Virus record (IMG/VR): IMGVR_UViG_3300042879_006196
Coordinates: 283,393-347,392 of that record
Reading direction: 5' to 3' (one strand)
DNA length: 64,000 nucleotides
In this document: positions 1-64,000 of the stretch, one piece after another
How positions within the stretch are numbered: position 1 is the stretch's first letter
How the letters are laid out: the number at the start of each line of letters is the position of its first letter
The notes under the pieces: generated by a model
What the model was told of the DNA's origin: nothing
Database searches by the model: none
What the model saw: only the letters and a program-made list of their open reading frames with translations
Program-made: the position numbers and the translations under genes

Positions 1-606
1 ATTTTGTATTTCACTTGAAACCCTTAATGGGTGTATGCCTTTGTAATAGTGAGTTAATTTATTTACTTGATCAAAAAAATCATATGGATTTTCTTTTGAG
101 TAATTTAGAGATTCAAAATTCGCACCCCACATGTTTTCAATTTTAATTTGTTCAAAAAGCATTCTAAAGTAACTTCTAGTGTCCACGTCACAGAAATAAT
201 CTAAAAACGTTTCTATGCTAGGAATTCCTGTGTTAATCAATGGCGCATAGCAAGCAGTTTTGTTCCAATCAATTTTATCTGCATCAGACAAAAAATTATT
301 CCAAGCTTCAGTGGTTAGAAAAATGTCTTCGTCATACTTGATTATATAATCAGTTTTAGATTCAGACATTATTCTACATTTATCAATGTAACAAGGTTGC
401 AACTGTATGTAGTTATTGAAAACTATTCCAGATTGTCGAAATTTATTTTCTAATTCGTCAATGACATTTTTTTTACAAAATATATCATTCAACACATTGA
501 TTTGTATTTGAGATTTCAAATCATCATCAATTTTATAAATTTCCTCACAAATTCTTGTTAAATTTTCTTGTCTTGTATGTGCAATAAAATTAATCTGAAA
601 TTTCAT
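1..606 (-). CDS. Glycosyltransferase-like protein, runs off the window start
   Basis: Read manually: MKFQINFIAHTRQENL...YIIKYDEDIFL (DxD-like). ATG overlaps the stop of the 606..1421 gene. Confidence 0.6.
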   Translation of the reverse strand, partial: MKFQINFIAHTRQENLTRICEEIYKIDDDLKSQIQINVLNDIFCKKNVIDELENKFRQSGIVFNNYIQLQPCYIDKCRIMSESKTDYIIKYDEDIFLTTEAWNNFLSDADKIDWNKTACYAPLINTGIPSIETFLDYFCDVDTRSYFRMLFEQIKIENMWGANFESLNYSKENPYDFFDQVNKLTHYYKGIHPLRVSSEIQN

Positions 607-1421
607 TAATAATTCTTATACGTTTTTTCTTTGATATATTGCTTTAAATGACAGTCTTTCTTATAACCAACTCGCTTCACTGAACAATAATTTTCAATTA
701 ACTTTTGATCAATTTGTGATTCTGTAATGACTGAATTGTGATTATTTATTCTATTTGAAGGATCAAATGTGCCGAAAAATGGCGGAAACATCCAAGGTTG
801 ACCTGTTTTTAATGCCATGTAGCCTGGAAACAATTGTATTAAGTCTCTATTAGGGTATATATCGAATGCATTATCTAAATACATCTGGCACAATCTTACA
901 GCTTCATCAGTGAGAAATGCATACTCCCAGTTACTCACCATTGCATTTTCAACCTCTAAAAATAAGTTCATTCCTTTTTCATCCCAATTATGTGTTTCAT
1001 ATTGTATTAAAGGATTACCAATTGTAATGTTTGTAAAATCTTTTCCTGTATATGTAAAGTCCCAATTTGGGCAATTATAAAATTGCAAATAATTGACATT
1101 TCTTTCAGGATTAAAAGAATTGATCAAATATTGATTGGCTGAAAATAAACAAAGATGATCAAAATCTATAGGATTAGATCGTAAAAAATAAAGTAAATCA
1201 ACAAAAACTCCAAAAATAAATCTTGATTGATTTACAGGTTGCACCACATGTTTTAATTTTACATTTGGATGATCAACATATGGATGATTGATTATAATTT
1301 CGCAATTCTTGTCAAAATAATTAATATTTTCACACATGTCTTGCAAATCATCATAATCTTGATTTCTTGCATCTCCAAAAATCAAATACAGTGTTTTTGT
1401 TTTTTTTACACAATCTGACAT
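606..1421 (-). CDS. Hypothetical protein in glycosylation island (possible glycosyltransferase-like)
   Basis: 271-aa ORF tightly packed in the sugar cluster. Confidence 0.5.
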   Translation of the reverse strand: MSDCVKKTKTLYLIFGDARNQDYDDLQDMCENINYFDKNCEIIINHPYVDHPNVKLKHVVQPVNQSRFIFGVFVDLLYFLRSNPIDFDHLCLFSANQYLINSFNPERNVNYLQFYNCPNWDFTYTGKDFTNITIGNPLIQYETHNWDEKGMNLFLEVENAMVSNWEYAFLTDEAVRLCQMYLDNAFDIYPNRDLIQLFPGYMALKTGQPWMFPPFFGTFDPSNRINNHNSVITESQIDQKLIENYCSVKRVGYKKDCHLKQYIKEKTYKNY

Positions 1422-2296
1422 ATTTGTTCTAATCTTTCTCCCACAAGTGAAATTATGTCTTGCTCATATTTTACTACATATTCTTTCATTTTGTCATCTG
1501 AATCTAAATAATGCAAACAGCTTTTGATTGTTTTTTCTTCATTTTCTAGATTGTGTAACCATCTTCGCCAAGGAGCATTTTTTTCAATTTGTTCTAAGAA
1601 ATATGTTTTATCTTCAAGCTTTAAATTGTCAAAAATCACACTATTACTTATGTAAGTAAATTCAGGGGCGTAATTGTAAGCTGATATACCTAGATCGCAC
1701 AAGATTTTCAATTCTTCATCAGAATGAAAATCACAATTGTGTCTTTTCACTTTCACTTTATACTTTTCAGCTTTAGCCACGTAACATTTTGTTTTTTCAA
1801 TATCAATTGGCGAAATATTTTTACAATCAAAAACCACTGATCCTCCTTGGCACACAATATATTCAACTTTATCCAAAAAAGGTGTAATGTCGTTCAAAGC
1901 AATGTCAAACAACAATGTTGAAAATTTAGCAATAAAATCTTCTGTTCCAAATTCAAATTTTATATTTTTGTTAGCTTCAGTGAATTCATGCATCCATTTT
2001 ATACATTCTGAACTATAACGTCCAGAAAAGTACCAGGGATCTATATGAATCATATCAAATTTTTCAGCATCGAAGGCAATAATTTTTTTATCAAATTTTT
2101 CCATACAAAAATGATCTCTTTCAACTATTAGCTCAGATTTTAAGACTTGATCAATAATTGTTTTGCTTACATAACCATTTTCATGATTGAATTGCCGTTG
2201 TGAAAGAATAAAACCAATTGGTAATCCACTTTTTAAAATAGATTTAAGAATTGGTTCATTTACTGGAGATATAAATAGTTTAGGAAGTTTTTTCAT
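1406..2296 (-). CDS. Tagatose-bisphosphate aldolase/GatZ-KbaZ-like TIM-barrel protein
   Basis: ERDH, HIDPW, FEFGTE, HNCDF, NYAPEF motifs. Confidence 0.55.
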   Translation of the reverse strand: MKKLPKLFISPVNEPILKSILKSGLPIGFILSQRQFNHENGYVSKTIIDQVLKSELIVERDHFCMEKFDKKIIAFDAEKFDMIHIDPWYFSGRYSSECIKWMHEFTEANKNIKFEFGTEDFIAKFSTLLFDIALNDITPFLDKVEYIVCQGGSVVFDCKNISPIDIEKTKCYVAKAEKYKVKVKRHNCDFHSDEELKILCDLGISAYNYAPEFTYISNSVIFDNLKLEDKTYFLEQIEKNAPWRRWLHNLENEEKTIKSCLHYLDSDDKMKEYVVKYEQDIISLVGERLEQICQIV

Positions 2297-2303
2297 TTGA
2301 TTT

Positions 2304-3842
2304 CTACTCGTTCATTGTCATAAGTTTATTTAAGTTGTACCAACCCATACAATAAAGCAATGTAGCTTCTTCACCTGTGTGTACTCCAGATGAAGATAAT
2401 TGTATTAGCGCCACTATAGTGTCAATAACATTCATGTTTATGTTTCTTTGTAAACAAAACGCCTCTAACGTTTTCATTAGTTCAAGATTTTTTTCTGGAG
2501 TTCCAGCATCAAAAAAACATTGATTGTTTTCAAGCTTCACATAAAATTTATTGTTTTTAATCGCTTCATGATCAAATATCAGATTGTGTTTCATTTTAGC
2601 AATATCATAATACCAATCACCTTTACTATTGCCAAAACCTTCTCTCCAATCAATTAAAATAAACCCTTCATTTGTTTTAATAACATTTTCAAAAACCAAA
2701 TCTCCATGAGCAATGCACTGTTGTGTTGGAAACTTTTCAAATAGTTCGCTTGCGATGTTTATAAGTTCCGATAAAGGTTTTACTTTTCTAAAGTTTATGT
2801 TTTGAATTTCAGAAAAATTGTTTTTTTTGTTTTTATGAAAGTTTTCTATTCTTTTGGAAGCTTTGTCAATGTAAAAATTTTTGAAAAAATTCAAACTAGT
2901 GTGTTTATATTTTTGCCATAAATTGTTTTCACACCAAATTAAAAAATTTTCAAGCAAATCTTGTGTTAATATTTTTGATAAAGTAATTCCCTTTACAAAA
3001 TTGTAGTAAATGAAATTATTTTTTGAATAACATTCAGGAGCACATGAAGATAACACCTTGCTTCTTTCATAAAGTTTTTTTACTTTTTCTTTATCACTGA
3101 AAAATTTAACAATTTTTTCATTAACATAATATGTTTCTTCATTCATTTTTGGCAACACGCAAATCTCTTGTTTGAATTGTTTTTGCGCACTTCTTAAAGC
3201 AATAAAATTACCAATATCTATCCAGTTTTTTGTTTCAACAAAGTCAATGTTCATTTGTTGAAGAATGTGTGCGTCAGATAAATTTTGTGTTTTATTTTTA
3301 TTCAATTCTTTTATTGTTAATTCTTTAAATAAATCTATATTTTCAATATAAGCCACACCTGTATAGCAAAATTCTCCCTCTTTGGCAGGCGTATCTTCGA
3401 TTTTTTTTGATTCATCATTCAATTCGCTTATTTTTCTATATTGGTTGCTTACAAATGTTTTTGAAAAAACGGCAAAATCATTACTTTTATGAGGCACATT
3501 TGAAATATAAGTATCACAAGCATTGTAATAAAAAGGTTTATCAATCACGTCGAATGTGCATGATAAAGAGTAAAGCAATGAAGATTGTGTGCTTTCATAG
3601 TCATCTACTTCAACAAATTCTATATTTAAATCAGAGTGGTTAATCTCAATATAATCTTTAACTTGCTCTTTTAAATACCCTAAAGTTATAATAAATTTTG
3701 AAGCTCCTGGATAACTATCAAATATGTGCGAAATTATAGCTTTATCGCCAAGTTTGATCAAAGCTTTGTTTAGGAAATCAGTAATTGGCTTCAATCTTGA
3801 ACCAGTTCCTGAGCAAGTAATTACCACGTCAAAATTTTTCAT
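2304..3842 (-). CDS. NTP-transferase fused to APH/choline-kinase-like phosphotransferase (LicC-LicA-like)
   Basis: N-terminal GTGSRLKPIT..NKAL; C-terminal HGDLVFEN and LIDW kinase motifs. Confidence 0.75.
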   Translation of the reverse strand: MKNFDVVITCSGTGSRLKPITDFLNKALIKLGDKAIISHIFDSYPGASKFIITLGYLKEQVKDYIEINHSDLNIEFVEVDDYESTQSSLLYSLSCTFDVIDKPFYYNACDTYISNVPHKSNDFAVFSKTFVSNQYRKISELNDESKKIEDTPAKEGEFCYTGVAYIENIDLFKELTIKELNKNKTQNLSDAHILQQMNIDFVETKNWIDIGNFIALRSAQKQFKQEICVLPKMNEETYYVNEKIVKFFSDKEKVKKLYERSKVLSSCAPECYSKNNFIYYNFVKGITLSKILTQDLLENFLIWCENNLWQKYKHTSLNFFKNFYIDKASKRIENFHKNKKNNFSEIQNINFRKVKPLSELINIASELFEKFPTQQCIAHGDLVFENVIKTNEGFILIDWREGFGNSKGDWYYDIAKMKHNLIFDHEAIKNNKFYVKLENNQCFFDAGTPEKNLELMKTLEAFCLQRNINMNVIDTIVALIQLSSSGVHTGEEATLLYCMGWYNLNKLMTMNE

Positions 3843-3882
3843 TCATGCATATTATACATAAACTTCGATGTACAATAAAATA

Positions 3883-4557
3883 ATGATTGTAATTTGCACT
3901 CATAAAAGTCCAGATATTTTAGAAAGATTTTTATCTTCAATCAAAAACCATCAAACTGAAAATCATAAAATTTTGATTGTAGAAACATCTGATAGCCAAG
4001 ATTCTAAAGTTTTATCTGAAAAGTATCAATGCTTATTTTCAAATACAAATTTGAAATATGAAATTGGCGCTTATGTGCATGCAATTAATTTATATCCTGA
4101 TGAAGATGAATATTTTTTATTTCAAGACTCATTAGAAATAGTCAATGATAATTGGGAAGATAATTTCAGGAAATTGTCTCAAGGAGAAAAGCTTGTCACA
4201 TTGTGTGGATATTTTTTAAAAGATGATCCATGCCCTGGGTGCGGAGTTGAAGAATTTGAGTCGTTATTTAATTGTAAGTTTCCAACCGAAGAAGGCTATG
4301 CAGTGATGACGAATAGCTTTTATATTACACAATCTGCAAAACAAAAACTTAAAAATTTTGGTATTGATAGGTTATTTGCTCATGAAAAAAACGACACTTA
4401 TAAAACAGAAAGAATTTTAGGAGCAATGGCACACTATACTTGTGGTATAGCAGATTTATCAGAACTTTTAGGAAATTATATTTGGCAAGTAGATCAGTTT
4501 TTGCCTGGTTTTGGTTTTACAAAATTTATTTTAAAACATATCAGAAAAAGACAATGA
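3883..4557 (+). CDS. Glycosyltransferase-like protein
   Basis: GT2-like N-terminus, YEIGA and FLFQDS motifs. Start moved to the ATG 11 nt after TGTACA. Confidence 0.55.
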   Translation: MIVICTHKSPDILERFLSSIKNHQTENHKILIVETSDSQDSKVLSEKYQCLFSNTNLKYEIGAYVHAINLYPDEDEYFLFQDSLEIVNDNWEDNFRKLSQGEKLVTLCGYFLKDDPCPGCGVEEFESLFNCKFPTEEGYAVMTNSFYITQSAKQKLKNFGIDRLFAHEKNDTYKTERILGAMAHYTCGIADLSELLGNYIWQVDQFLPGFGFTKFILKHIRKRQ

Positions 4558-5693
4558 AAAATATAATCACAAGAAAAAATTGTTTAATTGATCAAAATGA
4601 AAATTTAGAAAATCTTCATGTATTTAAGAATGTTCCTGTCTTCATGGGTTGCGTAGACACTTGTCCAGAAGATGACCTTAAACATGACATGATTTGGCAA
4701 ATTGACAAAACTACAGGCTTTATACAATTGAAAGAATTAATTCCACTTGACATTCTGTATCCAGAAGCTCACAATGCAGGAGCTATAGGCAAAATATGGT
4801 CTGAACATCATCGCGCTTTTGCTAATTTTATCAGAAAAACAAATCCAAACCAAGTTTTGGAAATTGGTGGATCTCATGGAATTTTATATGAGAAATATTG
4901 TTCTGAAAAAACAATACCTTGGACAATTATAGATTTGAACCCTATTCCGATAGATAATTGTAAAGCTGTTTTCAAAAAAGATATTTTTGATGAAAATTTC
5001 GAATATGATGAAGATTTTGATTGTTTAATTCATAGTCATTTTTATGAACACATTTATGAACCAATGGCAATCATGAAAAAAATGGCATCTTTGATTAAAA
5101 AAGATAAAAAAATGATTTTTTCAGTACCAAACATGCAAAAAATGCTAGAAAAAAAATATAGTAATTGTTTAAATTTTGAACACACTTTCTTTTTGTCAGA
5201 ACCTTACACCGAATATTTATTATCATTATTTAATTTGAAAATATTAGAAAAAGAATATTTTTTAGAAGATCATAGCATTTTTTATTGCGTACAGCATGAT
5301 GAAAACTATGATATAATAGAATTGCCTAATGATTTGTATACTCACAATAAGAATGTTTTTGAAAGTTATGTTAACTATTACCAATCACTCATAATTGATA
5401 TAAATGAAAAAATTAAAAATTGTGGTCCAGAAAGCATATTTTTATTCGGTGCACATATTTTTTCACAAAACTTAATAATGTTTGGTCTCGATGTTTCAAA
5501 GATTCGCTGTATTATAGATAACGATGTAGCAAAGCAAGGCAAGAGGTTATATGGCACTCCTTTTGAAGTTTGCTCTCCAAATATTTTAAAAGATATTGAG
5601 AAACCTATAATAGTTTTGAAGGCTGGAGTATATAACGAAGAAATTAAAAACCAAATAAATGATCTTAACTCTGAAACACTTTTTTATGAATGA
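4554..5693 (+). CDS. Class I SAM-dependent (sugar C-) methyltransferase
   Basis: VLEIGGSHG motif I, HFYEHI, FEHTFF, C-terminal FGAH...KQGKRLYGT domain; ATGA overlap with upstream gene. Confidence 0.8.
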   Translation: MKNIITRKNCLIDQNENLENLHVFKNVPVFMGCVDTCPEDDLKHDMIWQIDKTTGFIQLKELIPLDILYPEAHNAGAIGKIWSEHHRAFANFIRKTNPNQVLEIGGSHGILYEKYCSEKTIPWTIIDLNPIPIDNCKAVFKKDIFDENFEYDEDFDCLIHSHFYEHIYEPMAIMKKMASLIKKDKKMIFSVPNMQKMLEKKYSNCLNFEHTFFLSEPYTEYLLSLFNLKILEKEYFLEDHSIFYCVQHDENYDIIELPNDLYTHNKNVFESYVNYYQSLIIDINEKIKNCGPESIFLFGAHIFSQNLIMFGLDVSKIRCIIDNDVAKQGKRLYGTPFEVCSPNILKDIEKPIIVLKAGVYNEEIKNQINDLNSETLFYE

Positions 5694-6395
5694 TTAGACT
5701 CTACCAAATTGATCTTCATATCTTGTTATGTCATCTTCAGAGAATTTCTCTCCAGTTTGAATTTCAATAAAAATCAAATCTGTGTCTCCAGTGTTAACTA
5801 CTCTATGTTTTTCATTTTTTTTGACCTGACACACAGATCCTTTTTCAATTGGATGTTGATTATCTTCAAGAACAAAGATGCCATTCCCCTCAATAATTAA
5901 CCATAACTCATCACGATGCTGATGAGATTGTAAACTTGATGCTTTTCCTGGCAACACTTTTATTTCTTTCACGTGATATTTTTTATTATAAGCTAGAGTG
6001 GAAAAATTACCCCAAGGTCTTTCTTCACAAGGCTTGATTATTTTTTCAATTTCATCTTCAGTGATTCCATTTCTATTGGGAGTAAAACTGAAGGCTGTTT
6101 TCATGTTTGAGTTGGGCTTAAGATCATTAACAACAATTCTTTCACCTCTTCCGCAACCCATTACTAATTCATCATAAAATATATTTAACTTTCTTAATTG
6201 ATCTTCGGTTTGTTTTCTTGTTGAATTTCTTCTACCTGTCGTTAATACAATTTTAGCCCCGTTTTTTTCAATAGTATCTAAAAACTGCCTTGTCATCGTA
6301 ATCATTGATAAATTCTGGTCTGAAAGCTGTGCTCTAAGAGAACCATAATGCACCAATAGCACCCCATCTATGTCAAGAAAGTAAGTTTGTGTCAT
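5694..6395 (-). CDS. HAD-like domain fused to mannose-6-phosphate isomerase type II cupin
   Basis: FLDIDGVL, TTGR; ERPWG, SLQSHQHRDELW, EDDITRYEDQFGR. Confidence 0.8.
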   Translation of the reverse strand: MTQTYFLDIDGVLLVHYGSLRAQLSDQNLSMITMTRQFLDTIEKNGAKIVLTTGRRNSTRKQTEDQLRKLNIFYDELVMGCGRGERIVVNDLKPNSNMKTAFSFTPNRNGITEDEIEKIIKPCEERPWGNFSTLAYNKKYHVKEIKVLPGKASSLQSHQHRDELWLIIEGNGIFVLEDNQHPIEKGSVCQVKKNEKHRVVNTGDTDLIFIEIQTGEKFSEDDITRYEDQFGRV

Positions 6396-6417
6396 ATAAT
6401 TGTTGTACAACTAATAG

Positions 6418-6960
6418 ATGCTTTGGGATTTAGCAATTAAAAACATTTGTAAAGAATCAAATTTAGTTTTAGAATTTGGCGTACACACAGGGAGCACAAT
6501 CACGTATTTTAGAAATAGACTACCTGCTTTTTATAATTTTTATGGATTTGATAGTTTTGAGGGTTTACCAGAAGATTGGACTGGAACAGATTTAGAAAAG
6601 GGATTTTTCAGTTTGAACGGAGAAGTGCCTGATATTGAAGGAGTTAATTTAGTAAAAGGTTGGTTCTCTGAAAGTTTACCTAAATGGCTTGAAGGACGTG
6701 AGCCTGAAAAAATTGCATTGCTACATATTGATTGTGATTTATATTCTAGCACAAAAACAGTTTTAGATAACCTCACTCATATGATTCAACCTGGCACTCT
6801 TATTTTATTTGACGAGTGGTTTTACCCAGCACCAGAAAAGTTGAATCAACATGAGCAAAAAGCATTTTTTGAATGGGTTTTAGCCAATCAAATCGATTTT
6901 ACTTTTATTGAAAGTAATTATCATGGCGATCAACCCAGAAAGCTAGTGAAGATTAAATAA
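6418..6960 (+). CDS. TylF/MycF-like O-methyltransferase
   Basis: LEFGVHTG, GFDSFEGLPE, KGWF, LHIDCDLYSS, FDE. Confidence 0.85.
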   Translation: MLWDLAIKNICKESNLVLEFGVHTGSTITYFRNRLPAFYNFYGFDSFEGLPEDWTGTDLEKGFFSLNGEVPDIEGVNLVKGWFSESLPKWLEGREPEKIALLHIDCDLYSSTKTVLDNLTHMIQPGTLILFDEWFYPAPEKLNQHEQKAFFEWVLANQIDFTFIESNYHGDQPRKLVKIK

Positions 6961-7825
6961 TCTTGCCGAATAATTCAACAAGATAATCTATATCAAAATA
7001 TTTATTATATGTGACATAAGGTTGCATCAAATAATAAATATATAGGTCTTTGTCGTTGTTAATTTCAATTACTTTATCTGCAAGTTCATCAAAATCTTTG
7101 AATGCTTTAACGTTAAGAAAACTTTCGCTATTAAAGTCATCATTAATCAAATCACTGCCCCAATAAATAGGAATACAATTTGCTATCATTGGTTCAAAAA
7201 TCTTTTCTGTAGTGTACCCTTTGTAGCCATTGAATTCATCATTGTTTTCAATAGCAAAGCAAAACTTGTATTGTCTAAGAAAATCAATTTTAGCTTGTGA
7301 TCCTGTAATGGCACCAGGCTCTCCTGGTATGACTGGGTGGTTGTTCATGTGTCTACCTGCACAGTCAACATGCATCCTGGTCAAAAAATGATTAACAATT
7401 GCTTCTCTGGGACATTTGCCACCCGCACCTTGTGAAATGTATGTAATCAGTTTAGATTTTTCATTTAAAATTTCTTTTGTGTAATCTCTTGTTAAAATTG
7501 ATTTATAAGATTTTGTTATTCCGAATTTCCATAAATCATAGGCATATAGCGGATACAAAGGTAGCCTTAAATGTGTCTCACTGTCCACATAAAATGAAGT
7601 AAGTGCATAATCACATGCGCCTGAGTTGAAAAAAGGCTCTCCGCTAAAATAGACAGCCTTAGCATTGCCATTTTTTTGGAAATTAGGTGAATCAGTGAAA
7701 ATAATATCAGGATTTTCACTTGTCACTTCTACGTCATGTGTTTGGCTTAAAACCCAAACAAAAAAGTTATCCTTCTTATCGAAGGTGCCCCAGAAACTAT
7801 CGAACCATACTTTTAATTTTTTCAT
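6953..7825 (-). CDS. Alpha-1,3-fucosyltransferase-like (GT10)
   Basis: KIDFLRQYKFCFAIEN...YTTEKIFEPMIANCIPIYWG. Confidence 0.85.
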   Translation of the reverse strand: MKKLKVWFDSFWGTFDKKDNFFVWVLSQTHDVEVTSENPDIIFTDSPNFQKNGNAKAVYFSGEPFFNSGACDYALTSFYVDSETHLRLPLYPLYAYDLWKFGITKSYKSILTRDYTKEILNEKSKLITYISQGAGGKCPREAIVNHFLTRMHVDCAGRHMNNHPVIPGEPGAITGSQAKIDFLRQYKFCFAIENNDEFNGYKGYTTEKIFEPMIANCIPIYWGSDLINDDFNSESFLNVKAFKDFDELADKVIEINNDKDLYIYYLMQPYVTYNKYFDIDYLVELFGKII

Positions 7826-7827
7826 AT

Positions 7828-8457
7828 TTAATAAAACCCATTAACTATAATTGAAGGTGAGTCATCACAAGAACACACTGGAGGATAAACAGCATAAATC
7901 TTTTTATCACTCCTCATGATTACACCATCCGCTGTATTCATTTTTTTAACTTGCGATTCATAAAGATCACAAGCTATATTAGACGTTCTGATAACATAAG
8001 CTGAAGTTCCAGCTCTTGTATATTTATCAGTGTACGGACTTGCTAAATGCGGAGTAGTGTACAAATCACAATCAGCTGTGAACAATGCCAAAATATCATA
8101 ATCAGAATTTAAAGCAATTTCTAAATTTGATAATGTATTAAAAACAGAGTCGTCCTCTAAAATCAAACAATTACTTAAATTTTCATTAGCAATTATTTGA
8201 TAAATCAACATGTGTGCCAAAGCACAAGCAACTTGACCATCACTTAATGGATCAAGCAAAGGAATATCATTAGGTATACTTGGTAGATTATGTACGGCTA
8301 AGCCATCTTTAGAAACACAATTCAAACCTTGCATTACAAATTGACACAATCTATAATTTAAACCTTCCCATCTTTCATTAAATGCTTGAAATCTTTGAGA
8401 CTCAGGGTGAGCAATTACAAATACGTTTTCAAAATAATTATTGATTATATGATTCAT
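7828..8457 (-). CDS. Glycosyltransferase family 25-like
   Basis: GQVACALAH, LILEDD, TSAY. Confidence 0.75.
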   Translation of the reverse strand: MNHIINNYFENVFVIAHPESQRFQAFNERWEGLNYRLCQFVMQGLNCVSKDGLAVHNLPSIPNDIPLLDPLSDGQVACALAHMLIYQIIANENLSNCLILEDDSVFNTLSNLEIALNSDYDILALFTADCDLYTTPHLASPYTDKYTRAGTSAYVIRTSNIACDLYESQVKKMNTADGVIMRSDKKIYAVYPPVCSCDDSPSIIVNGFY

Positions 8458-9164
8458 TGTTCACCGAAGTAATTATTATAAAAGTTTTTTACCAAATTTA
8501 ACGATTCTTTGCTCATTTCATTTAAAACATATTCTTTTTGTTTAAGAAATTTAACAGCAGAATGGGAATTCATAGTAAATTTATATTTACTCCTCACTCT
8601 TTTTGACCATTCAACATCTTCTGCCTCACCCCATATCAAATTTTCATTAAGCGGAAATTCTTGCATTACATTTTTTTTTGCCACCCAATAAAACCCAGGA
8701 ATGTACATAATTTTTGAAAACTCTTGATCATAAGGTAAGAGTTGTTCGGCATTTGGCAACTGATAATCTTGATAATAAACCAACCAATCTATATTTCTTT
8801 TTCCATCGAGATTGTGTACACGGTTCATGCACACTTGAAAGTCATTACCAAACTTTAAAAATCCTTCATACCAGCCATTTTCTAAAACAATATAATCATG
8901 CATTAAAACTATATTTTCATATTTTGCGTTTTCTACAATCAAATTTTTTTTCTTTGTGATCCATCCAGTTTTTTGTGTTTCGTCAAAATGAATATAATCA
9001 TCATAGAGGTTTTCACATAACCAATCTTTGTTCAAATTATCATAGATATCTCCAATGAATATTATTTGTTTATTTGGTATTTTCTGATTTTTAATTTGAT
9101 TATAAATAATTGGATGTAAGTGTTTATTTTCTTTAGTCACACAAATTCCAAAAGTAAAATCCAT
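8454..9164 (-). CDS. Glycosyltransferase (GT2-like)
   Basis: WITKKKN, VLMHDY, GEAEDVEWS. Confidence 0.7.
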   Translation of the reverse strand: MDFTFGICVTKENKHLHPIIYNQIKNQKIPNKQIIFIGDIYDNLNKDWLCENLYDDYIHFDETQKTGWITKKKNLIVENAKYENIVLMHDYIVLENGWYEGFLKFGNDFQVCMNRVHNLDGKRNIDWLVYYQDYQLPNAEQLLPYDQEFSKIMYIPGFYWVAKKNVMQEFPLNENLIWGEAEDVEWSKRVRSKYKFTMNSHSAVKFLKQKEYVLNEMSKESLNLVKNFYNNYFGEQ

Positions 9165-9184
9165 TTACATATTGTACAATTTAC

Positions 9185-9814
9185 ATGATGAGCGAATTCT
9201 ACAGTCAATACGGTCAAGACCAATATATTTACGAAACTTTCTTCAAAAACAAAACGGACGGAGTATTTGTAGATATAGGAGCTTATGATGGAATAAAACT
9301 TTCTAATAGTTACTTTTTTGAAAAACTAGGTTGGACAGGTTTTTGTTTTGAGCCAGTAGATGACGCTTTTCAAAAATTAATATCGAATAGATCTCACTCT
9401 AAATGCTTTAACTGTGCAATTGGACATGAAAATAAAAAAGTACAATTCTTGAAAGTAGTTGGAAACGCAGATATGCTCAGTGGCGTATTAGATTATTATG
9501 ATGCAAATCATATGTTTAGAATAAACAAAGAAACTTATGAATCAAATGGAGAACAAATTGGAATTGAAGTTGAAATGTTCACGCTTGATCATTTCCTTCC
9601 TATAAATTCTCCAATTGATTATTTGTCAATTGATACTGAAGGTGGTGAATCTAAAATATTAAAAAATATTTTAGAAAATTTCAATCCAAAAATCATTTCT
9701 GTAGAAGTGAATTATGAAGCAGATTCAAAGAAACTTTTTGAAGTTCTTGACAAACAATATGAGGTAGTTAAAAATTTAGGATGCGATCTTATTTTAAAGG
9801 ATAAAAAATGGTAG
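9185..9814 (+). CDS. FkbM family methyltransferase
   Basis: SQYGQD, FVDIGAYDG..SNS, IDYLSIDTEGGE. Confidence 0.9.
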   Translation: MMSEFYSQYGQDQYIYETFFKNKTDGVFVDIGAYDGIKLSNSYFFEKLGWTGFCFEPVDDAFQKLISNRSHSKCFNCAIGHENKKVQFLKVVGNADMLSGVLDYYDANHMFRINKETYESNGEQIGIEVEMFTLDHFLPINSPIDYLSIDTEGGESKILKNILENFNPKIISVEVNYEADSKKLFEVLDKQYEVVKNLGCDLILKDKKW

Positions 9815-10614
9815 TTACATATATAGAAGGCGGATTAGGCAACATGTTATTTCAACTTTGCTTCAGCTATGCTAAGGCAAAAGAAAATAACACGACATTT
9901 CATACATTGAATTATAGAGAAAATCTTGATATTATCAAGGATAAACATAAAGCTGATATTGAATCTTATGAAAAAACGATTCTCAGAAATTTCAGTATTT
10001 CTCCTCCTCCACTGCTGTATCAAGCACAAATTCAACATTTTTGCCCTTTTAATTTTGAAGAAATTCCTTATGAGCCAGATTGTTACAATTTGTATAAAGG
10101 GTATTTTCAATCAGAAAAGTATTTTGAAAAAAGCCAAGAAGATTTAGCACAAATTTTTCAACCAACCGAAGAAATCATTGACCACATGAAAGAAAAATAC
10201 CCTTTTCTTTTTACTTTAGATTGTGTGGCTTTGCACATTAGACGAGGAGATTATTTGCAATTACCAAATCATCATCCAATTGTTCCCACCGATCATTATC
10301 ATAAAGCATTAAAGAAACTTGGTGATTTTGAAAAAATCTTAGTGTTTACAAATGATATGGATTGGTGCTACAAGAATTTTGTAGAATCGCGAGCTATTTT
10401 CATTGAAGAGTCAGATTGGATGAGTTTATATCTTATGAGCTTTTGCACTAAGCATGTTATTGCTAATTCATCTTTTTCTTGGTGGGGTGCAAAATTAGCT
10501 GAGATGTTTTTCCCAGAAAAAAACATCGAAGTAGTTGCTCCTCCAGTGTGGTTTGGACCTGCTGTTGATGGCGATGAAAAAGATTTAGTTCCATCAAGAT
10601 GGATGAAAGTGTAA
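9808..10614 (+). CDS. Alpha-1,2-fucosyltransferase (GT11)
   Basis: GGLGNMLFQ, GYFQSEKYF, HIRRGDY, IANSSFSWWGA. Confidence 0.9.
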   Translation: MVVTYIEGGLGNMLFQLCFSYAKAKENNTTFHTLNYRENLDIIKDKHKADIESYEKTILRNFSISPPPLLYQAQIQHFCPFNFEEIPYEPDCYNLYKGYFQSEKYFEKSQEDLAQIFQPTEEIIDHMKEKYPFLFTLDCVALHIRRGDYLQLPNHHPIVPTDHYHKALKKLGDFEKILVFTNDMDWCYKNFVESRAIFIEESDWMSLYLMSFCTKHVIANSSFSWWGAKLAEMFFPEKNIEVVAPPVWFGPAVDGDEKDLVPSRWMKV

Positions 10615-11258
10615 TGACTAAATTAGATTTGTTTAATAACACACATGTAATATCTTTAGCACATAGATTGGATAGAAGAAGTGTCATAGCTAAGCAATTT
10701 GAGTTATATCAAATTCCTTATTCTTTTTTTGATGCTATCAATGGACATGAATTAGATTATAATGGTCCGTTGTTAAAAGGCGAGGAGGGTGTAAGATTAT
10801 CACATATTGAGTTATTAAACAAATCAATCAAAAACAATGAAAAATCACTTTTTATTTTTGAAGATGATGTTGAGTTTTCAGAAAGCTTTAACGAAGATTT
10901 ACACAGAGCTTTAAATGTAGTTCCTGATAATTTTGATATGTTATATTTGGGGGCTTCACATCATCTAAAGCCAGAATTAGTAAAAGATAACTTATATAAA
11001 ATTTCACATTCTTACACCGCACATGCACTTTGTATAAAAAACAACCTTTTTGCACCACTCAGAGACACAATCTCAAACAATAAAAATTTACCAGTGGATG
11101 TAATTTATGCATTAGTTCAACCGCAAGTAAATGCATTTGCTATTTATCCACATCTTGCATGGCAATTCAACAGTTATTCAGACATACAAAACAAATTTGT
11201 TGATTATGAATTCCTTAAAAAAGAATTTGTTAGATTTGAAAATCAAACTATTCTTTGA
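10614..11258 (+). CDS. Glycosyltransferase family 25
   Basis: ISL..RLDRR, FDAING, SH, IFEDD, YLG. Confidence 0.8.
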   Translation: MTKLDLFNNTHVISLAHRLDRRSVIAKQFELYQIPYSFFDAINGHELDYNGPLLKGEEGVRLSHIELLNKSIKNNEKSLFIFEDDVEFSESFNEDLHRALNVVPDNFDMLYLGASHHLKPELVKDNLYKISHSYTAHALCIKNNLFAPLRDTISNNKNLPVDVIYALVQPQVNAFAIYPHLAWQFNSYSDIQNKFVDYEFLKKEFVRFENQTIL

Positions 11259-11878
11259 GCTTCCCAATTATGTTCTCTTGGCGCTAAATTCACAATATAT
11301 GTTGGAGAGTTCTGCATGAATTGGTATTGACACCCAGCATTTACGGCGTTCACAATAAATTCCCAATCATGACCATAATTTCTTGTGTGAGCTGGTAATT
11401 TTTTAACCATATCATTACTCACACATAATTCTGAATGCCCTATTTTGCTTGGGGCAAGCTCTGGAACTCTTAACTCAAGAATTCCATTACCTCTATCTAT
11501 ACTCGTGTTAAAAAGCCCAAAATCTTTTCCGCTTTTAGCAGACATCTCATAGTAAAGCTCAAAATGATTGTTGAAAATATTATCATCATTACTCAGAAAC
11601 ATAAAAAAATCACCAGTGCAATTTTTCATAGCGTAGTTAATTGCTTGACAAGAAGTGCCATCATGTGTGTCAAAGTTTTTAACAATCATTCTATCACCAA
11701 TAATTTTTTTAAAAAACGCAAAATCTTCACTTGCCACAATTTTATCAAAAACAGGGCATTTATCTCCTAAGAAAAAAAATTCATAGTCGTCTAAAGTTTG
11801 CAAACTTATAGAATTCAATAATCTAAGAGTAAGCATTTCTCTACCCCAACTTGGAAGAACTACACTTAATTTTGCCAT
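11243..11878 (-). CDS. Glycosyltransferase family 2
   Basis: LSVVLPSWGR, FLSNDD, YGHDW. Confidence 0.75.
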   Translation of the reverse strand: MAKLSVVLPSWGREMLTLRLLNSISLQTLDDYEFFFLGDKCPVFDKIVASEDFAFFKKIIGDRMIVKNFDTHDGTSCQAINYAMKNCTGDFFMFLSNDDNIFNNHFELYYEMSAKSGKDFGLFNTSIDRGNGILELRVPELAPSKIGHSELCVSNDMVKKLPAHTRNYGHDWEFIVNAVNAGCQYQFMQNSPTYIVNLAPREHNWEAQRIV

Positions 11879-11905
11879 TAAATTATTATACTGTAAAATA
11901 CATTC

Positions 11906-12841
11906 ATGATAAAACGAGAGTTCAAAAAAATTTTAGTTACAGGAGGGGCAGGATTTATTGGAAGTTATTTTGTTGATTTGTGCTTAGAAAAAAATATTTT
12001 TGTAATTAATTATGACGCATTAAAAACAGGAAGCATGCTTGAACATGGACCTCTTAAAAAACATCAAAATTATCATTTCATGCCATTTGATGTTTCAAAC
12101 CCACAATTAATTATTCCAGAAGACATTGAGGCAATTGTTCATTTTGCGGCTGAAACACATGTAGATAGAAGTGTAACAAACCCATTTTCATTTGTTCAAT
12201 CAAATGTTGTGGGGACATATAATCTTTTGGAAAAATGCAAAGACAAAAACATTTGGTTTCATTTAGTTTCTACTGATGAAGTGTATGGAGATATATGGGG
12301 AACAAAAAGGTCTACAGAAACTGATCCTATTAATTGCTCTTCTCCTTATTCTGCTACTAAGTCGGCCTCTGAGCAATTAGTTATTGCATATGGGCGCACC
12401 TATGGCTTAAAGTACACAATCACAAGAGGTTGCAACACTGTGGGTGGAAGACAGAACAACGAGAAATTAATTCCTAAATTTGTGTACAATGCTAAAAACA
12501 ATTTACCTTTGCCAGTTTATGGCAACGGAGAAGCAATTAGGCAGTACATTCATGTCACTGATCATGCAGAAGCAATTTACGCTGTTCTTACTAAAGGAAT
12601 GCTTAATAACATTTTTAATGTGGGCACAGATGCTAAGTTTTCAATTAATGAAATTGTTAATATCATAAAAGAATTTTATCCTAATTTAACTATCACAGAT
12701 AAAGAAAACAGACCTGGGCATGATCTGCGATATTGTATGAATTGTGGGCTCATTCAAGCCTGGGTAACATGGCAACCAAAAATAAAAGGCAAAGATATTA
12801 TTCTTAAATCTATTTCAGAATTGTGTAATTCTTACGTATAA
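11906..12841 (+). CDS. rmlB: dTDP-glucose 4,6-dehydratase
   Basis: TGGAGFIG, FAAETHVDRS, VSTDEVYG, YSATK, RPGHDLRY. Confidence 0.92.
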   Translation: MIKREFKKILVTGGAGFIGSYFVDLCLEKNIFVINYDALKTGSMLEHGPLKKHQNYHFMPFDVSNPQLIIPEDIEAIVHFAAETHVDRSVTNPFSFVQSNVVGTYNLLEKCKDKNIWFHLVSTDEVYGDIWGTKRSTETDPINCSSPYSATKSASEQLVIAYGRTYGLKYTITRGCNTVGGRQNNEKLIPKFVYNAKNNLPLPVYGNGEAIRQYIHVTDHAEAIYAVLTKGMLNNIFNVGTDAKFSINEIVNIIKEFYPNLTITDKENRPGHDLRYCMNCGLIQAWVTWQPKIKGKDIILKSISELCNSYV

Positions 12842-12871
12842 TAAATATATCAATGAAAAAGGAGAAAAAAG

Positions 12872-13078
12872 ATGCAGACACAATTTTCAGGCTTAAGAGT
12901 TGGCTTAATGGTCAAAAACAAAAAAACATCCAAGAATTGGATGATAACAGATCTAATTACATCTTTTTCCTCTGTGAAAAAACAAATTCCTGACGAATTT
13001 AAGGTGCGTTTATCTAATGGTTCTGGAAAAACTTTAATCGTAACTGTTGATAATTTAAATAAAAACTACACCTGGTAA
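12872..13078 (+). CDS. Hypothetical protein
   Basis: AGGAG RBS upstream, 68 aa. Confidence 0.55.
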   Translation: MQTQFSGLRVGLMVKNKKTSKNWMITDLITSFSSVKKQIPDEFKVRLSNGSGKTLIVTVDNLNKNYTW

Positions 13079-13084
13079 CCGCTT

Positions 13085-13483
13085 ATGCATTTAATAGACA
13101 AATCACATACAGAACATTTTAATTATTATGGTCCTTATCCCGCAAAACAAAAAACAAAAGATGGATATATATGGTATATGAATCGTGGGAATACTTATTT
13201 TTTAACTCATGATGGTTTAACTCGCAACATAGCTGATTTTTACTACAGAGAAGGTGGCTGGATACGTGAACCTATATCTGTCCAAGATTTAAGTGAAGCA
13301 AAATTTCCAGAAGGGTTTATATGCAAAGGCATTCCACCAGATTGTGCTAAAGGCACTCATACACAAGAATGGAATATTTTAGATTATCTTAACCATGAAT
13401 CAAGTACAGAGCTAATTGTTGATTTAATTATTACAGCACAAAAGATGATTAAAAATCAAGACAAAGAAACATCAAACATTTAA
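13085..13483 (+). CDS. Hypothetical protein
   Basis: Packed ORF. Confidence 0.55.
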   Translation: MHLIDKSHTEHFNYYGPYPAKQKTKDGYIWYMNRGNTYFLTHDGLTRNIADFYYREGGWIREPISVQDLSEAKFPEGFICKGIPPDCAKGTHTQEWNILDYLNHESSTELIVDLIITAQKMIKNQDKETSNI

Positions 13484-13557
13484 GTTTTCTCGTATAATAA
13501 TTATGTCAAAAAATTTTTCTTGTATTTGTTAAAATTTATTGATAATCGGTAAACATC

Positions 13558-14790
13558 ATGTCATTAATTGAAAAAGGAAAACTTAGAATTGAATGGGCAG
13601 CAAGAGAAATGCCTGTTCTTGAATCAATCTATCAAAAATTTCTCCAAGAACAACCTTTCACTGGGAAAAGTGTTGCTGCTTGTATGCATATCACCACTGA
13701 AACAGCAAATCTAATTAAAACTTTAGCTGCGGGAGGGGCTACAATTTATCTTTGTGCTTCCAATCCACTTTCTACACAAGATGACGTAGTTGAGGCTCTC
13801 AATTCTGAAGATAATATTCATGTATTTGCCAAACATGGTGATGACACTGAATCCTACTATTCTCATATCAAAAAAGTTTTGAGTTACAAGCCACATCTTG
13901 TTATGGATGATGGCTGCGATTTGGTCAATTATTTGTATACTCAAGAGCCACTTCTTTTAGAAAACGTAATTGGTGGAACCGAAGAAACTACTACAGGAGT
14001 TCAAAGACTCACTGCTATGGAAAAAGATGGCATTTTGAAATATCCAATTATTTGTGTTAATGATGCCCTCACAAAACATATGTTCGATAATCAGTATGGC
14101 ACAGGACAATCAACAATAGATGGTATTATACGTGCGACAAATATTCTTCTTGCTGGAAAAGTAGTGGTAGTGGCTGGGTATGGTTGGTGTGGAAAAGGTT
14201 TAGCTGCTAAAGCCAAAGGTATGGGCGCTAGAGTGGTTATTACTGAAGTGGATCCAATTAAAGCATTGCAAGCTCACATGGATGGATTTGATGTTTTAAC
14301 AATGGATGTAGCTTCTGCTTGTGGTGAAATATTCATTACTGTGACTGGTAACAAAAATGTTATTGACGTTAAACATTTCAAACAAATGAAAGATGGAGCA
14401 ATTTTATGCAATTCTGGTCATTTTGATTCTGAAATAAACATTAAAGGTTTAGAAGAATTTTCATTAAGCTTTAGACCTGTAAAAGATAATATAGAAGAAT
14501 ATACCTTAGAAGAAGGTAGAAAAATTTATGTACTTGGTGAAGGAAGGCTTGTAAATCTTGCGTGTGCAGAAGGACATCCGTCGTGCGTTATGGATATGTC
14601 TTTCGCTAACCAAGCTTTATGTGCACAATTTTTATGTGCAGATTCAAATTTGCAACCAGGCTTGTATACAGTGCCAGCGGATATTGATCAACTTGTTGCT
14701 GAACTTAAACTGCAATCCTTAGATTTGCAAATTGATGAACTTACTGAAGAGCAATTCAACTACATTAATAGCTGGCAAGAAGGCACTTAA
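13558..14790 (+). CDS. ahcY: S-adenosyl-L-homocysteine hydrolase
   Basis: HITTETANL, SNPLSTQD, EETTTG, KHMFDNQYGTGQS, GYGWCGKG, GHP..VMDMSFANQ. Confidence 0.97.
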   Translation: MSLIEKGKLRIEWAAREMPVLESIYQKFLQEQPFTGKSVAACMHITTETANLIKTLAAGGATIYLCASNPLSTQDDVVEALNSEDNIHVFAKHGDDTESYYSHIKKVLSYKPHLVMDDGCDLVNYLYTQEPLLLENVIGGTEETTTGVQRLTAMEKDGILKYPIICVNDALTKHMFDNQYGTGQSTIDGIIRATNILLAGKVVVVAGYGWCGKGLAAKAKGMGARVVITEVDPIKALQAHMDGFDVLTMDVASACGEIFITVTGNKNVIDVKHFKQMKDGAILCNSGHFDSEINIKGLEEFSLSFRPVKDNIEEYTLEEGRKIYVLGEGRLVNLACAEGHPSCVMDMSFANQALCAQFLCADSNLQPGLYTVPADIDQLVAELKLQSLDLQIDELTEEQFNYINSWQEGT

Positions 14791-14814
14791 TACAATACTA
14801 AAGAATAAAATATT

Positions 14815-15078
14815 ATGTCAGAATATCCGATTGTCACCTTACAAAATGAAGTAGAAGTACAAGCTGCTATTACCACAAACACTTTCAAGATTTTACAAGT
14901 CTTAGAAAATCCTGATGAAATGTGGGTAAATGCCTTTGTTTCTGGAGCTCCACAAAATTCATGGGTGTCTGTTTTAAATCCAGAAAATTACACTCATGAA
15001 TGGACAGATCAAACGGTAGTAGATGCTGTTACCTTATGGGCTGAAACTAATTTCCCTCCTGCTATAAAAAGATCATGA
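14815..15078 (+). CDS. Hypothetical protein
   Basis: AGG-N31-ATG upstream. Confidence 0.6.
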   Translation: MSEYPIVTLQNEVEVQAAITTNTFKILQVLENPDEMWVNAFVSGAPQNSWVSVLNPENYTHEWTDQTVVDAVTLWAETNFPPAIKRS

Positions 15079-15413
15079 CAAACCTTTACCATTTAAATAC
15101 AAAAAATTTTAGTACTCATTGTTTTGCTCATACTCCTGAGGAAGCTTTAGAGCACATTAAAGAAAATTGTAATTTTAGACCATGTTATTCATATGTAATC
15201 AAATTGGTAGAAGACGATACACTAAATGAAGATGGTGTTAGTTTTTTGAGAGAAAAGAATTTTATTGGTATACCAAAAGTAAAATTCTTTCTACTTAATG
15301 GCTCGGAAGCACATTGGTATGATCATTTTCACAATCAGAAAAAAACTCACTCTTTGTGGTGGTCTGAAAAAGTTCCTGGTTCAGAAAATCTTTGGAAGAA
15401 AGAAACCGTATAA
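15075..15413 (+). CDS. Hypothetical protein
   Basis: ATGA overlap. Confidence 0.55.
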   Translation: MTNLYHLNTKNFSTHCFAHTPEEALEHIKENCNFRPCYSYVIKLVEDDTLNEDGVSFLREKNFIGIPKVKFFLLNGSEAHWYDHFHNQKKTHSLWWSEKVPGSENLWKKETV

Positions 15414-15419
15414 TTATTC

Positions 15420-15803
15420 ATGAATGTTAAAAAAGTGAAGTGGTTTACTGAAGAATTAGTAAAATCTAATCCAGATTGTGTATTTATTTTTGGTGACAAT
15501 CTTTTAAAAGTGGGTAAAGGTGGTCAAGCTATAATACGTGACCATTTCAACGCTTATGGAATTCCAACAAAAAAGCACCCTTCAATGTCACAAAATTCAT
15601 TTTTTTATGATAGTGAGTATGATGATAATTGCCAAATTATTTTATCTGCAATAGATAATATCCCAAAGAATTTTTCACAGATTGTGTTCCCTATAGATGG
15701 ACTGGGGACTGGACTTGCAAAACTTAATGTTACAGCTCCAAAAACATATAAATTTCTGATTGATACAATAAATAATAGATTCGGAGATATATATGAATAC
15801 TGA
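15420..15803 (+). CDS. Conserved phage protein (FGDN...GGQA..R...GIPTK family)
   Basis: Motifs VFIFGDNL, GKGGQAIIR, AYGIPTKK, GLGTGLA. Confidence 0.65.
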   Translation: MNVKKVKWFTEELVKSNPDCVFIFGDNLLKVGKGGQAIIRDHFNAYGIPTKKHPSMSQNSFFYDSEYDDNCQIILSAIDNIPKNFSQIVFPIDGLGTGLAKLNVTAPKTYKFLIDTINNRFGDIYEY

Positions 15804-16245
15804 TATGCGAGATAAACTGTGGGAATCATTCCCTGATTTAATTTTTTTTGATGGTCCAGTAAACGACACATCAATTGTTGGCTTAGCAATGATAGAAGAT
15901 GATGGGTACCACATTGTCACTGTTTATGACAAAGAAATGGTTTTAAGAGACCTAGTTAATTCTAGTGCTGCCGAATCAATAGAAGAAGCAGAGTTAGATG
16001 CAATTGAATGGTTTGATTTCAATATTATTGGCGCATATGTTGGGACATTCACTCCTCTTTTCATTTGTGAAGATTTAGATGAAGATTGTGCAGCTATGAG
16101 GTTTTCTGAAAGCTATAGTGATTATTTTAGCCTTAAAGATGTAAATACTTTACTTGAATGCTATGATTTAATTAATTCAACAAATAAATTTTTATTTGTT
16201 CCTTTGAATGATGCAAATAATTTAGCTGAATTTATAAAAATATGA
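15793..16245 (+). CDS. Conserved phage hypothetical protein
   Basis: DAIEWFDFNIIGAYVGTFTP motif typical of phage ORFs. Confidence 0.6.
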   Translation: MNTDMRDKLWESFPDLIFFDGPVNDTSIVGLAMIEDDGYHIVTVYDKEMVLRDLVNSSAAESIEEAELDAIEWFDFNIIGAYVGTFTPLFICEDLDEDCAAMRFSESYSDYFSLKDVNTLLECYDLINSTNKFLFVPLNDANNLAEFIKI

Positions 16246-16592
16246 AAGAAAGGTGGATTTTATATTTTGATGGTGCATGCCCTCTGTGTATCAAATCCCA
16301 AAATTCTTTGAAAAAGTATTTACCTGAACACATCAAACTCACTGCTGTAGATTTGAATAGTCAAATAGCTAAAAATAAAGGATATGATTTAAAACAGGTT
16401 GTGCTTGAGACTACAGAAGGTGTTTTCTTTGGGTACAATGCTTGGTTAAAGATTTTAGCCCAAACAAAATTTGCGTGGGCTACTTCTTTATTTTTCAGAC
16501 CGTGTTTTATTGTGTGTTATTTTTTAATATCAAAAAACAGAAAAATAATTTCAAAGTTTTTCATTAACTTTATCAAAAATTATACTTTTTAA
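16242..16592 (+). CDS. DCC1/DUF393 thiol-disulfide oxidoreductase-like
   Basis: LYFDGACPLC (DxxCxxC). Confidence 0.8.
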   Translation: MKERWILYFDGACPLCIKSQNSLKKYLPEHIKLTAVDLNSQIAKNKGYDLKQVVLETTEGVFFGYNAWLKILAQTKFAWATSLFFRPCFIVCYFLISKNRKIISKFFINFIKNYTF

Positions 16593-19055
16593 CTCGTCAT
16601 ATTTTTTACCTTGTTCAAGTTCTGGCAAAATATCTGAAAATTCACTTGAATTAATTACATCATACATCGCTTGTTCTTCTATTCCTCTAAGTTCTTGAGG
16701 CATATCACCTTGTGTTTTTAAATTATCATCTGTAGTTGGAGTGGGCACTCTTGGAAACAAATTTTCCGTATCTTCTGAATCAATAATTGTATCTGAAACT
16801 GGCATGTCATTTGCTAAGTTTCCTATTTCATCATCAATTAATTTTGTTGCTTCTGCTGATTCACTATCAGTATTTTCATCAAGTATATCTGCAATTCTTG
16901 AAAGTCGCACGATGTTTTTTAGAATATTTGCTTTTGTGATGTTGTACATTAATGTTTTATTCTCCAATAAATCAAAAGAACCTGTTTTTAAATTTTTACT
17001 CAAGTTAAAAGAAACCACTGTGTTTTCACAAAAAGTGAGTAGTTCTAATTCTTTATCATCTTTATTTTTGATATCATTGCACCACTGAATTATTTTTTCT
17101 AAATCATTATCTGATAATCTTAGTTGCTTGATACAATTTTTTAATTCGTTAATCTTTTGAAATTTAACTTTGAATGAAGGAGTACTTTGTCTCATTTTGT
17201 TTATTTCTTCTTTGAGAGAGCTTAGTTCTTGTTCATTTTCATTCAATGAATTGAGTTTAAATCTTATGTTTTTTTCTTGTTCAATTATAATTCTTTGCAG
17301 TTCTTGATTATAAATTGCATAATTTGATTCTCCAAGTACTGTTCTAATCAAATTAAGATATTTTGATTTCATTTCCTTTGGAGATAAATCAAAATAAAAA
17401 TTTCTCAACATAGATTTTATTTGATTTTTTTGATCTTTTATTGCTGGAAATGTTTTAGAAATTTTATCAATTACACTATCGTCAATCATCCAAGGTTTAG
17501 TTATTTTAATTGATTCTTCTAATATTTTTCTAGAAATTGCTGCATCCAGTTCTTTTTCTGTCGCAAGTATGAATGAAAGTGCACTAGATTTTATTTTTAT
17601 TTCAGCATTGTTAGGATTATTGATGTTTAAAAAATTGGATAAAAATTGTTTTTGTTCATCAGTTTGATTACATGATTTATACCAAGTGATTAATCTTCCC
17701 AAAGGGGTATCACGTTGTGGCGCTCTGTTTACCGTAAAAAGGATATTCTTTTTTGTTAATTCCTTTTGAATCATTTTTATAATTTCTTCTGGATTGTCGG
17801 TTTTTGGCTCAGTAAAATGTATTATGTTACAATTAATTGTTTTTGCGAAATTATCTTCTGCATTTACTTTGACTTTGTGTTTAAAATCATATTGAGCAAC
17901 TTTAAATTCATTTTTACTTAATGATTTATATTCATCAATGTTTGGGTTTTCAGATCTTTGTTGCAAAAAAGAATCAAATTTTCTTCGATCACTTTCACTT
18001 AAGGTGTATCCGAAATATTCACCAACAAGCATTATTTCCGTTTCAATTTCAGGAATTTCATTTTGTTTTATTTCATTCAAATCGCTTTTTAACACATCGC
18101 AAACCACAATGAAGTCAATTAAAAAGTATTCATAAATTGATTCTTCTGGTGATGGAATTTTCATTTTTGAGGGAATATATCTTATATTAAAAACTTCTTT
18201 TAAAGTAGATAAAACTTTTTTTTCTTTGAGTGATGAATATGTAAATTTAAATTTTTCTGGAAATTCTTCTACAAATAATTTATTTTCTTTTAATGGTTGA
18301 ATTCTTTCTTTCAAAAGTTTCAAATCTTCACCATATAAATCACACAAATATGCATAAAATTTTTCTTCATTTCTATCTGATTTATTATAGGCTGTATTTA
18401 GTTTTTGGAGTATTTTTGTATTATCATCTACCATAGAGCGATAGATTTGTTCAGGTGCTTCTTCAGACCAAAAATCAAAACCCAAGTCATTTAATTGTCT
18501 TTTAAAAGTTTCTTTTCCAAATTCAGTGTCAATTGTTTTTATTCGAGACATGTTTGTTTCTGAACTTCTTCCCAGCATCTCATTTAATTTATTTAGAACT
18601 TCAGATTTTTCCACTGACTTCATGTCTAATTTTTTTTCAAGATCTTCTCTGTTATATTTCACTGATAATTTTGCTAAAATTTCTTCAGGTAATTGACCAT
18701 TAATCAAAAATTTGTTCCACCATTGATCAGATTTATATTTAAAAACATTTTTTGACATTGTGCCAGCTAAATCTTTAATCTCGTCATCAGTGTAATTTTC
18801 TATGCCAGGTGTTTTATTTATTTTTTCTTTGACTTTTTCTTCTATTATTTTATTTCTTTCGAATCTTAAAAAATTTTGAATTATACTTAAATCAATATTG
18901 TTAATCAAATCATAAATAAAATTTTGTGTTATTGTAACTTTGTGTTCAATTATTTCTTTAAAAATTTCTTCTGTGATTACAGTAGCCCAATATTGTTTTT
19001 GAGCTTCGGTTAATTTTGTAGCTGCAAACAAAAGTTTATTTTTTATATCTAACAC
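16551..19055 (-). CDS. Large hypothetical protein, probably a fusion with a nested C-terminal gene starting at 16949
   Basis: 834-aa ORF; AGG-N31-GTG at the start and AGG-N31-ATG internally. Confidence 0.7.
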   Translation of the reverse strand: MLDIKNKLLFAATKLTEAQKQYWATVITEEIFKEIIEHKVTITQNFIYDLINNIDLSIIQNFLRFERNKIIEEKVKEKINKTPGIENYTDDEIKDLAGTMSKNVFKYKSDQWWNKFLINGQLPEEILAKLSVKYNREDLEKKLDMKSVEKSEVLNKLNEMLGRSSETNMSRIKTIDTEFGKETFKRQLNDLGFDFWSEEAPEQIYRSMVDDNTKILQKLNTAYNKSDRNEEKFYAYLCDLYGEDLKLLKERIQPLKENKLFVEEFPEKFKFTYSSLKEKKVLSTLKEVFNIRYIPSKMKIPSPEESIYEYFLIDFIVVCDVLKSDLNEIKQNEIPEIETEIMLVGEYFGYTLSESDRRKFDSFLQQRSENPNIDEYKSLSKNEFKVAQYDFKHKVKVNAEDNFAKTINCNIIHFTEPKTDNPEEIIKMIQKELTKKNILFTVNRAPQRDTPLGRLITWYKSCNQTDEQKQFLSNFLNINNPNNAEIKIKSSALSFILATEKELDAAISRKILEESIKITKPWMIDDSVIDKISKTFPAIKDQKNQIKSMLRNFYFDLSPKEMKSKYLNLIRTVLGESNYAIYNQELQRIIIEQEKNIRFKLNSLNENEQELSSLKEEINKMRQSTPSFKVKFQKINELKNCIKQLRLSDNDLEKIIQWCNDIKNKDDKELELLTFCENTVVSFNLSKNLKTGSFDLLENKTLMYNITKANILKNIVRLSRIADILDENTDSESAEATKLIDDEIGNLANDMPVSDTIIDSEDTENLFPRVPTPTTDDNLKTQGDMPQELRGIEEQAMYDVINSSEFSDILPELEQGKKYDELKSIIFDKVNEKL

Positions 19056-19104
19056 AATCTTATTTTAAAAGAAATTTAATCAAAAACCTACCGTATATAT
19101 AATA

Positions 19105-19779
19105 ATGATTATAAGCTGTTCGTACAAAAAAAGAGTGGGCAAAGATACATTTTGCCGAATTGTTAAAGAACTTTATCCTGATAAGAAGGTGGAAAGAGTA
19201 GCTTTCGCTGATGAGCTCAAAAAAGAATTAGACACAATCTTACTTATACCTAATGGCTTATCAAGAAATATGTTTGAGGATGACAATGTAAAAGAAATTG
19301 CCAGACCTTTACTACAAGGATGGGGCACAATTCGTAGAGAGTTTTGTGATAAGAATTATTGGGTAAAACTGGCTTTTTGGAGAATGCAAGACCCAGACAC
19401 AATCTACATTATCACTGACGCAAGATATTTAAATGAAATCGAATTTATCAACTCTCAAGGTGGGCACACTGTTCATATTAAAAGGGATTTACACGGATAT
19501 AAGGCGTGGCTCAAAAGTCTTTCACATACTAAGTATTCTTGGGCTTCACACATTCTGCTCAGACCGTTTTTGATTGTGTTTTATCAGATTGTGTCTAGAA
19601 ATAAAAAGTTTTTGAGCAAATCTGCAGACCCATCATCTTCTCATTCTTCAGAAACTGAATTAGACAATTATCATCATTTGTTTAAATACACAATCGAGAA
19701 TAATGGAACAGAAGCTGAGTTCAAAGAAAAAATTAAAATAGTTGTAGAAGATATATTTAAGCAGGAAAAAAAAATTTAA
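19105..19779 (+). CDS. Deoxynucleoside monophosphate kinase with a 42-aa DCC1-derived insertion
   Basis: KKRVGKDT P-loop, FADELK, RPLLQGWGT..R, YWV, ITDARYLNE, HSSE, IENNGT. Confidence 0.8.
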   Translation: MIISCSYKKRVGKDTFCRIVKELYPDKKVERVAFADELKKELDTILLIPNGLSRNMFEDDNVKEIARPLLQGWGTIRREFCDKNYWVKLAFWRMQDPDTIYIITDARYLNEIEFINSQGGHTVHIKRDLHGYKAWLKSLSHTKYSWASHILLRPFLIVFYQIVSRNKKFLSKSADPSSSHSSETELDNYHHLFKYTIENNGTEAEFKEKIKIVVEDIFKQEKKI

Positions 19780-19796
19780 ATACCTAAAAACAGATT

Positions 19797-22622
19797 GTGT
19801 GGTATCGGTATTGCAGATTAATTATAGCGAAAAAAGAACATATAATTGCCAAAATTTACAATCATTTTAGGGAAGAATATGAAAATTCTCCAAATGATTT
19901 ATATATTCTTGATGATATAAAAGAAAAATTATTAAAATTAGATGAAATAAATTTTTTTGATCAAAACATAATTGAATTAAACACTGATAAAAACACTAAT
20001 AAAAAAACTGTTAATTTTTTAGGAAAAGTTTGTGAAAGTTTAACTGATTTAGCAGAAGCTGTTGATCCCGTGTACGATGAAGTAATGTACAAAAAAGAAT
20101 ATAAACAAGAAAAGAAAAAACAACAAAGTTTACAAGCTTTAGAGTTTATTGCTGGAGAAGTTCAAGTATATCCCTGCAATGATGTCAATGATACAATAAG
20201 ATTTGGAAGGGGTACCACTTGGTGCATTTCTCAACCTGGTACAGGTATTAAAGCTTATAACTCATACAGACTTAATCACCAATCTACTTTTTACTATGTG
20301 CAAGATGGAACAAGAACAGACAATTTGAAAAGAGTGATGGTAGATATGCAAGCAAACGGTGTTGTCAAACTCACTGATTTTGGTAACACCACTGGTACAA
20401 TAGCTGAATTTGGTACAGATTGGCAAGCATATTTTGACTATTTGAAAGAAGAAAAAGAAGTAGATATTTCTCAATTTGTTAATAAACCATTAACAGAAGA
20501 AGAAAAAAAAGAAATCAATACACTTAGTGAAAGAAACACCGATTACGAATGGTTTAAAAAATTATCATCAGATTATAAATCTAAATATATTGGCATGGGT
20601 CATCTTTTGTCTGATGATCAACTAAGATATATTTTGAAAAGTTCTTTGAAAGACATTTTAATTCGGGAGTACTTGAATACAGGTACCTGTATTACAGAAA
20701 GCCAAAAAAATATGTTATTTACAAATAATCAATACAAAAATACTTATGAGTTTAGAAGAACAAATTATATTAATGAAATAAAAGCACAAGTTACTGAAGA
20801 TTACAAACTTAAAAATTTAGCACTGGGTTCAAATGATTTCGATTTAATCACAGAACTTATAAATGAAGGAAAAATTACAAAAGACCAATTCATGAAAGTT
20901 CAGTCTCCTGAAATGTTCTTTTTTTTGATGGATCAAGATTTTGATAAAAAGCGTTTAGTTGAATCTAATGCAGAACATAATTTTACAATTGACTATTTAA
21001 GTTCATTGCCTGCAAACGAGAGCAAAAATCTTTTATCTGGGGTTCTTTTAAGTAATCTGGCTGCAATTAGAAAACTTTATGCTAATGGTATGATAACTAG
21101 CAATAATATAAATTGGTATGCCGTATTTATATGGAATTATGGATTTGAATTTTCAGATATCGAATTGTTTAGTAACTTGTATAAACAAAGTGTTTTTCAG
21201 GAAGATATCGATCAAAAATTGAAACAAACTGAAGTTAAAACTCAATATAAAGCAGCTTTTTACCTTTCCAATAATATTAAAACAGATAAACCAATTGATT
21301 TCGCAACTATATTATCTATAGGTATTGATGAAAAGCTTAAAGCTTTTTATTATCAATATTTTGATACCTTAACGCCAGATCAAAAAAAATATATTCTTGA
21401 TAGAGTATCTTTTGGTTATGGAAATAATAATTTCTTAATATCATTGGGTAAAAAAATAGATTCTCTTGATGAAAAAGATCTATTTAGAGTCATAAACTCA
21501 GCTGACGCACAAGCAATGTTTGCTTTATCAAAACAACTTGCAAAAAATGATTTGCAAATTTTGATCAACGATGATAAAGCAAGATTCAGTAATCAACTTA
21601 CCATACAATGGCTTTTAAGTAATAATTTTGATGTGCAAGCCAAGAATATGGATTTTGCAGCACTTTTTTCTTCTGATCATGAAATAGCAGATTTTGTTTT
21701 TGAAAAATTTGAAAACTTAAGTAGTGAGGAACAAAAAAAACTGTTTGGTAGCTTTTACGTCCAACCAAAATCTATTAAAGTAGCAAAATATTTATTTGAA
21801 AAAGGCGCATCTTATTTCTTAAGGTTTGTTACATTCGACATCATTGATGCAATAATTAGTTCTATGACTAATCTGCCTTATGAAGCATGGGATAATATTT
21901 CAGGTAATGAAAAAATTTATAACAACAACGAATTTATTATGAAGTATATACCAAATTTAATTGGTAAATTTAGTTTTGCATATAGTGCTCCGTTAAGATT
22001 TTTTGACCTTATCTTTGAGAAATTTAACAATTTTGAACGTAATCAAGATTGGATAGTAAGACAATTTTGTTCTCATAATAAATCTTGCAATGAACAAGTG
22101 GCAGAAAAATATATAAAAAAATATCCTAGCTTAAAAGAAGTTATTATTCAAGCTTTTGTGGATAATTATAGCGGTAAAATTCCTTCAGAAGATTTTATAA
22201 ATAAATATTACGATGAAATTTCAGAATTTATTGGTTATCTTTATCGCTATAAAAATTTTACTGAAGATTACATAAGAAAATTTGCTGACAAAATAAAATT
22301 TGATAGAGTTCTTATGTCAACAAAAAATTTATCAAATGAATTTTTTGTTGATTTTGAAGAAAAAATTGCTGAGATTCCTGATCGTGAAATGAATGATATA
22401 CTAGAAAATACAACGTTACCTGAATATTTTTTGAGTAAATTTGCACATAAATTTAATGATTATAATTGGCGCCAAATATCAAGAAAATTTCAATTATCTG
22501 AAAATTTTATTATAAAATTTGCAGATAAATTAGATTTTCAATATATTAAATATAATGAAAATATTCCAGACGTAGTGAAACAAAATTTAAAAGTAAAAGG
22601 ATATGCAGTTGATATATTATGA
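19797..22622 (+). CDS. Large MWY-initiated protein with a WCI domain and C-terminal ~22-aa helical repeats
   Basis: GTTWCISQPG..YNSYR..TFYYV; repeated LSExFIxKFxDK units. Confidence 0.65.
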   Translation: MWYRYCRLIIAKKEHIIAKIYNHFREEYENSPNDLYILDDIKEKLLKLDEINFFDQNIIELNTDKNTNKKTVNFLGKVCESLTDLAEAVDPVYDEVMYKKEYKQEKKKQQSLQALEFIAGEVQVYPCNDVNDTIRFGRGTTWCISQPGTGIKAYNSYRLNHQSTFYYVQDGTRTDNLKRVMVDMQANGVVKLTDFGNTTGTIAEFGTDWQAYFDYLKEEKEVDISQFVNKPLTEEEKKEINTLSERNTDYEWFKKLSSDYKSKYIGMGHLLSDDQLRYILKSSLKDILIREYLNTGTCITESQKNMLFTNNQYKNTYEFRRTNYINEIKAQVTEDYKLKNLALGSNDFDLITELINEGKITKDQFMKVQSPEMFFFLMDQDFDKKRLVESNAEHNFTIDYLSSLPANESKNLLSGVLLSNLAAIRKLYANGMITSNNINWYAVFIWNYGFEFSDIELFSNLYKQSVFQEDIDQKLKQTEVKTQYKAAFYLSNNIKTDKPIDFATILSIGIDEKLKAFYYQYFDTLTPDQKKYILDRVSFGYGNNNFLISLGKKIDSLDEKDLFRVINSADAQAMFALSKQLAKNDLQILINDDKARFSNQLTIQWLLSNNFDVQAKNMDFAALFSSDHEIADFVFEKFENLSSEEQKKLFGSFYVQPKSIKVAKYLFEKGASYFLRFVTFDIIDAIISSMTNLPYEAWDNISGNEKIYNNNEFIMKYIPNLIGKFSFAYSAPLRFFDLIFEKFNNFERNQDWIVRQFCSHNKSCNEQVAEKYIKKYPSLKEVIIQAFVDNYSGKIPSEDFINKYYDEISEFIGYLYRYKNFTEDYIRKFADKIKFDRVLMSTKNLSNEFFVDFEEKIAEIPDREMNDILENTTLPEYFLSKFAHKFNDYNWRQISRKFQLSENFIIKFADKLDFQYIKYNENIPDVVKQNLKVKGYAVDIL

Positions 22623-23132
22623 GCTCAAAATATGCTTTTTAAATTTATCTAAATCATCTTTGAAATATAAATTAAATATGGGGATTTTTTTATTCTTAGC
22701 TATTCTTAAAGCTTGCCCTGTTCCCCCTTGCCAATTTTCTTCATCATCTACTTCACAATAGCAGATAATAAAATCAGATTTTGTTCGGCAATTTTTACCA
22801 AGCACTTGATATGTGTTTCTCGCCATTAGTTTTTGTACGCCTTCACTTGTGCCAAATAAGTTTGGATGAAATTGAAAAGCAATTTCATAAGCTTTTTCAC
22901 ATTGTGCGTAGAGGTCAGAATTATTTCCATTGAAACCTTTCCAGGGGAGATAAATTTCTTTGAGCCCACAGGCTTTATCACAGCCTTTTTCAAATGCTTT
23001 ATCAGCTCCATCAGCCCCTCCTGATCTTAAAACATAACCTTTTTTAGCTAAAACAGCGCCAAGTTTTTCCATTATAACAAGAACGTTTTCTGGTGTTGAT
23101 CTTGACCCTATTCCTGCATAATATTTTTCCAT
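22617..23132 (-). CDS. SLOG/DprA-like nucleotide-binding protein
   Basis: YAGIGSR, LRSGGADGAD.AFE, ARN, GGTGQA. Confidence 0.8.
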   Translation of the reverse strand: MEKYYAGIGSRSTPENVLVIMEKLGAVLAKKGYVLRSGGADGADKAFEKGCDKACGLKEIYLPWKGFNGNNSDLYAQCEKAYEIAFQFHPNLFGTSEGVQKLMARNTYQVLGKNCRTKSDFIICYCEVDDEENWQGGTGQALRIAKNKKIPIFNLYFKDDLDKFKKHILSS

Positions 23133-23219
23133 TAATTTATATACGAAAAAAGAATTGTCATTTTTTATTAGAAATAGAAACTATACGATAAATTTATCGT
23201 CTAAAAAATAAGGTCAAAA

Positions 23220-23789
23220 ATGAAAAAAAAAATTTTTAAAATAATCTTTACTGTTGTAACCGTTTTTATGCTGGCATCAATTTCTTTTGCACAATTCGAT
23301 GGAGCTGATAAAAAACTCACTGTGGAATACAAAAATTCAGATGTGAGAGAAGTGGTGATTTCAATTCTGAAATCCGTAAATTTGAGCTACACTCTTTTTC
23401 CAGAAGTACAAGGACAAGTGACTGTATCAGTAAAGGACGTGCCTCTTTTAACAGTATTAGAGAACATTCTTCAGCAAGTGGACTGTACATGGTCTTATGC
23501 AGGTGGAGTTGTTGTTATCAAAAAAAGAGAATTACCTCCTACCGAACCACAATCTCAAGAAATTACTTCAACACAATCTGGAAAACCTGCAAAAGTAATC
23601 AGAAAACTTATCATTCGCAGTAGTGACCCTTTGCTTATTGCTATGCTGTTAAGTGGAAGCCAAAATTATTTTGGTTCACCTGAGCCAACACAATCTTCAT
23701 ATTCTTTTGGTGGCTTTGGAAACAATATGATGGGTGGTTTTGGTGGATTTAGTGGGCAGGGCGGTTTTGGAGGAAATAACCTTAGATAA
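23220..23789 (+). CDS. Exported secretin N-terminal (STN/N0-like) domain protein lacking a secretin barrel
   Basis: Signal peptide; DVREVV..I...VQGQVTVSVKDVPL..LENIL; Gly-rich tail. Confidence 0.65.
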   Translation: MKKKIFKIIFTVVTVFMLASISFAQFDGADKKLTVEYKNSDVREVVISILKSVNLSYTLFPEVQGQVTVSVKDVPLLTVLENILQQVDCTWSYAGGVVVIKKRELPPTEPQSQEITSTQSGKPAKVIRKLIIRSSDPLLIAMLLSGSQNYFGSPEPTQSSYSFGGFGNNMMGGFGGFSGQGGFGGNNLR

Positions 23790-23790
23790 A

Positions 23791-23815
23791 AAAGGCTTCC
23801 ATTATGGAAGCCTTT
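23791..23815. terminator. Bidirectional intrinsic terminator
   Basis: AAAGGCTTCCA-tta-TGGAAGCCTTT between convergent genes. Confidence 0.8.
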
Positions 23816-23819
23816 CAAA

Positions 23820-24143
23820 TTAGTTGTTTAGATTAGCTATCTCTTCAGCTTGCTCTAATGTATAAGAATCAACTAAGCCAAGTGCTGGTTGTTCCAGAGC
23901 TTCTGTCGCAGCTTTAACTTTTTCAAGTTCTGACAATATATTACTTAAGTGTTTTTCCACTTCTGTAAGTTTTGTCTCAGACCATGTGCCAGCTCTTCCC
24001 ATTAAAAAGTTCAAATTCATGAATTGTACTTTGTTGTGGAATTTGTTGACAATAATATCTATCTTGTAAACGTGCAAAAGCACTTCTTTTAATTTTTCGA
24101 CTTTTAATTTTTCGTCCATGTTTATTTTATACATTTTTTTCAA
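23820..24143 (-). CDS. Hypothetical protein
   Basis: 107-aa ORF ending at the terminator. Confidence 0.55.
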   Translation of the reverse strand: MKKMYKINMDEKLKVEKLKEVLLHVYKIDIIVNKFHNKVQFMNLNFLMGRAGTWSETKLTEVEKHLSNILSELEKVKAATEALEQPALGLVDSYTLEQAEEIANLNN

Positions 24144-24210
24144 AAGCTTAATTGTTTCTTAACATAATTAAGAAGATTATAGTAACCAAAAAATGTAAAT
24201 AAATAATGTT

Positions 24211-25242
24211 ATGCTAAAATCTAAAGCTTTCACTTTAATAGAGCTTTTGGTGGTAATTGCCATCATAGCCATTCTCGCCGCAATTCTGTTCCCTGTTTTC
24301 GCTCAAGCAAAATTAGCCGCTAAAAAAGCGTCTGATTTAAGCAATGTTAAACAAATGGGTCTTGGTATTACTTTATATACAGGTGACAATGATGATATGT
24401 ATCCTTCTGCTTACTATCACAGAGCTTTTAATCCTGCTCTTGGTGGAACCAACGCTGGATATATTCACTGGTCAGGCATGGTGATGCCTTATGTTAAAAA
24501 CGTACAAATGTTTGTATCACCTGGTGATACCATTCGTGGTCATGCTCCAACATGTTTCTCTTCAGCTGATAACAATAGTGGCGCAGGTGCTCCAGGCGGA
24601 CAGGCAGCAAACGTATGTACAGCTAACCCTGCAATTGTTCCACCTCAATTTGTACGAGGTGGTGCGATTGTGGATGAGCAAGTTCCCCGCATTTCTTACA
24701 CTGTTAATTCTTTGGTAATTCCTAGATACCGAAATATTGGTGATGTCAATAGAGGCATTTCTTTGGTGAGCCAAACTCAGTTGGATAATGTTTCAAACAT
24801 CATCTTGCTTGCTGGATTTACAAGAAATCTTCCCTGTCTTTCATCAGCTTCTATCACTTCAACGACTAGAAGTGCATCGCACCGATCAACCAATGCAGTC
24901 ACAAGAGACTCAGCAAATACTCAGGTTTATTTTGGTAGTCAAGAAGACGGGGCTTCACGACCTTCTAGTTTGTTTGCTCTGAATTGGAACAATCTTGCTT
25001 CTAGTAATATTTTCAATTTATGTGCAACAAATCCACGAACAGATTACCCTCTCATTGTGTATCATGGTTATAACAATTGGAATAACTCTGGTGATAATTA
25101 TGGCATGGCAGATGGTTCTGCTAAATATCGACCATTCAGACAAACAATTGCTCCAACAAACTATCTTTGGGGGACAAGAGCGTATACTGATGGCAATCTT
25201 CCTATCTTAGATCCAGTGTCTGGCTTGCCAGTGCAAGGTTAA
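24211..25242 (+). CDS. Prepilin-type N-terminal cleavage/methylation protein (DUF1559-like)
   Basis: AFTLIELLVVIAIIAILAAILFPVFAQAK...SNVKQMGL; C-terminal H...NYGMADGSAK. Confidence 0.9.
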   Translation: MLKSKAFTLIELLVVIAIIAILAAILFPVFAQAKLAAKKASDLSNVKQMGLGITLYTGDNDDMYPSAYYHRAFNPALGGTNAGYIHWSGMVMPYVKNVQMFVSPGDTIRGHAPTCFSSADNNSGAGAPGGQAANVCTANPAIVPPQFVRGGAIVDEQVPRISYTVNSLVIPRYRNIGDVNRGISLVSQTQLDNVSNIILLAGFTRNLPCLSSASITSTTRSASHRSTNAVTRDSANTQVYFGSQEDGASRPSSLFALNWNNLASSNIFNLCATNPRTDYPLIVYHGYNNWNNSGDNYGMADGSAKYRPFRQTIAPTNYLWGTRAYTDGNLPILDPVSGLPVQG

Positions 25243-25245
25243 TAA

Positions 25246-25267
25246 AAAGCCCTCAATTGAGGGCTTT
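25246..25267. terminator. Bidirectional terminator/palindrome
   Basis: AAAGCCCTCAATTGAGGGCTTT between convergent genes. Confidence 0.75.
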
Positions 25268-25721
25268 AAGCATCTTGAAAAACTAATTTTTGAATTCCAT
25301 CTTCCTTAACTGTTCCAACCTGAACAGCACCTGCAGAATTTATAAGTTGGTCTGCTCCTCCAGAAGATCGATTAATTTTTGAGCCATTACATGAAATATA
25401 TGGCAAATCTGGATAACCATTTGATCTCAGCCAATCTTTGAAAGCATTTGCATCTCCTGCGATAAGGTTTCCTCTTTCTCCAAAAACTAATTTTCCATCT
25501 TCAGTGCCGTGTAGCAACCAAATACTCCTTTGTGTTCCATCGCTTGTTTTGATTTGCACTTGTTTAGGTGGGTCATCAGGTCCCATAAAAAACTGACCTC
25601 CTACCAATTCTACTTCAAGCCTTCCTTCACTTCCTGAGGGAATCATTTGCCTATAAGAATTGGGATCTAATTCTTGAACATTAGGATTTTGTGAACTGAG
25701 TTTGCTGAATTTGTACCACAC
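25266..25721 (-). CDS. MWY-initiated hypothetical protein
   Basis: MWYKFSK; AGG-N31-GTG. Confidence 0.65.
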   Translation of the reverse strand: MWYKFSKLSSQNPNVQELDPNSYRQMIPSGSEGRLEVELVGGQFFMGPDDPPKQVQIKTSDGTQRSIWLLHGTEDGKLVFGERGNLIAGDANAFKDWLRSNGYPDLPYISCNGSKINRSSGGADQLINSAGAVQVGTVKEDGIQKLVFQDA

Positions 25722-25732
25722 AATTTATATTT

Positions 25733-26269
25733 TCAGCTAAAAAAAGTAAAATCCTTGTCGGTAAATTTTTCACATTCTTCAAAAGGTTTACCAAGTTTGT
25801 CTTTATCTGACACAATCTGAGGAAAATCTTTCCAAGGAATGTCAAGACTGTTGTAAAGTAAAGATCTGTCATTTTCTTGACAATAATAATTAGAGCATTT
25901 GTAATAAACCACGCTATTATCTTCTAGCGATTGAAATCCATGTGCAAAGCCTTCTGGAATAAATATAGCCAAATGATTTTCGCTTGATAATTCGATGTCA
26001 AACCATTTACCAAAATAGGGCGATTGCTCTCTTAAATCTACAGCAACATCATATATTTTTCCTGCCAAACAATACACTAATTTTGCTTGTGGAATTTGAA
26101 CTTGATAATGCATGCCTCTAATCACTCCTTGTTTAGAAATTGAACAATTATCTTGAACAAATTTAACAGGAAAAATTTTATCTTTATGCAAAAAAGTTTC
26201 AGTGAATTGTCCTCTATAATCTTGGAAACATTTTAAATTAACTATTTTAATTCCACCAAAAGGCTCCAT
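25733..26269 (-). CDS. rmlB-pathway rmlC: dTDP-4-dehydrorhamnose 3,5-epimerase
   Basis: DYRG.F, RGMHYQ, QAKLV, DVAVDLR, FAHGF, SDKD. Confidence 0.92.
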   Translation of the reverse strand: MEPFGGIKIVNLKCFQDYRGQFTETFLHKDKIFPVKFVQDNCSISKQGVIRGMHYQVQIPQAKLVYCLAGKIYDVAVDLREQSPYFGKWFDIELSSENHLAIFIPEGFAHGFQSLEDNSVVYYKCSNYYCQENDRSLLYNSLDIPWKDFPQIVSDKDKLGKPFEECEKFTDKDFTFFS

Positions 26270-26319
26270 ACACTATTTATACACCAGGAAAATATTGATG
26301 ATAAGTTTAAATTAATAAA

Positions 26320-27114
26320 ATGGATAGAATTTCAATGATCAAATGCTGCAATGATCTTGATAAAAATGGTTTTTTTAAAGAATCTGAGTTGATAGAAAAT
26401 TTCATAAAACTATCCGCTATGCCTTTAGGAAATGATTTAAAAGATACAATCAGGAATTTATTACCTCCCTCTGCAAAAGCAATCTTTGATAAATACTTAC
26501 CTCCTAAAAAAACACAAGCCCCTGCACCAAAACAAAACCAAAAATCACTAAGAGAGAAAATATTACAACAAAGAAACAATCCTCAAATACCTTGGGGTAA
26601 TTATGGCAAATTTAAAACAAAGCTTGAAAAGTATGAGGGCGGTTTATCTAATAGACCACTTAAAGATGACCCTGGTGGATTAACTAACAAAGGCGTGACA
26701 GATGTAACATATAACAGATGGAGAAAAAGTAAAGGGCTAGGATATAAATCTGTTAGATATATCACTGACGAAGAAGTTAATCTTATCACTAAAAACTTAT
26801 ATTGGGATCAAATTAAAGGCGATTTTATTCCTCATCCAATTGCAATAGTTTTAGCAGATTGGAAATTCCTTGGTGGTAGTCCTGTACAAGAATTACAAAA
26901 ATTGATTGGAGTAAGCCCTGATGGTTTAATGGGCACAGCAACTGTGAAAGCTTTGTGGAGATACACTGGTCGTGATAATGAAAAAGCTAAACAGCTTGCT
27001 TTGAAATTATTAGATTCAAGAGAAAAATATATGAGAAAACTTCCAAATGCAGCCACTAATGGAGGTTGGTGGATAAGATTGGATGACATGAGAAAAACAA
27101 TTAGGGCTTTGTAG
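26320..27114 (+). CDS. GH108-type lysozyme with an N-terminal phage helical motif
   Basis: EGG...DDPGGLTNKGVT, YWD, DG.MG..T, GW..R. Confidence 0.8.
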   Translation: MDRISMIKCCNDLDKNGFFKESELIENFIKLSAMPLGNDLKDTIRNLLPPSAKAIFDKYLPPKKTQAPAPKQNQKSLREKILQQRNNPQIPWGNYGKFKTKLEKYEGGLSNRPLKDDPGGLTNKGVTDVTYNRWRKSKGLGYKSVRYITDEEVNLITKNLYWDQIKGDFIPHPIAIVLADWKFLGGSPVQELQKLIGVSPDGLMGTATVKALWRYTGRDNEKAKQLALKLLDSREKYMRKLPNAATNGGWWIRLDDMRKTIRAL

Positions 27115-27262
27115 AAGTTTTTTTGAGTGCTTCGCTAATTTGTTTAAAAATCTCATCTATATCTTCTGGCTCAACATCCTCAAAAGTGTTGTCATTTAAG
27201 GTTATTGAAATTTTAACATTCTTGTCTTTTTTTCTAAATATATTTTTAATTTTTTCCCACAT
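27101..27262 (-). CDS. Small hypothetical protein, 53 aa (not in ORF track)
   Basis: MWEKIKNIFRKK...STKP*; starts 12 nt from the palindromic promoter at 27269. Confidence 0.6.
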   Translation of the reverse strand: MWEKIKNIFRKKDKNVKISITLNDNTFEDVEPEDIDEIFKQISEALKKTSTKP

Positions 27263-27284
27263 GATGTAATTGTACAATCATAAC

Positions 27285-27578
27285 ATGGAAAGTTTTCAGA
27301 AAGATAGAAATATTACTGAAATTCCCATTCACCCCACTTATGAAAAAAAAACTGATGGTCATCTTGAGTGGTATAATCATTTAGATTCTATTTACTTTTT
27401 TAAAAACCAAAATGAACTTTTTGATTGTTTTTTTATTATCTTGAACAAAAAAATTTATATATCCTATAATGTTAGAAATAATCTTTCAATAGATTTCATG
27501 AAATTTGTGAAAATCACCGCCCCCACTAATATCAAAGATAAAAAAAGAAGAATATATAAACCCACAAAATTAATGTAA
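27285..27578 (+). CDS. Hypothetical protein
   Basis: Start 12 nt after the G of TGTACAAT. Confidence 0.55.
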   Translation: MESFQKDRNITEIPIHPTYEKKTDGHLEWYNHLDSIYFFKNQNELFDCFFIILNKKIYISYNVRNNLSIDFMKFVKITAPTNIKDKKRRIYKPTKLM

Positions 27579-27597
27579 AAAAATTGTATAAAAGATA

Positions 27598-28101
27598 GTG
27601 ATGAATCAAATCTGTATCGCTAAAAAACTTTCATATAACAACGTCGAGTTTTTAGATTTTGCAATCAATTCGCAAGATCAAGACAAGCTAATGACTTTTG
27701 CCACTTACAAAGAGGCTCATGAATACTTAAAAAGTGAGGTTGAAAAACCTGAGGAATTGCTTGATTTCATAATTACAACTATTGACGCTCAAAAAGACAA
27801 TCCTCGAATGAAAGAGCTGTTGGCATTGGGTACTTCAAACCAAGCTCCAACTACTGCCACTCCTCCATCAGCACCAGTAGCTGATGTATCAAGCACCACT
27901 GAGGAAGTGGAATGTTATTTTCTTTTAGATTGTTCAAATTTTGAAATTCTTAATAATGATTCAATTATCGAAAGAGCGACCAATCGTCAGCTTATTCCTG
28001 TATTAGCTTTTGTTGACGCCACTAATCCAGAATCTTTAGTACAAGCTCCAAATTTCAAGCTCAAACAAGCATACATTGGTGTTGCTAAAGACCCTCAATA
28101 A
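27598..28101 (+). CDS. Hypothetical protein
   Basis: 167-aa ORF with Pro/Thr linker. Confidence 0.6.
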   Translation: MMNQICIAKKLSYNNVEFLDFAINSQDQDKLMTFATYKEAHEYLKSEVEKPEELLDFIITTIDAQKDNPRMKELLALGTSNQAPTTATPPSAPVADVSSTTEEVECYFLLDCSNFEILNNDSIIERATNRQLIPVLAFVDATNPESLVQAPNFKLKQAYIGVAKDPQ

Positions 28102-28104
28102 TAA

Positions 28105-29064
28105 ATGATTGAAGCCGTTGATGTAATTTTTGGTGCTTCTTGGGGAGACGAAGGTAAAGGGAAAATCTCCTCAAGAATTGCCAAAAACTATGATTATGTT
28201 TGTAGGTTTAATGGTGGCTCAAATGCTGGTCATACATTTTATGTCAATGACAAAAAAGTAATCACTCATGTCATCCCATCAGGAATTGCATTTAATATAC
28301 CATCAATCATTGGACCAAATTGTGTAGTTTGCATTGAAGAATTCTTTGCAGAGCTATCATATTTAGAGCATTTAGGCTTTAATCCTAAGCTAGTGAAGAT
28401 AAGTCCAAAAGCACATATTGTCACGCCTCATCATAAAGAACAAGATGCTAATTATTATTCAAAATTAATAGGTACCACTTCTAAAGGCATTGGTTTGTGT
28501 TATGCTGACAAGGCGCTTAGAACAGGTGTAAGAGCAGATACTGTTATGCCAAAGGAGTATCTCTGGGATGAAAAACTTGATGGTCATGTTCTTTGTGAGG
28601 GCGCACAATCGTTCTGGTTAGATATTAATCAGGGTTCATATCCTTATGTTACATCTTCAGAGTGTTTGCCATATGCTTCTTGTTCGTTGGGATTTTCTCC
28701 CAAAAAAATTCGTGACATTATAGCAGTAGCAAAAATGTATGATACACGATCTGGAGTGGATCCTTATTTTGATTTAGACGATGAAGAGACACAGTTGGTG
28801 GCTAAATTAGGAAATGAGTACGGAACCACCACAGGAAGAGCAAGACAGGTAAAATGGTTAAATCTTGATAAGTTGTCTTATGCTATTGAGAAAGCTGGCG
28901 CAAATATATTATATATGAACAAAGGCGATATTTTAGAAGAAGCAAAAATCTTTAAATTATATCATAATTCAGAATTATTGTCTTTCAGCGATATAGAAGA
29001 AATGAAAGCTTTTATACTTGAAAAAGTCAAAGAAGTTCAGATTGTGTGGGATTTTCAAGCTTAA
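28105..29064 (+). CDS. purA: Adenylosuccinate synthetase (short form)
   Basis: WGDEGKGK, GGSNAGHT, GTTSKGIG, EGAQ, YPYVTSS, EYGTTTGR. Confidence 0.92.
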   Translation: MIEAVDVIFGASWGDEGKGKISSRIAKNYDYVCRFNGGSNAGHTFYVNDKKVITHVIPSGIAFNIPSIIGPNCVVCIEEFFAELSYLEHLGFNPKLVKISPKAHIVTPHHKEQDANYYSKLIGTTSKGIGLCYADKALRTGVRADTVMPKEYLWDEKLDGHVLCEGAQSFWLDINQGSYPYVTSSECLPYASCSLGFSPKKIRDIIAVAKMYDTRSGVDPYFDLDDEETQLVAKLGNEYGTTTGRARQVKWLNLDKLSYAIEKAGANILYMNKGDILEEAKIFKLYHNSELLSFSDIEEMKAFILEKVKEVQIVWDFQA

Positions 29065-29082
29065 AATCCGTATATTAAATGT

Positions 29083-29919
29083 ATGGACATTAACGAACAA
29101 CTTTTTGAAATTAAAAAGCCCTATCTTAAAACTATCAATTGTCTCGACAAAGGTTTTGTCAGATTGGTGGATTGGATGGGTTCTGATCAAAGAATTGTTC
29201 AATCAGCTCGCGTGTCCTATGGCGATGGAACAAAAACTGTTCGTGAAGATAAAGGGTTAATTGATTATCTTATGCGACACGCACACACTTCGCCTTTTGA
29301 GCAAGTGAATTTCACTTTCCATGCTAAGATGCCAATCTTTGTGGCAAGGCAGATTGTCAGACACAGGACTGCCAAGTTAAATGAGATTTCAGGAAGATAT
29401 TCAATACTCAAGGACGAGTTTTATGAGCCCGATGTTTCTAGAATGGTAAAACAATCTAAAGACAACAAACAGGGCTCTTCTCAAGAATTACTTGAAGATG
29501 CTGAAAGCTTTCTGCAATCATTTAAGGATGAGCAATTTGAAATGTATGATAATTATGAAGAATACATTCAAGGTGGAATGGCAAAAGAAATGGCTCGTAT
29601 AAATCTTCCTTTGTCAATTTATACAGAGTGGTATTGGACTATTGATTTACACAATCTGTTTCATTTCTTAAAACTTAGAATGGATTCTCACGCTCAATAT
29701 GAAGTGAGAGTGTATGCAGACGCTAAATACAACCTGATAAAAGATATTGTGCCATTTGCTTGCGAATCATTTGAGCAACATGTGATCAATGGCAAAAAGT
29801 TTTCAAAAGATGAATTAGACATAATGAAAGAATTGATTCAGCACGAAGACATTAAAAGGTTAGCTGATCAAAGAAATTGGAAAGAATCTAAGGTAAATGA
29901 ATTCCTTAAAAAGATATAA
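29083..29919 (+). CDS. thyX: FAD-dependent thymidylate synthase
   Basis: HTSPFE, RHRTAKLNEISGRY, HAQYEVR. Confidence 0.95.
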   Translation: MDINEQLFEIKKPYLKTINCLDKGFVRLVDWMGSDQRIVQSARVSYGDGTKTVREDKGLIDYLMRHAHTSPFEQVNFTFHAKMPIFVARQIVRHRTAKLNEISGRYSILKDEFYEPDVSRMVKQSKDNKQGSSQELLEDAESFLQSFKDEQFEMYDNYEEYIQGGMAKEMARINLPLSIYTEWYWTIDLHNLFHFLKLRMDSHAQYEVRVYADAKYNLIKDIVPFACESFEQHVINGKKFSKDELDIMKELIQHEDIKRLADQRNWKESKVNEFLKKI

Positions 29920-30757
29920 AATAATTTTTTTAGTTCCTATATTTGAAAGAGAAGATTGTGTGGAAGATCTTATTCAAAATATACACACAATCTGCCCTAA
30001 TTCTGCAATTCTTTTTCACATAAATAGCAATTGCTCGCAAACATTTGTAGACAATATAAACAAGCTTAAAAACCATTATGATTTTTGTTACATTTTGCCC
30101 GAAAAATATCCATCTGAATGGGCTTCTGGTTTTTTAACAAACATTTACATACAAATGATGAATTGGTGTATTGAAAATGACATTTCAGATTATATTTACA
30201 TTACTCATTCTAATTCATTATTAATAAACCCAAAATTAGAATCATTCATTTATTCACATGAAATATTTTTTCCCTTACCTGGAACTAAACATTCTGGAGA
30301 TTGGTGGGAGAAAATATTATTAGATCAAAATATATTAGATTATGTGAAACCTTTAGGCGACATAATATATGTAACATCTATTGAAGGTGCTGCTATGAAT
30401 TTGAAAGTGGCTCAACATTTTGTTGATGATTTAATTAAAGTTATTCCTAATATTAATGTAGAGTATCCTTCGGAGGAATATTATATACCCACGTCATTTA
30501 TGAAAATCAAAGATAGATACAGATACATGAATTGTGCTTTGGAAAGGTGGGGGCATACAGTTGACCATGTTGTAAATGGATATAAGCTTGGAGTGAGTAA
30601 AAATGAGGAATACATTTTAAATATAGTTTTAAACAATCAATTTGATGTTTTATCTAAATTAAATCTTTATTCAATTAAAAAAATAGAAAGAAAATATAAT
30701 TACCCTTTTAGAGAGCTTTTAAGGAATCATTTTGGTTATAACAACGTAATATTTTAA
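29897..30757 (+). CDS. Hypothetical protein, glycosyltransferase-like
   Basis: Resembles 606..1421 (SN..I, YSIK/SVKR-type C-terminus). Confidence 0.45.
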   Translation: MNSLKRYKIIFLVPIFEREDCVEDLIQNIHTICPNSAILFHINSNCSQTFVDNINKLKNHYDFCYILPEKYPSEWASGFLTNIYIQMMNWCIENDISDYIYITHSNSLLINPKLESFIYSHEIFFPLPGTKHSGDWWEKILLDQNILDYVKPLGDIIYVTSIEGAAMNLKVAQHFVDDLIKVIPNINVEYPSEEYYIPTSFMKIKDRYRYMNCALERWGHTVDHVVNGYKLGVSKNEEYILNIVLNNQFDVLSKLNLYSIKKIERKYNYPFRELLRNHFGYNNVIF

Positions 30758-30762
30758 GGCGC

Positions 30763-31695
30763 ATGATATATCATCAAATTACATCACAAAACCCACTTGA
30801 AATTTATTTAAATTTAGAAGAGCTATTATGCTTAAAAAACATCACAAACACTGAATGTTTCATACAACCAAATGATGTGGCTAAAAAATATTTTGATTTT
30901 TCACATTTCCAAGTAGTCACTGAATTAAAAAAAGATGCTCTTACAATGGACATTGCAGATTATGTCTGTATGTACAATTTTGATTTTATTGACATTGAAG
31001 GCTCTGAGTTTTTAGAATACAAAAGAAACCAAGAAAAAAAATATCTGCGATTAGATAAATTTGAATTGAATGATTTTCATGTAAGGTTTTCAAAACCTAA
31101 TTATTACGAAACAAAATATTTTCATTCGAATAAGAATATATATAGGAATGCGATTAAACAATCTTCTATTTTTTTGTTCAATAAAAAATTTCAAGAAGAG
31201 TATGATTTTTTGAAACAAATTACTCCAAAGCTTCCATTGTTATGCCTCAAAGAATCAGAAGTGAATAGTATACCAAAATTACCAATCACAGATTGTGTTC
31301 ATGTAGCTGATAAATACAACTATGATTTTGGAAAAATTCTTAAAGAGTCTCAAGGAATTAATTCTCTCAATTTACATGATTACATTCGTGATTATCATTC
31401 TTCATTAAAAAACGTGGACATCAATATGTTACTTTTAATCATCAGTGAGAATTTTAAGGACATTTATGGTTACACTCAAGATTATGTTTTTGGCGCATTA
31501 TGTAAGCAAATGTTTTTAAAAGATAAAGATTTTAAAGTTAATTTGCTTAATGTTCCAGATTGTGGTTTATTGGAAAACTTTAACTTTAGAATTGTAGATT
31601 CCAGCGCATGTTTTTCTTTTTCAAAAATGAAATTGAATTGTCACAGATCTGATTTAATGTCACTTATCCGATTCAATGAGTGTGTTATTGATTAA
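30763..31695 (+). CDS. Hypothetical protein
   Basis: 310-aa ORF. Confidence 0.5.
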   Translation: MIYHQITSQNPLEIYLNLEELLCLKNITNTECFIQPNDVAKKYFDFSHFQVVTELKKDALTMDIADYVCMYNFDFIDIEGSEFLEYKRNQEKKYLRLDKFELNDFHVRFSKPNYYETKYFHSNKNIYRNAIKQSSIFLFNKKFQEEYDFLKQITPKLPLLCLKESEVNSIPKLPITDCVHVADKYNYDFGKILKESQGINSLNLHDYIRDYHSSLKNVDINMLLLIISENFKDIYGYTQDYVFGALCKQMFLKDKDFKVNLLNVPDCGLLENFNFRIVDSSACFSFSKMKLNCHRSDLMSLIRFNECVID

Positions 31696-31896
31696 TTTTT
31701 CAATTCTTTCAATAATTGGCGCCAAACCAGTATAGTTGCAATTAAACTCTCCTTTGAATTTTTTTGTAGAATCCACAAAGTTCGTTAAATCATACATGCA
31801 TCTAGCATTTTCTCCAGCCAAATCAATAGTTAGTTCTCCTGTGTATTCTGCCTCTTCATCAAACTTAATTACACTGATGTTTGTTTTACTAGCCAT
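31660..31896 (-). CDS. Hypothetical protein
   Basis: TGTACAAT promoter motif upstream. Confidence 0.55.
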   Translation of the reverse strand: MASKTNISVIKFDEEAEYTGELTIDLAGENARCMYDLTNFVDSTKKFKGEFNCNYTGLAPIIERIEKLINNTLIESDK

Positions 31897-31951
31897 AGGT
31901 TATATTGTACATAAATAAGAAATATAAAACAGTCTGGAGAAAATTCTTAAA

Positions 31952-32458
31952 ATGAAAAATCAAAAAACATCACTAAAAGATACAATTTTAAAACTTGCAA
32001 AAATTGCAGATGATTTTGATTCAATTAAGCTACACAAAGAAGCGAACATTATAACAAATACAATGTTAAAATTAGCACAAACAGAATCATTGTTGATGCA
32101 AACCATTCCAAATTACATCAAAACATCCTTTGGCACTGTTGATGCATTTATTCAAAAATTCCCAGCTTTGGCAGGGTTAAAACAAGTGTTGACAAAGTTA
32201 GTAAGCGGACAACCACTTAATGAATTAGAAAAAGATCAACTAAGGAAATCAATTTTACAATCAGGATTAGGAAATTTGGAAGTATTACCAGCTGTGGAAG
32301 AAGCGAAAAAAATGAAAGCCGCCAATCCAACAATGAAATTAATTGATATCAGAAATTCTTTAGCTCAAAAATACACATGGCTTAATAATGGTCAAGATCC
32401 AAGATTTCAATCATTTAATCAGCAATTGTTAGCTATGTCGAGAAATAATATTGCTTAA
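31952..32458 (+). CDS. Hypothetical protein with N-terminal helical motif
   Basis: LAKIADDFD...EANII...KLAQ, shared with 26320 and 16949. Confidence 0.6.
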   Translation: MKNQKTSLKDTILKLAKIADDFDSIKLHKEANIITNTMLKLAQTESLLMQTIPNYIKTSFGTVDAFIQKFPALAGLKQVLTKLVSGQPLNELEKDQLRKSILQSGLGNLEVLPAVEEAKKMKAANPTMKLIDIRNSLAQKYTWLNNGQDPRFQSFNQQLLAMSRNNIA

Positions 32459-32478
32459 ATCCTGTATAATAATAGTGT

Positions 32479-33702
32479 ATGACACCAGGTGTCCGAATAC
32501 TTTTTATTGACATGAATTCCTTCTACGCCTCTGTAGAAGAGCAAGATAACCCAGGATTTCGTGGGAAACCCACTATTGTAGTGCCAGTTATGGCAGACAC
32601 ATCATGTGCAATCGCCGCTTCTTATCAAGCTAAAAAATTGGGCATCAAAACTGGCACACCTGTAGCTGAAGCTAAACGTATCGCACCCAATCTTAATGTA
32701 GTGCTTGCCAGACCTTCAAGATATGTTGACATTCACAATAAAATCCTCACAATTCTTAACACAATCTTCACGAAAGTAAAACCCTTATCTATTGACGAGT
32801 TTGCATGTTACCTTCCTGTAGATAATGCATCAGAGGAGTTTTGCTTACAATTGAGAGATAAAATTAATAAGCAAATCCAAAACACAATCGGGCATGAAGT
32901 AAAAGCTTCTTTTGGAGCTTCGTCTAATATTTTTCTAGCCAAAATTGCTTCAGAAATTATTAAGCCTGATGGCTTTGTTTATTTTGAAGCAAAAGATGCT
33001 CAAGAGAAAATGAAACATCTTAAATTAACAGATTTGCCAGGAATTGCCAGCAAAATGAATGCAAGACTTGGTTCAAGATTTGTTTATACTATAGATGATT
33101 TGTTTTCCAAATCCGCAAGTGAGCTTAAAGCTATATTTGGATCAATAATTGGCGAACAATGGTGGAGCATGCTTAGGGGAACTTTGAATCCAGATTATGG
33201 CATGTGGTATGGAAAAAAATTAAAATCCATTGGTCACTCACATGTTATTCCTCCACAAATGCGAAATGTGCCTCACACTTATGAAATTTACAAATCACTG
33301 GTGGAAAAATCATTCAATCGAATGAACACACACAATCTATATCCAAGTAAATTACATGTTGGCATATCATGTTATAAGCCAAAGCACAAATCTATTTATA
33401 TTGAAGCTGAAACCAAACATTTTAAACACACCGATAATTCAGATTCTCTTCGCGTGTATGCCGAAAGTGAATGGAATTGCATAGCACAAGGAATACCTGA
33501 TGATTATTATCCAAGAAAAGTGAGCGTAAGATGGACTAATCTATGTAATAAACAGGACATAATTCAACCATTGTTTGATTCAGATTGTGTTGAAAAATAC
33601 AAAAGTATCTACGACATTCCAGATAGAATTACATTTGGTGATCCACAAAGGATTTTTAAAGAAACCTGCAAGAATTCCCCATCCGCTTGTCGGTGGGGAT
33701 GA
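32479..33702 (+). CDS. dinB: Y-family DNA polymerase IV; last ~11 codons supplied by the IS left end
   Basis: IDMNSFYASVE, AASYQAK, SIDE, AKIAS..KPDG, LPGI. Confidence 0.9.
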   Translation: MTPGVRILFIDMNSFYASVEEQDNPGFRGKPTIVVPVMADTSCAIAASYQAKKLGIKTGTPVAEAKRIAPNLNVVLARPSRYVDIHNKILTILNTIFTKVKPLSIDEFACYLPVDNASEEFCLQLRDKINKQIQNTIGHEVKASFGASSNIFLAKIASEIIKPDGFVYFEAKDAQEKMKHLKLTDLPGIASKMNARLGSRFVYTIDDLFSKSASELKAIFGSIIGEQWWSMLRGTLNPDYGMWYGKKLKSIGHSHVIPPQMRNVPHTYEIYKSLVEKSFNRMNTHNLYPSKLHVGISCYKPKHKSIYIEAETKHFKHTDNSDSLRVYAESEWNCIAQGIPDDYYPRKVSVRWTNLCNKQDIIQPLFDSDCVEKYKSIYDIPDRITFGDPQRIFKETCKNSPSACRWG

Positions 33703-35009
33703 ATTGCAGTAATTAGAAAATATTCTACTATTTTTCTAAAACATGTAGGTGATAGCAAATATTAAACTGTAAAAGAACTATATGTTGAAAGCATATAAGT
33801 TTTTGATAAAACCTGCGAAAGAGCAAAGTGAGATGTTTGAAAAACATTTTGGCGCTGCTAGGTTTGTCTATAACTGGGGCTTAGAACAAAAAACAAAATC
33901 TTATCAAGAAGGAAAGAAAACATTGACTTTTCTTGGATTAGGACCAGAACTTGTTAAACTTAAAAAAGAAAACATCTGGATGAAAGAAGTTAATAGCCAA
34001 TCACTATTGGCTTCTCTAAAGAATTTAGACAATGCCTACACTAGATTCTTTCGAGAAAAGAAAGGATTTCCTAAATTTAAATCAAAATACAATCCAAAAC
34101 AATCCTTCCAATGCCCTCAACATTGTACTGTAGATTTTGAAAAAGGATTGCTAAATATCCCTAAAGTTAAAAATATCAAAACTGTATTCCACAGACAATT
34201 TGAAGGAGATATCAAAACTGTAACGATTTCTAAAGTGCCTTCTGGAAAATATTATGTTTCTATCCTTGTGGAAGATGGAAAGTCTTTACAAATTAAACCC
34301 AAACTTGACAGAAACGATGCAATAGGTATTGACATGGGATTGAAAGATTTTGTAGTTACTTCAGATGGAGATAAGATTGCTAATCCGAAATATCTCAGAA
34401 AATCCGAAGAACGACTTGCAAGAAGACAAAGAAAATTAAGTGTAAAAAAGAAAGGGAGCAATAATAGAAATAAACAACGTAAAAAAGTAGCAAAGCTACA
34501 TAAAAAAATAGCTAATCAAAGAAAAGACTTTCTGCATAAAGTATCTCATCAAATAGTTCACAAGAATCACGGAACGATTTGTGTTGAAGACTTGTGTGTT
34601 AAAGGGATGGTCAAAAATAGAAAATTAGCTAAATCAATATCTGATGCAGGATGGGGAATGTTCTATAATTTTCTGAAATACAAATCAGAATGGCATGGAA
34701 AGAATTTCCTTGATATTGGAAGATTTGAACCATCGAGCAAGATGTGTTCAGTCTGCGGGAATATCAAATCAGATTTGACATTATCTGATAGAGAATGGAT
34801 ATGTTCTAAATGTGAAACAAAACACGATAGAGATATCAATGCTTCAATTAATATTCGGAACATGGCATTCACTAATCAGAATTTGGTAAGATGTATAGGA
34901 CTGGAACAGCCCGAATCAACGCCTGTGGAGAAGAAAGCTCTGGTTAGAAATAATGAAACTATCTTCTGCGAAGCAGGAAGCCTCACCCCTTGTGGGTGAG
35001 GTAGTTCAC
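33668..35009 (+). mobile_element. TnpB-only IS200/IS605 (IS1341-type) element 1
   Basis: Left-end hairpin CCCCA..TGGGG; right-end hairpin CCTCACCC..GGGTGAGG followed by TAGTTCAC; ends shared with element 2. Confidence 0.85.
33782..34999 (+). CDS. tnpB: RNA-guided endonuclease TnpB
   Basis: GIDMG, VEDL, CSVC..CSKC, DRDINAS; RuvC triad intact. Confidence 0.95.
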   Translation: MLKAYKFLIKPAKEQSEMFEKHFGAARFVYNWGLEQKTKSYQEGKKTLTFLGLGPELVKLKKENIWMKEVNSQSLLASLKNLDNAYTRFFREKKGFPKFKSKYNPKQSFQCPQHCTVDFEKGLLNIPKVKNIKTVFHRQFEGDIKTVTISKVPSGKYYVSILVEDGKSLQIKPKLDRNDAIGIDMGLKDFVVTSDGDKIANPKYLRKSEERLARRQRKLSVKKKGSNNRNKQRKKVAKLHKKIANQRKDFLHKVSHQIVHKNHGTICVEDLCVKGMVKNRKLAKSISDAGWGMFYNFLKYKSEWHGKNFLDIGRFEPSSKMCSVCGNIKSDLTLSDREWICSKCETKHDRDINASINIRNMAFTNQNLVRCIGLEQPESTPVEKKALVRNNETIFCEAGSLTPCG

Positions 35010-35033
35010 TAATTAATTTTCGTATACATTATT

Positions 35034-35642
35034 ATGCCACAATTTAATCTTCTAGGGGAAACACCATCCACTTATGTAAATGGACCTGGAAATAGATATA
35101 TGATTCATCTTCAAGGTTGCAATCTTGGGTGCAAAAATTGTTTCAATCCTGAATCTTGGTCATTTAAGACTAAAAATCTTGTGTCAGTGGAATCACTTGC
35201 AAATAAAATCTTAGAAAACAATGTTGATGGATTAACTATTTCTGGCGGTGAACCCTTTCTTCAATCAGAATCTCTGCTTCATTTCTTGCAGTATTTGCAT
35301 AGCAGTGAAATGCCATTTCCAAAAGGCATTTTAATATATTCAGGTTACACCGAAGAAGAACTTCAAAAAATCCCCGAATATTCTCAGATAATTAAATTAG
35401 TGGATGTAATTGTTTCAGGAAGATACAAAGAAGAATTAAGAGTGTACGAATCTTTGCTGAGCAGTAGTAATCAAAAATTTATTTGGGGTGAACAAAAAAA
35501 TATCAAAGAAGAAGAATTGATAAATCAAAATTGCGAAATTATTATTGAAGAAAACGGTTTAAAACTTACAGGATTTCCAAATTTAACAGCTGAGATGAAA
35601 CAAACTATGAAAGATTTAGGCGTGGAAATCAAGGTAATTTGA
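35034..35642 (+). CDS. Radical SAM activase, NrdG-like
   Basis: NGPG.R, GCNLGCKNCFNP, SGGEPF, SSNQ. Confidence 0.8.
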   Translation: MPQFNLLGETPSTYVNGPGNRYMIHLQGCNLGCKNCFNPESWSFKTKNLVSVESLANKILENNVDGLTISGGEPFLQSESLLHFLQYLHSSEMPFPKGILIYSGYTEEELQKIPEYSQIIKLVDVIVSGRYKEELRVYESLLSSSNQKFIWGEQKNIKEEELINQNCEIIIEENGLKLTGFPNLTAEMKQTMKDLGVEIKVI

Positions 35643-35709
35643 TCATAAAACTAGAAATAACAAATAGGCTCCGCAGAATCATTGATTCGTTTTTGAGTCG
35701 AGGAAAAAA

Positions 35710-36408
35710 ATGAAAAATATTCTATCTACATTATCAGATCATGAGTTGGTGGCTATTTACCAATCCAATTCAAATGAAACATACCTGGAAACACTTATTT
35801 CTAGATACGAAAAAATGCTTCGCAAGCTGTCTCATGCGCACACCTTGAAGCATCCAAATACAAATTTAGAAGATAACTTACAAAATGCCAAACATGGGGC
35901 GATTATTGCTTTCAACAGATTCAATACACAATCTTCAACAGCATTATCTACATTTTTACATACAACGGTGTATTATCATTTGCTAACATGTAGTGAAAAT
36001 GAATCATTTGTAAATTGCCCCAGCAATTTAAGAGAAGTGAAATCATATTGCGCTGGTAAATATGATTCAGATTTAAACAAAAAAAATAAATTCGAAGAAA
36101 AATATCGTTTATTCAATGAAAAAGATATTGAAGAATTTAAAAAAACTAATATTGTTTTGTCTAATCCAATTTGTGTCACTGAAAAACTACCAGACTTAAC
36201 TGTTTTCGATGAAAATTCTACAATTGATGAGATTCAAGTCAAATTATTTATTGAAACACTACCCGAAGATGATAAACAGATTGTGTGTATGTTAATGGAA
36301 GGCTATTCTATTTCAAAAATTTCAAAAATTCTTTCATCATCGCATCAAAAAATCTCAGATAAACAAATTAAAAAGAAATTGCAATCAATCCAAACATTAT
36401 TCGTATAA
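35710..36408 (+). CDS. Sigma-70 family phage sigma factor
   Basis: Region 2-like (LISRYEKML...EDNLQ...AFNRFN...STF) and region 4-like HTH. Confidence 0.7.
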   Translation: MKNILSTLSDHELVAIYQSNSNETYLETLISRYEKMLRKLSHAHTLKHPNTNLEDNLQNAKHGAIIAFNRFNTQSSTALSTFLHTTVYYHLLTCSENESFVNCPSNLREVKSYCAGKYDSDLNKKNKFEEKYRLFNEKDIEEFKKTNIVLSNPICVTEKLPDLTVFDENSTIDEIQVKLFIETLPEDDKQIVCMLMEGYSISKISKILSSSHQKISDKQIKKKLQSIQTLFV

Positions 36409-36415
36409 TACTATT

Positions 36416-36946
36416 ATGGTTAATTATTATGCTATTCACGTTATGTCTGGTCGTGAAAATAAAACCAGAGATTTGTTGTTAAGTAGAGCTGTGGCTCAAA
36501 AACAATGGCAAGATACAATACTAGACATTATTATTCCTACTGAAAAAGAATATATAACTAGAAGAGGCAAAAGAGTGATTGCAGACAAAAAAGTTTTTCC
36601 AGGCTATATTTTTGTTAAAATGCACTTAGATGAAAATTCTGAAAAACTTGTGCAAGGAACAGATGGTGTCACTGGTTTTGTTAGGTCAGGTAGCAAACCT
36701 GTACCTGTCGCAGAAAGAGAAATAGAACAAATCTTAAAAAATCTTGAAAATTCACAAGAAGATTCTCCGAAATCTAATTTTAAAGCCAATGATATTATTT
36801 CGATTATTTCTGGCGCATTTGCAGATTTTTCTGGAAAAGTTGAATCTATTGATGAATCAAAAGGAAAAGTGAAGGCTTATGTTAATATCTTTGGACGAGA
36901 TACTCTTGTTGAACTTGCAATACAAGATGTTGAGCCTATGAAATAA
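36416..36946 (+). CDS. nusG: Transcription elongation/antitermination factor NusG
   Basis: SGRE, FPGYIF, GVTGFV, KOW GAFADFSG, IFGRDT. Confidence 0.93.
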   Translation: MVNYYAIHVMSGRENKTRDLLLSRAVAQKQWQDTILDIIIPTEKEYITRRGKRVIADKKVFPGYIFVKMHLDENSEKLVQGTDGVTGFVRSGSKPVPVAEREIEQILKNLENSQEDSPKSNFKANDIISIISGAFADFSGKVESIDESKGKVKAYVNIFGRDTLVELAIQDVEPMK

Positions 36947-37007
36947 TTTTCCAGGTTTAACAATTCTTAAATATAATCTTTTGTGTATTTACACATAAAA
37001 GATAATT

Positions 37008-37595
37008 ATGAAAAAAAATAACGATAATATAAGTGGAATGAATGATACCACAAATAGAGAAAAATTCGAAAAACTTTACAAGCAATCCCGTAGCAAACTT
37101 TACGGGATTGCTTTGTCTGTTGCAAGGGATGCAGATTTAGCAAATGATGTGTTGCAATTAGCCTATCTTAAAGCTTGGCGTAATTTTGATGAATATGATC
37201 AAAACAAAAAGTTTTTAAATTGGATGACAACAATTGTTAGAAATGCTGGCATTGATCAAACAAGACAAAAGAAAAAACACAATCTTGCATTTTCAATTGA
37301 TAGTTTGACTAATCCCACTGATGATAACAAATATCAAGAAATGTATATCGAAGATAAATCTTCTGATATAATGCAAAATTATGAAAGAAAAGAATTAATG
37401 CAAGCAATACAAAAAGAAATCTCTAAAATGCCTGAAGAGCTCAAGCTGGTTTTTATACCATTTGTCAAAGGTTTAACTTATGAAGAAATTTCTCAAGAAA
37501 CAAATGTAACCCTTGCTACAGTAAGAGCTAGAGTTCACCGAGCAAAACAAATTTTAAGAAACAATGAAAATCTTGAAAACTTAGCAAGTTTTTAA
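37008..37595 (+). CDS. ECF sigma factor
   Basis: DVLQ.AYLKAW, WMTTIVRN..ID, YEEIS...TVRARVHRAK. Confidence 0.88.
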   Translation: MKKNNDNISGMNDTTNREKFEKLYKQSRSKLYGIALSVARDADLANDVLQLAYLKAWRNFDEYDQNKKFLNWMTTIVRNAGIDQTRQKKKHNLAFSIDSLTNPTDDNKYQEMYIEDKSSDIMQNYERKELMQAIQKEISKMPEELKLVFIPFVKGLTYEEISQETNVTLATVRARVHRAKQILRNNENLENLASF

Positions 37596-37619
37596 CGTAT
37601 AATAAAGTAGGTAATAGAA

Positions 37620-38063
37620 ATGAAGAAAATTCTAACAATTATTCCAGCTCTCGCCGTTTTAGCTTCAGTCGCTCCTGCACAGGAAAAGATTGGGCTTCGA
37701 CCAATTAAGCCACAAGTAAAGTCGCAATCAATGGCTACTTCCGTTTCAGATGGTAGTTTGTCTTTCTTGTATCTTAGGGATGGCTTGGATACAAGCTACA
37801 CAGCTGTCTCCTACCCATTGTTCAACGTAAGTGGTCTTGGAAACAGGGTTCAAATCGTTGCACTTGGTGCATTTGACAGCAATTTCACAAAGACTAACAT
37901 GTATCTCGGTACAGGTGTGTCTGTGAGCGTTCTTCGTAATTCTGGTTGGGAAGTTAAAGCATACGCTGGTTATAAAGGCTTCAACCTTGGACAAAACTTT
38001 AATGCCGCTCAAGGCTCAGAAGGAGTAGTTCTTGGTCTTGGTCTGACCATTCCTGTGCGATAA
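37620..38063 (+). CDS. Exported beta-rich protein, possible outer-membrane barrel
   Basis: Signal peptide APA|Q; alternating beta-strands. Confidence 0.55.
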   Translation: MKKILTIIPALAVLASVAPAQEKIGLRPIKPQVKSQSMATSVSDGSLSFLYLRDGLDTSYTAVSYPLFNVSGLGNRVQIVALGAFDSNFTKTNMYLGTGVSVSVLRNSGWEVKAYAGYKGFNLGQNFNAAQGSEGVVLGLGLTIPVR

Positions 38064-38087
38064 TCCATTCGGCATTTCGTTTCTCCT

Positions 38088-38115
38088 AGTCCTCATAGCA
38101 ATGTGAGGACTTTTT
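38088..38115 (+). terminator. Intrinsic terminator
   Basis: AGTCCTCA..TGAGGACT followed by T run. Confidence 0.75.
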
Positions 38116-38141
38116 CTTTCAAACTTTGTATATATTAATAT

Positions 38142-38525
38142 GGGGCGCCCAGGCATTCGACAGAAGAGTATGGGTGTGCGTTGCATGTAGTGGGTGATTC
38201 TCCGGCCACTTCAAAAGAGAATCAAAAAATAAATGGCAAAAATGCTAAAAAGAATCGCAGAAATGGCTTTGGCTCTGCCCAAGCTGGCTTTGCAATGGTA
38301 GCCTAAGTGCTTCCTGGGGATACGTACAACCAAGCTAGTAGGGTGTCTATCTCTTAGAATAAAGTCTAGCTAAAAAACATCTATGATCGAATGATGTAAA
38401 AGCGATATGCAGATTGTGTGGATTTGTTATTTGTTCCTAACAATTTAAGAAAAAACAATAAACTAAACATGTAGTAACGTATATGACAGCTATTTTGGAA
38501 AGGGGTTCGACTCCCCTGCGCTCCA
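38142..38525 (+). ncRNA. ssrA: tmRNA (CCA not encoded)
   Basis: GGGGCGC/GCGCTCCA acceptor stem with G3:U70, TTCGAC near the 5' end, T-arm AGGGGTTCGACTCCCCT; tag ORF 38235-38306 GKNAKKNRRNGFGSAQAGFAMVA*. Confidence 0.92.
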
Positions 38526-38599
38526 AACTTTATTAAGGTATTTTCAGAAATACTTAGATTCAAATAGGTTCAAATTGTGAATTTCCTTAATATAGGTTT

Positions 38600-39154
38600 G
38601 TGAACCACAAAAATTTAACACCTATATTCAAATTAAATAATCAGCTTTCACAAATAGAGAAAGTTAGTTTGGCTAATTTAATTGCTTTTCCAAATGATGT
38701 GGCACAAGATTTGTATGATGATATATTTAATACAAATGAAAACACTGCCATTGGCATGATTGTATTAAGCACTGGTTTTATTATTGGTGGATTTGTTATA
38801 AAAATAATCCCAGGCTACCAATCAATAGCGTTAAAAGAAATTATAATAAATCCAAAACTTAAATCACCGAAGCACACATCAAGAATGATTGACTATATAG
38901 GTGATTATGGTCTAGAAATTTTTGGGGAAAATTTCAAAGGCATATTTACAACCACGCTTTGTAATAAAAACAAAAAAGATCTGAATAACAAAAATTTTGT
39001 AAAAAGAAAAAGTATGTTAAATTCAGGAGCTATCACAGTTAAAGAATGTGCAAGAGTAAAAAATAATTTCATGCATTTCATTTACATTCCTTTCAATGGA
39101 GGACATGAATCGGATGAAGTTAAAGAAATTTTCTGGCAAATTGCGAAGAGCTAA
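38600..39154 (+). CDS. Hypothetical protein, possibly a degenerate GNAT fold
   Basis: AGG-N31-GTG start; weak GNAT-like pattern. Confidence 0.45.
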   Translation: MNHKNLTPIFKLNNQLSQIEKVSLANLIAFPNDVAQDLYDDIFNTNENTAIGMIVLSTGFIIGGFVIKIIPGYQSIALKEIIINPKLKSPKHTSRMIDYIGDYGLEIFGENFKGIFTTTLCNKNKKDLNNKNFVKRKSMLNSGAITVKECARVKNNFMHFIYIPFNGGHESDEVKEIFWQIAKS

Positions 39155-39590
39155 CGTTCTCAAAGGAATAGCAATAATTTTGCTAGTTTGTTTATATAAC
39201 AGGCAACAACACCAATTTTTTATTATTGTCAATGGCACATCTATGGAACCCACCCTCAAAAACCACTCTTTAGTTTATGTTAATCACGATTTTAAATCTA
39301 TTGAAAAAGAAGACATAATTGTTGCTAATTGGAATAACGAGACTATAGTTAAAAGGGTTGTGGGTGTTGCTGGAGATAAATATGTTGCCAGTCTGTTTGG
39401 AGATTCTTTCACTCTTATTACCCAAGAATCACAATCTTCATTAAATTTCAAGCCATCAACAAATTTAATTCTTTCAACAATTCCTACAGGATATTATTTT
39501 GTCGAAGGCGATAATATTGATACCTCCTATGATTCGCAAGATTTCGGGTTGATTCCTAGATCAAATATCATTGCAAAAGTAATTTTATAA
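39096..39590 (+). CDS. lepB: Signal peptidase I (S26)
   Basis: GTSMEPTL, IVKRVVG, GDN..SYDS..FG; exact start uncertain. Confidence 0.85.
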   Translation: MEDMNRMKLKKFSGKLRRANVLKGIAIILLVCLYNRQQHQFFIIVNGTSMEPTLKNHSLVYVNHDFKSIEKEDIIVANWNNETIVKRVVGVAGDKYVASLFGDSFTLITQESQSSLNFKPSTNLILSTIPTGYYFVEGDNIDTSYDSQDFGLIPRSNIIAKVIL

Positions 39591-39901
39591 TGTACAAAGT
39601 AATTATGTGGATAGAATTAGATTCAGAAGAATTAGATGTAATAACTGAAGCTTTGAAGCATTGTAATTTACATGGTATGAATTTTTTACTAAAATCGCAA
39701 TTAAATTCGCTTTCACCGCGTAATATAAAACATAGCAAAAAAAATGCTGTTAAAGCTGCTCAGATATATTTTTCTGCTGATGATTTGATGGTTGAAGATG
39801 ATTATGTTAAATGGACTGAAGAAGGTGATGCTCTTGTTATGTGCTGGCAAAAAGTTCCTAAAGAATTTATCGTGGAAGAAGATTGTGGTTGCGGTAAGTA
39901 A
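39590..39901 (+). CDS. Hypothetical protein
   Basis: TAATG overlap. Confidence 0.5.
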   Translation: MYKVIMWIELDSEELDVITEALKHCNLHGMNFLLKSQLNSLSPRNIKHSKKNAVKAAQIYFSADDLMVEDDYVKWTEEGDALVMCWQKVPKEFIVEEDCGCGK

Positions 39902-40052
39902 ACACAAATTTACAATCTTAGGGTTGTTGGCATTGAGTCTTTTATTCATTGAAGATAAAGATTTATTTGTTGTCCTTTTAATTGGCTCAATGATTGCTAT
40001 TATTTACTCTTTTGTCAGGAATAAGCTTCATTGAATTAGAAATAAGTAAGAT

Positions 40053-40823
40053 ATGTCAATATTCATTAAGCCTTATACTCGTGAATATAGTGTTATTGAC
40101 CCAATTAAATCTGAATTTGATTCAAGTATAATCGTAAATAATAAAATTAAACCAGAATTAAGAGAAAAAATTTTAAAAGCTACAGAAAAAATTTCAGATT
40201 ATGTTGGACATGAGATAGATAAAATTTGGATTTTAGGTTCTTTACTTACTCATCAATATTCTGAAGATTCAGATTTAGATGTAACTTTTTTTTTGAAGGA
40301 TTCTCTAAACCCAGAAGATTACAAAGAGCTAAATAAAACGTGTGCTGATAAATTTAATGATAAGCTTTTTGTTGAAAAACATCCTATAAATTTCTTTTTT
40401 GCAAAACCAAAATTCTTGAAGTACAAATCAGATGCAATTTATGACTTGATTAATGAAAATTGGATTAAAAAGCCAGAAATTTTGTCAGAAGATGACGTTG
40501 AGGAAATAATTCGCAATTGCTCTTCGCTAGATGAATTTAATACAATATTAGAAGAATACACTAATTTAAAAAATCTATTAGAAAACTTTGAAGGTGACTC
40601 CTCACAAATGACTGAGATTTTGAAGCAAACAGTAAAAGTCTCTAAAATGTTCAATGAATTAAAAGACATCAGAAGAAAAGATTTTGAAAAAAAACCTGAT
40701 CCTAATTTGCCTTCAGCAAATTTCAGATGCAGTAATATAATTTTTAAATTATTAGAGCAATATGGTTTAGGGGATATCGTTAATGATGTCAGTGAGTTTA
40801 TTTCTTTTAGACTCAAAAATTAA
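40053..40823 (+). CDS. Pol-beta superfamily nucleotidyltransferase
   Basis: LGS.....YSEDSDLDV; AIYDL...WIKKP. Confidence 0.75.
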   Translation: MSIFIKPYTREYSVIDPIKSEFDSSIIVNNKIKPELREKILKATEKISDYVGHEIDKIWILGSLLTHQYSEDSDLDVTFFLKDSLNPEDYKELNKTCADKFNDKLFVEKHPINFFFAKPKFLKYKSDAIYDLINENWIKKPEILSEDDVEEIIRNCSSLDEFNTILEEYTNLKNLLENFEGDSSQMTEILKQTVKVSKMFNELKDIRRKDFEKKPDPNLPSANFRCSNIIFKLLEQYGLGDIVNDVSEFISFRLKN

Positions 40824-41363
40824 AACCACTGGAGCTGGAAATACACCTTGTTGAATTGTTTTGTTTTTTGTTCTAATAAAAAAACAGCATGATGCTAAAC
40901 CTGGCAATTTTATTGCATCATCAACCTTAAAATCTAAATATTCAGATATCATTTGATTGAAAGTGTGTTTGCTTGTAAATCCTAAAATGTAATTGCCATT
41001 TTTTTTTCTGCCAATATGAGAATGTGGTCCAGATAATATGTAATGGCTTGAAAACCCTTCTTCTTTGAAATTTTTTGTAGCCTGAAAATCTCTCACCAAT
41101 GTTGGACCTGCTTGAATCATTGTTTCGGTTTCTTCAATTTGAAAAATTGCTCTTTTTTTGTTGCCACTTATTTGACTTTTTATCTTTCCATTGTCTTTAA
41201 GGAAACCCAACGGATGTCCTTTGAAATTGTAGTTACAAGCTACAGCTAAACCTATAAAATTTTCATCTGGTGTCCAGTCGTATTCAATTCTATTTCTAAA
41301 AGTGTTTTTTGTAATTTCAATAAAACATTCTTCATCAGAATTTGTAATAATCTTGCACTCCAT
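40767..41363 (-). CDS. Phosphodiester glycosidase (NAGPA/DUF2233)-like, divergent
   Basis: [23 protein letters not shown] in place of LDGGGS. Confidence 0.5.
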
Positions 41364-41381
41364 GCGTATAATTATACAGAA

Positions 41382-41957
41382 ATGCTAATACCTTACGTTA
41401 TTGAAAAAACTGGCGAGAACGAACGCTCGTATGATTTATTTTCCAGATTGCTGAAAGATAGAATTATTATGCTTGGAAGTGGAGTGAATGAGCAAACTGC
41501 TAATGTTATCATTGCTCAAATGCTCTTTCTTGAAAAGGAAGATCCAAAAGCTGACATTCATTTTTACATAAACTCACCAGGTGGCTCAGTGTATGATGGA
41601 CTTGCAATTTATGATGTCATGCAGTTTGTATCTTGCCCTGTTGCTACCACTTGTTTTGGAGTTGCGGCGTCTATGGGAGCTGTACTCTTAGCTGGTGGAG
41701 AAAAAGGCAAAAGAAGAATTTTACCTAATTCTCGTGTGATGATTCATCAAGTTTCATCAGGATTTAGAGGCACTACCGCAGATATCAATGTCCAAGCGAA
41801 AGAAACTAATTTTCTCATGGATAAACTTATGCAAATACTTTCTGGTCATACTGGAAAAACTACCGAGCAAGTAAGAATAGATTGCGACCGTGATTATTGG
41901 ATGAGTGCTGAAGAAGCTCTTGAGTATGGTATTATAGACGAGATTATAAAGAAATGA
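41382..41957 (+). CDS. clpP: ATP-dependent Clp protease proteolytic subunit
   Basis: [23 protein letters not shown]. Confidence 0.97.
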
Positions 41958-42031
41958 AAAAAGCAATAATTTTTGATTTAAATCTTTGATAAAATAAAGG
42001 ATTATTGCTATAATGTCAGAAAATATGAAGA

Positions 42032-43153
42032 ATGAAAGAAATTTTTTCAAAAATATCTGAACAAATAATGCATTCGCCAAATTTAAAACATTTAATTTTA
42101 GCCATTGGATTGAAATATAATACTTCAAATTACATTAAAGTTTCAAATTATATTAAAAACAATAATATTAATGATAGTCATTTCCCTCACCCAAAAGATA
42201 AATTAAAATATATTTCGAATGAAGTGTTTATAGAAGCATATCACAAATCAAAATCTCTTGGTGAACTTTTGTCTCAACTTGGATTAAATCACTCTTACTA
42301 TAAAAAATTGCATAAAAAAATTTTTGATTTGAAATTAGATGTTTCAAAATTTCAATTTGTTAAATGGTCTGAAGCTGAAATTGAGTGTCTCAAAGAAAAT
42401 TATCCTACTAAAACAGAAGATGAATTAAAAATTTTATTTCCTAACAGAACAATTGAAGGACTACAAAGATATGCTTGTTATTATAAAATTAAAAAAACAA
42501 AAAATAATGTTTCTTCTAATTTACGTATTCTTTTAAATAATAATTTAGAATCTTTATATTGGATAGGTTTTATTATGGCTGATGGTACAATTGATTTAAA
42601 ACGTGGCAGGTTGAAAATTTCTGTTGACAAAAAAGATGCAGAACATTTATTCAAGTTTAAATCCTATATTGAATGCGAAAATTCTGTGAAAAATTATTGT
42701 CAATCAAAAAACGCTTTTGGCATTAGTGATTTAAGTGAAATTTCTTTATACAATAAAAATGTTATTGAGAAAATCTCTGACAAATTTAATCTTAAACCAA
42801 AAAAAACATATAATCCTCCTGATTGTAAAATTTTTGAACAATTCGAAATTAATCAAATTTTGTCTTTGATTATAGGCTACATAGATGGAGATGGATGTAT
42901 TTATAAAAATAAAAATGGAAACATTGACATTAAAATAGTTAGTCACGAAAGTTGGATTTTTGTTTTTGAGTTTTGGCAAAAATGTATTGAAAAAAAATTC
43001 AAAACAAAAATTCCTTTTGCGAAAATAAATAGTTCAAAATTGTCACAAATAAATTTTAGCAAAAAACAAATTATTTTTGAATTAAAAAAGTTTGTTGAAG
43101 AAAATAATTTACCTGTACTCGAAAGAAAATGGAATAAAATTTCGTATAGTTAA
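42032..43153 (+). CDS. Free-standing double-motif LAGLIDADG homing endonuclease
   Basis: WIGFIMADG and IIGYIDGDG; C-terminal LERKW. Confidence 0.85.
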   Translation: MKEIFSKISEQIMHSPNLKHLILAIGLKYNTSNYIKVSNYIKNNNINDSHFPHPKDKLKYISNEVFIEAYHKSKSLGELLSQLGLNHSYYKKLHKKIFDLKLDVSKFQFVKWSEAEIECLKENYPTKTEDELKILFPNRTIEGLQRYACYYKIKKTKNNVSSNLRILLNNNLESLYWIGFIMADGTIDLKRGRLKISVDKKDAEHLFKFKSYIECENSVKNYCQSKNAFGISDLSEISLYNKNVIEKISDKFNLKPKKTYNPPDCKIFEQFEINQILSLIIGYIDGDGCIYKNKNGNIDIKIVSHESWIFVFEFWQKCIEKKFKTKIPFAKINSSKLSQINFSKKQIIFELKKFVEENNLPVLERKWNKISYS

Positions 43154-43155
43154 AT

Positions 43156-43677
43156 ATGAAAAATAATTTAAAAGCAATAGTTATGGACCTGGATGGAGTG
43201 GTTGTAAATAGCTCATCAAGGTTTAAAAGATTGAATCTTGATGCCTTTATTCGCAGAGATGCAAAAGCTTGGATAAAATCAGTGGAATGGTACAATGCTG
43301 ATTGCAGAGGCGATGAAGTGATTGATTTGGGTGTTGATTTACTTGAAATGCTATGCACATTTTACAAACCAGATTGTGTGTTTTTTATCACAGCTAGAGG
43401 GCATGGCGGATATAAACCCACTTTGCAATGGCTTAAAGATGAAGGGATTTGGAAAGAAGATTGTGTTTTGATTATGCAACCAGAAGATTTTGATAATTAC
43501 CACTTCTACACACAATCTGACCATGCTTCATATAAGAAAAAAGAAGCTCTGAAAATTATGGAAAATTATGAGATTGTGTATGCTGTGGACGATAGCGAAG
43601 ACAATGTTCAGGCATACAGAGATTTAAAAATTCCCACGCTGAAGTTTTGTGTGCCTATCGGAAGAGTGCTGGTTTAA
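43156..43677 (+). CDS. HAD phosphatase (PNKP 3'-phosphatase-like)
   Basis: DLDG, TAR, K, VDD. Confidence 0.75.
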   Translation: MKNNLKAIVMDLDGVVVNSSSRFKRLNLDAFIRRDAKAWIKSVEWYNADCRGDEVIDLGVDLLEMLCTFYKPDCVFFITARGHGGYKPTLQWLKDEGIWKEDCVLIMQPEDFDNYHFYTQSDHASYKKKEALKIMENYEIVYAVDDSEDNVQAYRDLKIPTLKFCVPIGRVLV

Positions 43678-43697
43678 TTTTTAATTTGGGTGAATGG

Positions 43698-44042
43698 ATG
43701 AGAAGAAAGATTAAAGATAGTGTGATTGAAAATTTAGAATGCGTTTGCCATTGTTTTTTAGCGCTATCTATGCTGATTAGTTTCTTCATTTCAATATTTT
43801 CTCTCCCTTCTTTTTTGCTAAGAGATATAGGACCTTTTACAAGAGACGTAGGAATAATTGCATTTATATGGTTCTTGATATCGCTTATATGTTTTAAAGT
43901 TAATGATACAAAAGGCTTCTTAAAATTTTTGCATAAAAGAAATGACAAAATAGATGAAGAAGAAAAAGCTAGACAGCAGGCTCTGCTTCTAGAAGCCGAA
44001 GAAAGAAACAGGGCTGAACTTCAGATTTGGGTGAATGGATGA
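43698..44042 (+). CDS. QIWV-array membrane protein 1
   Basis: Two TM segments, charged tail, QIWVNG. Confidence 0.75.
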   Translation: MRRKIKDSVIENLECVCHCFLALSMLISFFISIFSLPSFLLRDIGPFTRDVGIIAFIWFLISLICFKVNDTKGFLKFLHKRNDKIDEEEKARQQALLLEAEERNRAELQIWVNG

Positions 44043-44362
44043 GAAGAAAGATTAAAGATAGTGTGATTGATACTTTAGCAACCGTTTTGTTTTGCTTTCT
44101 TTTTCTATCTTGTCCGATTAGCTTTGTCATCTTTCTATGGTATGCCTCTGGGGACGTTTCTCCGTACATAACAGGAATTGCATTTATATATTTCTTGATA
44201 TCGCTTATAGGTAGTGCATTTTATAATATAGATGGCTCACTAAACTTTTTGCGTAAACGAAATGGCAAAATTGATGAAGAAGAAAAAGCTCAACTTCAAG
44301 CTAAAGCTCAAGCTGAAGCAGAAAGAACTAGAATTGAATCTCAGATTTGGGTGAGCGAATGA
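44039..44362 (+). CDS. QIWV-array membrane protein 2
   Basis: Paralog, ATGA overlap. Confidence 0.75.
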   Translation: MRRKIKDSVIDTLATVLFCFLFLSCPISFVIFLWYASGDVSPYITGIAFIYFLISLIGSAFYNIDGSLNFLRKRNGKIDEEEKAQLQAKAQAEAERTRIESQIWVSE

Positions 44363-44685
44363 AAAGAAAGTTAACTGAAAAGACAGAAGCTGCTTTAATT
44401 CTCTTTCTTTTTATTTTCCTTTTGCTATCTATTTTGATTAGCTTTTGCATCTCTGTACGTTGGTTCTTTTGGTGCAATAACTGGAACGTAGCACTAATTG
44501 CATTTATATGGTTCTTGATATCGTACAAATGTTTTGTAGGTTTTATATGGAACGATGGCATCTCAGACTTTTTGCATTCAAGAAATGACAAAATAGATGA
44601 AGAAGAAAAAGCTAGACAGCAGGCTCTGCTTCTGGAAGCTGAAGAAAGAAACAGGGCTGAACTTCAGATTTGGGTGAATGAATGA
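44359..44685 (+). CDS. QIWV-array membrane protein 3
   Basis: Paralog; 3' ~100 bp near-identical to gene 1. Confidence 0.75.
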   Translation: MKRKLTEKTEAALILFLFIFLLLSILISFCISVRWFFWCNNWNVALIAFIWFLISYKCFVGFIWNDGISDFLHSRNDKIDEEEKARQQALLLEAEERNRAELQIWVNE

Positions 44686-44993
44686 AAGACGGAAAGTATA
44701 CAAAAGAAGATAAAAGATATATGGAAAGTATGTGGATTGACTTTGGTGTTATACTTGTGTTTGCTATTCCATGCTGTTCTAATATACCTGGATTAGAAAA
44801 TTATGGGATTATTACAGGAATAATTCCTATCGTACTTTTTTTTGGTGTGATATTTTTAATTCGAAAGTATGTGCGCACACACAATCAAAAGATAGATAAA
44901 GAATTTCAAGCTGAACAGGAGAAAAAGGAAGCTGAACTTCAAGCTAAAGCAGACAAAGAAAAAGCTAATTCTCAGATTTGGGTGATCGAATGA
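44682..44993 (+). CDS. QIWV-array membrane protein 4
   Basis: Paralog. Confidence 0.75.
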   Translation: MKDGKYTKEDKRYMESMWIDFGVILVFAIPCCSNIPGLENYGIITGIIPIVLFFGVIFLIRKYVRTHNQKIDKEFQAEQEKKEAELQAKADKEKANSQIWVIE

Positions 44994-45382
44994 ATGAAAC
45001 TATTTGCTATATTTTTGTACCTATTTCTTTTTCTTTATTTTTTATTATTTTAGTAGGTTTTCTAAATCACTTTTCATTAATGGAAAACATTGAAGAAGAA
45101 GAAAAGAAAAAAACAATTAAAATGAGAGCAGAGGAAGAGAGAAAAAGACTTGAAATAGAAGCCGAAAAACTAAACTTGCACAACAAGCAATTAAAGCTTC
45201 ACCTAAAGATTTTGTTGAGCCAGTTCATGGAAAAAAGAATTAAAATAGAAGGAGAGAAAGCTCAACAGAAAGCTCGCCAGATTGCTCAACTTCAAGAAGA
45301 ACAACAAAGTCTTAGAATAAAGGCAGAAGAAGCTGAAGCAGAAAGAACTAGAACACAATCTCAGATTTGGGTGAATGAATGA
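44990..45382 (+). CDS. QIWV-array membrane protein 5
   Basis: One TM plus long coiled coil. Confidence 0.75.
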   Translation: MNETICYIFVPISFSLFFIILVGFLNHFSLMENIEEEEKKKTIKMRAEEERKRLEIEAEKLNLHNKQLKLHLKILLSQFMEKRIKIEGEKAQQKARQIAQLQEEQQSLRIKAEEAEAERTRTQSQIWVNE

Positions 45383-45615
45383 TTTCGGAATTGTATTCTG
45401 TATTTTCGGAGATGGACTTCTTTTCTAAGTTTTGCTTTTGTTTTGCTCTCTTTATGCTTGCATTACTCGTGTGGTGTTTCTTTATAACATTTATTCGAGA
45501 AGAAGCAGAAGAAGCAGAAGAGAGAAAAAGACTTGAAAAACAGGCAGAAGAAGAAAAACTTAAAATTGAAGCCGAAGAAAGAATAAGAGCTAATTCTCAA
45601 ATATGGGTGATTTGA
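45379..45615 (+). CDS. QIWV-array membrane protein 6
   Basis: One TM, QIWVI. Confidence 0.75.
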   Translation: MISELYSVFSEMDFFSKFCFCFALFMLALLVWCFFITFIREEAEEAEERKRLEKQAEEEKLKIEAEERIRANSQIWVI

Positions 45616-45657
45616 TTATGCAATTTTTCAATTTCAAGCGTATAAATAGGTGAGCAT

Positions 45658-46632
45658 ATGTTGAACAAAAATTTTTCAAACGAAGAGCTTCTTGAGCTTA
45701 GACGAAAGCACAAAGAAAAACTTGCACTTCAGGAGCAAGAAACCCAGGAATTGCAAAGAAGAAAAATAGAAGCAGAAAAAAAAGAAGAAGCTGACCGATT
45801 GACATTAACAATTAACAAACTCGTTAATTCATTATTTATTGAGTTTAACAAATCCTTTCAAAGATTTATCCTTACTGAGGATAAAAAATTTGCAATTCAA
45901 GTGGATAGTTCACATGCTGTTTCAACTCTGCTTCCTGGTAGTGAAAAATATAGCAATGTACCTTTTTTGATGCATGAAGCACTAGTTCGAAAAATCAACG
46001 ATACTTACCCAAAGCTCAAATTTTTGAGCTACGTACAACAAAACGCAAATAATACCTACTTTTCAATAGTTTTCGAGCCAATATTGCATAACATTATTCC
46101 CTGTGACATAATCTCAGAAACTCTGCCGAGATGGAAATCTATAAAGACTCTGCCACAATCTGGAAGTGTGTATGTATGTTACACTAATGTAACTGGCGAA
46201 ATAAGTATTCATAAATTTGAAGGAATTGATTTAAGTTCTTTAATCAAAAAGCCAGATTTGCTTCCCACTTTTTGGTTAGAAAAATTACCCAGTTTTAAGG
46301 CAAACATTTTAAGTGCTATAAACATAGTTGGTATGTTGTCATTATTATCAAATATTCCTTTGGTTGTAATTTCAAAGAATTTATTCATCGGGCTTGCTCT
46401 TGGCGCTATTGAAAGTATTGCAATGTTTGTTGCCAATCAAGTGCTCAAAAGCGACAGTATTGAGTCACAATATTCAGAAGATTTATCAAACTACCTTAAA
46501 AGTAATGAATATCTGGCTAATAAAGAGATTGTGTCTTGGTATGATGAATTACCAAAAGATTTTGTAGTAGATGAAAAAACAACCAAACAAAAAGCCTTAG
46601 CTGAGTTTGATAACATCGCAAACACAATCTAA
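45658..46632 (+). CDS. Hypothetical membrane protein
   Basis: N-terminal coiled coil, C-terminal TM pair. Confidence 0.55.
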   Translation: MLNKNFSNEELLELRRKHKEKLALQEQETQELQRRKIEAEKKEEADRLTLTINKLVNSLFIEFNKSFQRFILTEDKKFAIQVDSSHAVSTLLPGSEKYSNVPFLMHEALVRKINDTYPKLKFLSYVQQNANNTYFSIVFEPILHNIIPCDIISETLPRWKSIKTLPQSGSVYVCYTNVTGEISIHKFEGIDLSSLIKKPDLLPTFWLEKLPSFKANILSAINIVGMLSLLSNIPLVVISKNLFIGLALGAIESIAMFVANQVLKSDSIESQYSEDLSNYLKSNEYLANKEIVSWYDELPKDFVVDEKTTKQKALAEFDNIANTI

Positions 46633-46697
46633 TCTTGCTTTGTTTTCCAGGTTTAACATTTTTCTAGTATAATTAACCAGGAAGTCAGAATTAAATA

Positions 46698-48110
46698 ATG
46701 TTGAAGCCCATTTACACAATCTCATTAATATCTATTACAGCTATGTCAAATGCTCAATCTGCAGATTTGTCGTTGCCTGTTGGTAAATCTTCCTTTACCA
46801 TAGATTCAAATAAAAAAATAAATTGGGCTGGATCAAATATGAAATATGATTTTGGCAATTTGAAATATGCTGGGACATTTGCAAATAATTCTCAAGTGCA
46901 CAATTTCAATGCAAAGCTAAGTGATGTCACAATGAGCTATACAAGTTCTGCTCCAAAAAACACAGTGGGTATCACTTATCGCGGACTTACATTCACTTCC
47001 GAGGATTTCAATCGAAATGAAGTGCAGAATGTATTTGCCTCAAAAGTATTGGTAGATAACAAAAATACATTATCTTATCAACAAAAACAATTGTCTATTT
47101 CAATGTCAAAGACTATAGGTAGAAATTTTAATTATGATAGCTATTCTTTTGCTTCCAAGGGGACAAAGATTGATTATGTGGCGTCTGAGAAGCCTTTAAT
47201 GATGACAGACGCTTGGAATCGCCCCTATGCCTCAGAAACGTCTATTATGTTTCAATCTCCTACATTCTCAGCACGAATAATGGACAATTATGATGATGTT
47301 CTTTATTCAACAAAAGGTTTCTCCATTAGGACTATTCATCATCCTAAAAGATTTGAGAATACATTAAACTATTCTAATAAAAACTATAATCTATCTTACG
47401 TTCAATTTAATGATGGATACTCTAAAAATTTCTTGAATATAAATGGCAAAGATTTCAAGTTTAAAATGGCAAACGATGGTGAAACTAATATTAGTCAATT
47501 AGAAACAAAAGACACCACAATAGCACATGGTAACAATCAAAACTTTGTTCAATCAAAAATTGATAAAATTGAATATAGATTGTCTGAAAGTACAGGCAAA
47601 ATTAACTATGATGTTAAAGTGGGAAATATTGGCGTAAGAGATGGCGACACATATGGAATTGTCCAACCGATTAAAAATGTTTCTGTAAAAGCATCATCTG
47701 AAAACGGTGTGGAACAAGTAAGTTATAATACATCTGTAAATAAAACAAATATATCTTTAAAATACAATAATCAATTTGATGTTTATGATTTTTATTTCAA
47801 ACAAAATGCATTTAGTGTTTATGAAAACTCATTCTCTTTGATAGGTCAGAATAGATCACAATTTAAAGATTCGTTTTCTTTCAGTTTGGTTAATCCAAAA
47901 TTTAATTTTGCGTCGGATGTTATTAATGACATTTACGCTTTGACATTCAAAAACAGCAATAATTTTGTGCTATCAATGATTAAAGATCAAAAACAAAATT
48001 TTCTTGGATTGACAAATACAGGTAAATTTGGAAATCTTGGCGTTCAGTATAATATGAACACGCAAATGTTCGACAGATTGTCATTTAACTATGTTATCAA
48101 ATTTCATTGA
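46698..48110 (+). CDS. Exported beta-strand-rich protein, possible outer-membrane protein
   Basis: Signal peptide SNA|Q; C-terminus FNYVIKFH. Confidence 0.55.
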   Translation: MLKPIYTISLISITAMSNAQSADLSLPVGKSSFTIDSNKKINWAGSNMKYDFGNLKYAGTFANNSQVHNFNAKLSDVTMSYTSSAPKNTVGITYRGLTFTSEDFNRNEVQNVFASKVLVDNKNTLSYQQKQLSISMSKTIGRNFNYDSYSFASKGTKIDYVASEKPLMMTDAWNRPYASETSIMFQSPTFSARIMDNYDDVLYSTKGFSIRTIHHPKRFENTLNYSNKNYNLSYVQFNDGYSKNFLNINGKDFKFKMANDGETNISQLETKDTTIAHGNNQNFVQSKIDKIEYRLSESTGKINYDVKVGNIGVRDGDTYGIVQPIKNVSVKASSENGVEQVSYNTSVNKTNISLKYNNQFDVYDFYFKQNAFSVYENSFSLIGQNRSQFKDSFSFSLVNPKFNFASDVINDIYALTFKNSNNFVLSMIKDQKQNFLGLTNTGKFGNLGVQYNMNTQMFDRLSFNYVIKFH

Positions 48111-48190
48111 TACCAACGTTTGAGCAAAAATACTCTTCTTCTTAAATCTGGTGCTGGTTGTATTTTTGGTGAAAGTAAAGTTAAAAACAT
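48104..48190 (-). CDS. Small peptide MFLTLLSPK... (28 aa, not in track)
   Basis: TAATG coupling to the upstream small ORF. Confidence 0.4.
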   Translation of the reverse strand: MFLTLLSPKIQPAPDLRRRVFLLKRWYQ

Positions 48191-48351
48191 TAGATTTCCT
48201 TAAGTTTGGTAATTGTCTCATTCACTGAATTGATTTCTGTAAGAAGGTGATTCAGTTGATCAAAATCACCAATATTTTCAGCTTGTGTATATAGGCTTGT
48301 CAAATTTGCCAGTTTTTTTTCAGATAAAGAAATTAGATCTTGTATGCTCAT
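48190..48351 (-). CDS. Small helical protein MSIQDLIS... (53 aa, not in track)
   Basis: Directly follows the 478-aa gene. Confidence 0.55.
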   Translation of the reverse strand: MSIQDLISLSEKKLANLTSLYTQAENIGDFDQLNHLLTEINSVNETITKLKEI

Positions 48352-48352
48352 A

Positions 48353-49789
48353 TTATATCACCATTTGTCTTAACGTAATTGTCGAAGTGTTCAATAAAAT
48401 ATATACATAATTTATCATTGTGCCACCATCTTTGTAAACAATATTAAACGCAGTGTCTCCAAGTAAAGCTGCGCCGTTCGGATAAAACATTGTGGTCCAA
48501 CCTGTCATGTTTGATCTAGGAATATTGAAATCGAACCATCGTCCAGTAGCATCTTTCTGAATATATAGGCTATTATCAACATAAGAATATTTTGTTCCAG
48601 TAGTAAATGTTTCTACAGCAGGAGAATATGTTACAGCACTCCATATTCCTAAAGGAATATCATATCTGTCAAGGAGAGCTCCAGCCGCTCCTCTAAACGA
48701 ATAGATATATTTTCCATTAAGAATAGCAGATTGATTCGTCCAATCAGAATCTGTGCAATCATCAATGAAATGAGCTGACATACCTGTACCTGGAGCACCA
48801 CCTCTTGCCACGCCTGGATTAAGTTGTATCCATGTATTTATACCTATAGAATATCTGTAAAGCTGAACTGAGTTGTTTCCTAAAAAGTAAAGAAAATCAT
48901 CATTGGCTTCAATAGAGTAAATTGATGTTGTATCAGGTGTTGTTATCCATGTGGCAACACCTAAAGATGTTGCAGTATTTGAAATAATTGTTCTGATTTG
49001 CCCTGCTCCTGCTCCACCCTTTAATCTTACTTGATAATTTACCCATTGGTTGGTTGTCCATGTTTTTGTATTATCAGAAATCGTAGTTGTAGTTGCGGCT
49101 GAAGCTAAACCTACTGAAAAAGAATTATAGTCTGTAGCATGACCATGCCAAGCTGCTGTAGGAACTAATTTTGCATCAGTACCCACTGTTGCTGGAAAAT
49201 TAACAATGCTTAAAGAAATGTAAGTGTTTGTAGCGTAGTCATAAACCCTATATGAACCTGCGGCAAGAGTACCAGCACTTAAAAGGTAAAAGCGAGGCGT
49301 TATGAGTCTGTATCGAGTTTCTGTACTGAAACCACTCGCTTGTGGAGCAACAAAAATTGTTGCATTGGCTCCAACTGTGTTTGATACAATACCCAAGGTC
49401 AAACCAGAATTTGGTCCTGATAAAATATTAACATGGTATCCTCTTAGATCTCTAGCCAAGCTTTGGTTTGTAATTATTGTTTGATTGCTTCCACCAAGAG
49501 CAGACAATGACGTAATACCTACAGATGATCCAAAAGATATGGGGTGACCAGCTCCACACGCTCCAGCGCCAAATGCACCTGTAAGTGCAGGTGAGGGCAC
49601 TTGTACCCAGCCATCTTCATAAGGGTTATATAAATATGCCACAGTAGCTGAGACCACATATAATTGTTGTTGATTGACTCCATTACTACTTACAATATGT
49701 GCTCCAGCGACTGTAGCCGTTGGAGCAGGTGTTACCATTTCCCATCTTTTCAAATCAAGTATTTTTCGATTTCCATTTGTGGTAGCCAT
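48353..49789 (-). CDS. Beta-propeller/kelch-like putative virion protein
   Basis: Thr/Gly-rich; YRYSI..NTW and DRYDI...W blade-like units; duplicated G.G.GQ.R.I.SNT unit. Confidence 0.55.
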   Translation of the reverse strand: MATTNGNRKILDLKRWEMVTPAPTATVAGAHIVSSNGVNQQQLYVVSATVAYLYNPYEDGWVQVPSPALTGAFGAGACGAGHPISFGSSVGITSLSALGGSNQTIITNQSLARDLRGYHVNILSGPNSGLTLGIVSNTVGANATIFVAPQASGFSTETRYRLITPRFYLLSAGTLAAGSYRVYDYATNTYISLSIVNFPATVGTDAKLVPTAAWHGHATDYNSFSVGLASAATTTTISDNTKTWTTNQWVNYQVRLKGGAGAGQIRTIISNTATSLGVATWITTPDTTSIYSIEANDDFLYFLGNNSVQLYRYSIGINTWIQLNPGVARGGAPGTGMSAHFIDDCTDSDWTNQSAILNGKYIYSFRGAAGALLDRYDIPLGIWSAVTYSPAVETFTTGTKYSYVDNSLYIQKDATGRWFDFNIPRSNMTGWTTMFYPNGAALLGDTAFNIVYKDGGTMINYVYILLNTSTITLRQMVI

Positions 49790-49790
49790 A

Positions 49791-50231
49791 TTAATTCACT
49801 GTTATATTCCTTCTTAAATTGTCTGCCGCAAATTGCATTATAGCTGGGATCTGAGGGACAGCTGATAAACCTCCCATTTGCGATTGGTTAGTCAAAGTAG
49901 TTACAGTAGTTACAGTAGTTACAGTAGTTACAGTAGCAAGCGTAAGGTTTGCTGTTATTGAATCTAAAAGTATCCTCAAACGTCCTGATGTATCAGGATA
50001 AGCTAAACCAATTGTTCGGTTCAAGGATTGCACACTCATCCTAATTGCCTCTAAACATTCAACAATTTCTCCTTGTGTAATTGTAGCAGGTAATGGATTT
50101 GTCAAAGAGACATCTGTGGCAGTGCCATCCTCACCAAATGATTGTTTTACTCTTTGGTATTGAATACCTCCAACATCATCTGAGGCTATGAGTGTAGAAC
50201 CGCTAGGTGCATAGTTTACATTATCTGGCAT
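49791..50231 (-). CDS. Putative virion protein with VTT repeats
   Basis: YQRVK..GEDG..DVS..NPLP motif; (VTT)n. Confidence 0.55.
   Translation of the reverse strand: MPDNVNYAPSGSTLIASDDVGGIQYQRVKQSFGEDGTATDVSLTNPLPATITQGEIVECLEAIRMSVQSLNRTIGLAYPDTSGRLRILLDSITANLTLATVTTVTTVTTVTTLTNQSQMGGLSAVPQIPAIMQFAADNLRRNITVN
49896..49936. repeat. Tandem 9-bp repeat (AGTAGTTAC) x4.5
   Basis: Seen directly; encodes VTT on the minus strand. Confidence 0.9.
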
Positions 50232-50280
50232 TATTTATATTTTACATCTAAAACACAATCTCACCTTTTTTAAATAAAAA

Positions 50281-50302
50281 AGGGAGGCGTTGTAGCCTCC
50301 CT
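50281..50302 (-). terminator. dnaK terminator
   Basis: AGGGAGGC..GCCTCCCT with an A run (U tract on minus strand). Confidence 0.8.
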
Positions 50303-50324
50303 TCTATTTTAGTTCAATTGATGA

Positions 50325-52190
50325 TTAATCAACTACTTCAGCGTCCACAACATTAGGATCTATCACTTCTTCATTAGACCCTTGAACATTTTGGTACAAT
50401 ACTTCTGAAAGTTTATGTGAAACTTGCAGTAGGTTGTCTTTAGCTGTTTGAATTTGATTTTTGTCATTTGTTTTTAAAGCTTCTTTAGTTTTTTCTAAAG
50501 CTTCTTGAACATCATCAATCAAGTTTTGCTCTGCTTTATCTTTCGACATTTCAATCGTGGTTTCTATACTAGAGCACAAAGTTTCAGTCTCATTCTTCAA
50601 GAGAATAAACTCTTTTGCTTCTTTATCTGCTTCAGCATATTCTTCAGCCTCTTTGATCATTCGATCAATTTCATCTTTTTCCAAGTTCGAAGATTGTGTG
50701 ATTGTGATACTTTGCTCTTTGCCAGTTCCAAGATCTTTTGCTTTCACACTTAAAATACCATTGGCATCTAAAGAAAACTCCACTTCGATTTGTGGGATTC
50801 TTGCTGGCGCAGGAGCAATCCCCGAAAGATTGAACATACCCAAGCTTTTGTTGTCTTTGGCAATAGGTCTTTCGCCTTGTAAGATATGAATAGTAACCTC
50901 AGTCTGATTATTAACAGCAGTGGTATATACACTCTTTTTCTGTGTCGGAATAGTCGTGTTTTTTTCAATAAGCACATCAACCATTCCTCCATTTACTTCA
51001 ACACCCAAACTCAAAGGAGTGACATCTAAAAGAATAATGTCCTTGACATCTCCTGCCAAAATGCCTCCTTGAACTGCCGCTCCAAGAGCCACTGCCTCAT
51101 CAGGATTCACACCTTTAGATGGCTCTAAGCCTGTAATTTCCTTAATCAAACTTTGAACACAAGGGATTCGTGAACTACCACCAACAAGAATTACTTCATT
51201 AATCTTAGATTTGTCCACACCTTCCTTGAGAGCATTTAGCAATGGTTTTTTGATTCGATCCAAGAGGGGTTTCACCATAGATTCAAAATTAGCCTTAGTC
51301 AATTCTAAATCAACATGCAATGGATTTCCATCCACTGCTGTAATGTAAGGAAGATTTATTGATGTGGTTGCCTGTGAAGAAAGTTCAATTTTAGCTTTTT
51401 CTGAAGCTTCTTTCACTCTTTGCATTGCCGCTGAATCTTTGCTGATATCTACACCAGTAGATTTTTTTGTTTCAGAAACAATCCATTCCGATACTTTATT
51501 ATCAAAATCATCTCCACCTAAATGACTATCTCCTGAAGTGCTCAAAACCTCAAATGTTCCATCACCAATATCGAGAATAGAAACATCAAAAGTTCCTCCA
51601 CCAAGGTCGAAAACCAAAATATAACCTTCTTTATCCTTGCTTACACCATAAGCCAAAGCCGCAGCTGTTGGCTCATTGATGATTCTCACTACTTCAAGCC
51701 CAGCAATTTCTCCTGCATTTTTTGTAGCTTGTCTTTGTGAGTCATCAAAGTAAGCAGGGACAGTAATCACTGCTTTACTAACAGTGGTTCCTAAGTAACT
51801 TTCAGCATCCACTTTAATTTTTTGAAGAACTGCCGCTGAAATTTCTTCTGGTGTAAAATCTTTACCCACCGCAGGAATTTCAATTACAGCTAAGCCCTTT
51901 TTGTTTTTCTTAACCTTATAACTAACTTTACCCACTTCATTAGAAATCTCATCATACTTGTGTCCCATAAAACGCTTGACAGATGAGATTGTGTTTTTGT
52001 GATTAGTGACAGCACTCCGTTTTGCAGAAATGCCAACAATCCGCTCACCATCTTTTTTCCACGATACTACGGAAGGAATAGTTCTATTTCCTTCAGATGA
52101 CGAAATCACTTTAGCTTCACCAGCTTCCATGATAGCAACGCACGAATTAGTCGTGCCAAGGTCGATTCCTAATATGTATTCTTTTGCCAT
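50325..52190 (-). CDS. dnaK: Chaperone DnaK (Hsp70)
   Basis: GIDLGTTNS, TVPAYF, DLGGGTFD, LVGGSSRIP, DAEVVD; start set 12 nt after TGTATA. Confidence 0.97.
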   Translation of the reverse strand: MAKEYILGIDLGTTNSCVAIMEAGEAKVISSSEGNRTIPSVVSWKKDGERIVGISAKRSAVTNHKNTISSVKRFMGHKYDEISNEVGKVSYKVKKNKKGLAVIEIPAVGKDFTPEEISAAVLQKIKVDAESYLGTTVSKAVITVPAYFDDSQRQATKNAGEIAGLEVVRIINEPTAAALAYGVSKDKEGYILVFDLGGGTFDVSILDIGDGTFEVLSTSGDSHLGGDDFDNKVSEWIVSETKKSTGVDISKDSAAMQRVKEASEKAKIELSSQATTSINLPYITAVDGNPLHVDLELTKANFESMVKPLLDRIKKPLLNALKEGVDKSKINEVILVGGSSRIPCVQSLIKEITGLEPSKGVNPDEAVALGAAVQGGILAGDVKDIILLDVTPLSLGVEVNGGMVDVLIEKNTTIPTQKKSVYTTAVNNQTEVTIHILQGERPIAKDNKSLGMFNLSGIAPAPARIPQIEVEFSLDANGILSVKAKDLGTGKEQSITITQSSNLEKDEIDRMIKEAEEYAEADKEAKEFILLKNETETLCSSIETTIEMSKDKAEQNLIDDVQEALEKTKEALKTNDKNQIQTAKDNLLQVSHKLSEVLYQNVQGSNEEVIDPNVVDAEVVD

Positions 52191-52247
52191 ATAAATAATA
52201 TACAAAAAAATAATAAAAAAAGTTGCTTTTTTTTCATACTTAAATCA

Positions 52248-52274
52248 ATTGCACTTAAATGACTTGAGTGTTAT
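52248..52274. promoter_or_regulatory. Degenerate CIRCE (HrcA operator)
   Basis: ATTGCACTT-N9-GAGTGTTAT versus TTAGCACTC-N9-GAGTGCTAA, 58 bp upstream of dnaK. Confidence 0.55.
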
Positions 52275-52333
52275 ATTATCAATAGTCTTATGTTATTTTT
52301 TTCCAGGTTTAACATTTTTGATTTATAATAGTC

Positions 52334-52573
52334 ATGAATAATTCGTATAATTCTTATAAAGAGTACTCAGATGATTTTATCACAAATCATCCTGAGCTTT
52401 TCGACAGAGTGATGCTTAAAGTAAATGCTACAATTAAGCTAAGTTTTGAAGCACACAGTGATTCCACTGAAGAAGATTTGTTAAAAATGGCGCGACAATT
52501 CATCGCAGATGGTGGCGAGATTGTGTGTGAGATGGATTTTACAAATCCTAATGATGAGGTTTGGGAGAAATAA
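52334..52573 (+). CDS. Hypothetical protein
   Basis: Follows the CCAGGTTTAACA-N9-TATAAT motif. Confidence 0.55.
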   Translation: MNNSYNSYKEYSDDFITNHPELFDRVMLKVNATIKLSFEAHSDSTEEDLLKMARQFIADGGEIVCEMDFTNPNDEVWEK

Positions 52574-52577
52574 AACT

Positions 52578-52976
52578 ATGAAAGAAACAGAAAAAATTGC
52601 AAAAGATATGGCACAGACAAATGAAAATACATTAACTGCCGAAGAAGAACTAGAACTTAGGTTCCTTACCGCTTATTCAGAAGGTATGGATTCTTTCATC
52701 AAGTTTATTTTAAGCTATATTGGCATCTCGGCAATAATCATAACTTCTATCAATCTTTATAATTTGTATACTGGCAAGCTTATAAGTAGCGTAGCTGGTC
52801 AACAACTTTTTGTTTTTTCTGAAGAATTTTTTGAAGTAAATACTTTTGAAATACTTAATTGGTGTATTATTACTGGATTTCCTCTTGGCTTGTTAAGTCC
52901 ATTTTTATTTAACTTTTGGGATGAATTGAAAAACTTTTGGGATAAATTGAAAAAAAGTAAGGAGAAAAACTCATGA
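52578..52976 (+). CDS. Hypothetical membrane protein
   Basis: GGAG RBS, two TM segments. Confidence 0.55.
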   Translation: MKETEKIAKDMAQTNENTLTAEEELELRFLTAYSEGMDSFIKFILSYIGISAIIITSINLYNLYTGKLISSVAGQQLFVFSEEFFEVNTFEILNWCIITGFPLGLLSPFLFNFWDELKNFWDKLKKSKEKNS

Positions 52977-53317
52977 AAAATACATTTTTAATTGTAACAA
53001 TATTAGCTTTTAATCTAGTTGGATGTGGCAATTTGAAGCAATCAAGTTCAAAGACCACTGTCTTACCAAGTGGAATTAAACTTAAAATTGAAAATAAACC
53101 TAACAATTCAATAACTGAACCATATCTTACATTCGCTACCTATTACATACCCGCAGACCAAAAATTTGTTCACTTCAGAAAATATGAGTTTTCTTATGAG
53201 GGTCAAATGACAACCAGAATGCGGAGACAGGATGATGCTTATGATGTCTATACAATTGCTTCATGTGGTCCTAAAATAACTATTGTAGAGGAAAAGCCCA
53301 TTGGAGAAATAAAATGA
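52973..53317 (+). CDS. Lipoprotein, paralog A
   Basis: LVGC lipobox; paralog of 54070. Confidence 0.7.
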   Translation: MKNTFLIVTILAFNLVGCGNLKQSSSKTTVLPSGIKLKIENKPNNSITEPYLTFATYYIPADQKFVHFRKYEFSYEGQMTTRMRRQDDAYDVYTIASCGPKITIVEEKPIGEIK

Positions 53318-53622
53318 CACAATCTGAATTTTTAGAAGAAAAACAAAAAAAGAAAAAAAAATTTGAGAAACTTTTTTTGGAGGAATTTAATTCTGAATTG
53401 GCAAAATACTTCAGAACAGCATGCCCTAGAATTTATGTTGACACAAGTTATTATTTCAGTAAAAAAGAAGCGCTTGCAATTATTGCGTCTGAGCATCCTG
53501 ATTTAAAATTAAGATTGCGATTTTATCGTCAAGTTGATAACATGTACACACGACATAGTTTACAGTATAAATTTACTCCAAAAAGAAAATTCACAATCTT
53601 TGGGCGTGAGGTTTGGATTTAA
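53314..53622 (+). CDS. Hypothetical protein
   Basis: ATGA overlap. Confidence 0.55.
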   Translation: MTQSEFLEEKQKKKKKFEKLFLEEFNSELAKYFRTACPRIYVDTSYYFSKKEALAIIASEHPDLKLRLRFYRQVDNMYTRHSLQYKFTPKRKFTIFGREVWI

Positions 53623-53639
53623 TTTTGTATAAATAGTTT

Positions 53640-53936
53640 ATGACAGAAAAAACTTCAATTTCAGATACATCAGAAACTCTATCCACAGCCCGAAACTTTG
53701 AGGGTACATTAGCTTTTGGCTCTTGGGCATATAATGATATGCAAAAACTTTTCTTAGGAAATGCTGAAGGGTGTGTTGGCTATTGGGTTTTGCATGATAA
53801 ATTGGGATTTTATACTAAAAGAAGACCAAATTGGATACAAAAACTTGCTGGAAAATTCTTCTTCGGTTTGAAGTGGGTTGATGATGCAGAAACACCAAAA
53901 AAACTTATGGATAAATTCAAAGCACAAAACGCATGA
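53640..53936 (+). CDS. Hypothetical protein (VGxWV...PNW...GxKWxD), paralog of 57140
   Basis: Shared motif. Confidence 0.6.
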   Translation: MTEKTSISDTSETLSTARNFEGTLAFGSWAYNDMQKLFLGNAEGCVGYWVLHDKLGFYTKRRPNWIQKLAGKFFFGLKWVDDAETPKKLMDKFKAQNA

Positions 53937-54069
53937 TTGTTTTTACCTATTTTGTTTTAGCTGTATTTTTTTTAACCATTTTTTTTCTTATAATTGAGTT
54001 TGAGCCAGAAATAATACAACAAATGGATTAGTGGTTTCGTATATTCTTTTTGTGAAAACAGAAAAACTC

Positions 54070-54462
54070 ATGAAAAATACCTTTTTAATTATAGCAACAC
54101 TGGCTTTTACTTTGGTTGGGTGTGAAAATACAAGGCAATCAAGTTCAAAAACCATTGACTTACCCACGGGAATCAAACTTAAACTTGAAAAGATACCCAA
54201 CAAGTGTAATTCATATGATCCATATGTTATAGTTGCTACGTATTACATTCCTTCAGACCAAAAATTTGTTAATTTCAAACAATTTGAGCTTTCTTGGAGA
54301 GGCGAAAAATATTATGAGGATTATGAGGGTCAAATCACAACCAGAAAACGAACAAAGGATGATGGCTATGATACCTATACAATTGCTACAGGAGCTCAAT
54401 TTGAAGCTGCATGCAGTCCTGCGATAACGATAATAGAAGAAAAGCCTTTTGGAGAAAAATGA
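54070..54462 (+). CDS. Lipoprotein, paralog B
   Basis: LVGC lipobox; followed by an MTQSE remnant of the 53314 gene. Confidence 0.7.
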   Translation: MKNTFLIIATLAFTLVGCENTRQSSSKTIDLPTGIKLKLEKIPNKCNSYDPYVIVATYYIPSDQKFVNFKQFELSWRGEKYYEDYEGQITTRKRTKDDGYDTYTIATGAQFEAACSPAITIIEEKPFGEK

Positions 54463-54522
54463 CACAATCTGAATTATTTATTACTTAAAGACCGTATATG
54501 GAAAGAGGAATGAGAACAAATC

Positions 54523-55131
54523 ATGAAAAAATTTATCGGATTGTATTGGAAAATTGAAAAAAGCAAAGATGGACTTTGGGCTAACTATGACAAAAGTGGG
54601 CATAAAATAAATCATGTCGTAGCTTGTCAAGTAGCCAAAGAAAGTGACATTAAAGCTTTCGTATTCATTTTAGGAAAGTATATGCTCATAGTGGCTAAGT
54701 TAATTGATGTCACAACTGGTAAACAAAAGGCATTTGGTGCCAAAGATAGACCAGTTACAGAAGCAATCAAAAGAAAGCCTGAAAGAGTCAGGGAAGTAGG
54801 AGTGATGCATCTTAATATTCCAGAGGTTAAGCCTCCTATGCCGACAGCACCTGCACAACCTCCCCAGAAAAAAGACAAATTAGAAGAAGAATTGAAACGA
54901 ATTGAGTCTTTAGACGCTGAAATCAAGCGACTTAGATTGCAAGAAGCCAATAACATTTTGCTTGCTTGGGGTGGGGTATGCCCTTCTGATTGGGCAATTT
55001 CTGGTGACCCAACACAAATGGCTGAAATTATTAGGCAAAGAGGTGACGAATTGCAAACAGAGAATTTACGACTCAAATCCGAGTTGATTGAGGTCACCAA
55101 AATTCTTAAGATTTTGGAGGATGAGGAATGA
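54523..55131 (+). CDS. Hypothetical protein
   Basis: Packed ORF. Confidence 0.55.
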   Translation: MKKFIGLYWKIEKSKDGLWANYDKSGHKINHVVACQVAKESDIKAFVFILGKYMLIVAKLIDVTTGKQKAFGAKDRPVTEAIKRKPERVREVGVMHLNIPEVKPPMPTAPAQPPQKKDKLEEELKRIESLDAEIKRLRLQEANNILLAWGGVCPSDWAISGDPTQMAEIIRQRGDELQTENLRLKSELIEVTKILKILEDEE

Positions 55132-55415
55132 GCGAACAAAAAGCCCAGCGAGAAGCCTATATTCGAGCTTCTGACCAACGAATTGCAAATTGGACAGAAG
55201 CTAAACGTGAAGCGTTTCAAAAGGCTGTCGAAAAAATTAAGCCATTGGAAGAAGTCAAACCGTTGGAAGAAGTCAAACCAGAACCGATTGAGTTTGAGTT
55301 CATTCCGTCCCTAGAGATGGTAAAAGATTCGTGGTTAGGAGAGCATATTCCGATGGAAGCTATTGGCAAAAAATTCAAGTGCATCCAGATTTTGGAGGAG
55401 GAGGAAGAAAAATGA
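55128..55415 (+). CDS. Hypothetical protein
   Basis: Strong RBS, ATGA overlap. Confidence 0.55.
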   Translation: MSEQKAQREAYIRASDQRIANWTEAKREAFQKAVEKIKPLEEVKPLEEVKPEPIEFEFIPSLEMVKDSWLGEHIPMEAIGKKFKCIQILEEEEEK

Positions 55416-55729
55416 AAAAAGCAAGTCGTGCACCAATATATACGGCGTGTGTATATCCAGATTTGGCTGAAATTTGTCGCGAGGCTGGCTATGCATTAGC
55501 AGTGCATGGTTCACTTGCCAGAGATTTTGACCTTGTTGCTATACCTTGGGTAGAAAATGTTATTATCCCAGAAATAGTTGTGCAGGAAATAACAAAAAAA
55601 TTCTCTGTCAAACAAATAGGCGAGCCAGAGTGTAAATTACATGGGAGATTGTGTTATACCTTAGCATGGATGGGTGAAGCGTTTATAGATTTTTCGTTCA
55701 TGCCTGTGCAAACACAAGAATTAAAATGA
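55412..55729 (+). CDS. Conserved phage protein, minimal NTase-like
   Basis: GYALAVHGSLARDFDLVAIPW. Confidence 0.65.
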   Translation: MKKASRAPIYTACVYPDLAEICREAGYALAVHGSLARDFDLVAIPWVENVIIPEIVVQEITKKFSVKQIGEPECKLHGRLCYTLAWMGEAFIDFSFMPVQTQELK

Positions 55730-56008
55730 ATACAAGCATGACAGTTCGTTGCGTTCAGATTTTGGAGGAAGAGAAGAAATGACCTTCTTTCAAGGTTTAC
55801 TAATGTTTCTATATGTCGTTTGTATTTTGGAAAGTGCGAGCCTCATAGTGACCGTTTTATATCATGAATTGTGTCCTCGTAGCACAGAGGAGTTTCGATG
55901 AGCAAAATGACATTCTTCCAAAGTTCGATGGACGCTTTAGTATTCCTATTAGCCATAATCTGTGTCTTAATCTGCATTGTTGGGCATTTGCTAACGCGGA
56001 GGAGATGA

Positions 56009-56278
56009 ATGAGTATGAGTAGGATTATTATTGACAACAAAAGCAGTTTGCCAGATTATGATGCAGTAACAATGGTGCGAAGAGTAATGTCTGATGGATT
56101 TCAAAGCACAGAAACAATTCAAGGAGAAAAAAATGTTCCTAAGTATTGCCATGCAACTGCTTTCAAACGTGAATTCAACGGTAAGAAAACTATCGTTTGG
56201 GCAAGACCACGAAAGACAAAACAAAGTGCATATTCTTTCTTGGTTTACGATGAACAGGAGAAGAAAGAGCATGAGTGA
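56009..56278 (+). CDS. Hypothetical protein, paralog of 57686
   Basis: MSRIII.N.SSLPD..AV..V.RVMSDGF.S.ETIQGEKN.PKYCH. Confidence 0.7.
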   Translation: MSMSRIIIDNKSSLPDYDAVTMVRRVMSDGFQSTETIQGEKNVPKYCHATAFKREFNGKKTIVWARPRKTKQSAYSFLVYDEQEKKEHE

Positions 56279-56591
56279 CGCTGAAATTAAAAGACTTACT
56301 TATGATGAAATCATTGATTTAAGAAACAAACGGCAACAAGAAGAAATCAACAAAGAGCTTGAAAAAATTGCAGAAAAAGTAGCAAAAAAAATTGAATATT
56401 TTATATGCGGTCTTAATTGGGACCCTAAAATTGAAAGTGGACTAAAAGAACGGTTACCTTTAACTATGATTGAGGAATATTTGAGTGCACAATTTACAGT
56501 TCAGTTTAAGGTTCAAGTGCTCCACGGATTACCTGGGGGTAAAGATACATTATATGTTGATCTATGTGGTGGGGTGAATGAGCATGAGTAA
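56271..56591 (+). CDS. Hypothetical protein
   Basis: Packed ORF. Confidence 0.5.
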   Translation: MSDAEIKRLTYDEIIDLRNKRQQEEINKELEKIAEKVAKKIEYFICGLNWDPKIESGLKERLPLTMIEEYLSAQFTVQFKVQVLHGLPGGKDTLYVDLCGGVNEHE

Positions 56592-57147
56592 CTACGAGAA
56601 AGCAGTAGCAGTTGATTCCAATGAAGATCTTTCACGATACAACTTCAAAGTGGGTACCGAGCAAGTGGAATTATTGTTTGTTAATGAGGTGATGGATACT
56701 CCATCGCTAAGTTTTACAAGAGTTTTAGAATTTGAACTAGGAGAAGAAATGACAAAAAAATTAACTTATTTAAAAGAAAAAACACCAGAACAAAAGATGT
56801 TCAAAGAAGTGACTGAGCTTCTTAAATTAGACGGATGGGTAGAAGTTGACGAAGACTTTGCTGGCAAGGTGGCGCTCATTTTTACTGTTTATGGAGACAT
56901 CGTGCATCGGTATGTAGAGTGGGATTCAGATTATTCTGAGTGGCATCAATGTAGCTTTTATTATCCAACATTTTATATGAGTGATAGGGCAAGTTGGGAT
57001 GATATTGATGATTACAGCGTGGCACTTATGGGGGCTTTGACGATTCCAAAGTTAACCGAAAAAACTAAAGAAGCATTGCAAATTATGAATGATTTTTATC
57101 AGGCAGAACAAATGGAGATGAAAAATGAAAGAACAAAAGATGAATGA
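56578..57147 (+). CDS. Hypothetical protein
   Basis: Packed ORF. Confidence 0.55.
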   Translation: MSMSNYEKAVAVDSNEDLSRYNFKVGTEQVELLFVNEVMDTPSLSFTRVLEFELGEEMTKKLTYLKEKTPEQKMFKEVTELLKLDGWVEVDEDFAGKVALIFTVYGDIVHRYVEWDSDYSEWHQCSFYYPTFYMSDRASWDDIDDYSVALMGALTIPKLTEKTKEALQIMNDFYQAEQMEMKNERTKDE

Positions 57148-57328
57148 AACTAATCTAATAAACCATTCCTACAAACACATCAAAGGATTTGATGACGAGA
57201 CAGATTATCCTGTTGGTCACTGGGTAATCAACTCGTCATACTTTGTCGGGGTTAAAACAAAACCAAACTGGTTAAACCGTCAGATGACTCGTATTTTGCT
57301 TGGTTGGAAGTGGGAGGACAGAAAATGA
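57140..57328 (+). CDS. Hypothetical protein, paralog of 53640
   Basis: VGHWV...KPNWL...GWKWED. Confidence 0.6.
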   Translation: MNETNLINHSYKHIKGFDDETDYPVGHWVINSSYFVGVKTKPNWLNRQMTRILLGWKWEDRK

Positions 57329-57693
57329 GTGAATGGCAACCAATAGAAACAGCACCCGAAAATGAGTATATTTTGATAAGATATTATAAAGGTGGAAAAA
57401 GCTATAGAACAAAAGTAACCAAAGAATATATTATTACCCAAGCTAAAGCCAATCCAATTTATGAACATGCTGAGCCACTTAACATCAATAATATTTTTAA
57501 TCAATGTCGCTATTTTACTACATCACCTGAGCCTTGGAATGCTGAACACATTACTGTAAAAACTGATTTTGTTGAGTGGGTGGATGGGCTTCAGCGTTTA
57601 ATCAGTAATACATCCAGTAAGGTGCAGAAAAACCATGTTACGCACTGGATGCCACTGCCAGAACCCCCTAAAGAGACGAATAAAGATGAGTAG
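57325..57693 (+). CDS. DUF551-like phage protein
   Basis: WQPIETAP...VTHWMPLPEPP. Confidence 0.75.
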   Translation: MSEWQPIETAPENEYILIRYYKGGKSYRTKVTKEYIITQAKANPIYEHAEPLNINNIFNQCRYFTTSPEPWNAEHITVKTDFVEWVDGLQRLISNTSSKVQKNHVTHWMPLPEPPKETNKDE

Positions 57694-57955
57694 AATCATT
57701 ATTGAAAATATAAGTTCGTTGCCTGATGACGAGGCAGTAAGATTAGTACAACGAGTAATGTCTGACGGTTTTCTTAGCAAAGAAACAATACAGGGAGAAA
57801 AAAATATCCCAAAGTATTGCCACGTCACTTCTTTCAAGGAAATGTCATCTTGTGTCAGACATATTGTGGAAGCAAGATCACGCAAAACAAAAACTTCTGC
57901 CTATTCATTCAGAGTTTACACTTCTTATATAGATTGTGTGGAGGAGGAATCATAA
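57686..57955 (+). CDS. Hypothetical protein, paralog of 56009
   Basis: Direct similarity. Confidence 0.7.
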   Translation: MSRIIIENISSLPDDEAVRLVQRVMSDGFLSKETIQGEKNIPKYCHVTSFKEMSSCVRHIVEARSRKTKTSAYSFRVYTSYIDCVEEES

Positions 57956-57989
57956 TATGAAATTGCCAATAGGTTTTGATGAGCCAATT

Positions 57990-59315
57990 GTGAACTACCT
58001 CACCCATAAAGGGAGAGGCTTCCTGTTTCATAGTCGTTAGCAACCTAACAATTCCACAGGCGTTGATTCGGCTTGTTCCAAGCCTATAAATCTCATTAAA
58101 TTTTGACGATTGAATGCCATTTCTTTAATGTTGATAGCAGCATTAATATCACGATCATGTGTAACTCCACAAGGACATTGCCATACACGATCTTTTAATG
58201 TTAATTCTCGATTGACATAGCCACAGATAGAACAAGTTTTTGAACTAGGTTCAAATCTTCCAATATCTAATAACCATTTCCCATTCCATTCACATTTATA
58301 TTCTAAAAATGAACGAAACATTCCCCATCCTACATCGGATATGGATTTTGCTAATCTATGATTTCTGATCATTCCTTGTGTGTTTAAATCTTCTATACAT
58401 AACACATCAATTTGGTTCTCATTAACGAGTTCATGTGAGATTTTATGAAGGAAATCTTTTCTTTGATTAGAAACTTTTTCATGTAACTTAGCGAGTTTTA
58501 CTCGCTGTTTGTTTTGATTATTACTACCTTTATTCATTCTTGAAAATCGACGTTGCATTCGTTTTAATTTTTCTTCTGACTTTTTAAGGAAACGTGGATT
58601 ATTAATTTTGTCACCTTCCGACGTAATAACAAAATGTGTCAATCCAAGATCAACACCTATAGCTCTGTCTTTGTTGAGTTCTGGTTTAGCAGGAATATTT
58701 TCATCAATTTCAACTAATATAGAAGCATAATATTTTCCAGTAGATGATTTACTAATTGTAATTGATTTAACTTTTCCTTCAAAATGACGATGCAAAACAG
58801 CTTTAATATTTTTAGCTTTAGGAATTGAAATTGTATTTAATTCAAAATCCACAACACACGATTGAGGATTCATAAATGAAGACTTACTGAATTTCTTGCT
58901 TTTAAATTTTGGAAATCCTTTCTTTTCTTTAAAGAATCTACTAAATGCAGAATCCAAATTAGCAGTTACAGCTTGTAACGCTTGTGAATTAACATTTGTC
59001 AGCCAATGGTGTTCTTCTTTAAGTTCTTTAAGTTTTGCATCCATTTCAAATTTAGTTAATTTCTGTTTTCCATTCACATACATTTCTGTTTTCAGTTCAA
59101 GAAAATAATTATATACAAATCTCGCACAACCAAAAGAACTTTCAATTAATTGAATTTGCTCTTGATTAGGTTTGATTCTATACTTATATGCCTTAAACAT
59201 ATAAATAATTTCTGCTTATTTTCTAGTCACACCTATTTTTCGACTAGAAATTTTATAATATTTTTTAATAATTCAGCAATTCATCCCCACTGACGAGCAG
59301 ATGGGGCTTTCTTGC
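57990..59315 (-). mobile_element. TnpB-only IS200/IS605 element 2
   Basis: Same left- and right-end hairpins and GTAGTTCAC end as element 1. Confidence 0.85.
58037..59200 (-). CDS. tnpB: RNA-guided endonuclease TnpB
   Basis: GVDLG, IEDL, CSIC..CPC, DRDINAA. Confidence 0.95.
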   Translation of the reverse strand: MFKAYKYRIKPNQEQIQLIESSFGCARFVYNYFLELKTEMYVNGKQKLTKFEMDAKLKELKEEHHWLTNVNSQALQAVTANLDSAFSRFFKEKKGFPKFKSKKFSKSSFMNPQSCVVDFELNTISIPKAKNIKAVLHRHFEGKVKSITISKSSTGKYYASILVEIDENIPAKPELNKDRAIGVDLGLTHFVITSEGDKINNPRFLKKSEEKLKRMQRRFSRMNKGSNNQNKQRVKLAKLHEKVSNQRKDFLHKISHELVNENQIDVLCIEDLNTQGMIRNHRLAKSISDVGWGMFRSFLEYKCEWNGKWLLDIGRFEPSSKTCSICGYVNRELTLKDRVWQCPCGVTHDRDINAAINIKEMAFNRQNLMRFIGLEQAESTPVELLGC

Positions 59316-59535
59316 AGGTATATTGTAAATGATGATGGCTCTGTTGAGTACGATTGGATGTTTGACAAAAATGCATTTTCGTTGACCATATATCCAGATG
59401 GCAAAGTAGGATATGCTTACTTGATTGGAAATATTTCTGATTGCGGTGTTTCTTATTTGGAAGATGGCAATTTGCCTGATTTTATTACAAACAAGATTCA
59501 AGAACTTTCCACACAATCTGAGCGTATAAAAATTA

Positions 59536-59706
59536 ATGAAAAAAAATCTTGTTAGTATTTTGTTGGTTTTTCTTTTTGCGCCCGCATTCATTCTCGCCTA
59601 CATGATTTTATTTGGCTTTGAACCATCAAATCCACAGTGTTTCGCCGCGTTTTTATTGTGTTTTTCTGGCGCAGTGGTTTTGTTTTGGCGGGATCAGAGT
59701 GATTAG
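59536..59706 (+). CDS. Small two-TM membrane protein (56 aa, not in track)
   Basis: MKKNLVSILLVFLFAPAF...; follows the promoter module. Confidence 0.55.
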   Translation: MKKNLVSILLVFLFAPAFILAYMILFGFEPSNPQCFAAFLLCFSGAVVLFWRDQSD

Positions 59707-60160
59707 TAAACTCGAAACCAAAACAATACTTTGTGCCGCGTTTCCTGGCACTGGCAAAACATTTATCTGTAATAATTCAAAACTAAAAGCAATTGAAGTG
59801 GAATTTTGGCAGTATGAAAGCCAAAAACAATACATTCAAGATATTAAAGCATTGATAGGTGAAGTAGATTTTGTATTCCTATCCACTGAAATAGATGGTT
59901 TACAGCTTTTGCATAATGAAGGTCTTGAAATTTTCCTTGTTTATCCTCAAAAGAATTTGAGGAATGAATATTTAGACAGATATATTGAAAGAGATAACCC
60001 ATATGATTTCATAGGCACGATGATGAAATTTTGGGACACTACTATTGAAAAACTTCAAGAGCAAAAGTATTGTAAACACTTCGTTTTAGGAAAAAATCAA
60101 TATTTGAGCGATATTCTTCATTTACTCAGTAAACCCTCCACACAATCTGAGCGTATATAA
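59699..60160 (+). CDS. P-loop-like conserved phage protein
   Basis: AAFPGTGKT; LVYP...EYLDRY..R; start uncertain. Confidence 0.6.
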   Translation: MISKLETKTILCAAFPGTGKTFICNNSKLKAIEVEFWQYESQKQYIQDIKALIGEVDFVFLSTEIDGLQLLHNEGLEIFLVYPQKNLRNEYLDRYIERDNPYDFIGTMMKFWDTTIEKLQEQKYCKHFVLGKNQYLSDILHLLSKPSTQSERI

Positions 60161-60164
60161 GACT

Positions 60165-60500
60165 ATGGGTATGTTCACAAGGATAAAAGTAAATAACAAC
60201 AAGTTTATTCAAATATATTGTGGTGGTGATATGTTGAAAACTTACGAAATTGGAGATTCCGTTCCCTATTGTTTATATGTTGAAAAAACTCGTTTTGAAT
60301 GTTTTGCTGATGGTGCTTATAAGGGTTTTTGCGAAGATAAAAATGATGACAATCATTATTGGGTGATAATTAAAAATTCAAAAGTTGAAACGGTGCTTTG
60401 CCAAAACAATATAGTTTTCGAGCGTGACGAGTATAAAAGTTTATATGAAGATACTTTGGATTTTTTGATTAAAAAATATAATTTACCACAAGTTCTGTAG
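60165..60500 (+). CDS. Hypothetical protein
   Basis: MGMF start after the promoter module. Confidence 0.6.
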   Translation: MGMFTRIKVNNNKFIQIYCGGDMLKTYEIGDSVPYCLYVEKTRFECFADGAYKGFCEDKNDDNHYWVIIKNSKVETVLCQNNIVFERDEYKSLYEDTLDFLIKKYNLPQVL

Positions 60501-60539
60501 TTTTCGAACCTTCCACACAATCTGAGCGTATAAAATAAT

Positions 60540-60794
60540 ATGCATTTGTGGTTCACTGCTTATAATCCAAAAACAAAAGAAGCATGCAATGTGTTTGTGG
60601 TTGGAAGTGCAATAGATGGTGTGTACGAGGAAGATTTGTTGAGAGCTTTTTTGACAAAAAACGTTGAGCAAGATTTAGTGCTTAGCAATAGTGACGAGCT
60701 TTTAGACCGTGTGTACGATGAAGGCGGGGTTCATCTAAACAGACTATCAATAACTGAAAAAGAAAAATATATTAAATCTGTATACAGTAATTAA
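60540..60794 (+). CDS. Hypothetical protein
   Basis: Follows the promoter module. Confidence 0.6.
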   Translation: MHLWFTAYNPKTKEACNVFVVGSAIDGVYEEDLLRAFLTKNVEQDLVLSNSDELLDRVYDEGGVHLNRLSITEKEKYIKSVYSN

Positions 60795-60887
60795 TGTTAA
60801 CAATTTCGTGGCTAGGAGGTGAAAATATAATTTACCACAAGCTCTGTAGTTTGCAACTTTCCACACAATCTGAGCGTATAAAATAAT

Positions 60888-61388
60888 ATGTCAACAAGTG
60901 CTAAAACAAATATATTCGTTGCAGTTTCCCAAAAATATTTTGAGCATTCTAAATCCGAAAAAGGTTCAGAAGTCACTAGATATGACACTATAACTGGTAA
61001 ACCTTTTCAAGTAGAAATCAAAAATGTTTCCTATAACATAGGACAATTGAACTTTCCAGATGCTGAAAATTTACTTCAAATTGAAGAAGCTTTGAATAAT
61101 GAAGAAACACCTGAGGGAAATGACTTATCCGATGGATATTTATGTTTTCTTCAAGATGATAGTCCAACATTTATAAAAATGAGTGACTATAATTATTGGG
61201 GTGATTATGATGGAGAATTTGGTATTGGTTATGAATTGTTCGGTCAATATGCCAATAGTCACTTAGAGATTGATGAATTAGATTATAATTTAATTCCAAA
61301 CTCTATTTTAAAGTTAAAGCAATGGTTCAAAGAAAATTTGAATCTAGATGTCAGTCCCACTTGCTATGTTGTTACATCTCTTGGTTAA
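60888..61388 (+). CDS. Hypothetical protein
   Basis: Follows the promoter module. Confidence 0.6.
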   Translation: MSTSAKTNIFVAVSQKYFEHSKSEKGSEVTRYDTITGKPFQVEIKNVSYNIGQLNFPDAENLLQIEEALNNEETPEGNDLSDGYLCFLQDDSPTFIKMSDYNYWGDYDGEFGIGYELFGQYANSHLEIDELDYNLIPNSILKLKQWFKENLNLDVSPTCYVVTSLG

Positions 61389-61399
61389 TTGATTTCAAA

Positions 61400-61474
61400 A
61401 ATTTCGTGGCGAGGAGGTGATTGTGCCACGTTTATGCCAGGGTGAAAAATCCCTGGCTTTTTTTTTGCAACTTT
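61400..61474 (+). terminator. SD-in-loop hairpin plus intrinsic terminator, copy 1
   Basis: CGTGGC-gAGGAGGTGATtgt-GCCACG, then GCCAGGG..CCCTGGC-T9. Confidence 0.8.
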
Positions 61475-61499
61475 TTAAACAATCTAATCGTATAGAATC

Positions 61500-61817
61500 T
61501 TGATGAAGAAATTAATCACTTTAACAGTTCTTGCCATTTCTGGCATTTCGTTGATGGCTTGTGGGATTGAAAATTCGGAAAATCCAAACGCGCAAGCGTA
61601 TTCAAATTCCACTTCTACCGTGAACCACATAGTTACACCAGGCGTCTCCTCAGCGAGTATTCCACTTCCAACCAGAAGAACTAGTACTTCAACTAGCACT
61701 CCAGCTATGAGATCAAGCGTGTCATCGTCAATGCGATCAAGTGCTCCATCTGTGAGAATGAGCACTCCAGCTCCATCTTTCAGGTCTTCTTTTAGTCCAT
61801 CTGTGAGGAGTAGATAA
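61500..61817 (+). CDS. Ser/Thr-rich lipoprotein
   Basis: LMAC lipobox, low-complexity tail. Confidence 0.6.
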   Translation: MMKKLITLTVLAISGISLMACGIENSENPNAQAYSNSTSTVNHIVTPGVSSASIPLPTRRTSTSTSTPAMRSSVSSSMRSSAPSVRMSTPAPSFRSSFSPSVRSR

Positions 61818-61818
61818 G

Positions 61819-62709
61819 ATGTTTTCAGTCATTCTTTTTCTCGCAATTATCGCTCTTGTGGTGGGTTTTGTTATGCCTTCTAAAGACGACGATGATCTTT
61901 CTGCGATTGCAAAGTGGCTCAAATCAATCTCTCTTGTCTTAATCATCTTGAGCGTATTTGGTAGTGCTTATTTCTCAGTACCTGCGGGGTACAGAGGTGT
62001 GCTGTTGAATTTCGGAGCAGTTAAGGGCGTTATGGGCGAGGGTGTGCAATTTGTCATTCCTTTTGTTCAGAAAGTAGAACTCATGGAAGTGAGAACGCAA
62101 AAAGAAGAAGCTAAAGCCGCCGCCGCGTCTAAGGACTTGCAAAATGTTAGCACCACCGTTGCTATTAACTATCACCTTAATCCTTTGCAAGTGGGTAATC
62201 TCTACAAAAACGTGGGTCTTGACTTTGCAAGTAGAATTATTGACCCTGCTACACAGGAAACCGTTAAAGCTGTAGTTGCCAATTACACTGCCGAAGAATT
62301 AATTAGGTTGAGAAGCAAAATTAAAAATGAAATTGATACTATGCTTACTGAGCGATTAAAAGCTTATGACATTGTTGTTGAAAATAACGGTGTGTCTTTG
62401 ACAAATTTCGAGTTTTCTCAAGATTTCAACAGAGCAATTGAACAAAAGCAGGTGGCACAACAATCGGCTGAAAAATCGAAGTATGAACTTCAAAAGGCTG
62501 AAATTGATGCCAAAACAGCTATTGCCAGAGCAGAGGGTGAAGCTAGATCAAACAAAATCAAGGCTGAAGCTCTCAACCAAAATGGTGGATCTAAAGTTCT
62601 TGCCAGAGAATGGATTGAGAAGTGGGATGGACATTTGCCACAAGTCTCTGCGAATGGTAACATGATGTTCAACATTGATAGTTTAATGAAGGAAGCTAAT
62701 TCCAAGTAA
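61819..62709 (+). CDS. SPFH/prohibitin (band 7) protein
   Basis: VPAGYRGV..FG, ASKDLQ, AIEQKQ, IEKWDG.LP. Confidence 0.9.
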   Translation: MFSVILFLAIIALVVGFVMPSKDDDDLSAIAKWLKSISLVLIILSVFGSAYFSVPAGYRGVLLNFGAVKGVMGEGVQFVIPFVQKVELMEVRTQKEEAKAAAASKDLQNVSTTVAINYHLNPLQVGNLYKNVGLDFASRIIDPATQETVKAVVANYTAEELIRLRSKIKNEIDTMLTERLKAYDIVVENNGVSLTNFEFSQDFNRAIEQKQVAQQSAEKSKYELQKAEIDAKTAIARAEGEARSNKIKAEALNQNGGSKVLAREWIEKWDGHLPQVSANGNMMFNIDSLMKEANSK

Positions 62710-62717
62710 GCTATAAC

Positions 62718-62794
62718 AATTTCGTGGCTAGGAGGTGATTGTGCCACGTTTGTGCCAGGGTGAAAAATCCCTGGCTTTTTTTTTTGCAACTTTT
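62718..62794 (+). terminator. SD-in-loop hairpin plus intrinsic terminator, copy 2
   Basis: Near-identical to the 61400 copy. Confidence 0.8.
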
Positions 62795-62820
62795 CCTCTC
62801 TTTGATTCGTATATATACGT

Positions 62821-63243
62821 ATGTTCACTGCAATAATGGCGAGCATACTGTTATGTAGCCAAAAATCGGTAGGACAAGGCAAGCCGCCTGTTCAAAAAGC
62901 CAAAACAAGCAATGTTTCAAAACTTGCTAATTCAAACAAACAATACAAAGCAAACTTTTTAGTTACTGCTTACTCTACTCATCCTAGCGAAAATGGTGGT
63001 TATACTATCACTTCTACAGGAAAAAAATTAGGTGAAGGTATTGTTGCTGTAGACCCAAAAGTTATCCCGATGGGAAGTAAAATTCACATACCAGGTTACG
63101 GATGGGGTGTTGCCGCTGATGTAGGTGGTGCTATTAAAGGTAGACATATTGATGTGTGTTTATCCTCGCGTGGTAGTGTAGGAAGATGGGGGCGTAAAAA
63201 GCTTAATATCACGGTTATACCGAAAACCAAAACTACCAAATAA
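62821..63243 (+). CDS. 3D-domain (MltA-like) protein
   Basis: VTAY, VAVDP.VIP.GS, ADVGGAIKG.HID. Confidence 0.9.
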   Translation: MFTAIMASILLCSQKSVGQGKPPVQKAKTSNVSKLANSNKQYKANFLVTAYSTHPSENGGYTITSTGKKLGEGIVAVDPKVIPMGSKIHIPGYGWGVAADVGGAIKGRHIDVCLSSRGSVGRWGRKKLNITVIPKTKTTK

Positions 63244-63247
63244 TAAT

Positions 63248-63275
63248 TGGGCGGTTTACCGCCCATTTTTCTTTT
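63248..63275 (+). terminator. Intrinsic terminator
   Basis: TGGGCGGT-tt-ACCGCCCA followed by T run. Confidence 0.8.
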
Positions 63276-63286
63276 ATAATTACTTT

Positions 63287-64000
63287 ATGTTTGTCGAATT
63301 ACCCAGAAATCAAACCTGTGACATCATTTTTTTAACAAATACCGCTGATGATGATGTTTTTCAAATGACAAATACAGCTATACAAAGTCTGTATGCATCG
63401 GAAGAAAATAATAATTTTCGAACTATTTTAGTAGAATCTGGTAATCAATCTTACAAATATAATGTTAATGTTACTGTGCCATACGAAGGTGATTTTAGTT
63501 ATAACAAAGCTTTAAATATGGCATTTGAACACATTGAATCAGATTGTGTTGGTGTGTTTAATAATGATGTAATTTTTACAGAGAATTGGTTTAGTTATAT
63601 GCGATATTACATGGATATTTTCAATTTGGATTCTGCCTCTCCTTGGTGTCCAATTCCCCAAGTTGGACCAAACCAAATAGCTCAACAAAAAATCCTAAGT
63701 TACCCCGATCATTCTGCAATTGTTGGGCATGAAGTATTAACAATCTTCGCTGGTTGGGGCTGGTTAATGAAGAAAGATACTTTACAAAAATTAATTCCTC
63801 AACCTGAGGATCTGACATTTTGGTTTGTAGATAATCACATGTCTCTTCAATTACAAACAATGGGGCTAAAACATGCTACTGTAACAGCAAGTAAAGTATA
63901 TCATTTGGGGCAAAAATCTTATGCTCATATATCTCCTGAAAAATTATATGCAATGACTCATGGGCTTCAGGATAAATTTGTATCGAAATGGTCAAATTGA
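63287..64000 (+). CDS. Glycosyltransferase family 2
   Basis: FSYNKALN, FNNDVIF, FWFVDN, VYHLG. Confidence 0.75.
   Translation: MFVELPRNQTCDIIFLTNTADDDVFQMTNTAIQSLYASEENNNFRTILVESGNQSYKYNVNVTVPYEGDFSYNKALNMAFEHIESDCVGVFNNDVIFTENWFSYMRYYMDIFNLDSASPWCPIPQVGPNQIAQQKILSYPDHSAIVGHEVLTIFAGWGWLMKKDTLQKLIPQPEDLTFWFVDNHMSLQLQTMGLKHATVTASKVYHLGQKSYAHISPEKLYAMTHGLQDKFVSKWSN

What the first reader, a model, noticed from the sequence alone, without database searches (positions are those of the whole stretch)
23220..25242. Barrel-less secretin N-domain plus prepilin-like protein: possible pilus/T2SS interference module and host clue
Seen: an exported STN/N0-like protein with no secretin pore and, 0.4 kb away, an intact prepilin (FTLIELLVVIAIIAILAAILFPVFAQAK), with no ATPase or platform genes in the window. 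The FPVFAQAK..AKK..DLSN form is typical of Armatimonadota (Fimbriimonadia) pilin-like expansions. Inference: decoy subunits that alter or block host pili (superinfection exclusion), or captured surface functions.
Basis: partly seen in the sequence, partly recalled or inferred. Interest (0 to 1): 0.6.

Follow-up and report, generated by a model that had tools for sequence, protein, structure and literature searches.

The report
Phage copies of host pilus parts
A 347-kb lake phage that almost certainly infects Armatimonadota (Fimbriimonadaceae) carries its own copies of two host type IV pilus-related envelope proteins and none of the machinery to assemble them, so it probably re-tools or blocks the host's pilus machine during infection.

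Summary
Window 23220-23789 encodes an exported 189-aa protein with a secretin N0/STN domain and no pore domain. Window 24211-25242 encodes an intact 343-aa prepilin-like protein. The whole 347-kb phage has no secretin barrel, ATPase, platform or prepilin peptidase.

Both genes came from Fimbriimonadaceae hosts and now use phage codon usage. The N0 protein is not a truncated secretin. It is the phage version of a barrel-less paralogue of the PilQ N-terminus, which 62 of 77 Armatimonadota loci encode between pilP and pilQ. The phage copies form one clade, sister to pil-operon copies.

The pilin is a faithful copy of one conserved member of the host's 30-80-member prepilin family: 83% identity and dN/dS 0.04. 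It sits in an exchangeable slot. A related phage holds a different paralogue there, other relatives hold none, and the DNA shows a cassette swap at the conserved 5' end.

What the genes do is inferred, not shown. Most likely they plug into the host pilus machine and alter or block it (superinfection exclusion). Keeping pilus function going during infection is a strong rival. I found no RNA evidence, and the complex prediction gave only weak support.

This is a new variant of the recently described phage-encoded pilus components.

The parts
23220..23789 (+). Gene for the barrel-less PilQ-N-terminus paralogue (189 aa). Signal peptide is residues 1-24 (23220-23291). The N0/STN domain is residues 31-102 (23310-23525). 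The conserved motif IRKLIIRSSDPLLIAMLL..QNY..PEP is residues 124-160 (23589-23699). A short Gly-rich tail is residues 161-189 (23700-23786).
   Evidence: (architecture shared with 29 relatives; invariant D41 R43 Y57 P61 V63 Q64 G65 V74 L80 Q86).
23820..24143 (-). orf107, a small helical protein of unknown function. It lies next to the N0 gene in every relative (41-61% identity) and forms the left edge of the pilin slot.
24141..24320 (+). Conserved 5' anchor of the pilin cassette: the upstream intergenic DNA plus the first ~110 nt of the coding sequence (leader MLKSKA and the hydrophobic alpha1-N helix). Relatives L010 and L191, which carry different pilins, are 85-95% identical in DNA here.
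24211..25242 (+). Prepilin-like gene 'pilin1' (343 aa). The leader is residues 1-6, the alpha1 helix is residues 9-59, and the globular pilin-fold domain with large insertions is residues 60-343. The exchangeable part runs from about 24321 to the stop codon.
25266..25721 (-). orf151, unknown function, conserved in relatives (35-71% identity). It forms the right edge of the pilin slot; in L008 it lies 18 bp from the orf107 homologue, with no pilin between.
22617..23132 (-). DprA-like/SLOG gene, divergently oriented upstream of the N0 gene and conserved there in relatives (71-81% identity). Its membership in the unit is not shown.

Best explanation
SHOWN. The record is a low-GC (33.6%) jumbo phage of about 347 kb from lake water. 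Its host-derived genes point to Fimbriimonadaceae (Armatimonadota).

Gene 1 is the phage member of a host family that copies the N-terminal half of PilQ: signal peptide, N0 domain, linker, a beta-alpha motif and a Gly-rich stretch. It lacks the N3 and secretin domains. Hosts encode this family between pilP and pilQ, in the order pilM-N-O-P-X-pilQ-aroK-aroB.

Gene 2 is a near-faithful copy of one conserved member of the host's large prepilin-like (PulG/DUF1559-type) family. It sits in a slot whose globular-domain part is exchanged between phage lineages. A second paralogue lies elsewhere in the phage, at genome 147447-148430.

Both genes are under purifying selection in the phage, and the phage encodes no assembly machinery.

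INFERRED. In the infected cell both proteins are exported by the host (Sec and signal peptidase I for gene 1; prepilin peptidase for gene 2) and enter the host type IV pilus machine. The N0 protein would dock on the PilP/PilQ periplasmic ring in place of, or beside, the host's own copy. The pilin would load onto the assembly platform.

The most likely net effect is that the pilus is changed or shut down. Further phages, or the phage's own progeny, then cannot use it (superinfection exclusion / anti-adsorption). The swappable pilin cassette would match the copy to the particular host strain.

The confidence of 0.45 is for this functional reading. The identity and host origin of the two genes I hold at about 0.9.
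For: Identity and origin:
- Family and fold hits for both proteins.
- 77 genome loci are almost all Armatimonadota, and 62 of them lie in the pilMNOP-X-pilQ-aroKB context.
- Host PilQ has its own N0 domain and the same motif, so X is a paralogue and not a split-off piece.
- The phage N0 proteins form one clade (SH-aLRT 100), sister (96) to pil-operon copies from lake MAGs.
- The phage pilins form one clade (100) nested among chromosomal host genes that are 80-84% identical.

Selection and amelioration:
- GC3 is 0.24-0.28 in the phage against 0.5-0.7 in hosts.
- dN/dS is 0.044 for the pilin and 0.13-0.19 for N0, against 0.17 for phage RmlC.

Dependence on the host: no secretin, ATPase, platform or peptidase anywhere in 347 kb.

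Recurrence:
- The N0 gene is present in every relative found.
- A second, divergent N0 type occurs in two other lake jumbo phages (358 and 300 kb).
- 218 IMG/VR contigs carry prepilin-like genes.
- Cassette swap.

Docking on PilP: the test of the host PilP HR domain with the phage N0 domain gave weak support. The score was 0.53 and the best of 3 controls was 0.00. That mark was reached by 58 of 80 solved complexes and 2 of 110 mismatched pairs. At 0.60 or under, only 7 of those 80 solved complexes reached it, as did both mismatches that passed. The runs agree in at least 93% of contacts and the partner pLDDT is at least 76.

The phage tail is shorter and less Gly-rich than the host's: 29-43 aa at 0.36-0.42 Gly, against a median of 66-67 aa at 0.64-0.70.

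Precedent: phage FimU and PilA homologues that enter the pilus and block adsorption (PMC12952977).
Against: - There is no functional or expression evidence. No RNA run holds the locus, and the two runs labelled 'RNA?' are probably DNA.
- The pilin is conserved like its host orthologue, with only 14 scattered phage-specific substitutions. The known exclusion pilins (P-FimU) are highly diverse.
- The second phage N0 type (G005) keeps a long Gly-rich tail, so tail shortening is not general.
- The function of the host N0-only protein and of the host prepilin family is unknown (PMC10632474, PMC4072686).
- The host orthologue of the pilin is not in a pilus operon.
- The complex score is weak. It may also reflect memory of the solved GspC-GspD and PilP-PilQ complexes.
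Confidence: 0.45

Rival explanations
1. Maintenance or boost (auxiliary-gene model). The phage supplies fresh copies of host pilus-machine parts so that a pilus-dependent function stays active through a long jumbo-phage infection after host gene expression is shut down. That function could be attachment to particles, or uptake of DNA or nutrients.
For: - The pilin is constrained as tightly as host orthologues: dN/dS 0.044 against 0.06-0.08.
- Only 14 scattered phage-specific changes separate it from the host clade.
- The N0 protein keeps every invariant residue and motif of the host family.
- The other phage N0 type keeps a full Gly-rich tail.
- A DprA-like gene is a conserved neighbour.
Against: - The N0 protein is only about 40% identical to host copies, on a long stem branch, and its tail is halved.
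- The pilin is dispensable: one phage lineage lacks it and another holds a different paralogue.
- No known phage boosts pili in this way.
Confidence: 0.3
2. Envelope function unrelated to pili. The N0 protein and the pilin-like protein would act in lysis, outer-membrane disruption or another periplasmic task, as part of an envelope island with RmlC and the GH108 endolysin.
For: - RmlC (25733-26269) and the GH108 endolysin (26320-27114) lie just downstream, and this order is conserved.
- N0-like folds also occur in phage baseplate proteins (rows 32-41).
- The function of the host prepilin family is unknown.
Against: - Direct sequence homology and shared architecture with a host gene embedded in the pil operon.
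- A Sec signal peptide rather than a virion or spanin signature.
- Other genes lie between this locus and the endolysin.
Confidence: 0.1
3. Artefact: host DNA at the edge of a provirus call, or a chimeric assembly through the repeated prepilin 5' end.
For: - IMG/VR classes the record as 'provirus'.
- Contigs of one run break at the conserved prepilin N-terminus, where GC-rich host-like loose ends attach.
Against: - GC is uniform at 31-39%, and phage-like GC3 holds in both genes.
- Phage genes lie on both sides.
- One 7,952-nt contig spans the whole stretch.
- The same order is found in independent samples at 59-99% identity.
Confidence: 0.02

Closest known systems
Phage-encoded type IV pilus components P-FimU and P-PilA (Sztanko et al., Cell Rep 2026, PMC12952977)
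   Same: These are phage-borne homologues of host pilins with no assembly genes of their own. They are handled by the host machine. P-FimU is shown to enter the pilus and block adsorption of competing phages. PilA-like genes are also noted in virulent phages.
   Different: - Those are small minor or major pilins of Pseudomonadota and are highly diverse relative to the host. Here the pilin is 343 aa, of the PulG/DUF1559-type expanded family, and 83% identical to its host orthologue.
- No secretin-derived component was reported there.
- No function has been tested here.
N0 domain of secretins PilQ/GspD and its contact with PilP/GspC (PDB 4ar0, 4av2, 3oss, 3ezj)
   Same: The fold is the same (Foldseek E 6e-6 to 2e-3). 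The host paralogue sits in a pil operon next to a PilP-like lipoprotein. The predicted contact with the PilP HR domain has weak support.
   Different: There are no N1-N3 ring domains and no secretin barrel. The protein ends in a Gly-rich tail. It is a separate polypeptide, and the phage encodes it.
Filamentous-phage secretin pIV (PHROG 1012)
   Same: It is a phage-encoded secretin-family sequence. The N-terminal 110 positions of the profile match (E 1.2e-7).
   Different: pIV is a complete pore used for virion extrusion. This protein has no pore, and the phage is a tailed jumbo phage.
DotD, the stand-alone N0-like lipoprotein of the Dot/Icm outer-membrane core (PDB 3ady, 6x62)
   Same: It is a barrel-less protein consisting essentially of an N0-like domain, and it serves as a subunit of a larger envelope machine.
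   Different: It is a lipoprotein of a type IVB secretion system. There is no sequence relation and no Gly-rich tail, and it is not phage-borne.
Small phage inhibitors of type IV pili (for example the Pf phage protein in PMC8764522; Tip and Aqs1, from my own knowledge)
   Same: The proposed outcome is the same: pilus shut-down that prevents superinfection.
   Different: Those are small cytoplasmic or inner-membrane proteins that bind PilB or PilC and are not homologues of pilus parts. Here the proteins are exported mimics of machine parts.
PulG-like/DUF1559 prepilin expansions of Armatimonadota and Planctomycetota (PMC4072686, PMC10632474)
   Same: The N-terminus FTLIELLVVIAIIAILAAILFPVFAQAK is the same. 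Several close homologues carry PF07596. There are dozens of paralogues per host genome (24-36 matches in each of four MAGs and 30 in a complete chromosome).
   Different: The function of the family is unknown in any organism. The window protein itself does not reach PF07596, and the His of the H-X9-DG motif is not at the canonical spacing.

Membership tests
Secretin (PilQ/GspD/pIV) | C-terminal secretin beta-barrel domain (PF00263) | tested here: not met
   There is no PF00263 hit in the protein or anywhere in the 347-kb genome at E<=1. The host neighbour PilQ scores 118 bits.
Secretin (PilQ/GspD/pIV) | N0 (STN) domain at the N-terminus | tested here: met
   PF07660 scores 28.8 bits against a cut-off of 28.4. 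AF2 pLDDT is about 90 over residues 31-102, and the top Foldseek hit is PilQ N0 4ar0 at E 5.8e-6.
Secretin (PilQ/GspD/pIV) | Ring-building N1-N3 domains (PF03958) | tested here: not met
   No Secretin_N hit. Beyond N0 there is only one helix (residues 137-144), modelled at low confidence.
Armatimonadota barrel-less PilQ-N paralogue (unnamed; gene between pilP and pilQ) | Signal peptide ending AxAQ, N0 domain with the family's invariant residues, the RSADPxLIAMLL..QNY..PE motif, and a Gly-rich tail | tested here: met
   Alignment A1: all ten invariant columns and the motif are kept. The tail is present but shorter and poorer in Gly. Identity to host copies is 37-44%.
Armatimonadota barrel-less PilQ-N paralogue (unnamed; gene between pilP and pilQ) | Position inside the pilM-N-O-P-X-pilQ-aroK-aroB cluster | tested here: not met
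   The phage copy lies between a DprA-like gene and orf107, and the phage has no pil genes. Hosts also have 21 'orphan' copies outside the operon. The tree puts the phage clade beside operon copies.
Type IV pilin / pseudopilin (class III signal peptide) | Short basic leader, G/A at -1, F+1, E+5, ~20 hydrophobic residues | tested here: met
   The sequence reads MLKSKA|FTLIELLVVIAIIAILAAILF. PF07963 scores 32.4 bits and TIGR02532 scores 29.2 bits. Ala at -1 is the family norm.
Type IV pilin / pseudopilin (class III signal peptide) | Long alpha1 helix packed on a beta-sheet globular domain | tested here: inconclusive
   The AF2 model has helix 9-59 and pLDDT 92. Foldseek matches only the helix. 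In VIA-align, 16 of the 18 rows are pilins or pseudopilins, but Z is only 2-4.2.
Type IV pilin / pseudopilin (class III signal peptide) | Cleavage and methylation by prepilin peptidase, and assembly by a T4P/T2SS machine | not testable with these tools
   The phage has no peptidase. F. ginsengisoli is reported to have PilD (PMC4072686).
DUF1559 / H-X9-DG prepilin-associated domain (PF07596, TIGR04294) | A match to the family model and the H-X9-DG motif near the C-terminus | tested here: inconclusive
   The window protein has no PF07596 or TIGR04294 hit at E<=0.1. Close homologues (P0010, P0026 and others) carry PF07596. The DG is invariant (D301), but the residue ten positions before it is Asn, not His.
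Phage pilus-component mimics used for superinfection exclusion (P-FimU type) | A phage-encoded homologue of a host pilus structural protein | tested here: met
   for the pilin; for the N0 protein.
Phage pilus-component mimics used for superinfection exclusion (P-FimU type) | Incorporation into the host pilus machine and protection against phage adsorption | not testable with these tools
   The only evidence is a weak in-silico docking result. No culture, no expression data.

The most novel reading that the evidence does not exclude
Lake jumbo phages of Armatimonadota may carry a two-part pilus-retooling locus. One part is a conserved mimic of a barrel-less PilQ-N0 machine subunit. The other is an exchangeable prepilin cassette beside it. 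The globular domain of the cassette would be swapped by recombination at the conserved leader/alpha1 coding end, so that each phage lineage carries the paralogue matching its host strain. This would be a phage-borne analogue of pilin cassette variation. It could set the specificity of superinfection immunity, or reprogram which of the host's dozens of prepilin-like proteins is assembled. It would also give the first handle on the function of the huge PulG/DUF1559 expansions.
Probability: 0.2. Interest if true: 0.8.

Novelty: new variant of a known kind. Interest (0 to 1): 0.6.

Why it matters
- **Host assignment.** It links an uncultured 347-kb phage group from lakes to Armatimonadota on two independent genes. 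I found no paper in the held library that mentions both Armatimonadota and jumbo phages.
- **A new kind of phage-carried pilus part.** Phage-encoded pilus parts were described only recently and only for pilins. This adds a secretin-derived N0 subunit, which has no relative in 50,697 GenBank phage records.
- **An undescribed host feature.** Nearly all Fimbriimonadia encode a barrel-less PilQ N-terminus paralogue between pilP and pilQ. PilP, this protein and PilQ all carry Gly-rich stretches.
- **A route to function.** The faithfully conserved, swappable phage pilin marks a few members of the enigmatic PulG/DUF1559 expansion as functionally important. That makes them a tractable starting point for experiments.

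Tried and rejected
1. 'Split PilQ'. I first read the host STN-only gene as the N0 domain of PilQ encoded separately. I rejected this because an N0-only HMM hits residues ~31-115 of 32 of 49 host secretins (E down to 3e-9). Host PilQ also has the same motif and its own Gly-rich stretch.
2. The apparent STN-secretin fusion in L053 is an assembly N-run artefact.
3. The IMG/VR scan with alignment A1 found no relatives. That search is limited by its patterns. Whole-record searches then found a second N0 type in two jumbo phages.
4. GenBank phages gave no tblastn match to either protein.
5. Foldseek against the PDB matched only the helix of the pilin model. The sequence search of the PDB also matched only the N-terminal helix.
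6. The promoter and terminator scan was at chance level: 14 found against 11.2 expected, with 0 terminators.
7. Expression is unresolved. No RNA run holds the locus, and X19 and X20 are probably DNA, so contigs cannot show transcription.
8. orf107 and orf151 have no Pfam, NCBIfam or PHROG family and no usable Atlas lead.
9. I looked for a conserved operon context of the host pilin orthologue. There is none across L095-L099, and in a complete chromosome it lies 20-45 kb from pilus genes.
10. I considered a solute-binding ('bindosome'-like) reading of the pilin from the Pfam name SBP_bac_10 and a nearby ABC transporter in two host contigs. It is not supported: the model's only structural matches are pilins, and the context is not conserved.
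11. I did not run the large representative-protein search. It carries no names or context and would not have changed the verdict.
Full report
**What the window is.** The window is the last 64 kb (283393-347392) of a 347,392-bp IMG/VR virus record with 33.6% GC and a CheckV completeness of 99%. GC is uniform at 31-39% along the record, with no host-like flank, even though IMG/VR classes it as a 'provirus'.

Genes around the finding are phage genes:
- a DprA-like/SLOG protein (phrog_768, E 4e-62);
- a GH108 endolysin;
- a PurZ-like adenylosuccinate synthetase;
- a DNA polymerase;
- two IS605/TnpB-type transposases.

Near-identical DNA occurs in at least 18 lake-water metagenome runs.

**The observation.** Both ORFs exist as described.

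The 189-aa protein (23220-23789) has these parts:
- a Sec signal peptide;
- an STN/N0 domain (PF07660 28.8 bits against a cut-off of 28.4; TIGR02515 PilQ positions 2-86; PHROG 1012 pIV N-terminus);
- no secretin domain.

Its AF2 model is confident only for residues 31-102. That part matches the N0 domain of Neisseria PilQ best (4ar0, E 5.8e-6), followed by the N0 domains of GspD, XcpQ, EscC and other PilQs, and by DotD.

The 343-aa protein (24211-25242) has a complete class III signal sequence, MLKSKA|FTLIE.... Its model is confident (pLDDT 92, pTM 0.89), with a 51-residue alpha1 helix and a large globular domain. Only the helix matches solved pilins by sequence or by Foldseek. An exhaustive structural alignment lists almost only pilins and pseudopilins, at low Z of 2-4.2.

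The whole phage genome lacks Secretin, T2SSE, T2SSF and Peptidase_A24. It also lacks homologues of host PilM, N, O and P. It does hold a second prepilin-like gene at genome 147447-148430 (-), which is 37% identical to the first.

**Where the N0 protein comes from.** The word search found only 34 relatives. The closest (54-98% identity) are on low-GC phage-like contigs. The rest (28-44%) are 210-260-aa proteins of Fimbriimonas and other Armatimonadota.

All share one architecture:
- a signal peptide ending AxAQ;
- an N0 domain;
- a Pro-rich linker;
- the motif IRRIKIRSADPxLIAMLL..QNY..PE.S;
- a Gly-rich tail.

A scan of one genome per prokaryotic species returned 77 loci. All named ones are Armatimonadota except one 1.8-kb contig labelled 'Actinomycetota'. 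In 62 of the 77 loci the gene lies in the order pilM-pilN-pilO-pilP-X-pilQ-aroK-aroB. The other 15 loci hold orphan copies, single or in tandem.

I first took X for a split-off N0 of PilQ. That is wrong. Host PilQ (530-560 aa) has its own N0 at residues ~31-115, the same motif and its own Gly-rich stretch. So X is a barrel-less paralogue of the N-terminal half of PilQ. One apparent fusion (L053) is an N-run artefact.

In a tree of 89 family members, the six phage copies form one clade (SH-aLRT 100). That clade is sister (96) to the operon copies of four lake MAGs.

The phage tails are shorter and less Gly-rich than host tails: 29-43 aa at 0.36-0.42 Gly, against a median of 66-67 aa at 0.64-0.70. 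A second, divergent N0-only type in two other lake jumbo phages (358 and 300 kb) keeps a long tail.

**Where the pilin comes from.** Thousands of homologues exist. The closest outside the phage relatives are 80-84% identical over the full length. They lie in ordinary bacterial contexts, next to genes such as PPK2, KdpD, IMPDH, sugar ABC transporters, gyrB and ClpB. Named relatives at 60-72% identity are Fimbriimonadaceae.

The phage copies form one clade (100), nested in the host clade of L095, L098 and L099 (98). IMPDH of the L095 organism is 84-87% identical to that of the MAGs that are sister to the phage N0 clade. Both genes therefore point to the same part of Fimbriimonadaceae.

Host genomes hold dozens of paralogues: 24-36 matches in each of four MAGs, and 30 in a complete 2.74-Mb chromosome. 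F. ginsengisoli is reported to have 79 PulG-like genes (PMC4072686). The function of the related DUF1559 expansion is unknown (PMC10632474).

The second phage paralogue has its own host orthologues at ~73% identity.

**These are long-standing, selected phage genes.** GC3 is 0.24 (N0), 0.27 (pilin1) and 0.28 (pilin2). Neighbouring phage genes have 0.20-0.23 and host orthologues 0.50-0.71. Synonymous sites between phage and host copies are saturated.

| Comparison | dN/dS |
|---|---|
| Pilin, phage vs phage (dS 1.4) | 0.044 |
| Pilin, host vs host | 0.06-0.08 |
| N0 protein, phage vs phage | 0.13-0.19 |
| Phage RmlC | 0.17 |

The pilin is 92% identical between two phages whose other proteins are 41-76% identical. 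Only 14 scattered positions separate the phage copies from the host clade.

**Is it a module?** The N0 gene, with orf107 beside it, is present in every relative found. The slot between orf107 and orf151 differs between lineages:

| Slot content | Loci |
|---|---|
| pilin1 | window, L184/L185, L010/L011, L190 |
| a different prepilin paralogue (46% to pilin1; 65-68% to another host group; GC3 0.28) | L191 (a 239.5-kb contig) |
| empty (18 bp between the flanking genes) | L008/L009, L187-L189 |

DNA identity between L010 and L191 follows a cassette pattern:
- 85-95% in the upstream spacer and the first ~110 nt of the gene (leader and hydrophobic helix);
- mostly 40-60% through the globular part;
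- 92% after the stop codon.

That is the signature of a cassette swap anchored on the conserved 5' end. So the two genes were captured separately, the N0 gene long ago and pilin1 later. Even so, the position beside the N0 gene is a recurrent landing site for prepilin genes.

**Mechanism.** The shown facts are these:
- both proteins are host-derived;
- both carry export signals;
- both are under purifying selection;
- neither is accompanied by assembly machinery.

Everything beyond that is inference. N0 domains of secretins contact the HR domain of PilP/GspC (PDB 3oss and 4av2 are among the fold hits). A complex test of the phage N0 domain with the HR domain of the PilP-like lipoprotein from the nearest host clade gave weak support:
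- the score was 0.53, and the best of 3 controls was 0.00;
- that mark was reached by 58 of 80 solved complexes and 2 of 110 mismatched pairs;
- at 0.60 or under, only 7 of those 80 reached it, as did both mismatches that passed;
- the runs agree in at least 93% of contacts, and the partner pLDDT is at least 76;
- like complexes are solved, so the pass may come from memory.

I therefore think both proteins enter the host pilus machine. The direction of the effect is open.

Interference or superinfection exclusion has a direct precedent in phage FimU and PilA homologues (PMC12952977). It also fits the diverged N0 protein with its halved tail. Maintenance of a host function fits the faithful pilin and the full-tailed second N0 type. 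I put interference at about 0.45, maintenance at 0.3, another envelope role at 0.1 and artefact at 0.02. The remainder is unassigned.

**Novelty.** No relative of either protein is in 50,697 GenBank phage records. In IMG/VR, 218 contigs carry a prepilin-like gene, many of them low-GC and very large. Phage-borne pilins are therefore common in this uncultured group, but I found them described only for Pseudomonas and Xylella phages. I found no description of a phage-borne secretin N0 subunit, of the host pilP-X-pilQ arrangement, or of a swappable prepilin cassette in a phage. The literature searches were limited to the held library.

No expression evidence could be obtained.

Noticed in passing
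window 38142-38526 (+): A complete tmRNA gene lies inside the phage genome. ARAGORN gives the tag peptide AKKNRRNGFGSAQAGFAMVA, and Rfam RF00023 scores 108 bits against a gathering score of 47.
   Followed up: partly
window 28105-29064 (+): A PurZ-like adenylosuccinate synthetase (phrog_1211, E 3.5e-62; 76% identical in relative L010). In relatives it is followed by ThyX. This hints at a 2-aminoadenine (Z) genome or another nucleotide rewiring.
   Followed up: no
window 33782-34999 (+) and 58037-59200 (-): Two IS605/TnpB-type transposase genes (phrog_506, E about 1e-132). A related one sits just upstream of the N0 gene in relatives L008 and L009.
   Followed up: no
window 22617-23132 (-): A DprA-like/SLOG gene is a conserved, divergently oriented neighbour of the N0 gene in all relatives that reach that far (71-81% identity). 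DprA, PilQ and pilins together make up the DNA-uptake toolkit, so a link to DNA uptake is conceivable but untested.
   Followed up: partly
window 25733-27114: RmlC (dTDP-4-dehydrorhamnose 3,5-epimerase, 187 bits) and a GH108 endolysin with a peptidoglycan-binding domain lie directly downstream. With the N0 and pilin genes they form a syntenic stretch of envelope-related genes.
   Followed up: no
host loci, e.g. L014 7198-10384: In Armatimonadota the PilP-like lipoprotein, the N0-only protein and PilQ all carry long Gly-rich (GGFGG/GGMGG) low-complexity stretches. This is an unusual shared feature of the periplasmic pilus parts.
   Followed up: partly
G000 genome 147447-148430 (-), outside the window (L002 928-1911): A second phage prepilin-like gene (327 aa, 37% identical to the first). 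It has its own host orthologues at ~73% and phage or metagenome relatives at 81-95%. A third type (37-39% identical) is common in other low-GC viral contigs of up to 358 kb.
   Followed up: partly
L180 (G005, 358 kb) and L181 (G007, 300 kb): Other lake jumbo phages encode a second, divergent N0-only protein (23-27% identity to the window's). In L180, the full-length copy, the architecture is the same and the Gly-rich tail is long; L181 was recovered only as far as the motif.
   Followed up: partly
window 24229-24281: In metagenome contigs, GC-rich loose ends attach at the conserved prepilin N-terminus. Assemblies break here because many host genes and both phage paralogues share this stretch.
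   Followed up: no
whole record G000: IMG/VR classes the record as a 'provirus', but GC is uniform (31-39% per 20 kb) and no host-like flank is visible. It looks like a free jumbo phage genome.
   Followed up: partly

What the first reader, a model, noticed from the sequence alone, without database searches (positions are those of the whole stretch)
43684..45615. Six-gene accordion of membrane paralogs whose QIWV codons double as the next gene's RBS
Seen: six consecutive TM plus coiled-coil genes end in QIWV(x). Each junction is TCAGATTTGGGTGAnnGrATGA (44021, 44341, 44664, 44972, 45361; variants at 43685 and 45597), with GGTGA as SD and ATGA as stop/start overlap. The same motif precedes gene 1, where it probably encodes nothing. 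Genes are mosaics: 1 and 2 share about 45 bp at the 5' end, 1 and 3 share about 100 bp at the 3' end, while TM segments diverge. Inference: the junction is a recombination and translational-coupling unit that generates a diversifying array, e.g. variable inhibitors of host membrane defence or receptor proteins; a C-terminal docking motif is an alternative.
Basis: partly seen in the sequence, partly recalled or inferred. Interest (0 to 1): 0.7.

Follow-up and report, generated by a model that had tools for sequence, protein, structure and literature searches.

The report
Shuffled phage gene array, dual-coded junctions
A lake jumbo phage carries a fast-changing row of small genes whose shared protein ending (QIWV) is written in the same DNA letters that start translation of the next gene; both layers are under selection, but what the proteins do is still unknown.

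Summary
Six overlapping (ATGA) genes at 43698-45615 encode one- or two-pass membrane proteins with a highly charged helix and a C-terminal (S/L)QIWV-x-(E/G). CAGATTTGGGTGA occurs exactly five times.

The window is the end of a 347-kb lake-water jumbo phage. The array sits downstream of clpP and a HAD phosphatase, apparently in one transcription unit.

Eleven related metagenome loci carry syntenic arrays of 2 to 9 genes. These include leucine-rich-repeat proteins with the same tail.

A double dissociation shows dual coding:
- Upstream of gene 1, where no tail is encoded, only GGGTGA-N4-ATG survives.
- In terminal genes, with no coupled gene downstream, Q-I-W is always kept (10 synonymous and 0 non-synonymous variants), while GTG-A is lost in 3 of 11.

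The array turns over quickly. A strain with 97-99% identical flanks has A-H-G instead of A-A-A-G-C-H. N- and C-terminal modules reassort. Cassette dS is 0.07 where flanking genes give about 1.0.

The function is unknown, with no Pfam, PHROG or PADLOC match. My best inference is a cytoplasmic docking tail on variable anchor or binder domains. This is a new variant of recombination-driven tandem paralog clusters.

The parts
41365..41374 (+). Phage promoter-like motif CGTATAATTA, 7 nt upstream of clpP; inferred start of the transcription unit that contains the array
   Evidence: 14 window hits against 4.95 expected; 17 of 50 genome hits lie 0-9 nt, mostly 3-5, upstream of an ORF start, against 1 of 35 for the reversed control. 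No further copy occurs until 45639.
41382..41957 (+). clpP (bona fide ClpP subfamily), first gene of the unit; in relatives its stop overlaps the HAD start
   Evidence: NF001368, 287.7 bits, cut-off 249; L009: clpP 6019-6594, HAD 6591-7103.
43156..43677 (+). HAD-superfamily (PNKP-type) phosphatase, directly upstream of the array in every related locus
43684..43697 (+). Non-coding relic of the junction (ATTTGGGTGAATGG) serving gene 1: GGGTGA plus 4 nt plus ATG
   Evidence: across 13 loci only GGGTGA-N4-ATG is invariant here; the CAGATT part has decayed (TTTTTAATT[T/C]) or been deleted.
43698..44042 (+). g1, 114 aa, two-TM hairpin plus charged helix plus LQIWVNG (cassette type A, C-module 1)
44039..44362 (+). 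g2, 107 aa, two-TM hairpin plus charged helix plus SQIWVSE (type A, C-module 0)
44359..44685 (+). g3, 108 aa, two-TM hairpin plus charged helix plus LQIWVNE (type A, C-module 1); AF2 model has three helices
44682..44993 (+). g4, 103 aa, two-TM hairpin plus charged helix plus SQIWVIE (type G)
44990..45382 (+). g5, 130 aa, one TM plus about 93-aa charged helix plus SQIWVNE (type C)
45379..45615 (+). g6, 78 aa, one TM plus charged helix plus SQIWVI; terminal gene, with tail encoded by the synonymous variants CAA ATA
44019..44042 (+). Junction 1/2, representative of the five internal junctions (also 44339-44362, 44662-44685, 44970-44993, 45359-45382): T[CT]T CAG ATT TGG GTG Ann GnA TGA, with GGGTGA 4 nt before the overlapping ATG
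45619..45654 (+). Conserved spacer after the array (an 11-codon mini-ORF on paper) holding the promoter-like motif CGTATAAATA (45639-45648) of the next gene; marks the 3' edge of the array unit
   Evidence: ATGCAATTTTTCAATTTCAA[A/G]CGTATAA conserved after the last gene in WIN, L010-L014, L016, L017.
45658..46632 (+). Conserved 324-aa protein (charged N-terminal helix, C-terminal hydrophobic helices) that bounds the array in all relatives; no family match

Best explanation
The six genes belong to an uncharacterised protein family found so far only in a clade of lake-water jumbo phages.

Architecture. Each protein has three parts:
- A variable N-terminal module: a two-TM hairpin or a single TM anchor, or, in relatives, a soluble leucine-rich-repeat domain.
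- A long, highly charged helix of variable length.
- An invariant C-terminal (S/L)QIWV-x-(E/G).

Expression (inferred). The genes follow clpP and a HAD phosphatase in what looks like one transcription unit. They are translated by stop/start coupling. The codons TGG GTG Ann of each tail supply a GGGTGA Shine-Dalgarno-like element 4 nt upstream of the next ATG, so the same 16-20 nt are selected both as peptide and as translation signal.

Evolution (shown). The array changes by homologous recombination at conserved nucleotide blocks: the junction plus 5' end, the KIDEEEKA block, and the junction again. This recombination:
- changes copy number (2-9) and gene order;
- reassorts N- and C-terminal modules;
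- moves cassettes between phage lineages.

Function (inferred, not shown). By the positive-inside rule, and because LRR members have no signal peptide, the tail is cytoplasmic. I read it as a docking peptide held out on a rigid charged spacer. It would connect many different anchors or binders to one common partner. The partner is unidentified.
For: Anatomy:
- Searches give the genes, overlaps and tails; one search gives the three-helix AF2 model; one search shows the helices are 42-67% charged.
- the family has only 24 representatives among 1.84 billion proteins, and nearly all end in SQIWV.
- the syntenic clpP-HAD-[array]-324aa locus recurs in 11 metagenome loci.
- LRR members reach Pfam LRR_14 58.8 bits (cut-off 40) and LRR_8 33.5 bits (cut-off 27).

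Dual coding:
- in 45 unique cassettes Q-I-W shows 10 synonymous and 0 non-synonymous variants (p = 3e-10; 2e-6 if only 6 events are independent).
- V is GTG in 43 of 43 although GTG is 21% of genomic Val codons, with 0 synonymous variants against 10 of 90 at the Q and I third positions (p = 0.03).
- the following codon encodes N, S or I but always starts with A.
- upstream of gene 1 only GGGTGA-N4-ATG is kept in 13 loci.
- GGTGA is lost in 3 of 11 terminal genes against 0 of 34 internal ones (p = 0.012).
- about one third of the 42 other ATGA-coupled gene pairs in this genome also have an SD-like match of 5 nt or more.

Turnover:
- L010 flanks are 99.4% and 97.1% identical, yet its array is A-H-G against A-A-A-G-C-H here.
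- 13 N-types and 11 C-types occur in varied combinations.
- mosaic blocks in the nucleotide alignments.
- dS of g1 against its L012 ortholog is 0.07, while flanking clpP and HAD give 1.0-1.1.
- variant joints appear in other lake runs.

Operon: searches find promoter-like motifs only at 41365 and 45639, and no terminator-like site inside the array.
Against: - No experiment or expression data: the two 'RNA' runs looked like DNA of relatives.
- SD use is weak genome-wide, so the strength of GGGTGA as a ribosome-binding site is inferred from conservation pattern, not measured.
- Cassettes are related by descent and recombination, so counts of variants are not fully independent events.
- Low synonymous diversity across the whole C-module means part of the junction's nucleotide invariance is recent shared ancestry or gene conversion.
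- The docking-peptide function is purely inferential. The one complex prediction tried (phage ClpX + 2 ClpP + tail) returned 'no answer'.
- AF2 places QIWV at the end of a continuous helix, which would also fit a membrane-interface or oligomerisation role.
Confidence: 0.6

Rival explanations
1. Nucleotide-only constraint. The junction is conserved purely as a ribosome-binding site, coupling element or recombination site, and the QIWV peptide is a by-product with no function of its own.
For: Rare codons CAG (15% genomic use) and GTG (21%) are nearly fixed. TCT is used in 38 of 38 Ser codons. GGGTGA is conserved even upstream of gene 1.
Against: Where the motif is non-coding, CAGATT decays while GGGTGA stays. 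At Q-I-W all 10 variants are synonymous. Terminal genes with no coupled downstream gene keep QIW in 11 of 11, including g6 with CAA ATA. The same tail is kept on unrelated N-terminal domains, including LRRs.
Confidence: 0.07
2. Protein-only constraint. QIWV is a peptide motif, and the GGTGA inside it is incidental; coupling needs only the ATGA overlap.
For: SD-like motifs are weakly enriched genome-wide. Two thirds of other ATGA-coupled pairs lack an SD match of 5 nt or more.
Against: There is no synonymous variant of GTG in 43 cassettes. The next residue varies (N, S, I) but its codon always begins with A. GGGTGA-N4-ATG is invariant upstream of gene 1, where nothing is encoded. GGTGA is lost only in terminal genes.
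Confidence: 0.08
3. Adaptors or substrates of the phage's own ClpXP protease. The variable N-domains (TM hairpins, LRRs) pick targets or sites, and the C-terminal tail docks on ClpX or ClpP. This would resemble the C-terminal ClpX-binding peptide of SspB, or F-box tails of poxvirus ankyrin proteins. Alternatively the tail is a degron that times the turnover of these proteins.
For: The array is in the clpP unit in every relative, with ATGA-coupled clpP-HAD and then the array. ClpP is a bona fide ClpP. The phage encodes a ClpX-like ATPase with a zinc-finger-like N-domain and a VGF loop. The architecture of binder, long spacer and short C-terminal hydrophobic peptide matches what is known of SspB (established knowledge). 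LRRs are protein-binding modules.
Against: Synteny is the only link. The neighbourhood as a whole is syntenic, so adjacency is weak evidence. The tail resembles no known ClpX or ClpP docking or degron motif. The complex prediction gave no answer.
Confidence: 0.15
4. Arms-race effectors. The variable TM hairpins bind and inhibit host membrane proteins (defence, receptors, superinfection exclusion), and the array diversifies under host pressure.
For: TM-hairpin parts of orthologous cassettes have dN/dS of 1.6-2.1 in four pairs (about 100 non-synonymous to 15 synonymous differences), against 0.04-0.37 in flanking genes. Turnover between near-identical strains is rapid. Cassettes are exchanged horizontally.
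Against: dN/dS above 1 in short mosaic segments can reflect relaxed constraint or recombination. There are no PADLOC or anti-defence family hits. The host is unknown. This does not explain the invariant tail by itself, although it is compatible with the docking model.
Confidence: 0.2
5. Holin/antiholin-like or other lysis-timing membrane proteins: small size, one or two TM helices, charged cytoplasmic C-terminus.
For: The generic class II holin layout is met by g1-g4. There are weak PHROG hits of g4 to a holin and an Rz-like spanin family (E = 0.014 and 0.07).
Against: The hits are not significant. No endolysin lies among the immediate neighbours examined. Six to nine holin paralogs would be unprecedented. 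LRR members without TM helices share the module.
Confidence: 0.07

Closest known systems
Staphylococcus aureus lpl tandem lipoprotein-like cluster (Tsuru and Kobayashi 2008, PMC2568036)
   Same: Both are tandem paralogs in which a highly conserved nucleotide segment provides sites for homologous recombination. In both, variable regions within one ORF are shuffled. The conserved evolutionary unit spans the 3' end of one ORF and the 5' end of the next. Copy number and order differ among strains (abstract read; here).
   Different: Here there is no intergenic region at all: the ORFs overlap by ATGA. The conserved recombination block is itself the C-terminal peptide motif plus the ribosome-binding site. 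The host is a phage, the products are TM or LRR proteins rather than lipoproteins, and cassettes also move between lineages.
PeSL-mediated modular shuffling in hyperplastic regions of T4-type phages (Arbiol et al. 2010, PMC2839356; Comeau et al. 2014, PMC4122927)
   Same: In both, short conserved repeats flank small variable phage ORFs and mediate insertion, deletion and replacement between closely related phages (titles and abstracts).
   Different: PeSLs are intergenic promoter plus stem-loop (terminator) cassettes. Here the repeat is coding, with no promoter-like or terminator-like element at the junctions, and the shuffled genes are paralogs sharing a protein module.
Poxvirus 'genomic accordions' and ankyrin/F-box (PRANC) multigene families (established knowledge, not read here)
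   Same: Both show copy-number-variable tandem families in a large virus. In ANK/F-box proteins, variable N-terminal binding repeats are combined with a short conserved C-terminal docking module.
   Different: Accordions are amplifications of near-identical copies, whereas these cassettes are 30-62% identical and of distinct types. No ubiquitin system is involved. The docking role of the tail is only inferred.
SspB-type ClpX adaptors (established knowledge)
   Same: The layout is the same: a recognition domain, a long linker, and a short hydrophobic C-terminal peptide. The genes lie next to clpP in a phage that also has clpX.
   Different: There is no sequence similarity, binding is untested, and many members are membrane-anchored.

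Membership tests
Recombination-diversified tandem paralog cluster (lpl type) | Tandem paralogous ORFs in one orientation | tested here: met
   Six head-to-tail genes here and 2-9 in relatives.
Recombination-diversified tandem paralog cluster (lpl type) | Highly conserved nucleotide block shared by all copies, flanked by variable regions | tested here: met
   Majority-base frequency averaged over 15-column blocks is 0.84-0.96 at the junction/5' end and the KIDEEEKA block, against 0.23-0.52 in the TM loop and linker, in 16 cassettes.
Recombination-diversified tandem paralog cluster (lpl type) | Reassortment (incongruence) of the variable regions within an ORF, and rearrangements between strains | tested here: met
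   N-type A pairs with C-types 0, 1 and 10; B with 2, 3 and 5; D with 1 and 2; F with 4 and 9. L010 and the window differ in number and order despite 97-99% identical flanks. No formal tree-incongruence test was run.
PeSL modular shuffling cassettes (T4-type phages) | Intergenic early promoter plus stem-loop terminator flanking each ORF | tested here: not met
   There is no intergenic space (ATGA overlaps). No phage promoter motif lies between 41375 and 45638. No terminator-like hairpin lies inside the array.
Genomic accordion (poxvirus sense) | Amplification of near-identical copies of one gene, with copy number varying in populations | tested here: not met
   Copy number varies, but the paralogs are 30-62% identical and fall into 13 N-types. 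The 6-gene form is stable in 22 lake runs.
Shine-Dalgarno-assisted translational coupling | Stop/start overlap plus a purine-rich match to the anti-SD at 4-9 nt from the start | tested here: met
   ATGA (or TGATG) occurs at every internal junction. GGTGA matches the 3' part of GGAGGTGA and lies 4 nt from the ATG.
Shine-Dalgarno-assisted translational coupling | Downstream translation depends on the element | not testable with these tools
   Only conservation evidence is available.
Leucine-rich repeat proteins (Pfam LRR_14/LRR_8/LRR_1), for the relatives' members | Score above the Pfam gathering cut-off | tested here: met
   L009 member: LRR_14 58.8 bits (cut-off 40), LRR_8 33.5 (27), LRR_1 32.4 (20.6). 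None of the six window genes is an LRR protein.
Class II holins | Small protein, two TM helices, N-in/C-in, charged C-terminus | tested here: met
   g1-g4 fit generically.
Class II holins | Family-level sequence match or adjacency to an endolysin | tested here: not met
   The best holin PHROG hit is E = 0.014 for g4 only. Neighbours are clpP, HAD and unknown proteins. The whole genome was not searched for an endolysin.
ClpX adaptors (SspB-like) | C-terminal peptide binds the ClpX N-domain and enhances delivery | tested here: inconclusive
   The complex prediction returned 'no answer'. There is no sequence similarity to known adaptors.

The most novel reading that the evidence does not exclude
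The array is a phage 'targeting kit'. It would be a recombination-shuffled library of recognition or anchor domains (hypervariable TM hairpins, LRRs), each carrying the same C-terminal QIWV peptide on a rigid charged spacer. The peptide would plug each one into the phage's own ClpXP protease, which is encoded in the same operon. The phage could then redirect proteolysis to changing host targets. That would be a prokaryotic-virus analogue of the poxvirus ankyrin/F-box substrate adaptors.
Probability: 0.12. Interest if true: 0.9.

Novelty: new variant of a known kind. Interest (0 to 1): 0.6.

Why it matters
It is an unusually clean natural example of one short sequence under two selective layers, peptide motif and translation signal. 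The two layers can be separated by comparing non-coding and terminal copies.

It shows how a jumbo phage builds a hypervariable gene array without intergenic DNA. The conserved dual-coded junction is also the recombination handle that shuffles modules, changes copy number and lets cassettes move between lineages.

The family has variable TM or LRR heads and an invariant tail, and lies in a clpP operon of a phage that also has clpX and dnaK. That makes it a concrete, testable candidate for a new phage-host interface system. Tail-peptide pull-downs would identify the hub it connects to.

Tried and rejected
- Searches with no result: megablast of the region against 50,697 phage records found nothing. 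Three scans of IMG/VR found no relative; these used the family profile, the 324-aa neighbour and HAD.
- Family libraries: Pfam, PHROGs, PADLOC and NCBIfam gave no significant match for any of the six proteins. An ESM Atlas look-up of the 324-aa neighbour gave no lead.
The six-protein alignment worked.
- HAD-tail frameshift fusion: in L009-type loci QIWVNE lies in the -1 frame of the HAD 3' end. I rejected a programmed frameshift because in the window, L010 and L012 the relic is in a different register and has lost Q, and in L013/L014 only TGGGTGA remains.
- Polyprotein by frameshift or readthrough: rejected, because in most junctions (AAT GAA TGA type) the downstream frame has TGA immediately before its ATG.
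- The 1-mismatch motif hit at 55458 lies inside an unrelated ORF and is chance.
- A PDZ domain, as a candidate C-terminal-peptide reader, is not encoded in the genome.
- No LRR cassette is present in this genome; only a 16-bit, stop-containing match was found.
- Runs labelled RNA were probably DNA of related strains, so there is no expression evidence.
- The complex prediction ClpX + 2 ClpP + tail gave no answer; it counts neither for nor against.
Full report
**1. What is in the window**

The window is the last 64 kb of a 347,392-bp IMG/VR virus record. It is about 31% G+C. It encodes DnaK (50325-52205, minus strand), sigma factors and a DNA polymerase. It also encodes a bona fide ClpP (41382-41957; NF001368, 287.7 bits against a cut-off of 249). 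Logan contigs place it in many lake-water metagenomes.

The six genes are at 43698-44042, 44039-44362, 44359-44685, 44682-44993, 44990-45382 and 45379-45615. They run head to tail on the plus strand. Each start overlaps the previous stop as ATGA. All six end (S/L)QIWV followed by 1-2 residues.

CAGATTTGGGTGA is exact five times, and no dinucleotide shuffle reaches the observed count. g1-g4 have two hydrophobic helices and g5-g6 have one. An AlphaFold2 model of g3 has helices 7-38, 42-64 and 67-107, with pLDDT 89. The C-terminal helices are 42-67% D/E/K/R with many i/i+4 opposite-charge pairs.

With K/R-rich N-termini and a basic stretch after the last TM helix, the charged helix and tail are predicted to be cytoplasmic. 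This follows from the positive-inside rule and is an inference. No other ORF in the genome ends this way.

**2. The family**

None of the six proteins matches Pfam, PHROGs, PADLOC or NCBIfam significantly. An exhaustive profile search of 1.84 billion representative proteins found only 24 relatives, and nearly all end ...SQIWV-x-E. Sources name them 'hypothetical protein', or 'LRR protein' for some.

Contig look-ups and one metagenome scan gave 14 loci (L007-L020), of which 11 came from the scan. All show the same neighbourhood: clpP, HAD phosphatase, the array, then a conserved 324-aa protein.

Arrays hold 2 to 9 genes. Some members are 174-311-aa leucine-rich-repeat proteins without TM helices. 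Their Pfam scores are above cut-off: LRR_14 58.8 bits against 40, LRR_8 33.5 against 27. These carry the same charged helix and SQIWV tail. The family is thus defined by the C-terminal module, on interchangeable N-terminal modules.

**3. One sequence, two constraints**

In 45 unique cassettes the codons are as follows:

| Residue | Codon use in cassettes | Genomic use of that codon |
|---|---|---|
| S | TCT 38/38 | 34% |
| Q | CAG 40/45 | 15% |
| I | ATT 40/45 | 61% |
| W | TGG 45/45 | single codon |
| V | GTG 43/43 | 21% |

*Protein layer.*
- All ten variants at Q-I-W are synonymous (CAA, ATA). Only 3 of 27 possible single-base changes are synonymous. This gives p = 3e-10, or 2e-6 if only six events are independent.
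- All 11 terminal genes, which have no coupled gene downstream, keep QIW. In g6 it is written CAA ATA TGG.

*RNA layer.*
- GTG never varies synonymously: 0 of 43, against 10 of 90 at the Q and I third positions (p = 0.03).
- The next residue is N, S or I, but its codon always begins with A (AAT, AGC/AGT, ATT/ATC). This completes GGTGA.
- GGTGA is destroyed (TCG, GCA, GTG-GTT) in 3 of 11 terminal genes and in 0 of 34 internal ones (p = 0.012).

*The natural control.* The copy upstream of gene 1 encodes no tail. Across 13 loci only GGGTGA-N4-ATG is invariant there. CAGATT has become TTTTTAATT[T/C] or has been deleted, and TGG has become CGG in three loci (L011, L017, L020).

*SD usage in this genome.* GGTGA pairs with the 3' part of the anti-SD (GGAGGTGA; established knowledge). 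SD-like matches of 5 nt or more occur at about a third of the other 42 ATGA-coupled pairs of this genome. First genes of units instead carry a promoter-like CGTATAA(A/T)TA 3-9 nt from the ATG. Two such motifs, at 41365 and 45639, bracket clpP-(homing endonuclease)-HAD-array. No terminator-like site lies inside the array. A single transcription unit is therefore inferred, with internal starts relying on coupling plus GGGTGA.

**4. How the array changes**

Typing N-parts and C-parts separately gives 13 N-types and 11 C-types in varied combinations. For example, A pairs with 0, 1 and 10; B with 2, 3 and 5; D with 1 and 2.

The window is A-A-A-G-C-H. L010 has flanks 99.4% and 97.1% identical to the window, yet its array is A-H-G. 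Its shared cassettes are only 89-92% identical. L012 has nine genes.

Nucleotide conservation among 16 MRRK-class cassettes peaks at the junction/5' end and at the KIDEEEKA block (0.84-0.96). It drops to 0.23-0.52 in the TM loop and linker.

Between the window and L012, clpP and HAD have dS of 1.0-1.1, but the g1 orthologs have dS of 0.07. Cassettes have therefore been exchanged between lineages much more recently than the backbone diverged.

TM-hairpin parts of four ortholog pairs have dN/dS of 1.6-2.1, about 100 non-synonymous to 15 synonymous differences. LRR cassettes give 0.4-0.5 and flanking genes 0.04-0.37. This fits diversifying selection or relaxed constraint; mosaicism limits the inference.

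In 22 lake runs the six-gene form is present with 94-98% of its words. In the four runs laid, its contigs have no mismatches, and the assembly graphs break at the repeated blocks. Other runs show alternative joints, such as 44322 to 45597 with a different C-module.

**5. Function**

Nothing tested here reveals the function. The architecture is a variable anchor or binder, a long charged spacer and an invariant cytoplasmic C-terminal peptide. I read this as a docking tail that links many heads to one partner.

The most specific candidate is the phage's own Clp system. The array is in the clpP unit in every relative. The phage also encodes a ClpX-like ATPase with a zinc-finger-like N-domain and a VGF loop. 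The layout recalls SspB-type adaptors (established knowledge). A complex prediction of ClpX + 2 ClpP + the g3 tail gave 'no answer' and is not evidence either way.

Holin-like roles are unlikely, given the LRR members and the lack of significant hits.

**6. Comparison with known systems**

The closest described pattern is the S. aureus lpl cluster. There, a conserved block inside tandem paralogs drives recombination, and the conserved unit spans the 3' end of one ORF and the 5' end of the next (PMC2568036).

T4-type PeSL cassettes also shuffle small ORFs (PMC2839356, PMC4122927). They are intergenic promoter-terminator elements, which are absent here.

The poxvirus 'accordion' label fits only loosely, because the copies here are diverged types. 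What is new is the combination of three things:
- no intergenic DNA, with the recombination handle also being a selected peptide motif and a translation signal;
- an unannotated protein family with TM and LRR heads;
- residence in a jumbo-phage clpP operon.

**7. Verdict**

The specific biological role remains open. I rate interest at 0.6 and classify it as a new variant of a known kind.

Noticed in passing
window 42032-43153 (+): A LAGLIDADG homing-endonuclease gene sits between clpP and the HAD gene. All related loci lack it, and there the clpP stop overlaps the HAD start. Identity to the closest strain L010 drops from 99.4% upstream to 92% in the HAD/g1 stretch next to the insertion.
   Followed up: partly
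window 41365-41374, 45639-45648, and 12 further hits (e.g. 15407, 19092, 26274, 62808): The promoter-like motif CGTATAA(A/T)TA lies 3-9 nt upstream of many start codons (14 hits against 4.95 expected; genome-wide 17 of 50 next to an ORF start, against 1 of 35 for a reversed control). This suggests near-leaderless first genes, and it resembles the T4 late promoter TATAAATA.
   Followed up: partly
G000:C1:243452-244891 (+), outside the window (L021:1240-2679): The phage encodes a ClpX-like AAA+ protein of 479 aa (TIGR00382, 227 bits, below cut-off). It has a C-x2-C...C-x2-H N-terminal domain and a VGF loop. Together with ClpP and DnaK this gives the phage its own proteostasis set.
   Followed up: partly
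G000:C1:14618-25399 (+), outside the window: A second set of small paralogous ORFs is rich in Q-V-W/N-Q-V repeats. Their N-termini contain 'TDCVEV', reminiscent of the 'SDCVEVKG' N-terminal segment of the relatives' LRR cassettes. This may be another multigene family of this phage.
   Followed up: no
window 46698-48110 (+): A 470-aa ORF with a signal-peptide-like N-terminus (MLKPIYTISLISITAMSNAQS...) has no family match. It is conserved downstream of the array in relatives, with dN/dS of about 0.04.
   Followed up: no
window 45619-45654 (+): An 11-codon mini-ORF (MQFFNFKRINR) follows the last array gene. Its nucleotides are conserved in eight relatives, but it overlaps the promoter-like motif of the next gene and is probably regulatory DNA rather than a gene.
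   Followed up: partly
L009:7109-7140, L015:3544-3575, L018/L019:7085-7116: In these relatives a complete CAGATTTGGGTGAATGAAT relic follows the HAD stop, but its ATG is mutated to ATA. The first (LRR) gene starts 21 nt further on, with its own AGGT. This looks like a fossil junction left by cassette replacement.
   Followed up: partly
window 33782-34999 (+): An ORF matches a transposase PHROG strongly (phrog_506, E = 9e-132), so a mobile element appears to sit inside the phage genome.
   Followed up: no

What the first reader, a model, noticed from the sequence alone, without database searches (positions are those of the whole stretch)
60802..62790. Perfect Shine-Dalgarno displayed in a hairpin loop in 3' UTRs just before a terminator
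Seen: CGTGGC-n-AGGAGGTGAT-tgt-GCCACG at 61405-61430 and 62723-62748, with a truncated copy at 60807-60822. Each lies 12-16 nt after a stop codon, and the two full copies are 5 nt before a strong terminator. AGGAGGTGAT is a 10-nt complement of the 16S rRNA 3' end, yet the only downstream start (GTG) runs into the terminator. Inference: a 30S-binding decoy or stabiliser that could bias translation toward the phage's leaderless mRNAs, or a CsrA/RsmA-type GGA-loop sponge released as a 3' UTR small RNA.
Basis: partly seen in the sequence, partly recalled or inferred. Interest (0 to 1): 0.7.

Follow-up and report, generated by a model that had tools for sequence, protein, structure and literature searches.

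The report
Conserved Shine-Dalgarno-displaying RNA hairpin in phage
A 347-kb freshwater jumbo phage, whose own genes mostly lack ribosome-binding sites, keeps a tiny non-coding element that shows a perfect ribosome-binding sequence in a hairpin loop just before a terminator. It most likely binds the host small ribosomal subunit rather than starting a protein, and no expression data could be found to confirm this.

Summary
TTTCGTGGCnAGGAGGTGA occurs three times in the window and nowhere else in the 347-kb phage genome. Two full copies are a 6-bp hairpin with AGGAGGTGAT in a 14-nt loop, then 5 nt, then an intrinsic terminator.

About 40 copies in near relatives are invariant except for the T-run (6-12 T). 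Relatives whose neighbouring 3D-domain protein is only 55-84% identical still carry GGAGGTGAT next to a hairpin. Their stems differ (CGUGGC/GCCACG, GCGUGG/CCACGC, GCGAGAGAU/AUUUCUCGU). Candidate start codons are lost (GTG to GCG or GTT; ATG to ACG). The putative ORF is 14-39 codons with no conserved frame.

So this is a conserved non-coding element that displays a Shine-Dalgarno (SD) sequence, not a gene start. In several lineages a promoter-like box precedes it, suggesting a stand-alone RNA of about 60 nt.

The copies also mark gene-cassette breakpoints, like T4 PeSL elements.

Best reading (confidence 0.4): the RNA pairs with the 16S 3' tail and titrates 30S subunits, in a phage whose genes are mostly SD-independent. 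Ribosome-controlled read-through of the adjacent terminator is the main rival. No RNA data were obtainable and the host is unknown.

The parts
60798..60822 (+). Copy A, truncated: TAACAATTT + 5' arm CGTGGC + T + AGGAGGTGA. The 3' arm and terminator are missing. It is fused at GTGA|AAATATAA to a promoter cassette.
   Evidence: (D15). Relatives L018, L028-L030 and L134 have a full copy after the same 84-aa gene. Copy A is therefore a recombination junction.
60850..60890 (+). Promoter-like block TTTGCAACTTTCCACACAATCTGAGCGTATAAAATAAT abutting the ATG of the 166-aa gene. It belongs to a 5-6 member repeat family spanning 59498-62823.
   Evidence: (D5). Population contigs join at these blocks (60135->60859).
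61405..61430 (+). Copy B hairpin 1: 6-bp stem CGUGGC/GCCACG with the 14-nt loop G-AGGAGGUGAU-UGU (SD at 61412-61421).
   Evidence: Covariation in relatives.
61436..61466 (+). Copy B intrinsic terminator: GCCAGGG-UGAAAAAU-CCCUGGC (61436-61457) plus T9 (61458-61466).
61464..61505 (+). Promoter-like block (TTTGCAAC...CGTATAGAAT) abutting the ATG at 61503 of the lipoprotein-like gene.
   Evidence: (D5).
62712..62722 (+). TATAAC box plus AATTT directly before copy C. It has the same geometry as the box that abuts a gene start in L032 (cgTATAACaatgtATG). It is a candidate promoter for the element itself.
   Evidence: This is inference; no transcription start data exist.
62723..62748 (+). Copy C hairpin 1: CGUGGC/GCCACG with loop U-AGGAGGUGAU-UGU (SD at 62730-62739).
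62754..62785 (+). Copy C intrinsic terminator: stem-loop 62754-62775 plus T10 (62776-62785).
62784..62823 (+). Promoter-like block (TTTGCAAC...CGTATATATAC) abutting the ATG at 62821 of the 3D-domain gene.
   Evidence: It is conserved upstream of the 3D gene in relatives.
61503..62709 (+). Gene cassette between copies B and C: a lipoprotein-like gene (61503-61817) and an SPFH/Band-7 gene (61819-62709). It is present or absent as a unit among relatives.
   Evidence: Pfam and PHROGs. Absent in L012-L023 with a single hybrid copy. Population joint 61394->62714.
60888..61388 (+). 166-aa ORFan cassette flanked by copy A (5' half) and copy B. Absent in L018, L028-L030 and L134.
62821..63243 (+). 3D-domain (cell-wall hydrolase-type) gene. 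In most lineages the element sits just upstream of it.
   Evidence: Pfam PF06725. Synteny.

Best explanation
The element is a small conserved non-coding RNA module. It has a short hairpin whose 14-nt loop presents a 9-12-nt perfect complement of the 16S rRNA 3' tail (core GGAGGUGAU). A Rho-independent terminator follows immediately.

The RNA would be made in two ways: as the 3' end of the upstream mRNA (window copies A and B), and probably as a stand-alone transcript of about 55-65 nt from a promoter-like box that abuts the hairpin (window copy C, L025, L027, L032, L033).

Most likely it works in trans by pairing with the anti-SD of host 30S subunits without productive initiation. That would occupy ribosomes that would otherwise start on SD-led messages. 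Most of the phage's own genes have a promoter box abutting the ATG, or have no SD, and would be spared.

Separately, at the DNA level, the repeated hairpin-terminator-promoter cassettes act as homology patches where small gene cassettes are gained and lost.

Shown: the anatomy, conservation of the SD core, covarying stems, absence of a conserved ORF, rarity of SDs in the genome, and breakpoints at the repeats.
Inferred: transcription, 30S binding and the decoy effect.
For: 1. The motif is unique and non-random: 3 copies against 0.02 expected, with none elsewhere in the genome.
2. The SD is displayed: opening energy is 0.9-1.7 kcal/mol in 6 of 7 variants, and the predicted duplex with GAUCACCUCCUUA is -16.7 to -20 kcal/mol.
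3. Deep conservation: GGAGGTGAT is the only invariant block across window B and C, L025, L132, L032, L027 and L033. The neighbouring 3D protein is only 55-84% identical in these relatives. L032 extends the match to 12 nt, TAAGGAGGTGAT.
4. The stems covary. 5 of 9 pairs change on both sides, 2 of 500 shuffles reach this, and slid registers score lower. In L132 the stem shifts out by one pair.
5. It is not coding. The ORF is 14-39 codons and ends from -33 to +38 relative to the next ATG, because the T-run varies from 6 to 12. GTG becomes GCG or GTT, and ATG becomes ACG.
6. It is not tied to one gene. In L025 the intact copy lies between the SPFH gene and a 156-aa gene, while the 3D-proximal copy has lost its 5' arm and its SD has decayed to AGGATGTGAT. 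Every covered genome keeps at least one intact copy. This pattern fits a trans-acting product.
7. Promoter-type boxes identical to those abutting gene starts precede the element in four lineages.
8. Genome context: the ATG is abutted by a TATA box in 31% of ORFs (control 4.5%), and an SD of 5 nt or more occurs in only 10% (control 3%). The phage also encodes bS21, which sits beside the SD-anti-SD helix, and a tmRNA.
9. In 160 control loci with distant 3D genes, GGAGGTGAT occurs only as this element, as a true RBS, or inside genes.
Against: - There is no expression evidence. No RNA run holds the locus.
- With 1-3 copies per genome, the RNA would have to accumulate to ribosome-like numbers.
- About 10% of phage genes use an SD, one of them a 9-nt SD (genome 89353). 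A decoy would hit these as well.
- A 10-bp helix cannot form inside a closed 14-nt loop without strain or melting of the 6-bp stem.
- The host is unknown, so host dependence on SDs is only inferred, from the positional SD enrichment in phage genes.
- The covariation rests mainly on one lineage (L032).
- The constant closeness of the SD to the terminator, and the conserved loop of hairpin 2, are not explained by a decoy.
Confidence: 0.4

Rival explanations
1. Ribosome-dependent control of the adjacent terminator, acting in cis. A 30S subunit captured by the strong SD covers the 5' arm of the terminator, so the hairpin cannot form and transcription reads through. A ribosome translating a short ORF of arbitrary sequence from a nearby start could do the same. 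Read-through would then report the availability of free ribosomes.
For: - In every lineage the terminator's 5' arm starts 8-18 nt after the GGAGG core, inside a 30S footprint.
- In L025 the next gene's ATG lies 3 nt after the T-run with no promoter box, so it needs read-through.
- Some ATG, GTG or TTG always lies 2-9 nt after the SD core.
- The loop of hairpin 2 (UGAAAWAU) is conserved in four lineages despite different stems.
Against: - In most lineages a promoter box follows the terminator, so the downstream gene does not need read-through.
- The start codon type, spacing (often 2-4 nt) and frame are not conserved.
- Three lineages give the element its own promoter box and then a second box for the 3D gene, which is odd for an attenuator.
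- In L025 the copy next to the 3D gene has decayed while another copy stays intact.
- No alternative antiterminator pairing is evident.
Confidence: 0.2
2. A purely DNA-level cassette, like a T4 PeSL. The hairpin-terminator-promoter repeat serves as transcriptional insulator and homology patch for shuffling ORFan cassettes. The SD would be a leftover RBS with no RNA function.
For: - Gene content differs exactly at the repeats. The lipoprotein+SPFH cassette and the 166-aa cassette are each present or absent, leaving hybrid or half copies.
- Population contigs join 61394->62714 and at the promoter blocks.
- PeSLs are defined as composite promoter plus stem-loop terminator elements flanking ORFans, with crossovers even inside the loop.
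Against: - A vestigial RBS should decay. Instead the 9-nt core is invariant while the stems, flanks and start codons change across lineages with 55-60% protein identity.
- The copy that lost its hairpin arm did decay.
- Other terminators in the region lack the SD hairpin (63248-63265).
Confidence: 0.12
3. An RNA stabiliser of the STAB-SD type. A 30S subunit parked on a non-initiating SD, together with the two hairpins, shields the transcript end from ribonucleases. This would raise the half-life of the upstream mRNA, or of read-through RNA downstream.
For: - A non-initiating SD that binds 30S to stabilise RNA is an established principle (Bacillus thuringiensis cry3A STAB-SD, reviewed in PMC4113751, listed; the phage SP82 stabiliser, from memory).
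- The SD is accessible and lies next to a stable 3' hairpin.
Against: - STAB-SD elements act from the 5' region against 5'-to-3' decay. In window copies A and B, and in the copies that follow ORFs in near relatives, the element sits after the ORF and only about 50 nt of RNA follow it.
- In lineages with their own promoter box there is no mRNA to protect.
- The host's RNase set is unknown.
Confidence: 0.12
4. A binding site for a protein rather than the ribosome. Candidates are a CsrA/RsmA-type regulator (GGA in a hairpin loop) or a phage RNA-binding protein or nuclease that recognises GGAG.
For: - The loop contains A-N-GGA in a hairpin, the CsrA preference (from memory).
- T4 RegB cuts GGAG in SD sequences (from memory).
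Against: - Each unit has only one GGA site, whereas known sponges carry many.
- Conservation covers GGAGGUGAU, matching the 16S tail beyond what CsrA or RegB need.
- The phage genome has no CsrA or RegB homologue. The RegB model also found nothing in the controls, so that negative is weak.
Confidence: 0.06
5. The SD is the RBS of a real small protein that starts at the GTG (VPRLCQGEKSLAFF...).
For: The SD-to-GTG spacing of 5 nt is workable. In window copy B the ORF's TGA overlaps the next gene's ATG (TGATG).
Against: - The ORF is 14-39 codons, and its C-terminus and end point change with T-run length.
- The TGATG overlap occurs only in the window copy.
- GTG is replaced by GCG (L025) and GTT (L132).
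- No ORF is shared with L027, L032 or L033.
Confidence: 0.03

Closest known systems
PeSL elements (promoter-early stem-loop) of T4-type phages (Arbiol et al. 2010, PMC2839356; Comeau et al. 2014, PMC4122927)
   Same: Both are short composite intergenic cassettes combining a stem-loop terminator with a promoter. Both are repeated in a region of small ORFan genes and sit exactly at insertion, deletion and replacement breakpoints between close relatives. Crossovers can fall inside the loop, as in window copy A.
   Different: In a PeSL the SD lies at the 3' end and serves the downstream gene. Here the SD lies upstream of the terminator, inside a separate hairpin loop, serves no gene, and is conserved far beyond the repeat itself. 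The promoter boxes are not sigma-70 consensus, and the phage is not detectably T4-like.
STAB-SD / polypurine 5' stabilisers (B. thuringiensis cry3A; Bacillus phage SP82)
   Same: Both have an SD-like sequence with no associated start codon that is thought to act by binding the 16S 3' end.
   Different: Those elements lie in 5' leaders and protect downstream mRNA from 5'-to-3' decay. This one sits in a hairpin loop just before a terminator, after ORFs or as its own tiny unit.
Oligonucleotides complementary to the 16S 3' end that inhibit initiation in vitro (classical experiments, from memory), and ribosomes lacking the anti-SD that favour leaderless mRNA (MazF 'stress ribosome' proposal, contested, from memory)
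   Same: All rest on the same idea: blocking or removing the anti-SD shifts translation away from SD-led messages towards leaderless ones.
   Different: Those are artificial oligonucleotides or an rRNA-cleavage mechanism. A natural phage-encoded anti-SD-binding RNA has not been described to my knowledge.
3' UTR-derived small RNAs and sponge RNAs (for example CsrB/RsmZ for CsrA, 6S RNA for RNA polymerase)
   Same: Each is a small structured RNA ending in the mRNA's terminator that presents a binding motif in a loop. The logic is to titrate a core machine by mimicking its normal ligand.
   Different: The presumed ligand here is the ribosome's anti-SD. Each RNA has one motif. No Rfam family matches.

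Membership tests
PeSL (T4-type mobile regulatory cassette) | Composite of a stem-loop terminator and an adjacent promoter in an intergenic spacer | tested here: met
   Terminators are called at 61436-61457 and 62754-62775. Each is followed within about 10 nt by a repeated promoter-like block abutting the next ATG.
PeSL (T4-type mobile regulatory cassette) | The promoter is a strong sigma-70-type early promoter | tested here: not met
   Sigma-70 -35/-10 pairs are not enriched (14 found, 17.5 expected). The boxes are -10-like only and lie 3-6 nt from the ATG.
PeSL (T4-type mobile regulatory cassette) | Copies flank ORFans and mark indel or replacement breakpoints between close relatives | tested here: met
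PeSL (T4-type mobile regulatory cassette) | The SD within the cassette serves the downstream gene | tested here: not met
   The SD lies upstream of the terminator, 85-135 nt from the next ATG, with no conserved ORF.
STAB-SD type mRNA stabiliser | SD-like sequence complementary to the 16S 3' end with no functional start codon | tested here: met
   Complementarity is 9-12 nt, and the start codons are not conserved.
STAB-SD type mRNA stabiliser | Located in the 5' untranslated leader of the mRNA it stabilises | tested here: not met
   It is located after stop codons and 5 nt before a terminator, or in a unit with no ORF.
Leader-peptide transcription attenuator | A conserved short ORF whose translation chooses between terminator and antiterminator structures | tested here: not met
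   There is no conserved ORF and no alternative antiterminator pairing in the folds.
CsrA/RsmA sponge RNA | Multiple GGA motifs in hairpin loops or single-stranded stretches | tested here: not met
   Each unit has one GGA-containing loop, and the loop of hairpin 2 lacks GGA.
CsrA/RsmA sponge RNA | A cognate CsrA-family protein is present | tested here: inconclusive
   None is found in the phage genome. The host is unknown.
Any Rfam family | A match at the family's gathering score | tested here: not met
   Only the tmRNA elsewhere in the window passes. In the region itself the best match is VqmR at 24.7 bits against a gathering score of 76.
Stand-alone small RNA gene | Own promoter, defined 5' end, terminator, and detectable transcript | tested here: inconclusive
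   A promoter-type box and a terminator are present in four lineages. No transcript data are available.

The most novel reading that the evidence does not exclude
A phage-encoded ribosome decoy. An abundant RNA of about 60 nt has a loop that pairs with the anti-Shine-Dalgarno tail of host 16S rRNA. It would shut down SD-dependent (host) initiation while the phage's promoter-abutted, SD-independent genes keep being translated. It may act together with the phage's own bS21 protein. This would be a translational counterpart of 6S RNA.
Probability: 0.3. Interest if true: 0.85.

Novelty: new variant of a known kind. Interest (0 to 1): 0.62.

Why it matters
If the RNA binds 30S subunits, it would be the first natural example of a virus targeting the anti-Shine-Dalgarno sequence with an RNA mimic of a ribosome-binding site. 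It would give a direct mechanism for how a phage with mostly SD-less or leaderless-type genes could bias translation towards itself.

It would also link to the unexplained presence of bS21 in large phages. That protein sits beside the SD-anti-SD helix.

The element is small (about 60 nt), so it is easy to test in vitro. It could be reused as a tool to tune SD-dependent translation.

Independently of this, the locus shows that shuffling of gene cassettes through promoter-terminator repeats, described for T4-type phages, also operates in an unrelated freshwater jumbo phage lineage.

Tried and rejected
- **Conserved peptide or translational coupling from the GTG: rejected.** ORF length, frame and end vary with T-run length, and the GTG is lost in two lineages.
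- **Mini-ORF (A/G)TG-CCA-GGG-TGA inside the terminator arm: rejected.** The start becomes ACG in L025, and L032 has no in-frame start.
- **Exact-motif scan of IMG/VR.** No hits.
- **SPFH-based relatives L001 and L002.** These are unrelated phages with ordinary SDs.
- **Megablast of the region against GenBank phages.** No match.
- **Pattern 'promoter box + SD core' in IMG/VR.** It returned only ordinary promoter-RBS-ORF starts of other phages.
- **Covariance model of hairpin 1.** It found no further copies in the genome or in relatives beyond the known ones. It did not reach L027 or L033.
- **RNA evidence.**
  - The 'RNA?' runs X1-X4 are probably DNA and gave only structural joints.
  - The true metatranscriptomes X5-X7 hold nothing.
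  - No other RNA run was listed.
- **Host identification.**
  - TnpB relatives (49% identity or less) are scattered over phyla.
  - The DnaK atlas search was uninformative.
  - The Pol IV tblastn search was uninformative.
  - No T4-type terminase domains were found.
  - bS21 resembles Firmicutes and Proteobacteria proteins more than Flavobacterium. It lacks the C-terminal aromatic residue described for Bacteroidetes bS21 phages, and its gene context differs. So this phage does not belong to those clades.
- **RegB and CsrA homologues in the phage.** None were found.
- **Complementarity of the loop to the phage's CCCCCUCC hairpins.** Considered and judged inferior to the 16S match, because the conserved GUGAU extension fits only 16S.
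Full report
**What is there.** The window is the last 64 kb of a single-contig virus record of 347,392 bp with 33.6% GC. The sequence TTTCGTGGCnAGGAGGTGA occurs at 60804, 61402 and 62720 on the + strand. That is 3 matches against 0.02 expected, and there are no others in the genome (covariance model).

Copies B (61397-61466) and C (62715-62784) are 96% identical over 70 nt. Each has three parts:
- a 6-bp hairpin CGUGGC/GCCACG enclosing a 14-nt loop, n-AGGAGGUGAU-UGU;
- a 5-nt linker;
- an intrinsic terminator, GCCAGGG-UGAAAAAU-CCCUGGC, followed by T9 or T10.

Copy A (60798-60822) keeps only the 5' arm and the SD. The elements begin 12, 16 and 13 nt after stop codons. Each full copy is followed by a repeated promoter-like block that abuts the next ATG.

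**Genome context.**
- Among 356 crude ORFs, a TATA-type box lies 3-6 nt before the ATG in 31%, against 4.5% at internal control ATGs.
- An SD match of 5 nt or more is present in about 10% of ORFs, against 3% at controls.
- AGGAGG as such is not enriched.
- The element's 10-nt complement of the 16S tail is the longest in the genome. The only other 9-nt match (genome 89353, minus strand) is a real RBS in front of a membrane-protein gene.
- The phage encodes a bS21 homologue, a tmRNA and a DnaK.

The phrase 'leaderless' is an inference from the geometry of the boxes. No transcription start has been mapped.

**Near relatives.** The flanking 166-aa and 3D-domain proteins have many relatives at 90-99% identity in freshwater lake metagenomes. 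Thirty-three copies from 22 sources (21 loci plus the window) fall into 15 sequence versions.
- Hairpin 1, the SD loop and the terminator stem-loop are invariant apart from the first loop base, two linker positions, and one G-C to G-U change.
- The T-run ranges from 6 to 12.
- As a result, the ORF opened by the GTG 5 nt after the SD core is 14-39 codons long. It ends anywhere from 33 nt before to 38 nt after the next ATG.
- The TGATG overlap seen in window copy B is not conserved.

There is therefore no conserved peptide and no conserved coupling geometry.

**Diverged relatives.** Homologues of the 3D-domain protein at 55-84% identity gave loci from other lineages.

| Locus | Relative of 3D protein | What is there |
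|---|---|---|
| L025 | 84% | CGUGGC-A-AGGAGGUGAUUGC-GCCACG, then the terminator. GTG has become GCG, and the linker ATG/GTG has become ACG. |
| L132 | 94% (tblastn) | GCGUGG-UUAGGAGGUGAUUGUU-CCACGC. The stem has shifted out by one pair, and GTG has become GTT. |
| L032 | 59% | A different 9-bp stem, GCGAGAGAU/AUUUCUCGU, around a 14-nt loop, AAGGAGGUGAUUUG. With the preceding U of the stem this makes a 12-nt 16S complement. A covarying second hairpin, CCGGGG/CCCCGG, follows. |
| L027 | 60% | UGGAGGUGAU next to CCUGGAG/CUCCAGG. |
| L033 | 55% | UGGAGGUGAU 4 nt before AGGGCUUUA/UAAAGCCCU plus a T-run. |

In an alignment of the seven variants, the only invariant block is GGAGGTGAT. On an ungapped hairpin-1 alignment, 5 of 9 pairs change on both sides. 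Only 2 of 500 shuffles reach that value, and slid registers score far lower. These changes come essentially from L032, so this is one independent event plus the L132 shift.

The SD is the most accessible window, or among the five most accessible, in 6 of 7 variants (0.9-1.7 kcal/mol). The predicted duplex with a 16S tail is -16.7 to -20 kcal/mol.

In 160 control loci carrying distant 3D genes, GGAGGTGAT appears only as this element, as a genuine RBS, or inside genes. Rfam has no family for it.

**3' UTR or its own gene.** In L027, L032 and L033 a box of the form cgTATAAT/TATATA...AAG lies just upstream of the element. Boxes of the same type abut gene starts in those same genomes. Window copy C and the L025 copy have TATAAC-AATTT directly before the hairpin. 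That is the same geometry as cgTATAAC-aatgt-ATG at a gene start in L032. A transcription start at the base of hairpin 1 would give an RNA of about 55-65 nt. Copies A and B have only a partial box and would be made as 3' ends of the upstream mRNAs. None of this could be checked with RNA data.

**DNA-level behaviour.** Gene content differs between relatives exactly at the repeats.
- The lipoprotein+SPFH cassette between copies B and C is absent in L012-L017 and L019-L023, which carry a single hybrid copy.
- The 166-aa cassette is absent in L018, L028-L030 and L134, where a full copy follows the 84-aa gene.
- Window copy A is the half-element left at that junction.
- Population contigs show the joint 61394->62714 and joints at the promoter blocks.

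This is the behaviour described for PeSL cassettes in T4-type phages. However, the promoter type and the role of the SD do not match PeSLs.

**Mechanism.** The conserved block covers GGAGG plus UGAU. That fits the 16S 3' tail (…GAUCACCUCCUUA, from established knowledge), and no other candidate partner I examined fits as well. Pairing with the anti-SD is therefore the most economical reading, at about 0.6. What the pairing achieves is less certain.

I favour a trans-acting decoy (0.4) for three reasons:
- Several lineages appear to give the element its own promoter and terminator.
- Its position relative to genes is not fixed.
- In L025 the copy beside the 3D gene has lost an arm and its SD has decayed, while an intact copy persists elsewhere. 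That is the pattern expected when the product, not the place, is under selection.

The main rival (0.2) is ribosome-dependent read-through. The terminator's 5' arm always lies 8-18 nt after the SD core, within a 30S footprint. One downstream gene in L025 has no promoter of its own. The conserved loop of hairpin 2 (UGAAAWAU in four lineages) remains unexplained.

Lesser rivals are a purely recombinational or insulating cassette, a stabiliser of the STAB-SD type, and a protein-binding site.

**Limits.**
- The host is unresolved.
- The phage bS21 is closer to Firmicutes and Proteobacteria proteins than to Flavobacterium. It lacks the aromatic residue noted in the Bacteroidetes bS21 phages of Chen et al. 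2022.
- SD motifs in phage genes peak at -12 to -8, which suggests that host ribosomes can use an SD. This is an inference.
- The phage's own SD-led minority of genes, the low copy number, and the topological strain of a 10-bp helix inside a 14-nt loop all argue against a simple sponge.

Noticed in passing
window 38142-38526 (+): A phage-encoded tmRNA (Rfam 108 bits) with an unusual tag peptide, AKKNRRNGFGSAQAGFAMVA, ending in MVA rather than the usual LAA.
   Followed up: no
genome G000:C1:86263-86448 (-), outside the window (L024:1483-1665): A phage bS21 homologue of 61 aa. Its best PDB matches are Lactococcus, Staphylococcus, Bacillus and Pseudomonas bS21, while Flavobacterium bS21 scores only E=1.5e-3. 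It has no aromatic residue near the C-terminus. Its neighbours are a tRNA nucleotidyltransferase and a glycosyltransferase, not the structural genes reported for other bS21 phages.
   Followed up: partly
genome G000:C1, about 44,000-68,000 (outside the window): About 35 small genes are each preceded by a near-identical cassette, CCCCCTCC-AAA-GGGGAGG (a hairpin pairing an anti-SD-like arm with an SD-like arm), then TTTTTCCAGGTTTAACA-N9-TATAAT-N4-ATG. Many carry the inverted repeat TCAGATTGTG...CACAATCTGA around the upstream box, which looks like an operator.
   Followed up: partly
window 59498-62823 (+): A second promoter-like family (CCACACAATCTGAGCGTATAAAAT-N3-ATG) precedes five or six consecutive small genes. 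It shares the CACAATCTGA motif with the cassettes at 44-68 kb. Sigma-70 -35/-10 pairs are not enriched, so a phage-specific polymerase or factor may read these boxes.
   Followed up: partly
genome G000:C1:89340-89365 (-): This is the only other long SD in the genome. TATAAT is followed directly by AGGAGGTGAAAC-ATG of a membrane-protein gene, so the SD would sit at or near the 5' end of that transcript.
   Followed up: no
window 58037-59200 (-) and 33782-34999 (+); L015, L016, L025: TnpB/IS605 OrfB genes are present. In relatives, TnpB copies are inserted at different places right next to the 3D-domain gene, so this neighbourhood is also a hotspot for IS200/IS605-type elements.
   Followed up: no
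window 50325-52205 (-): A full-length DnaK/Hsp70 homologue, about 50-54% identical to cellular and other phage-borne DnaK proteins.
   Followed up: no
window 43651-45616 (+): Seven copies of a unit of about 320 nt, each ending in ...CAGATTTGGGTGAATGAATGA. They look like a run of small paralogous genes with overlapping stop and start codons.
   Followed up: no
window 61443-61450 and 62761-62768; L025, L027, L032: The loop of the terminator hairpin (UGAAAAAU, UGAAAUU, UGAAAUAU, UGAAAUAUU) is conserved in four lineages although the stems differ. That is unusual for a plain terminator, and none of my models explains it.
   Followed up: partly
L031:2920-3000: In a more distant relative, the 3D-domain gene is preceded by a promoter box, a 14-bp hairpin without an SD, and a strong terminator. 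The ATG lies 4 nt after the T-run. This looks like a leader that must be read through, so regulation of this gene by an upstream terminator may be older than the SD loop.
   Followed up: no
genome G000:C1, about 25,000-30,500 (L214): A repetitive stretch rich in CAGGTG/GGTGAGG/GGTGTGG units, which gave a weak chance hit to the hairpin model. It probably encodes a repeat protein.
   Followed up: no
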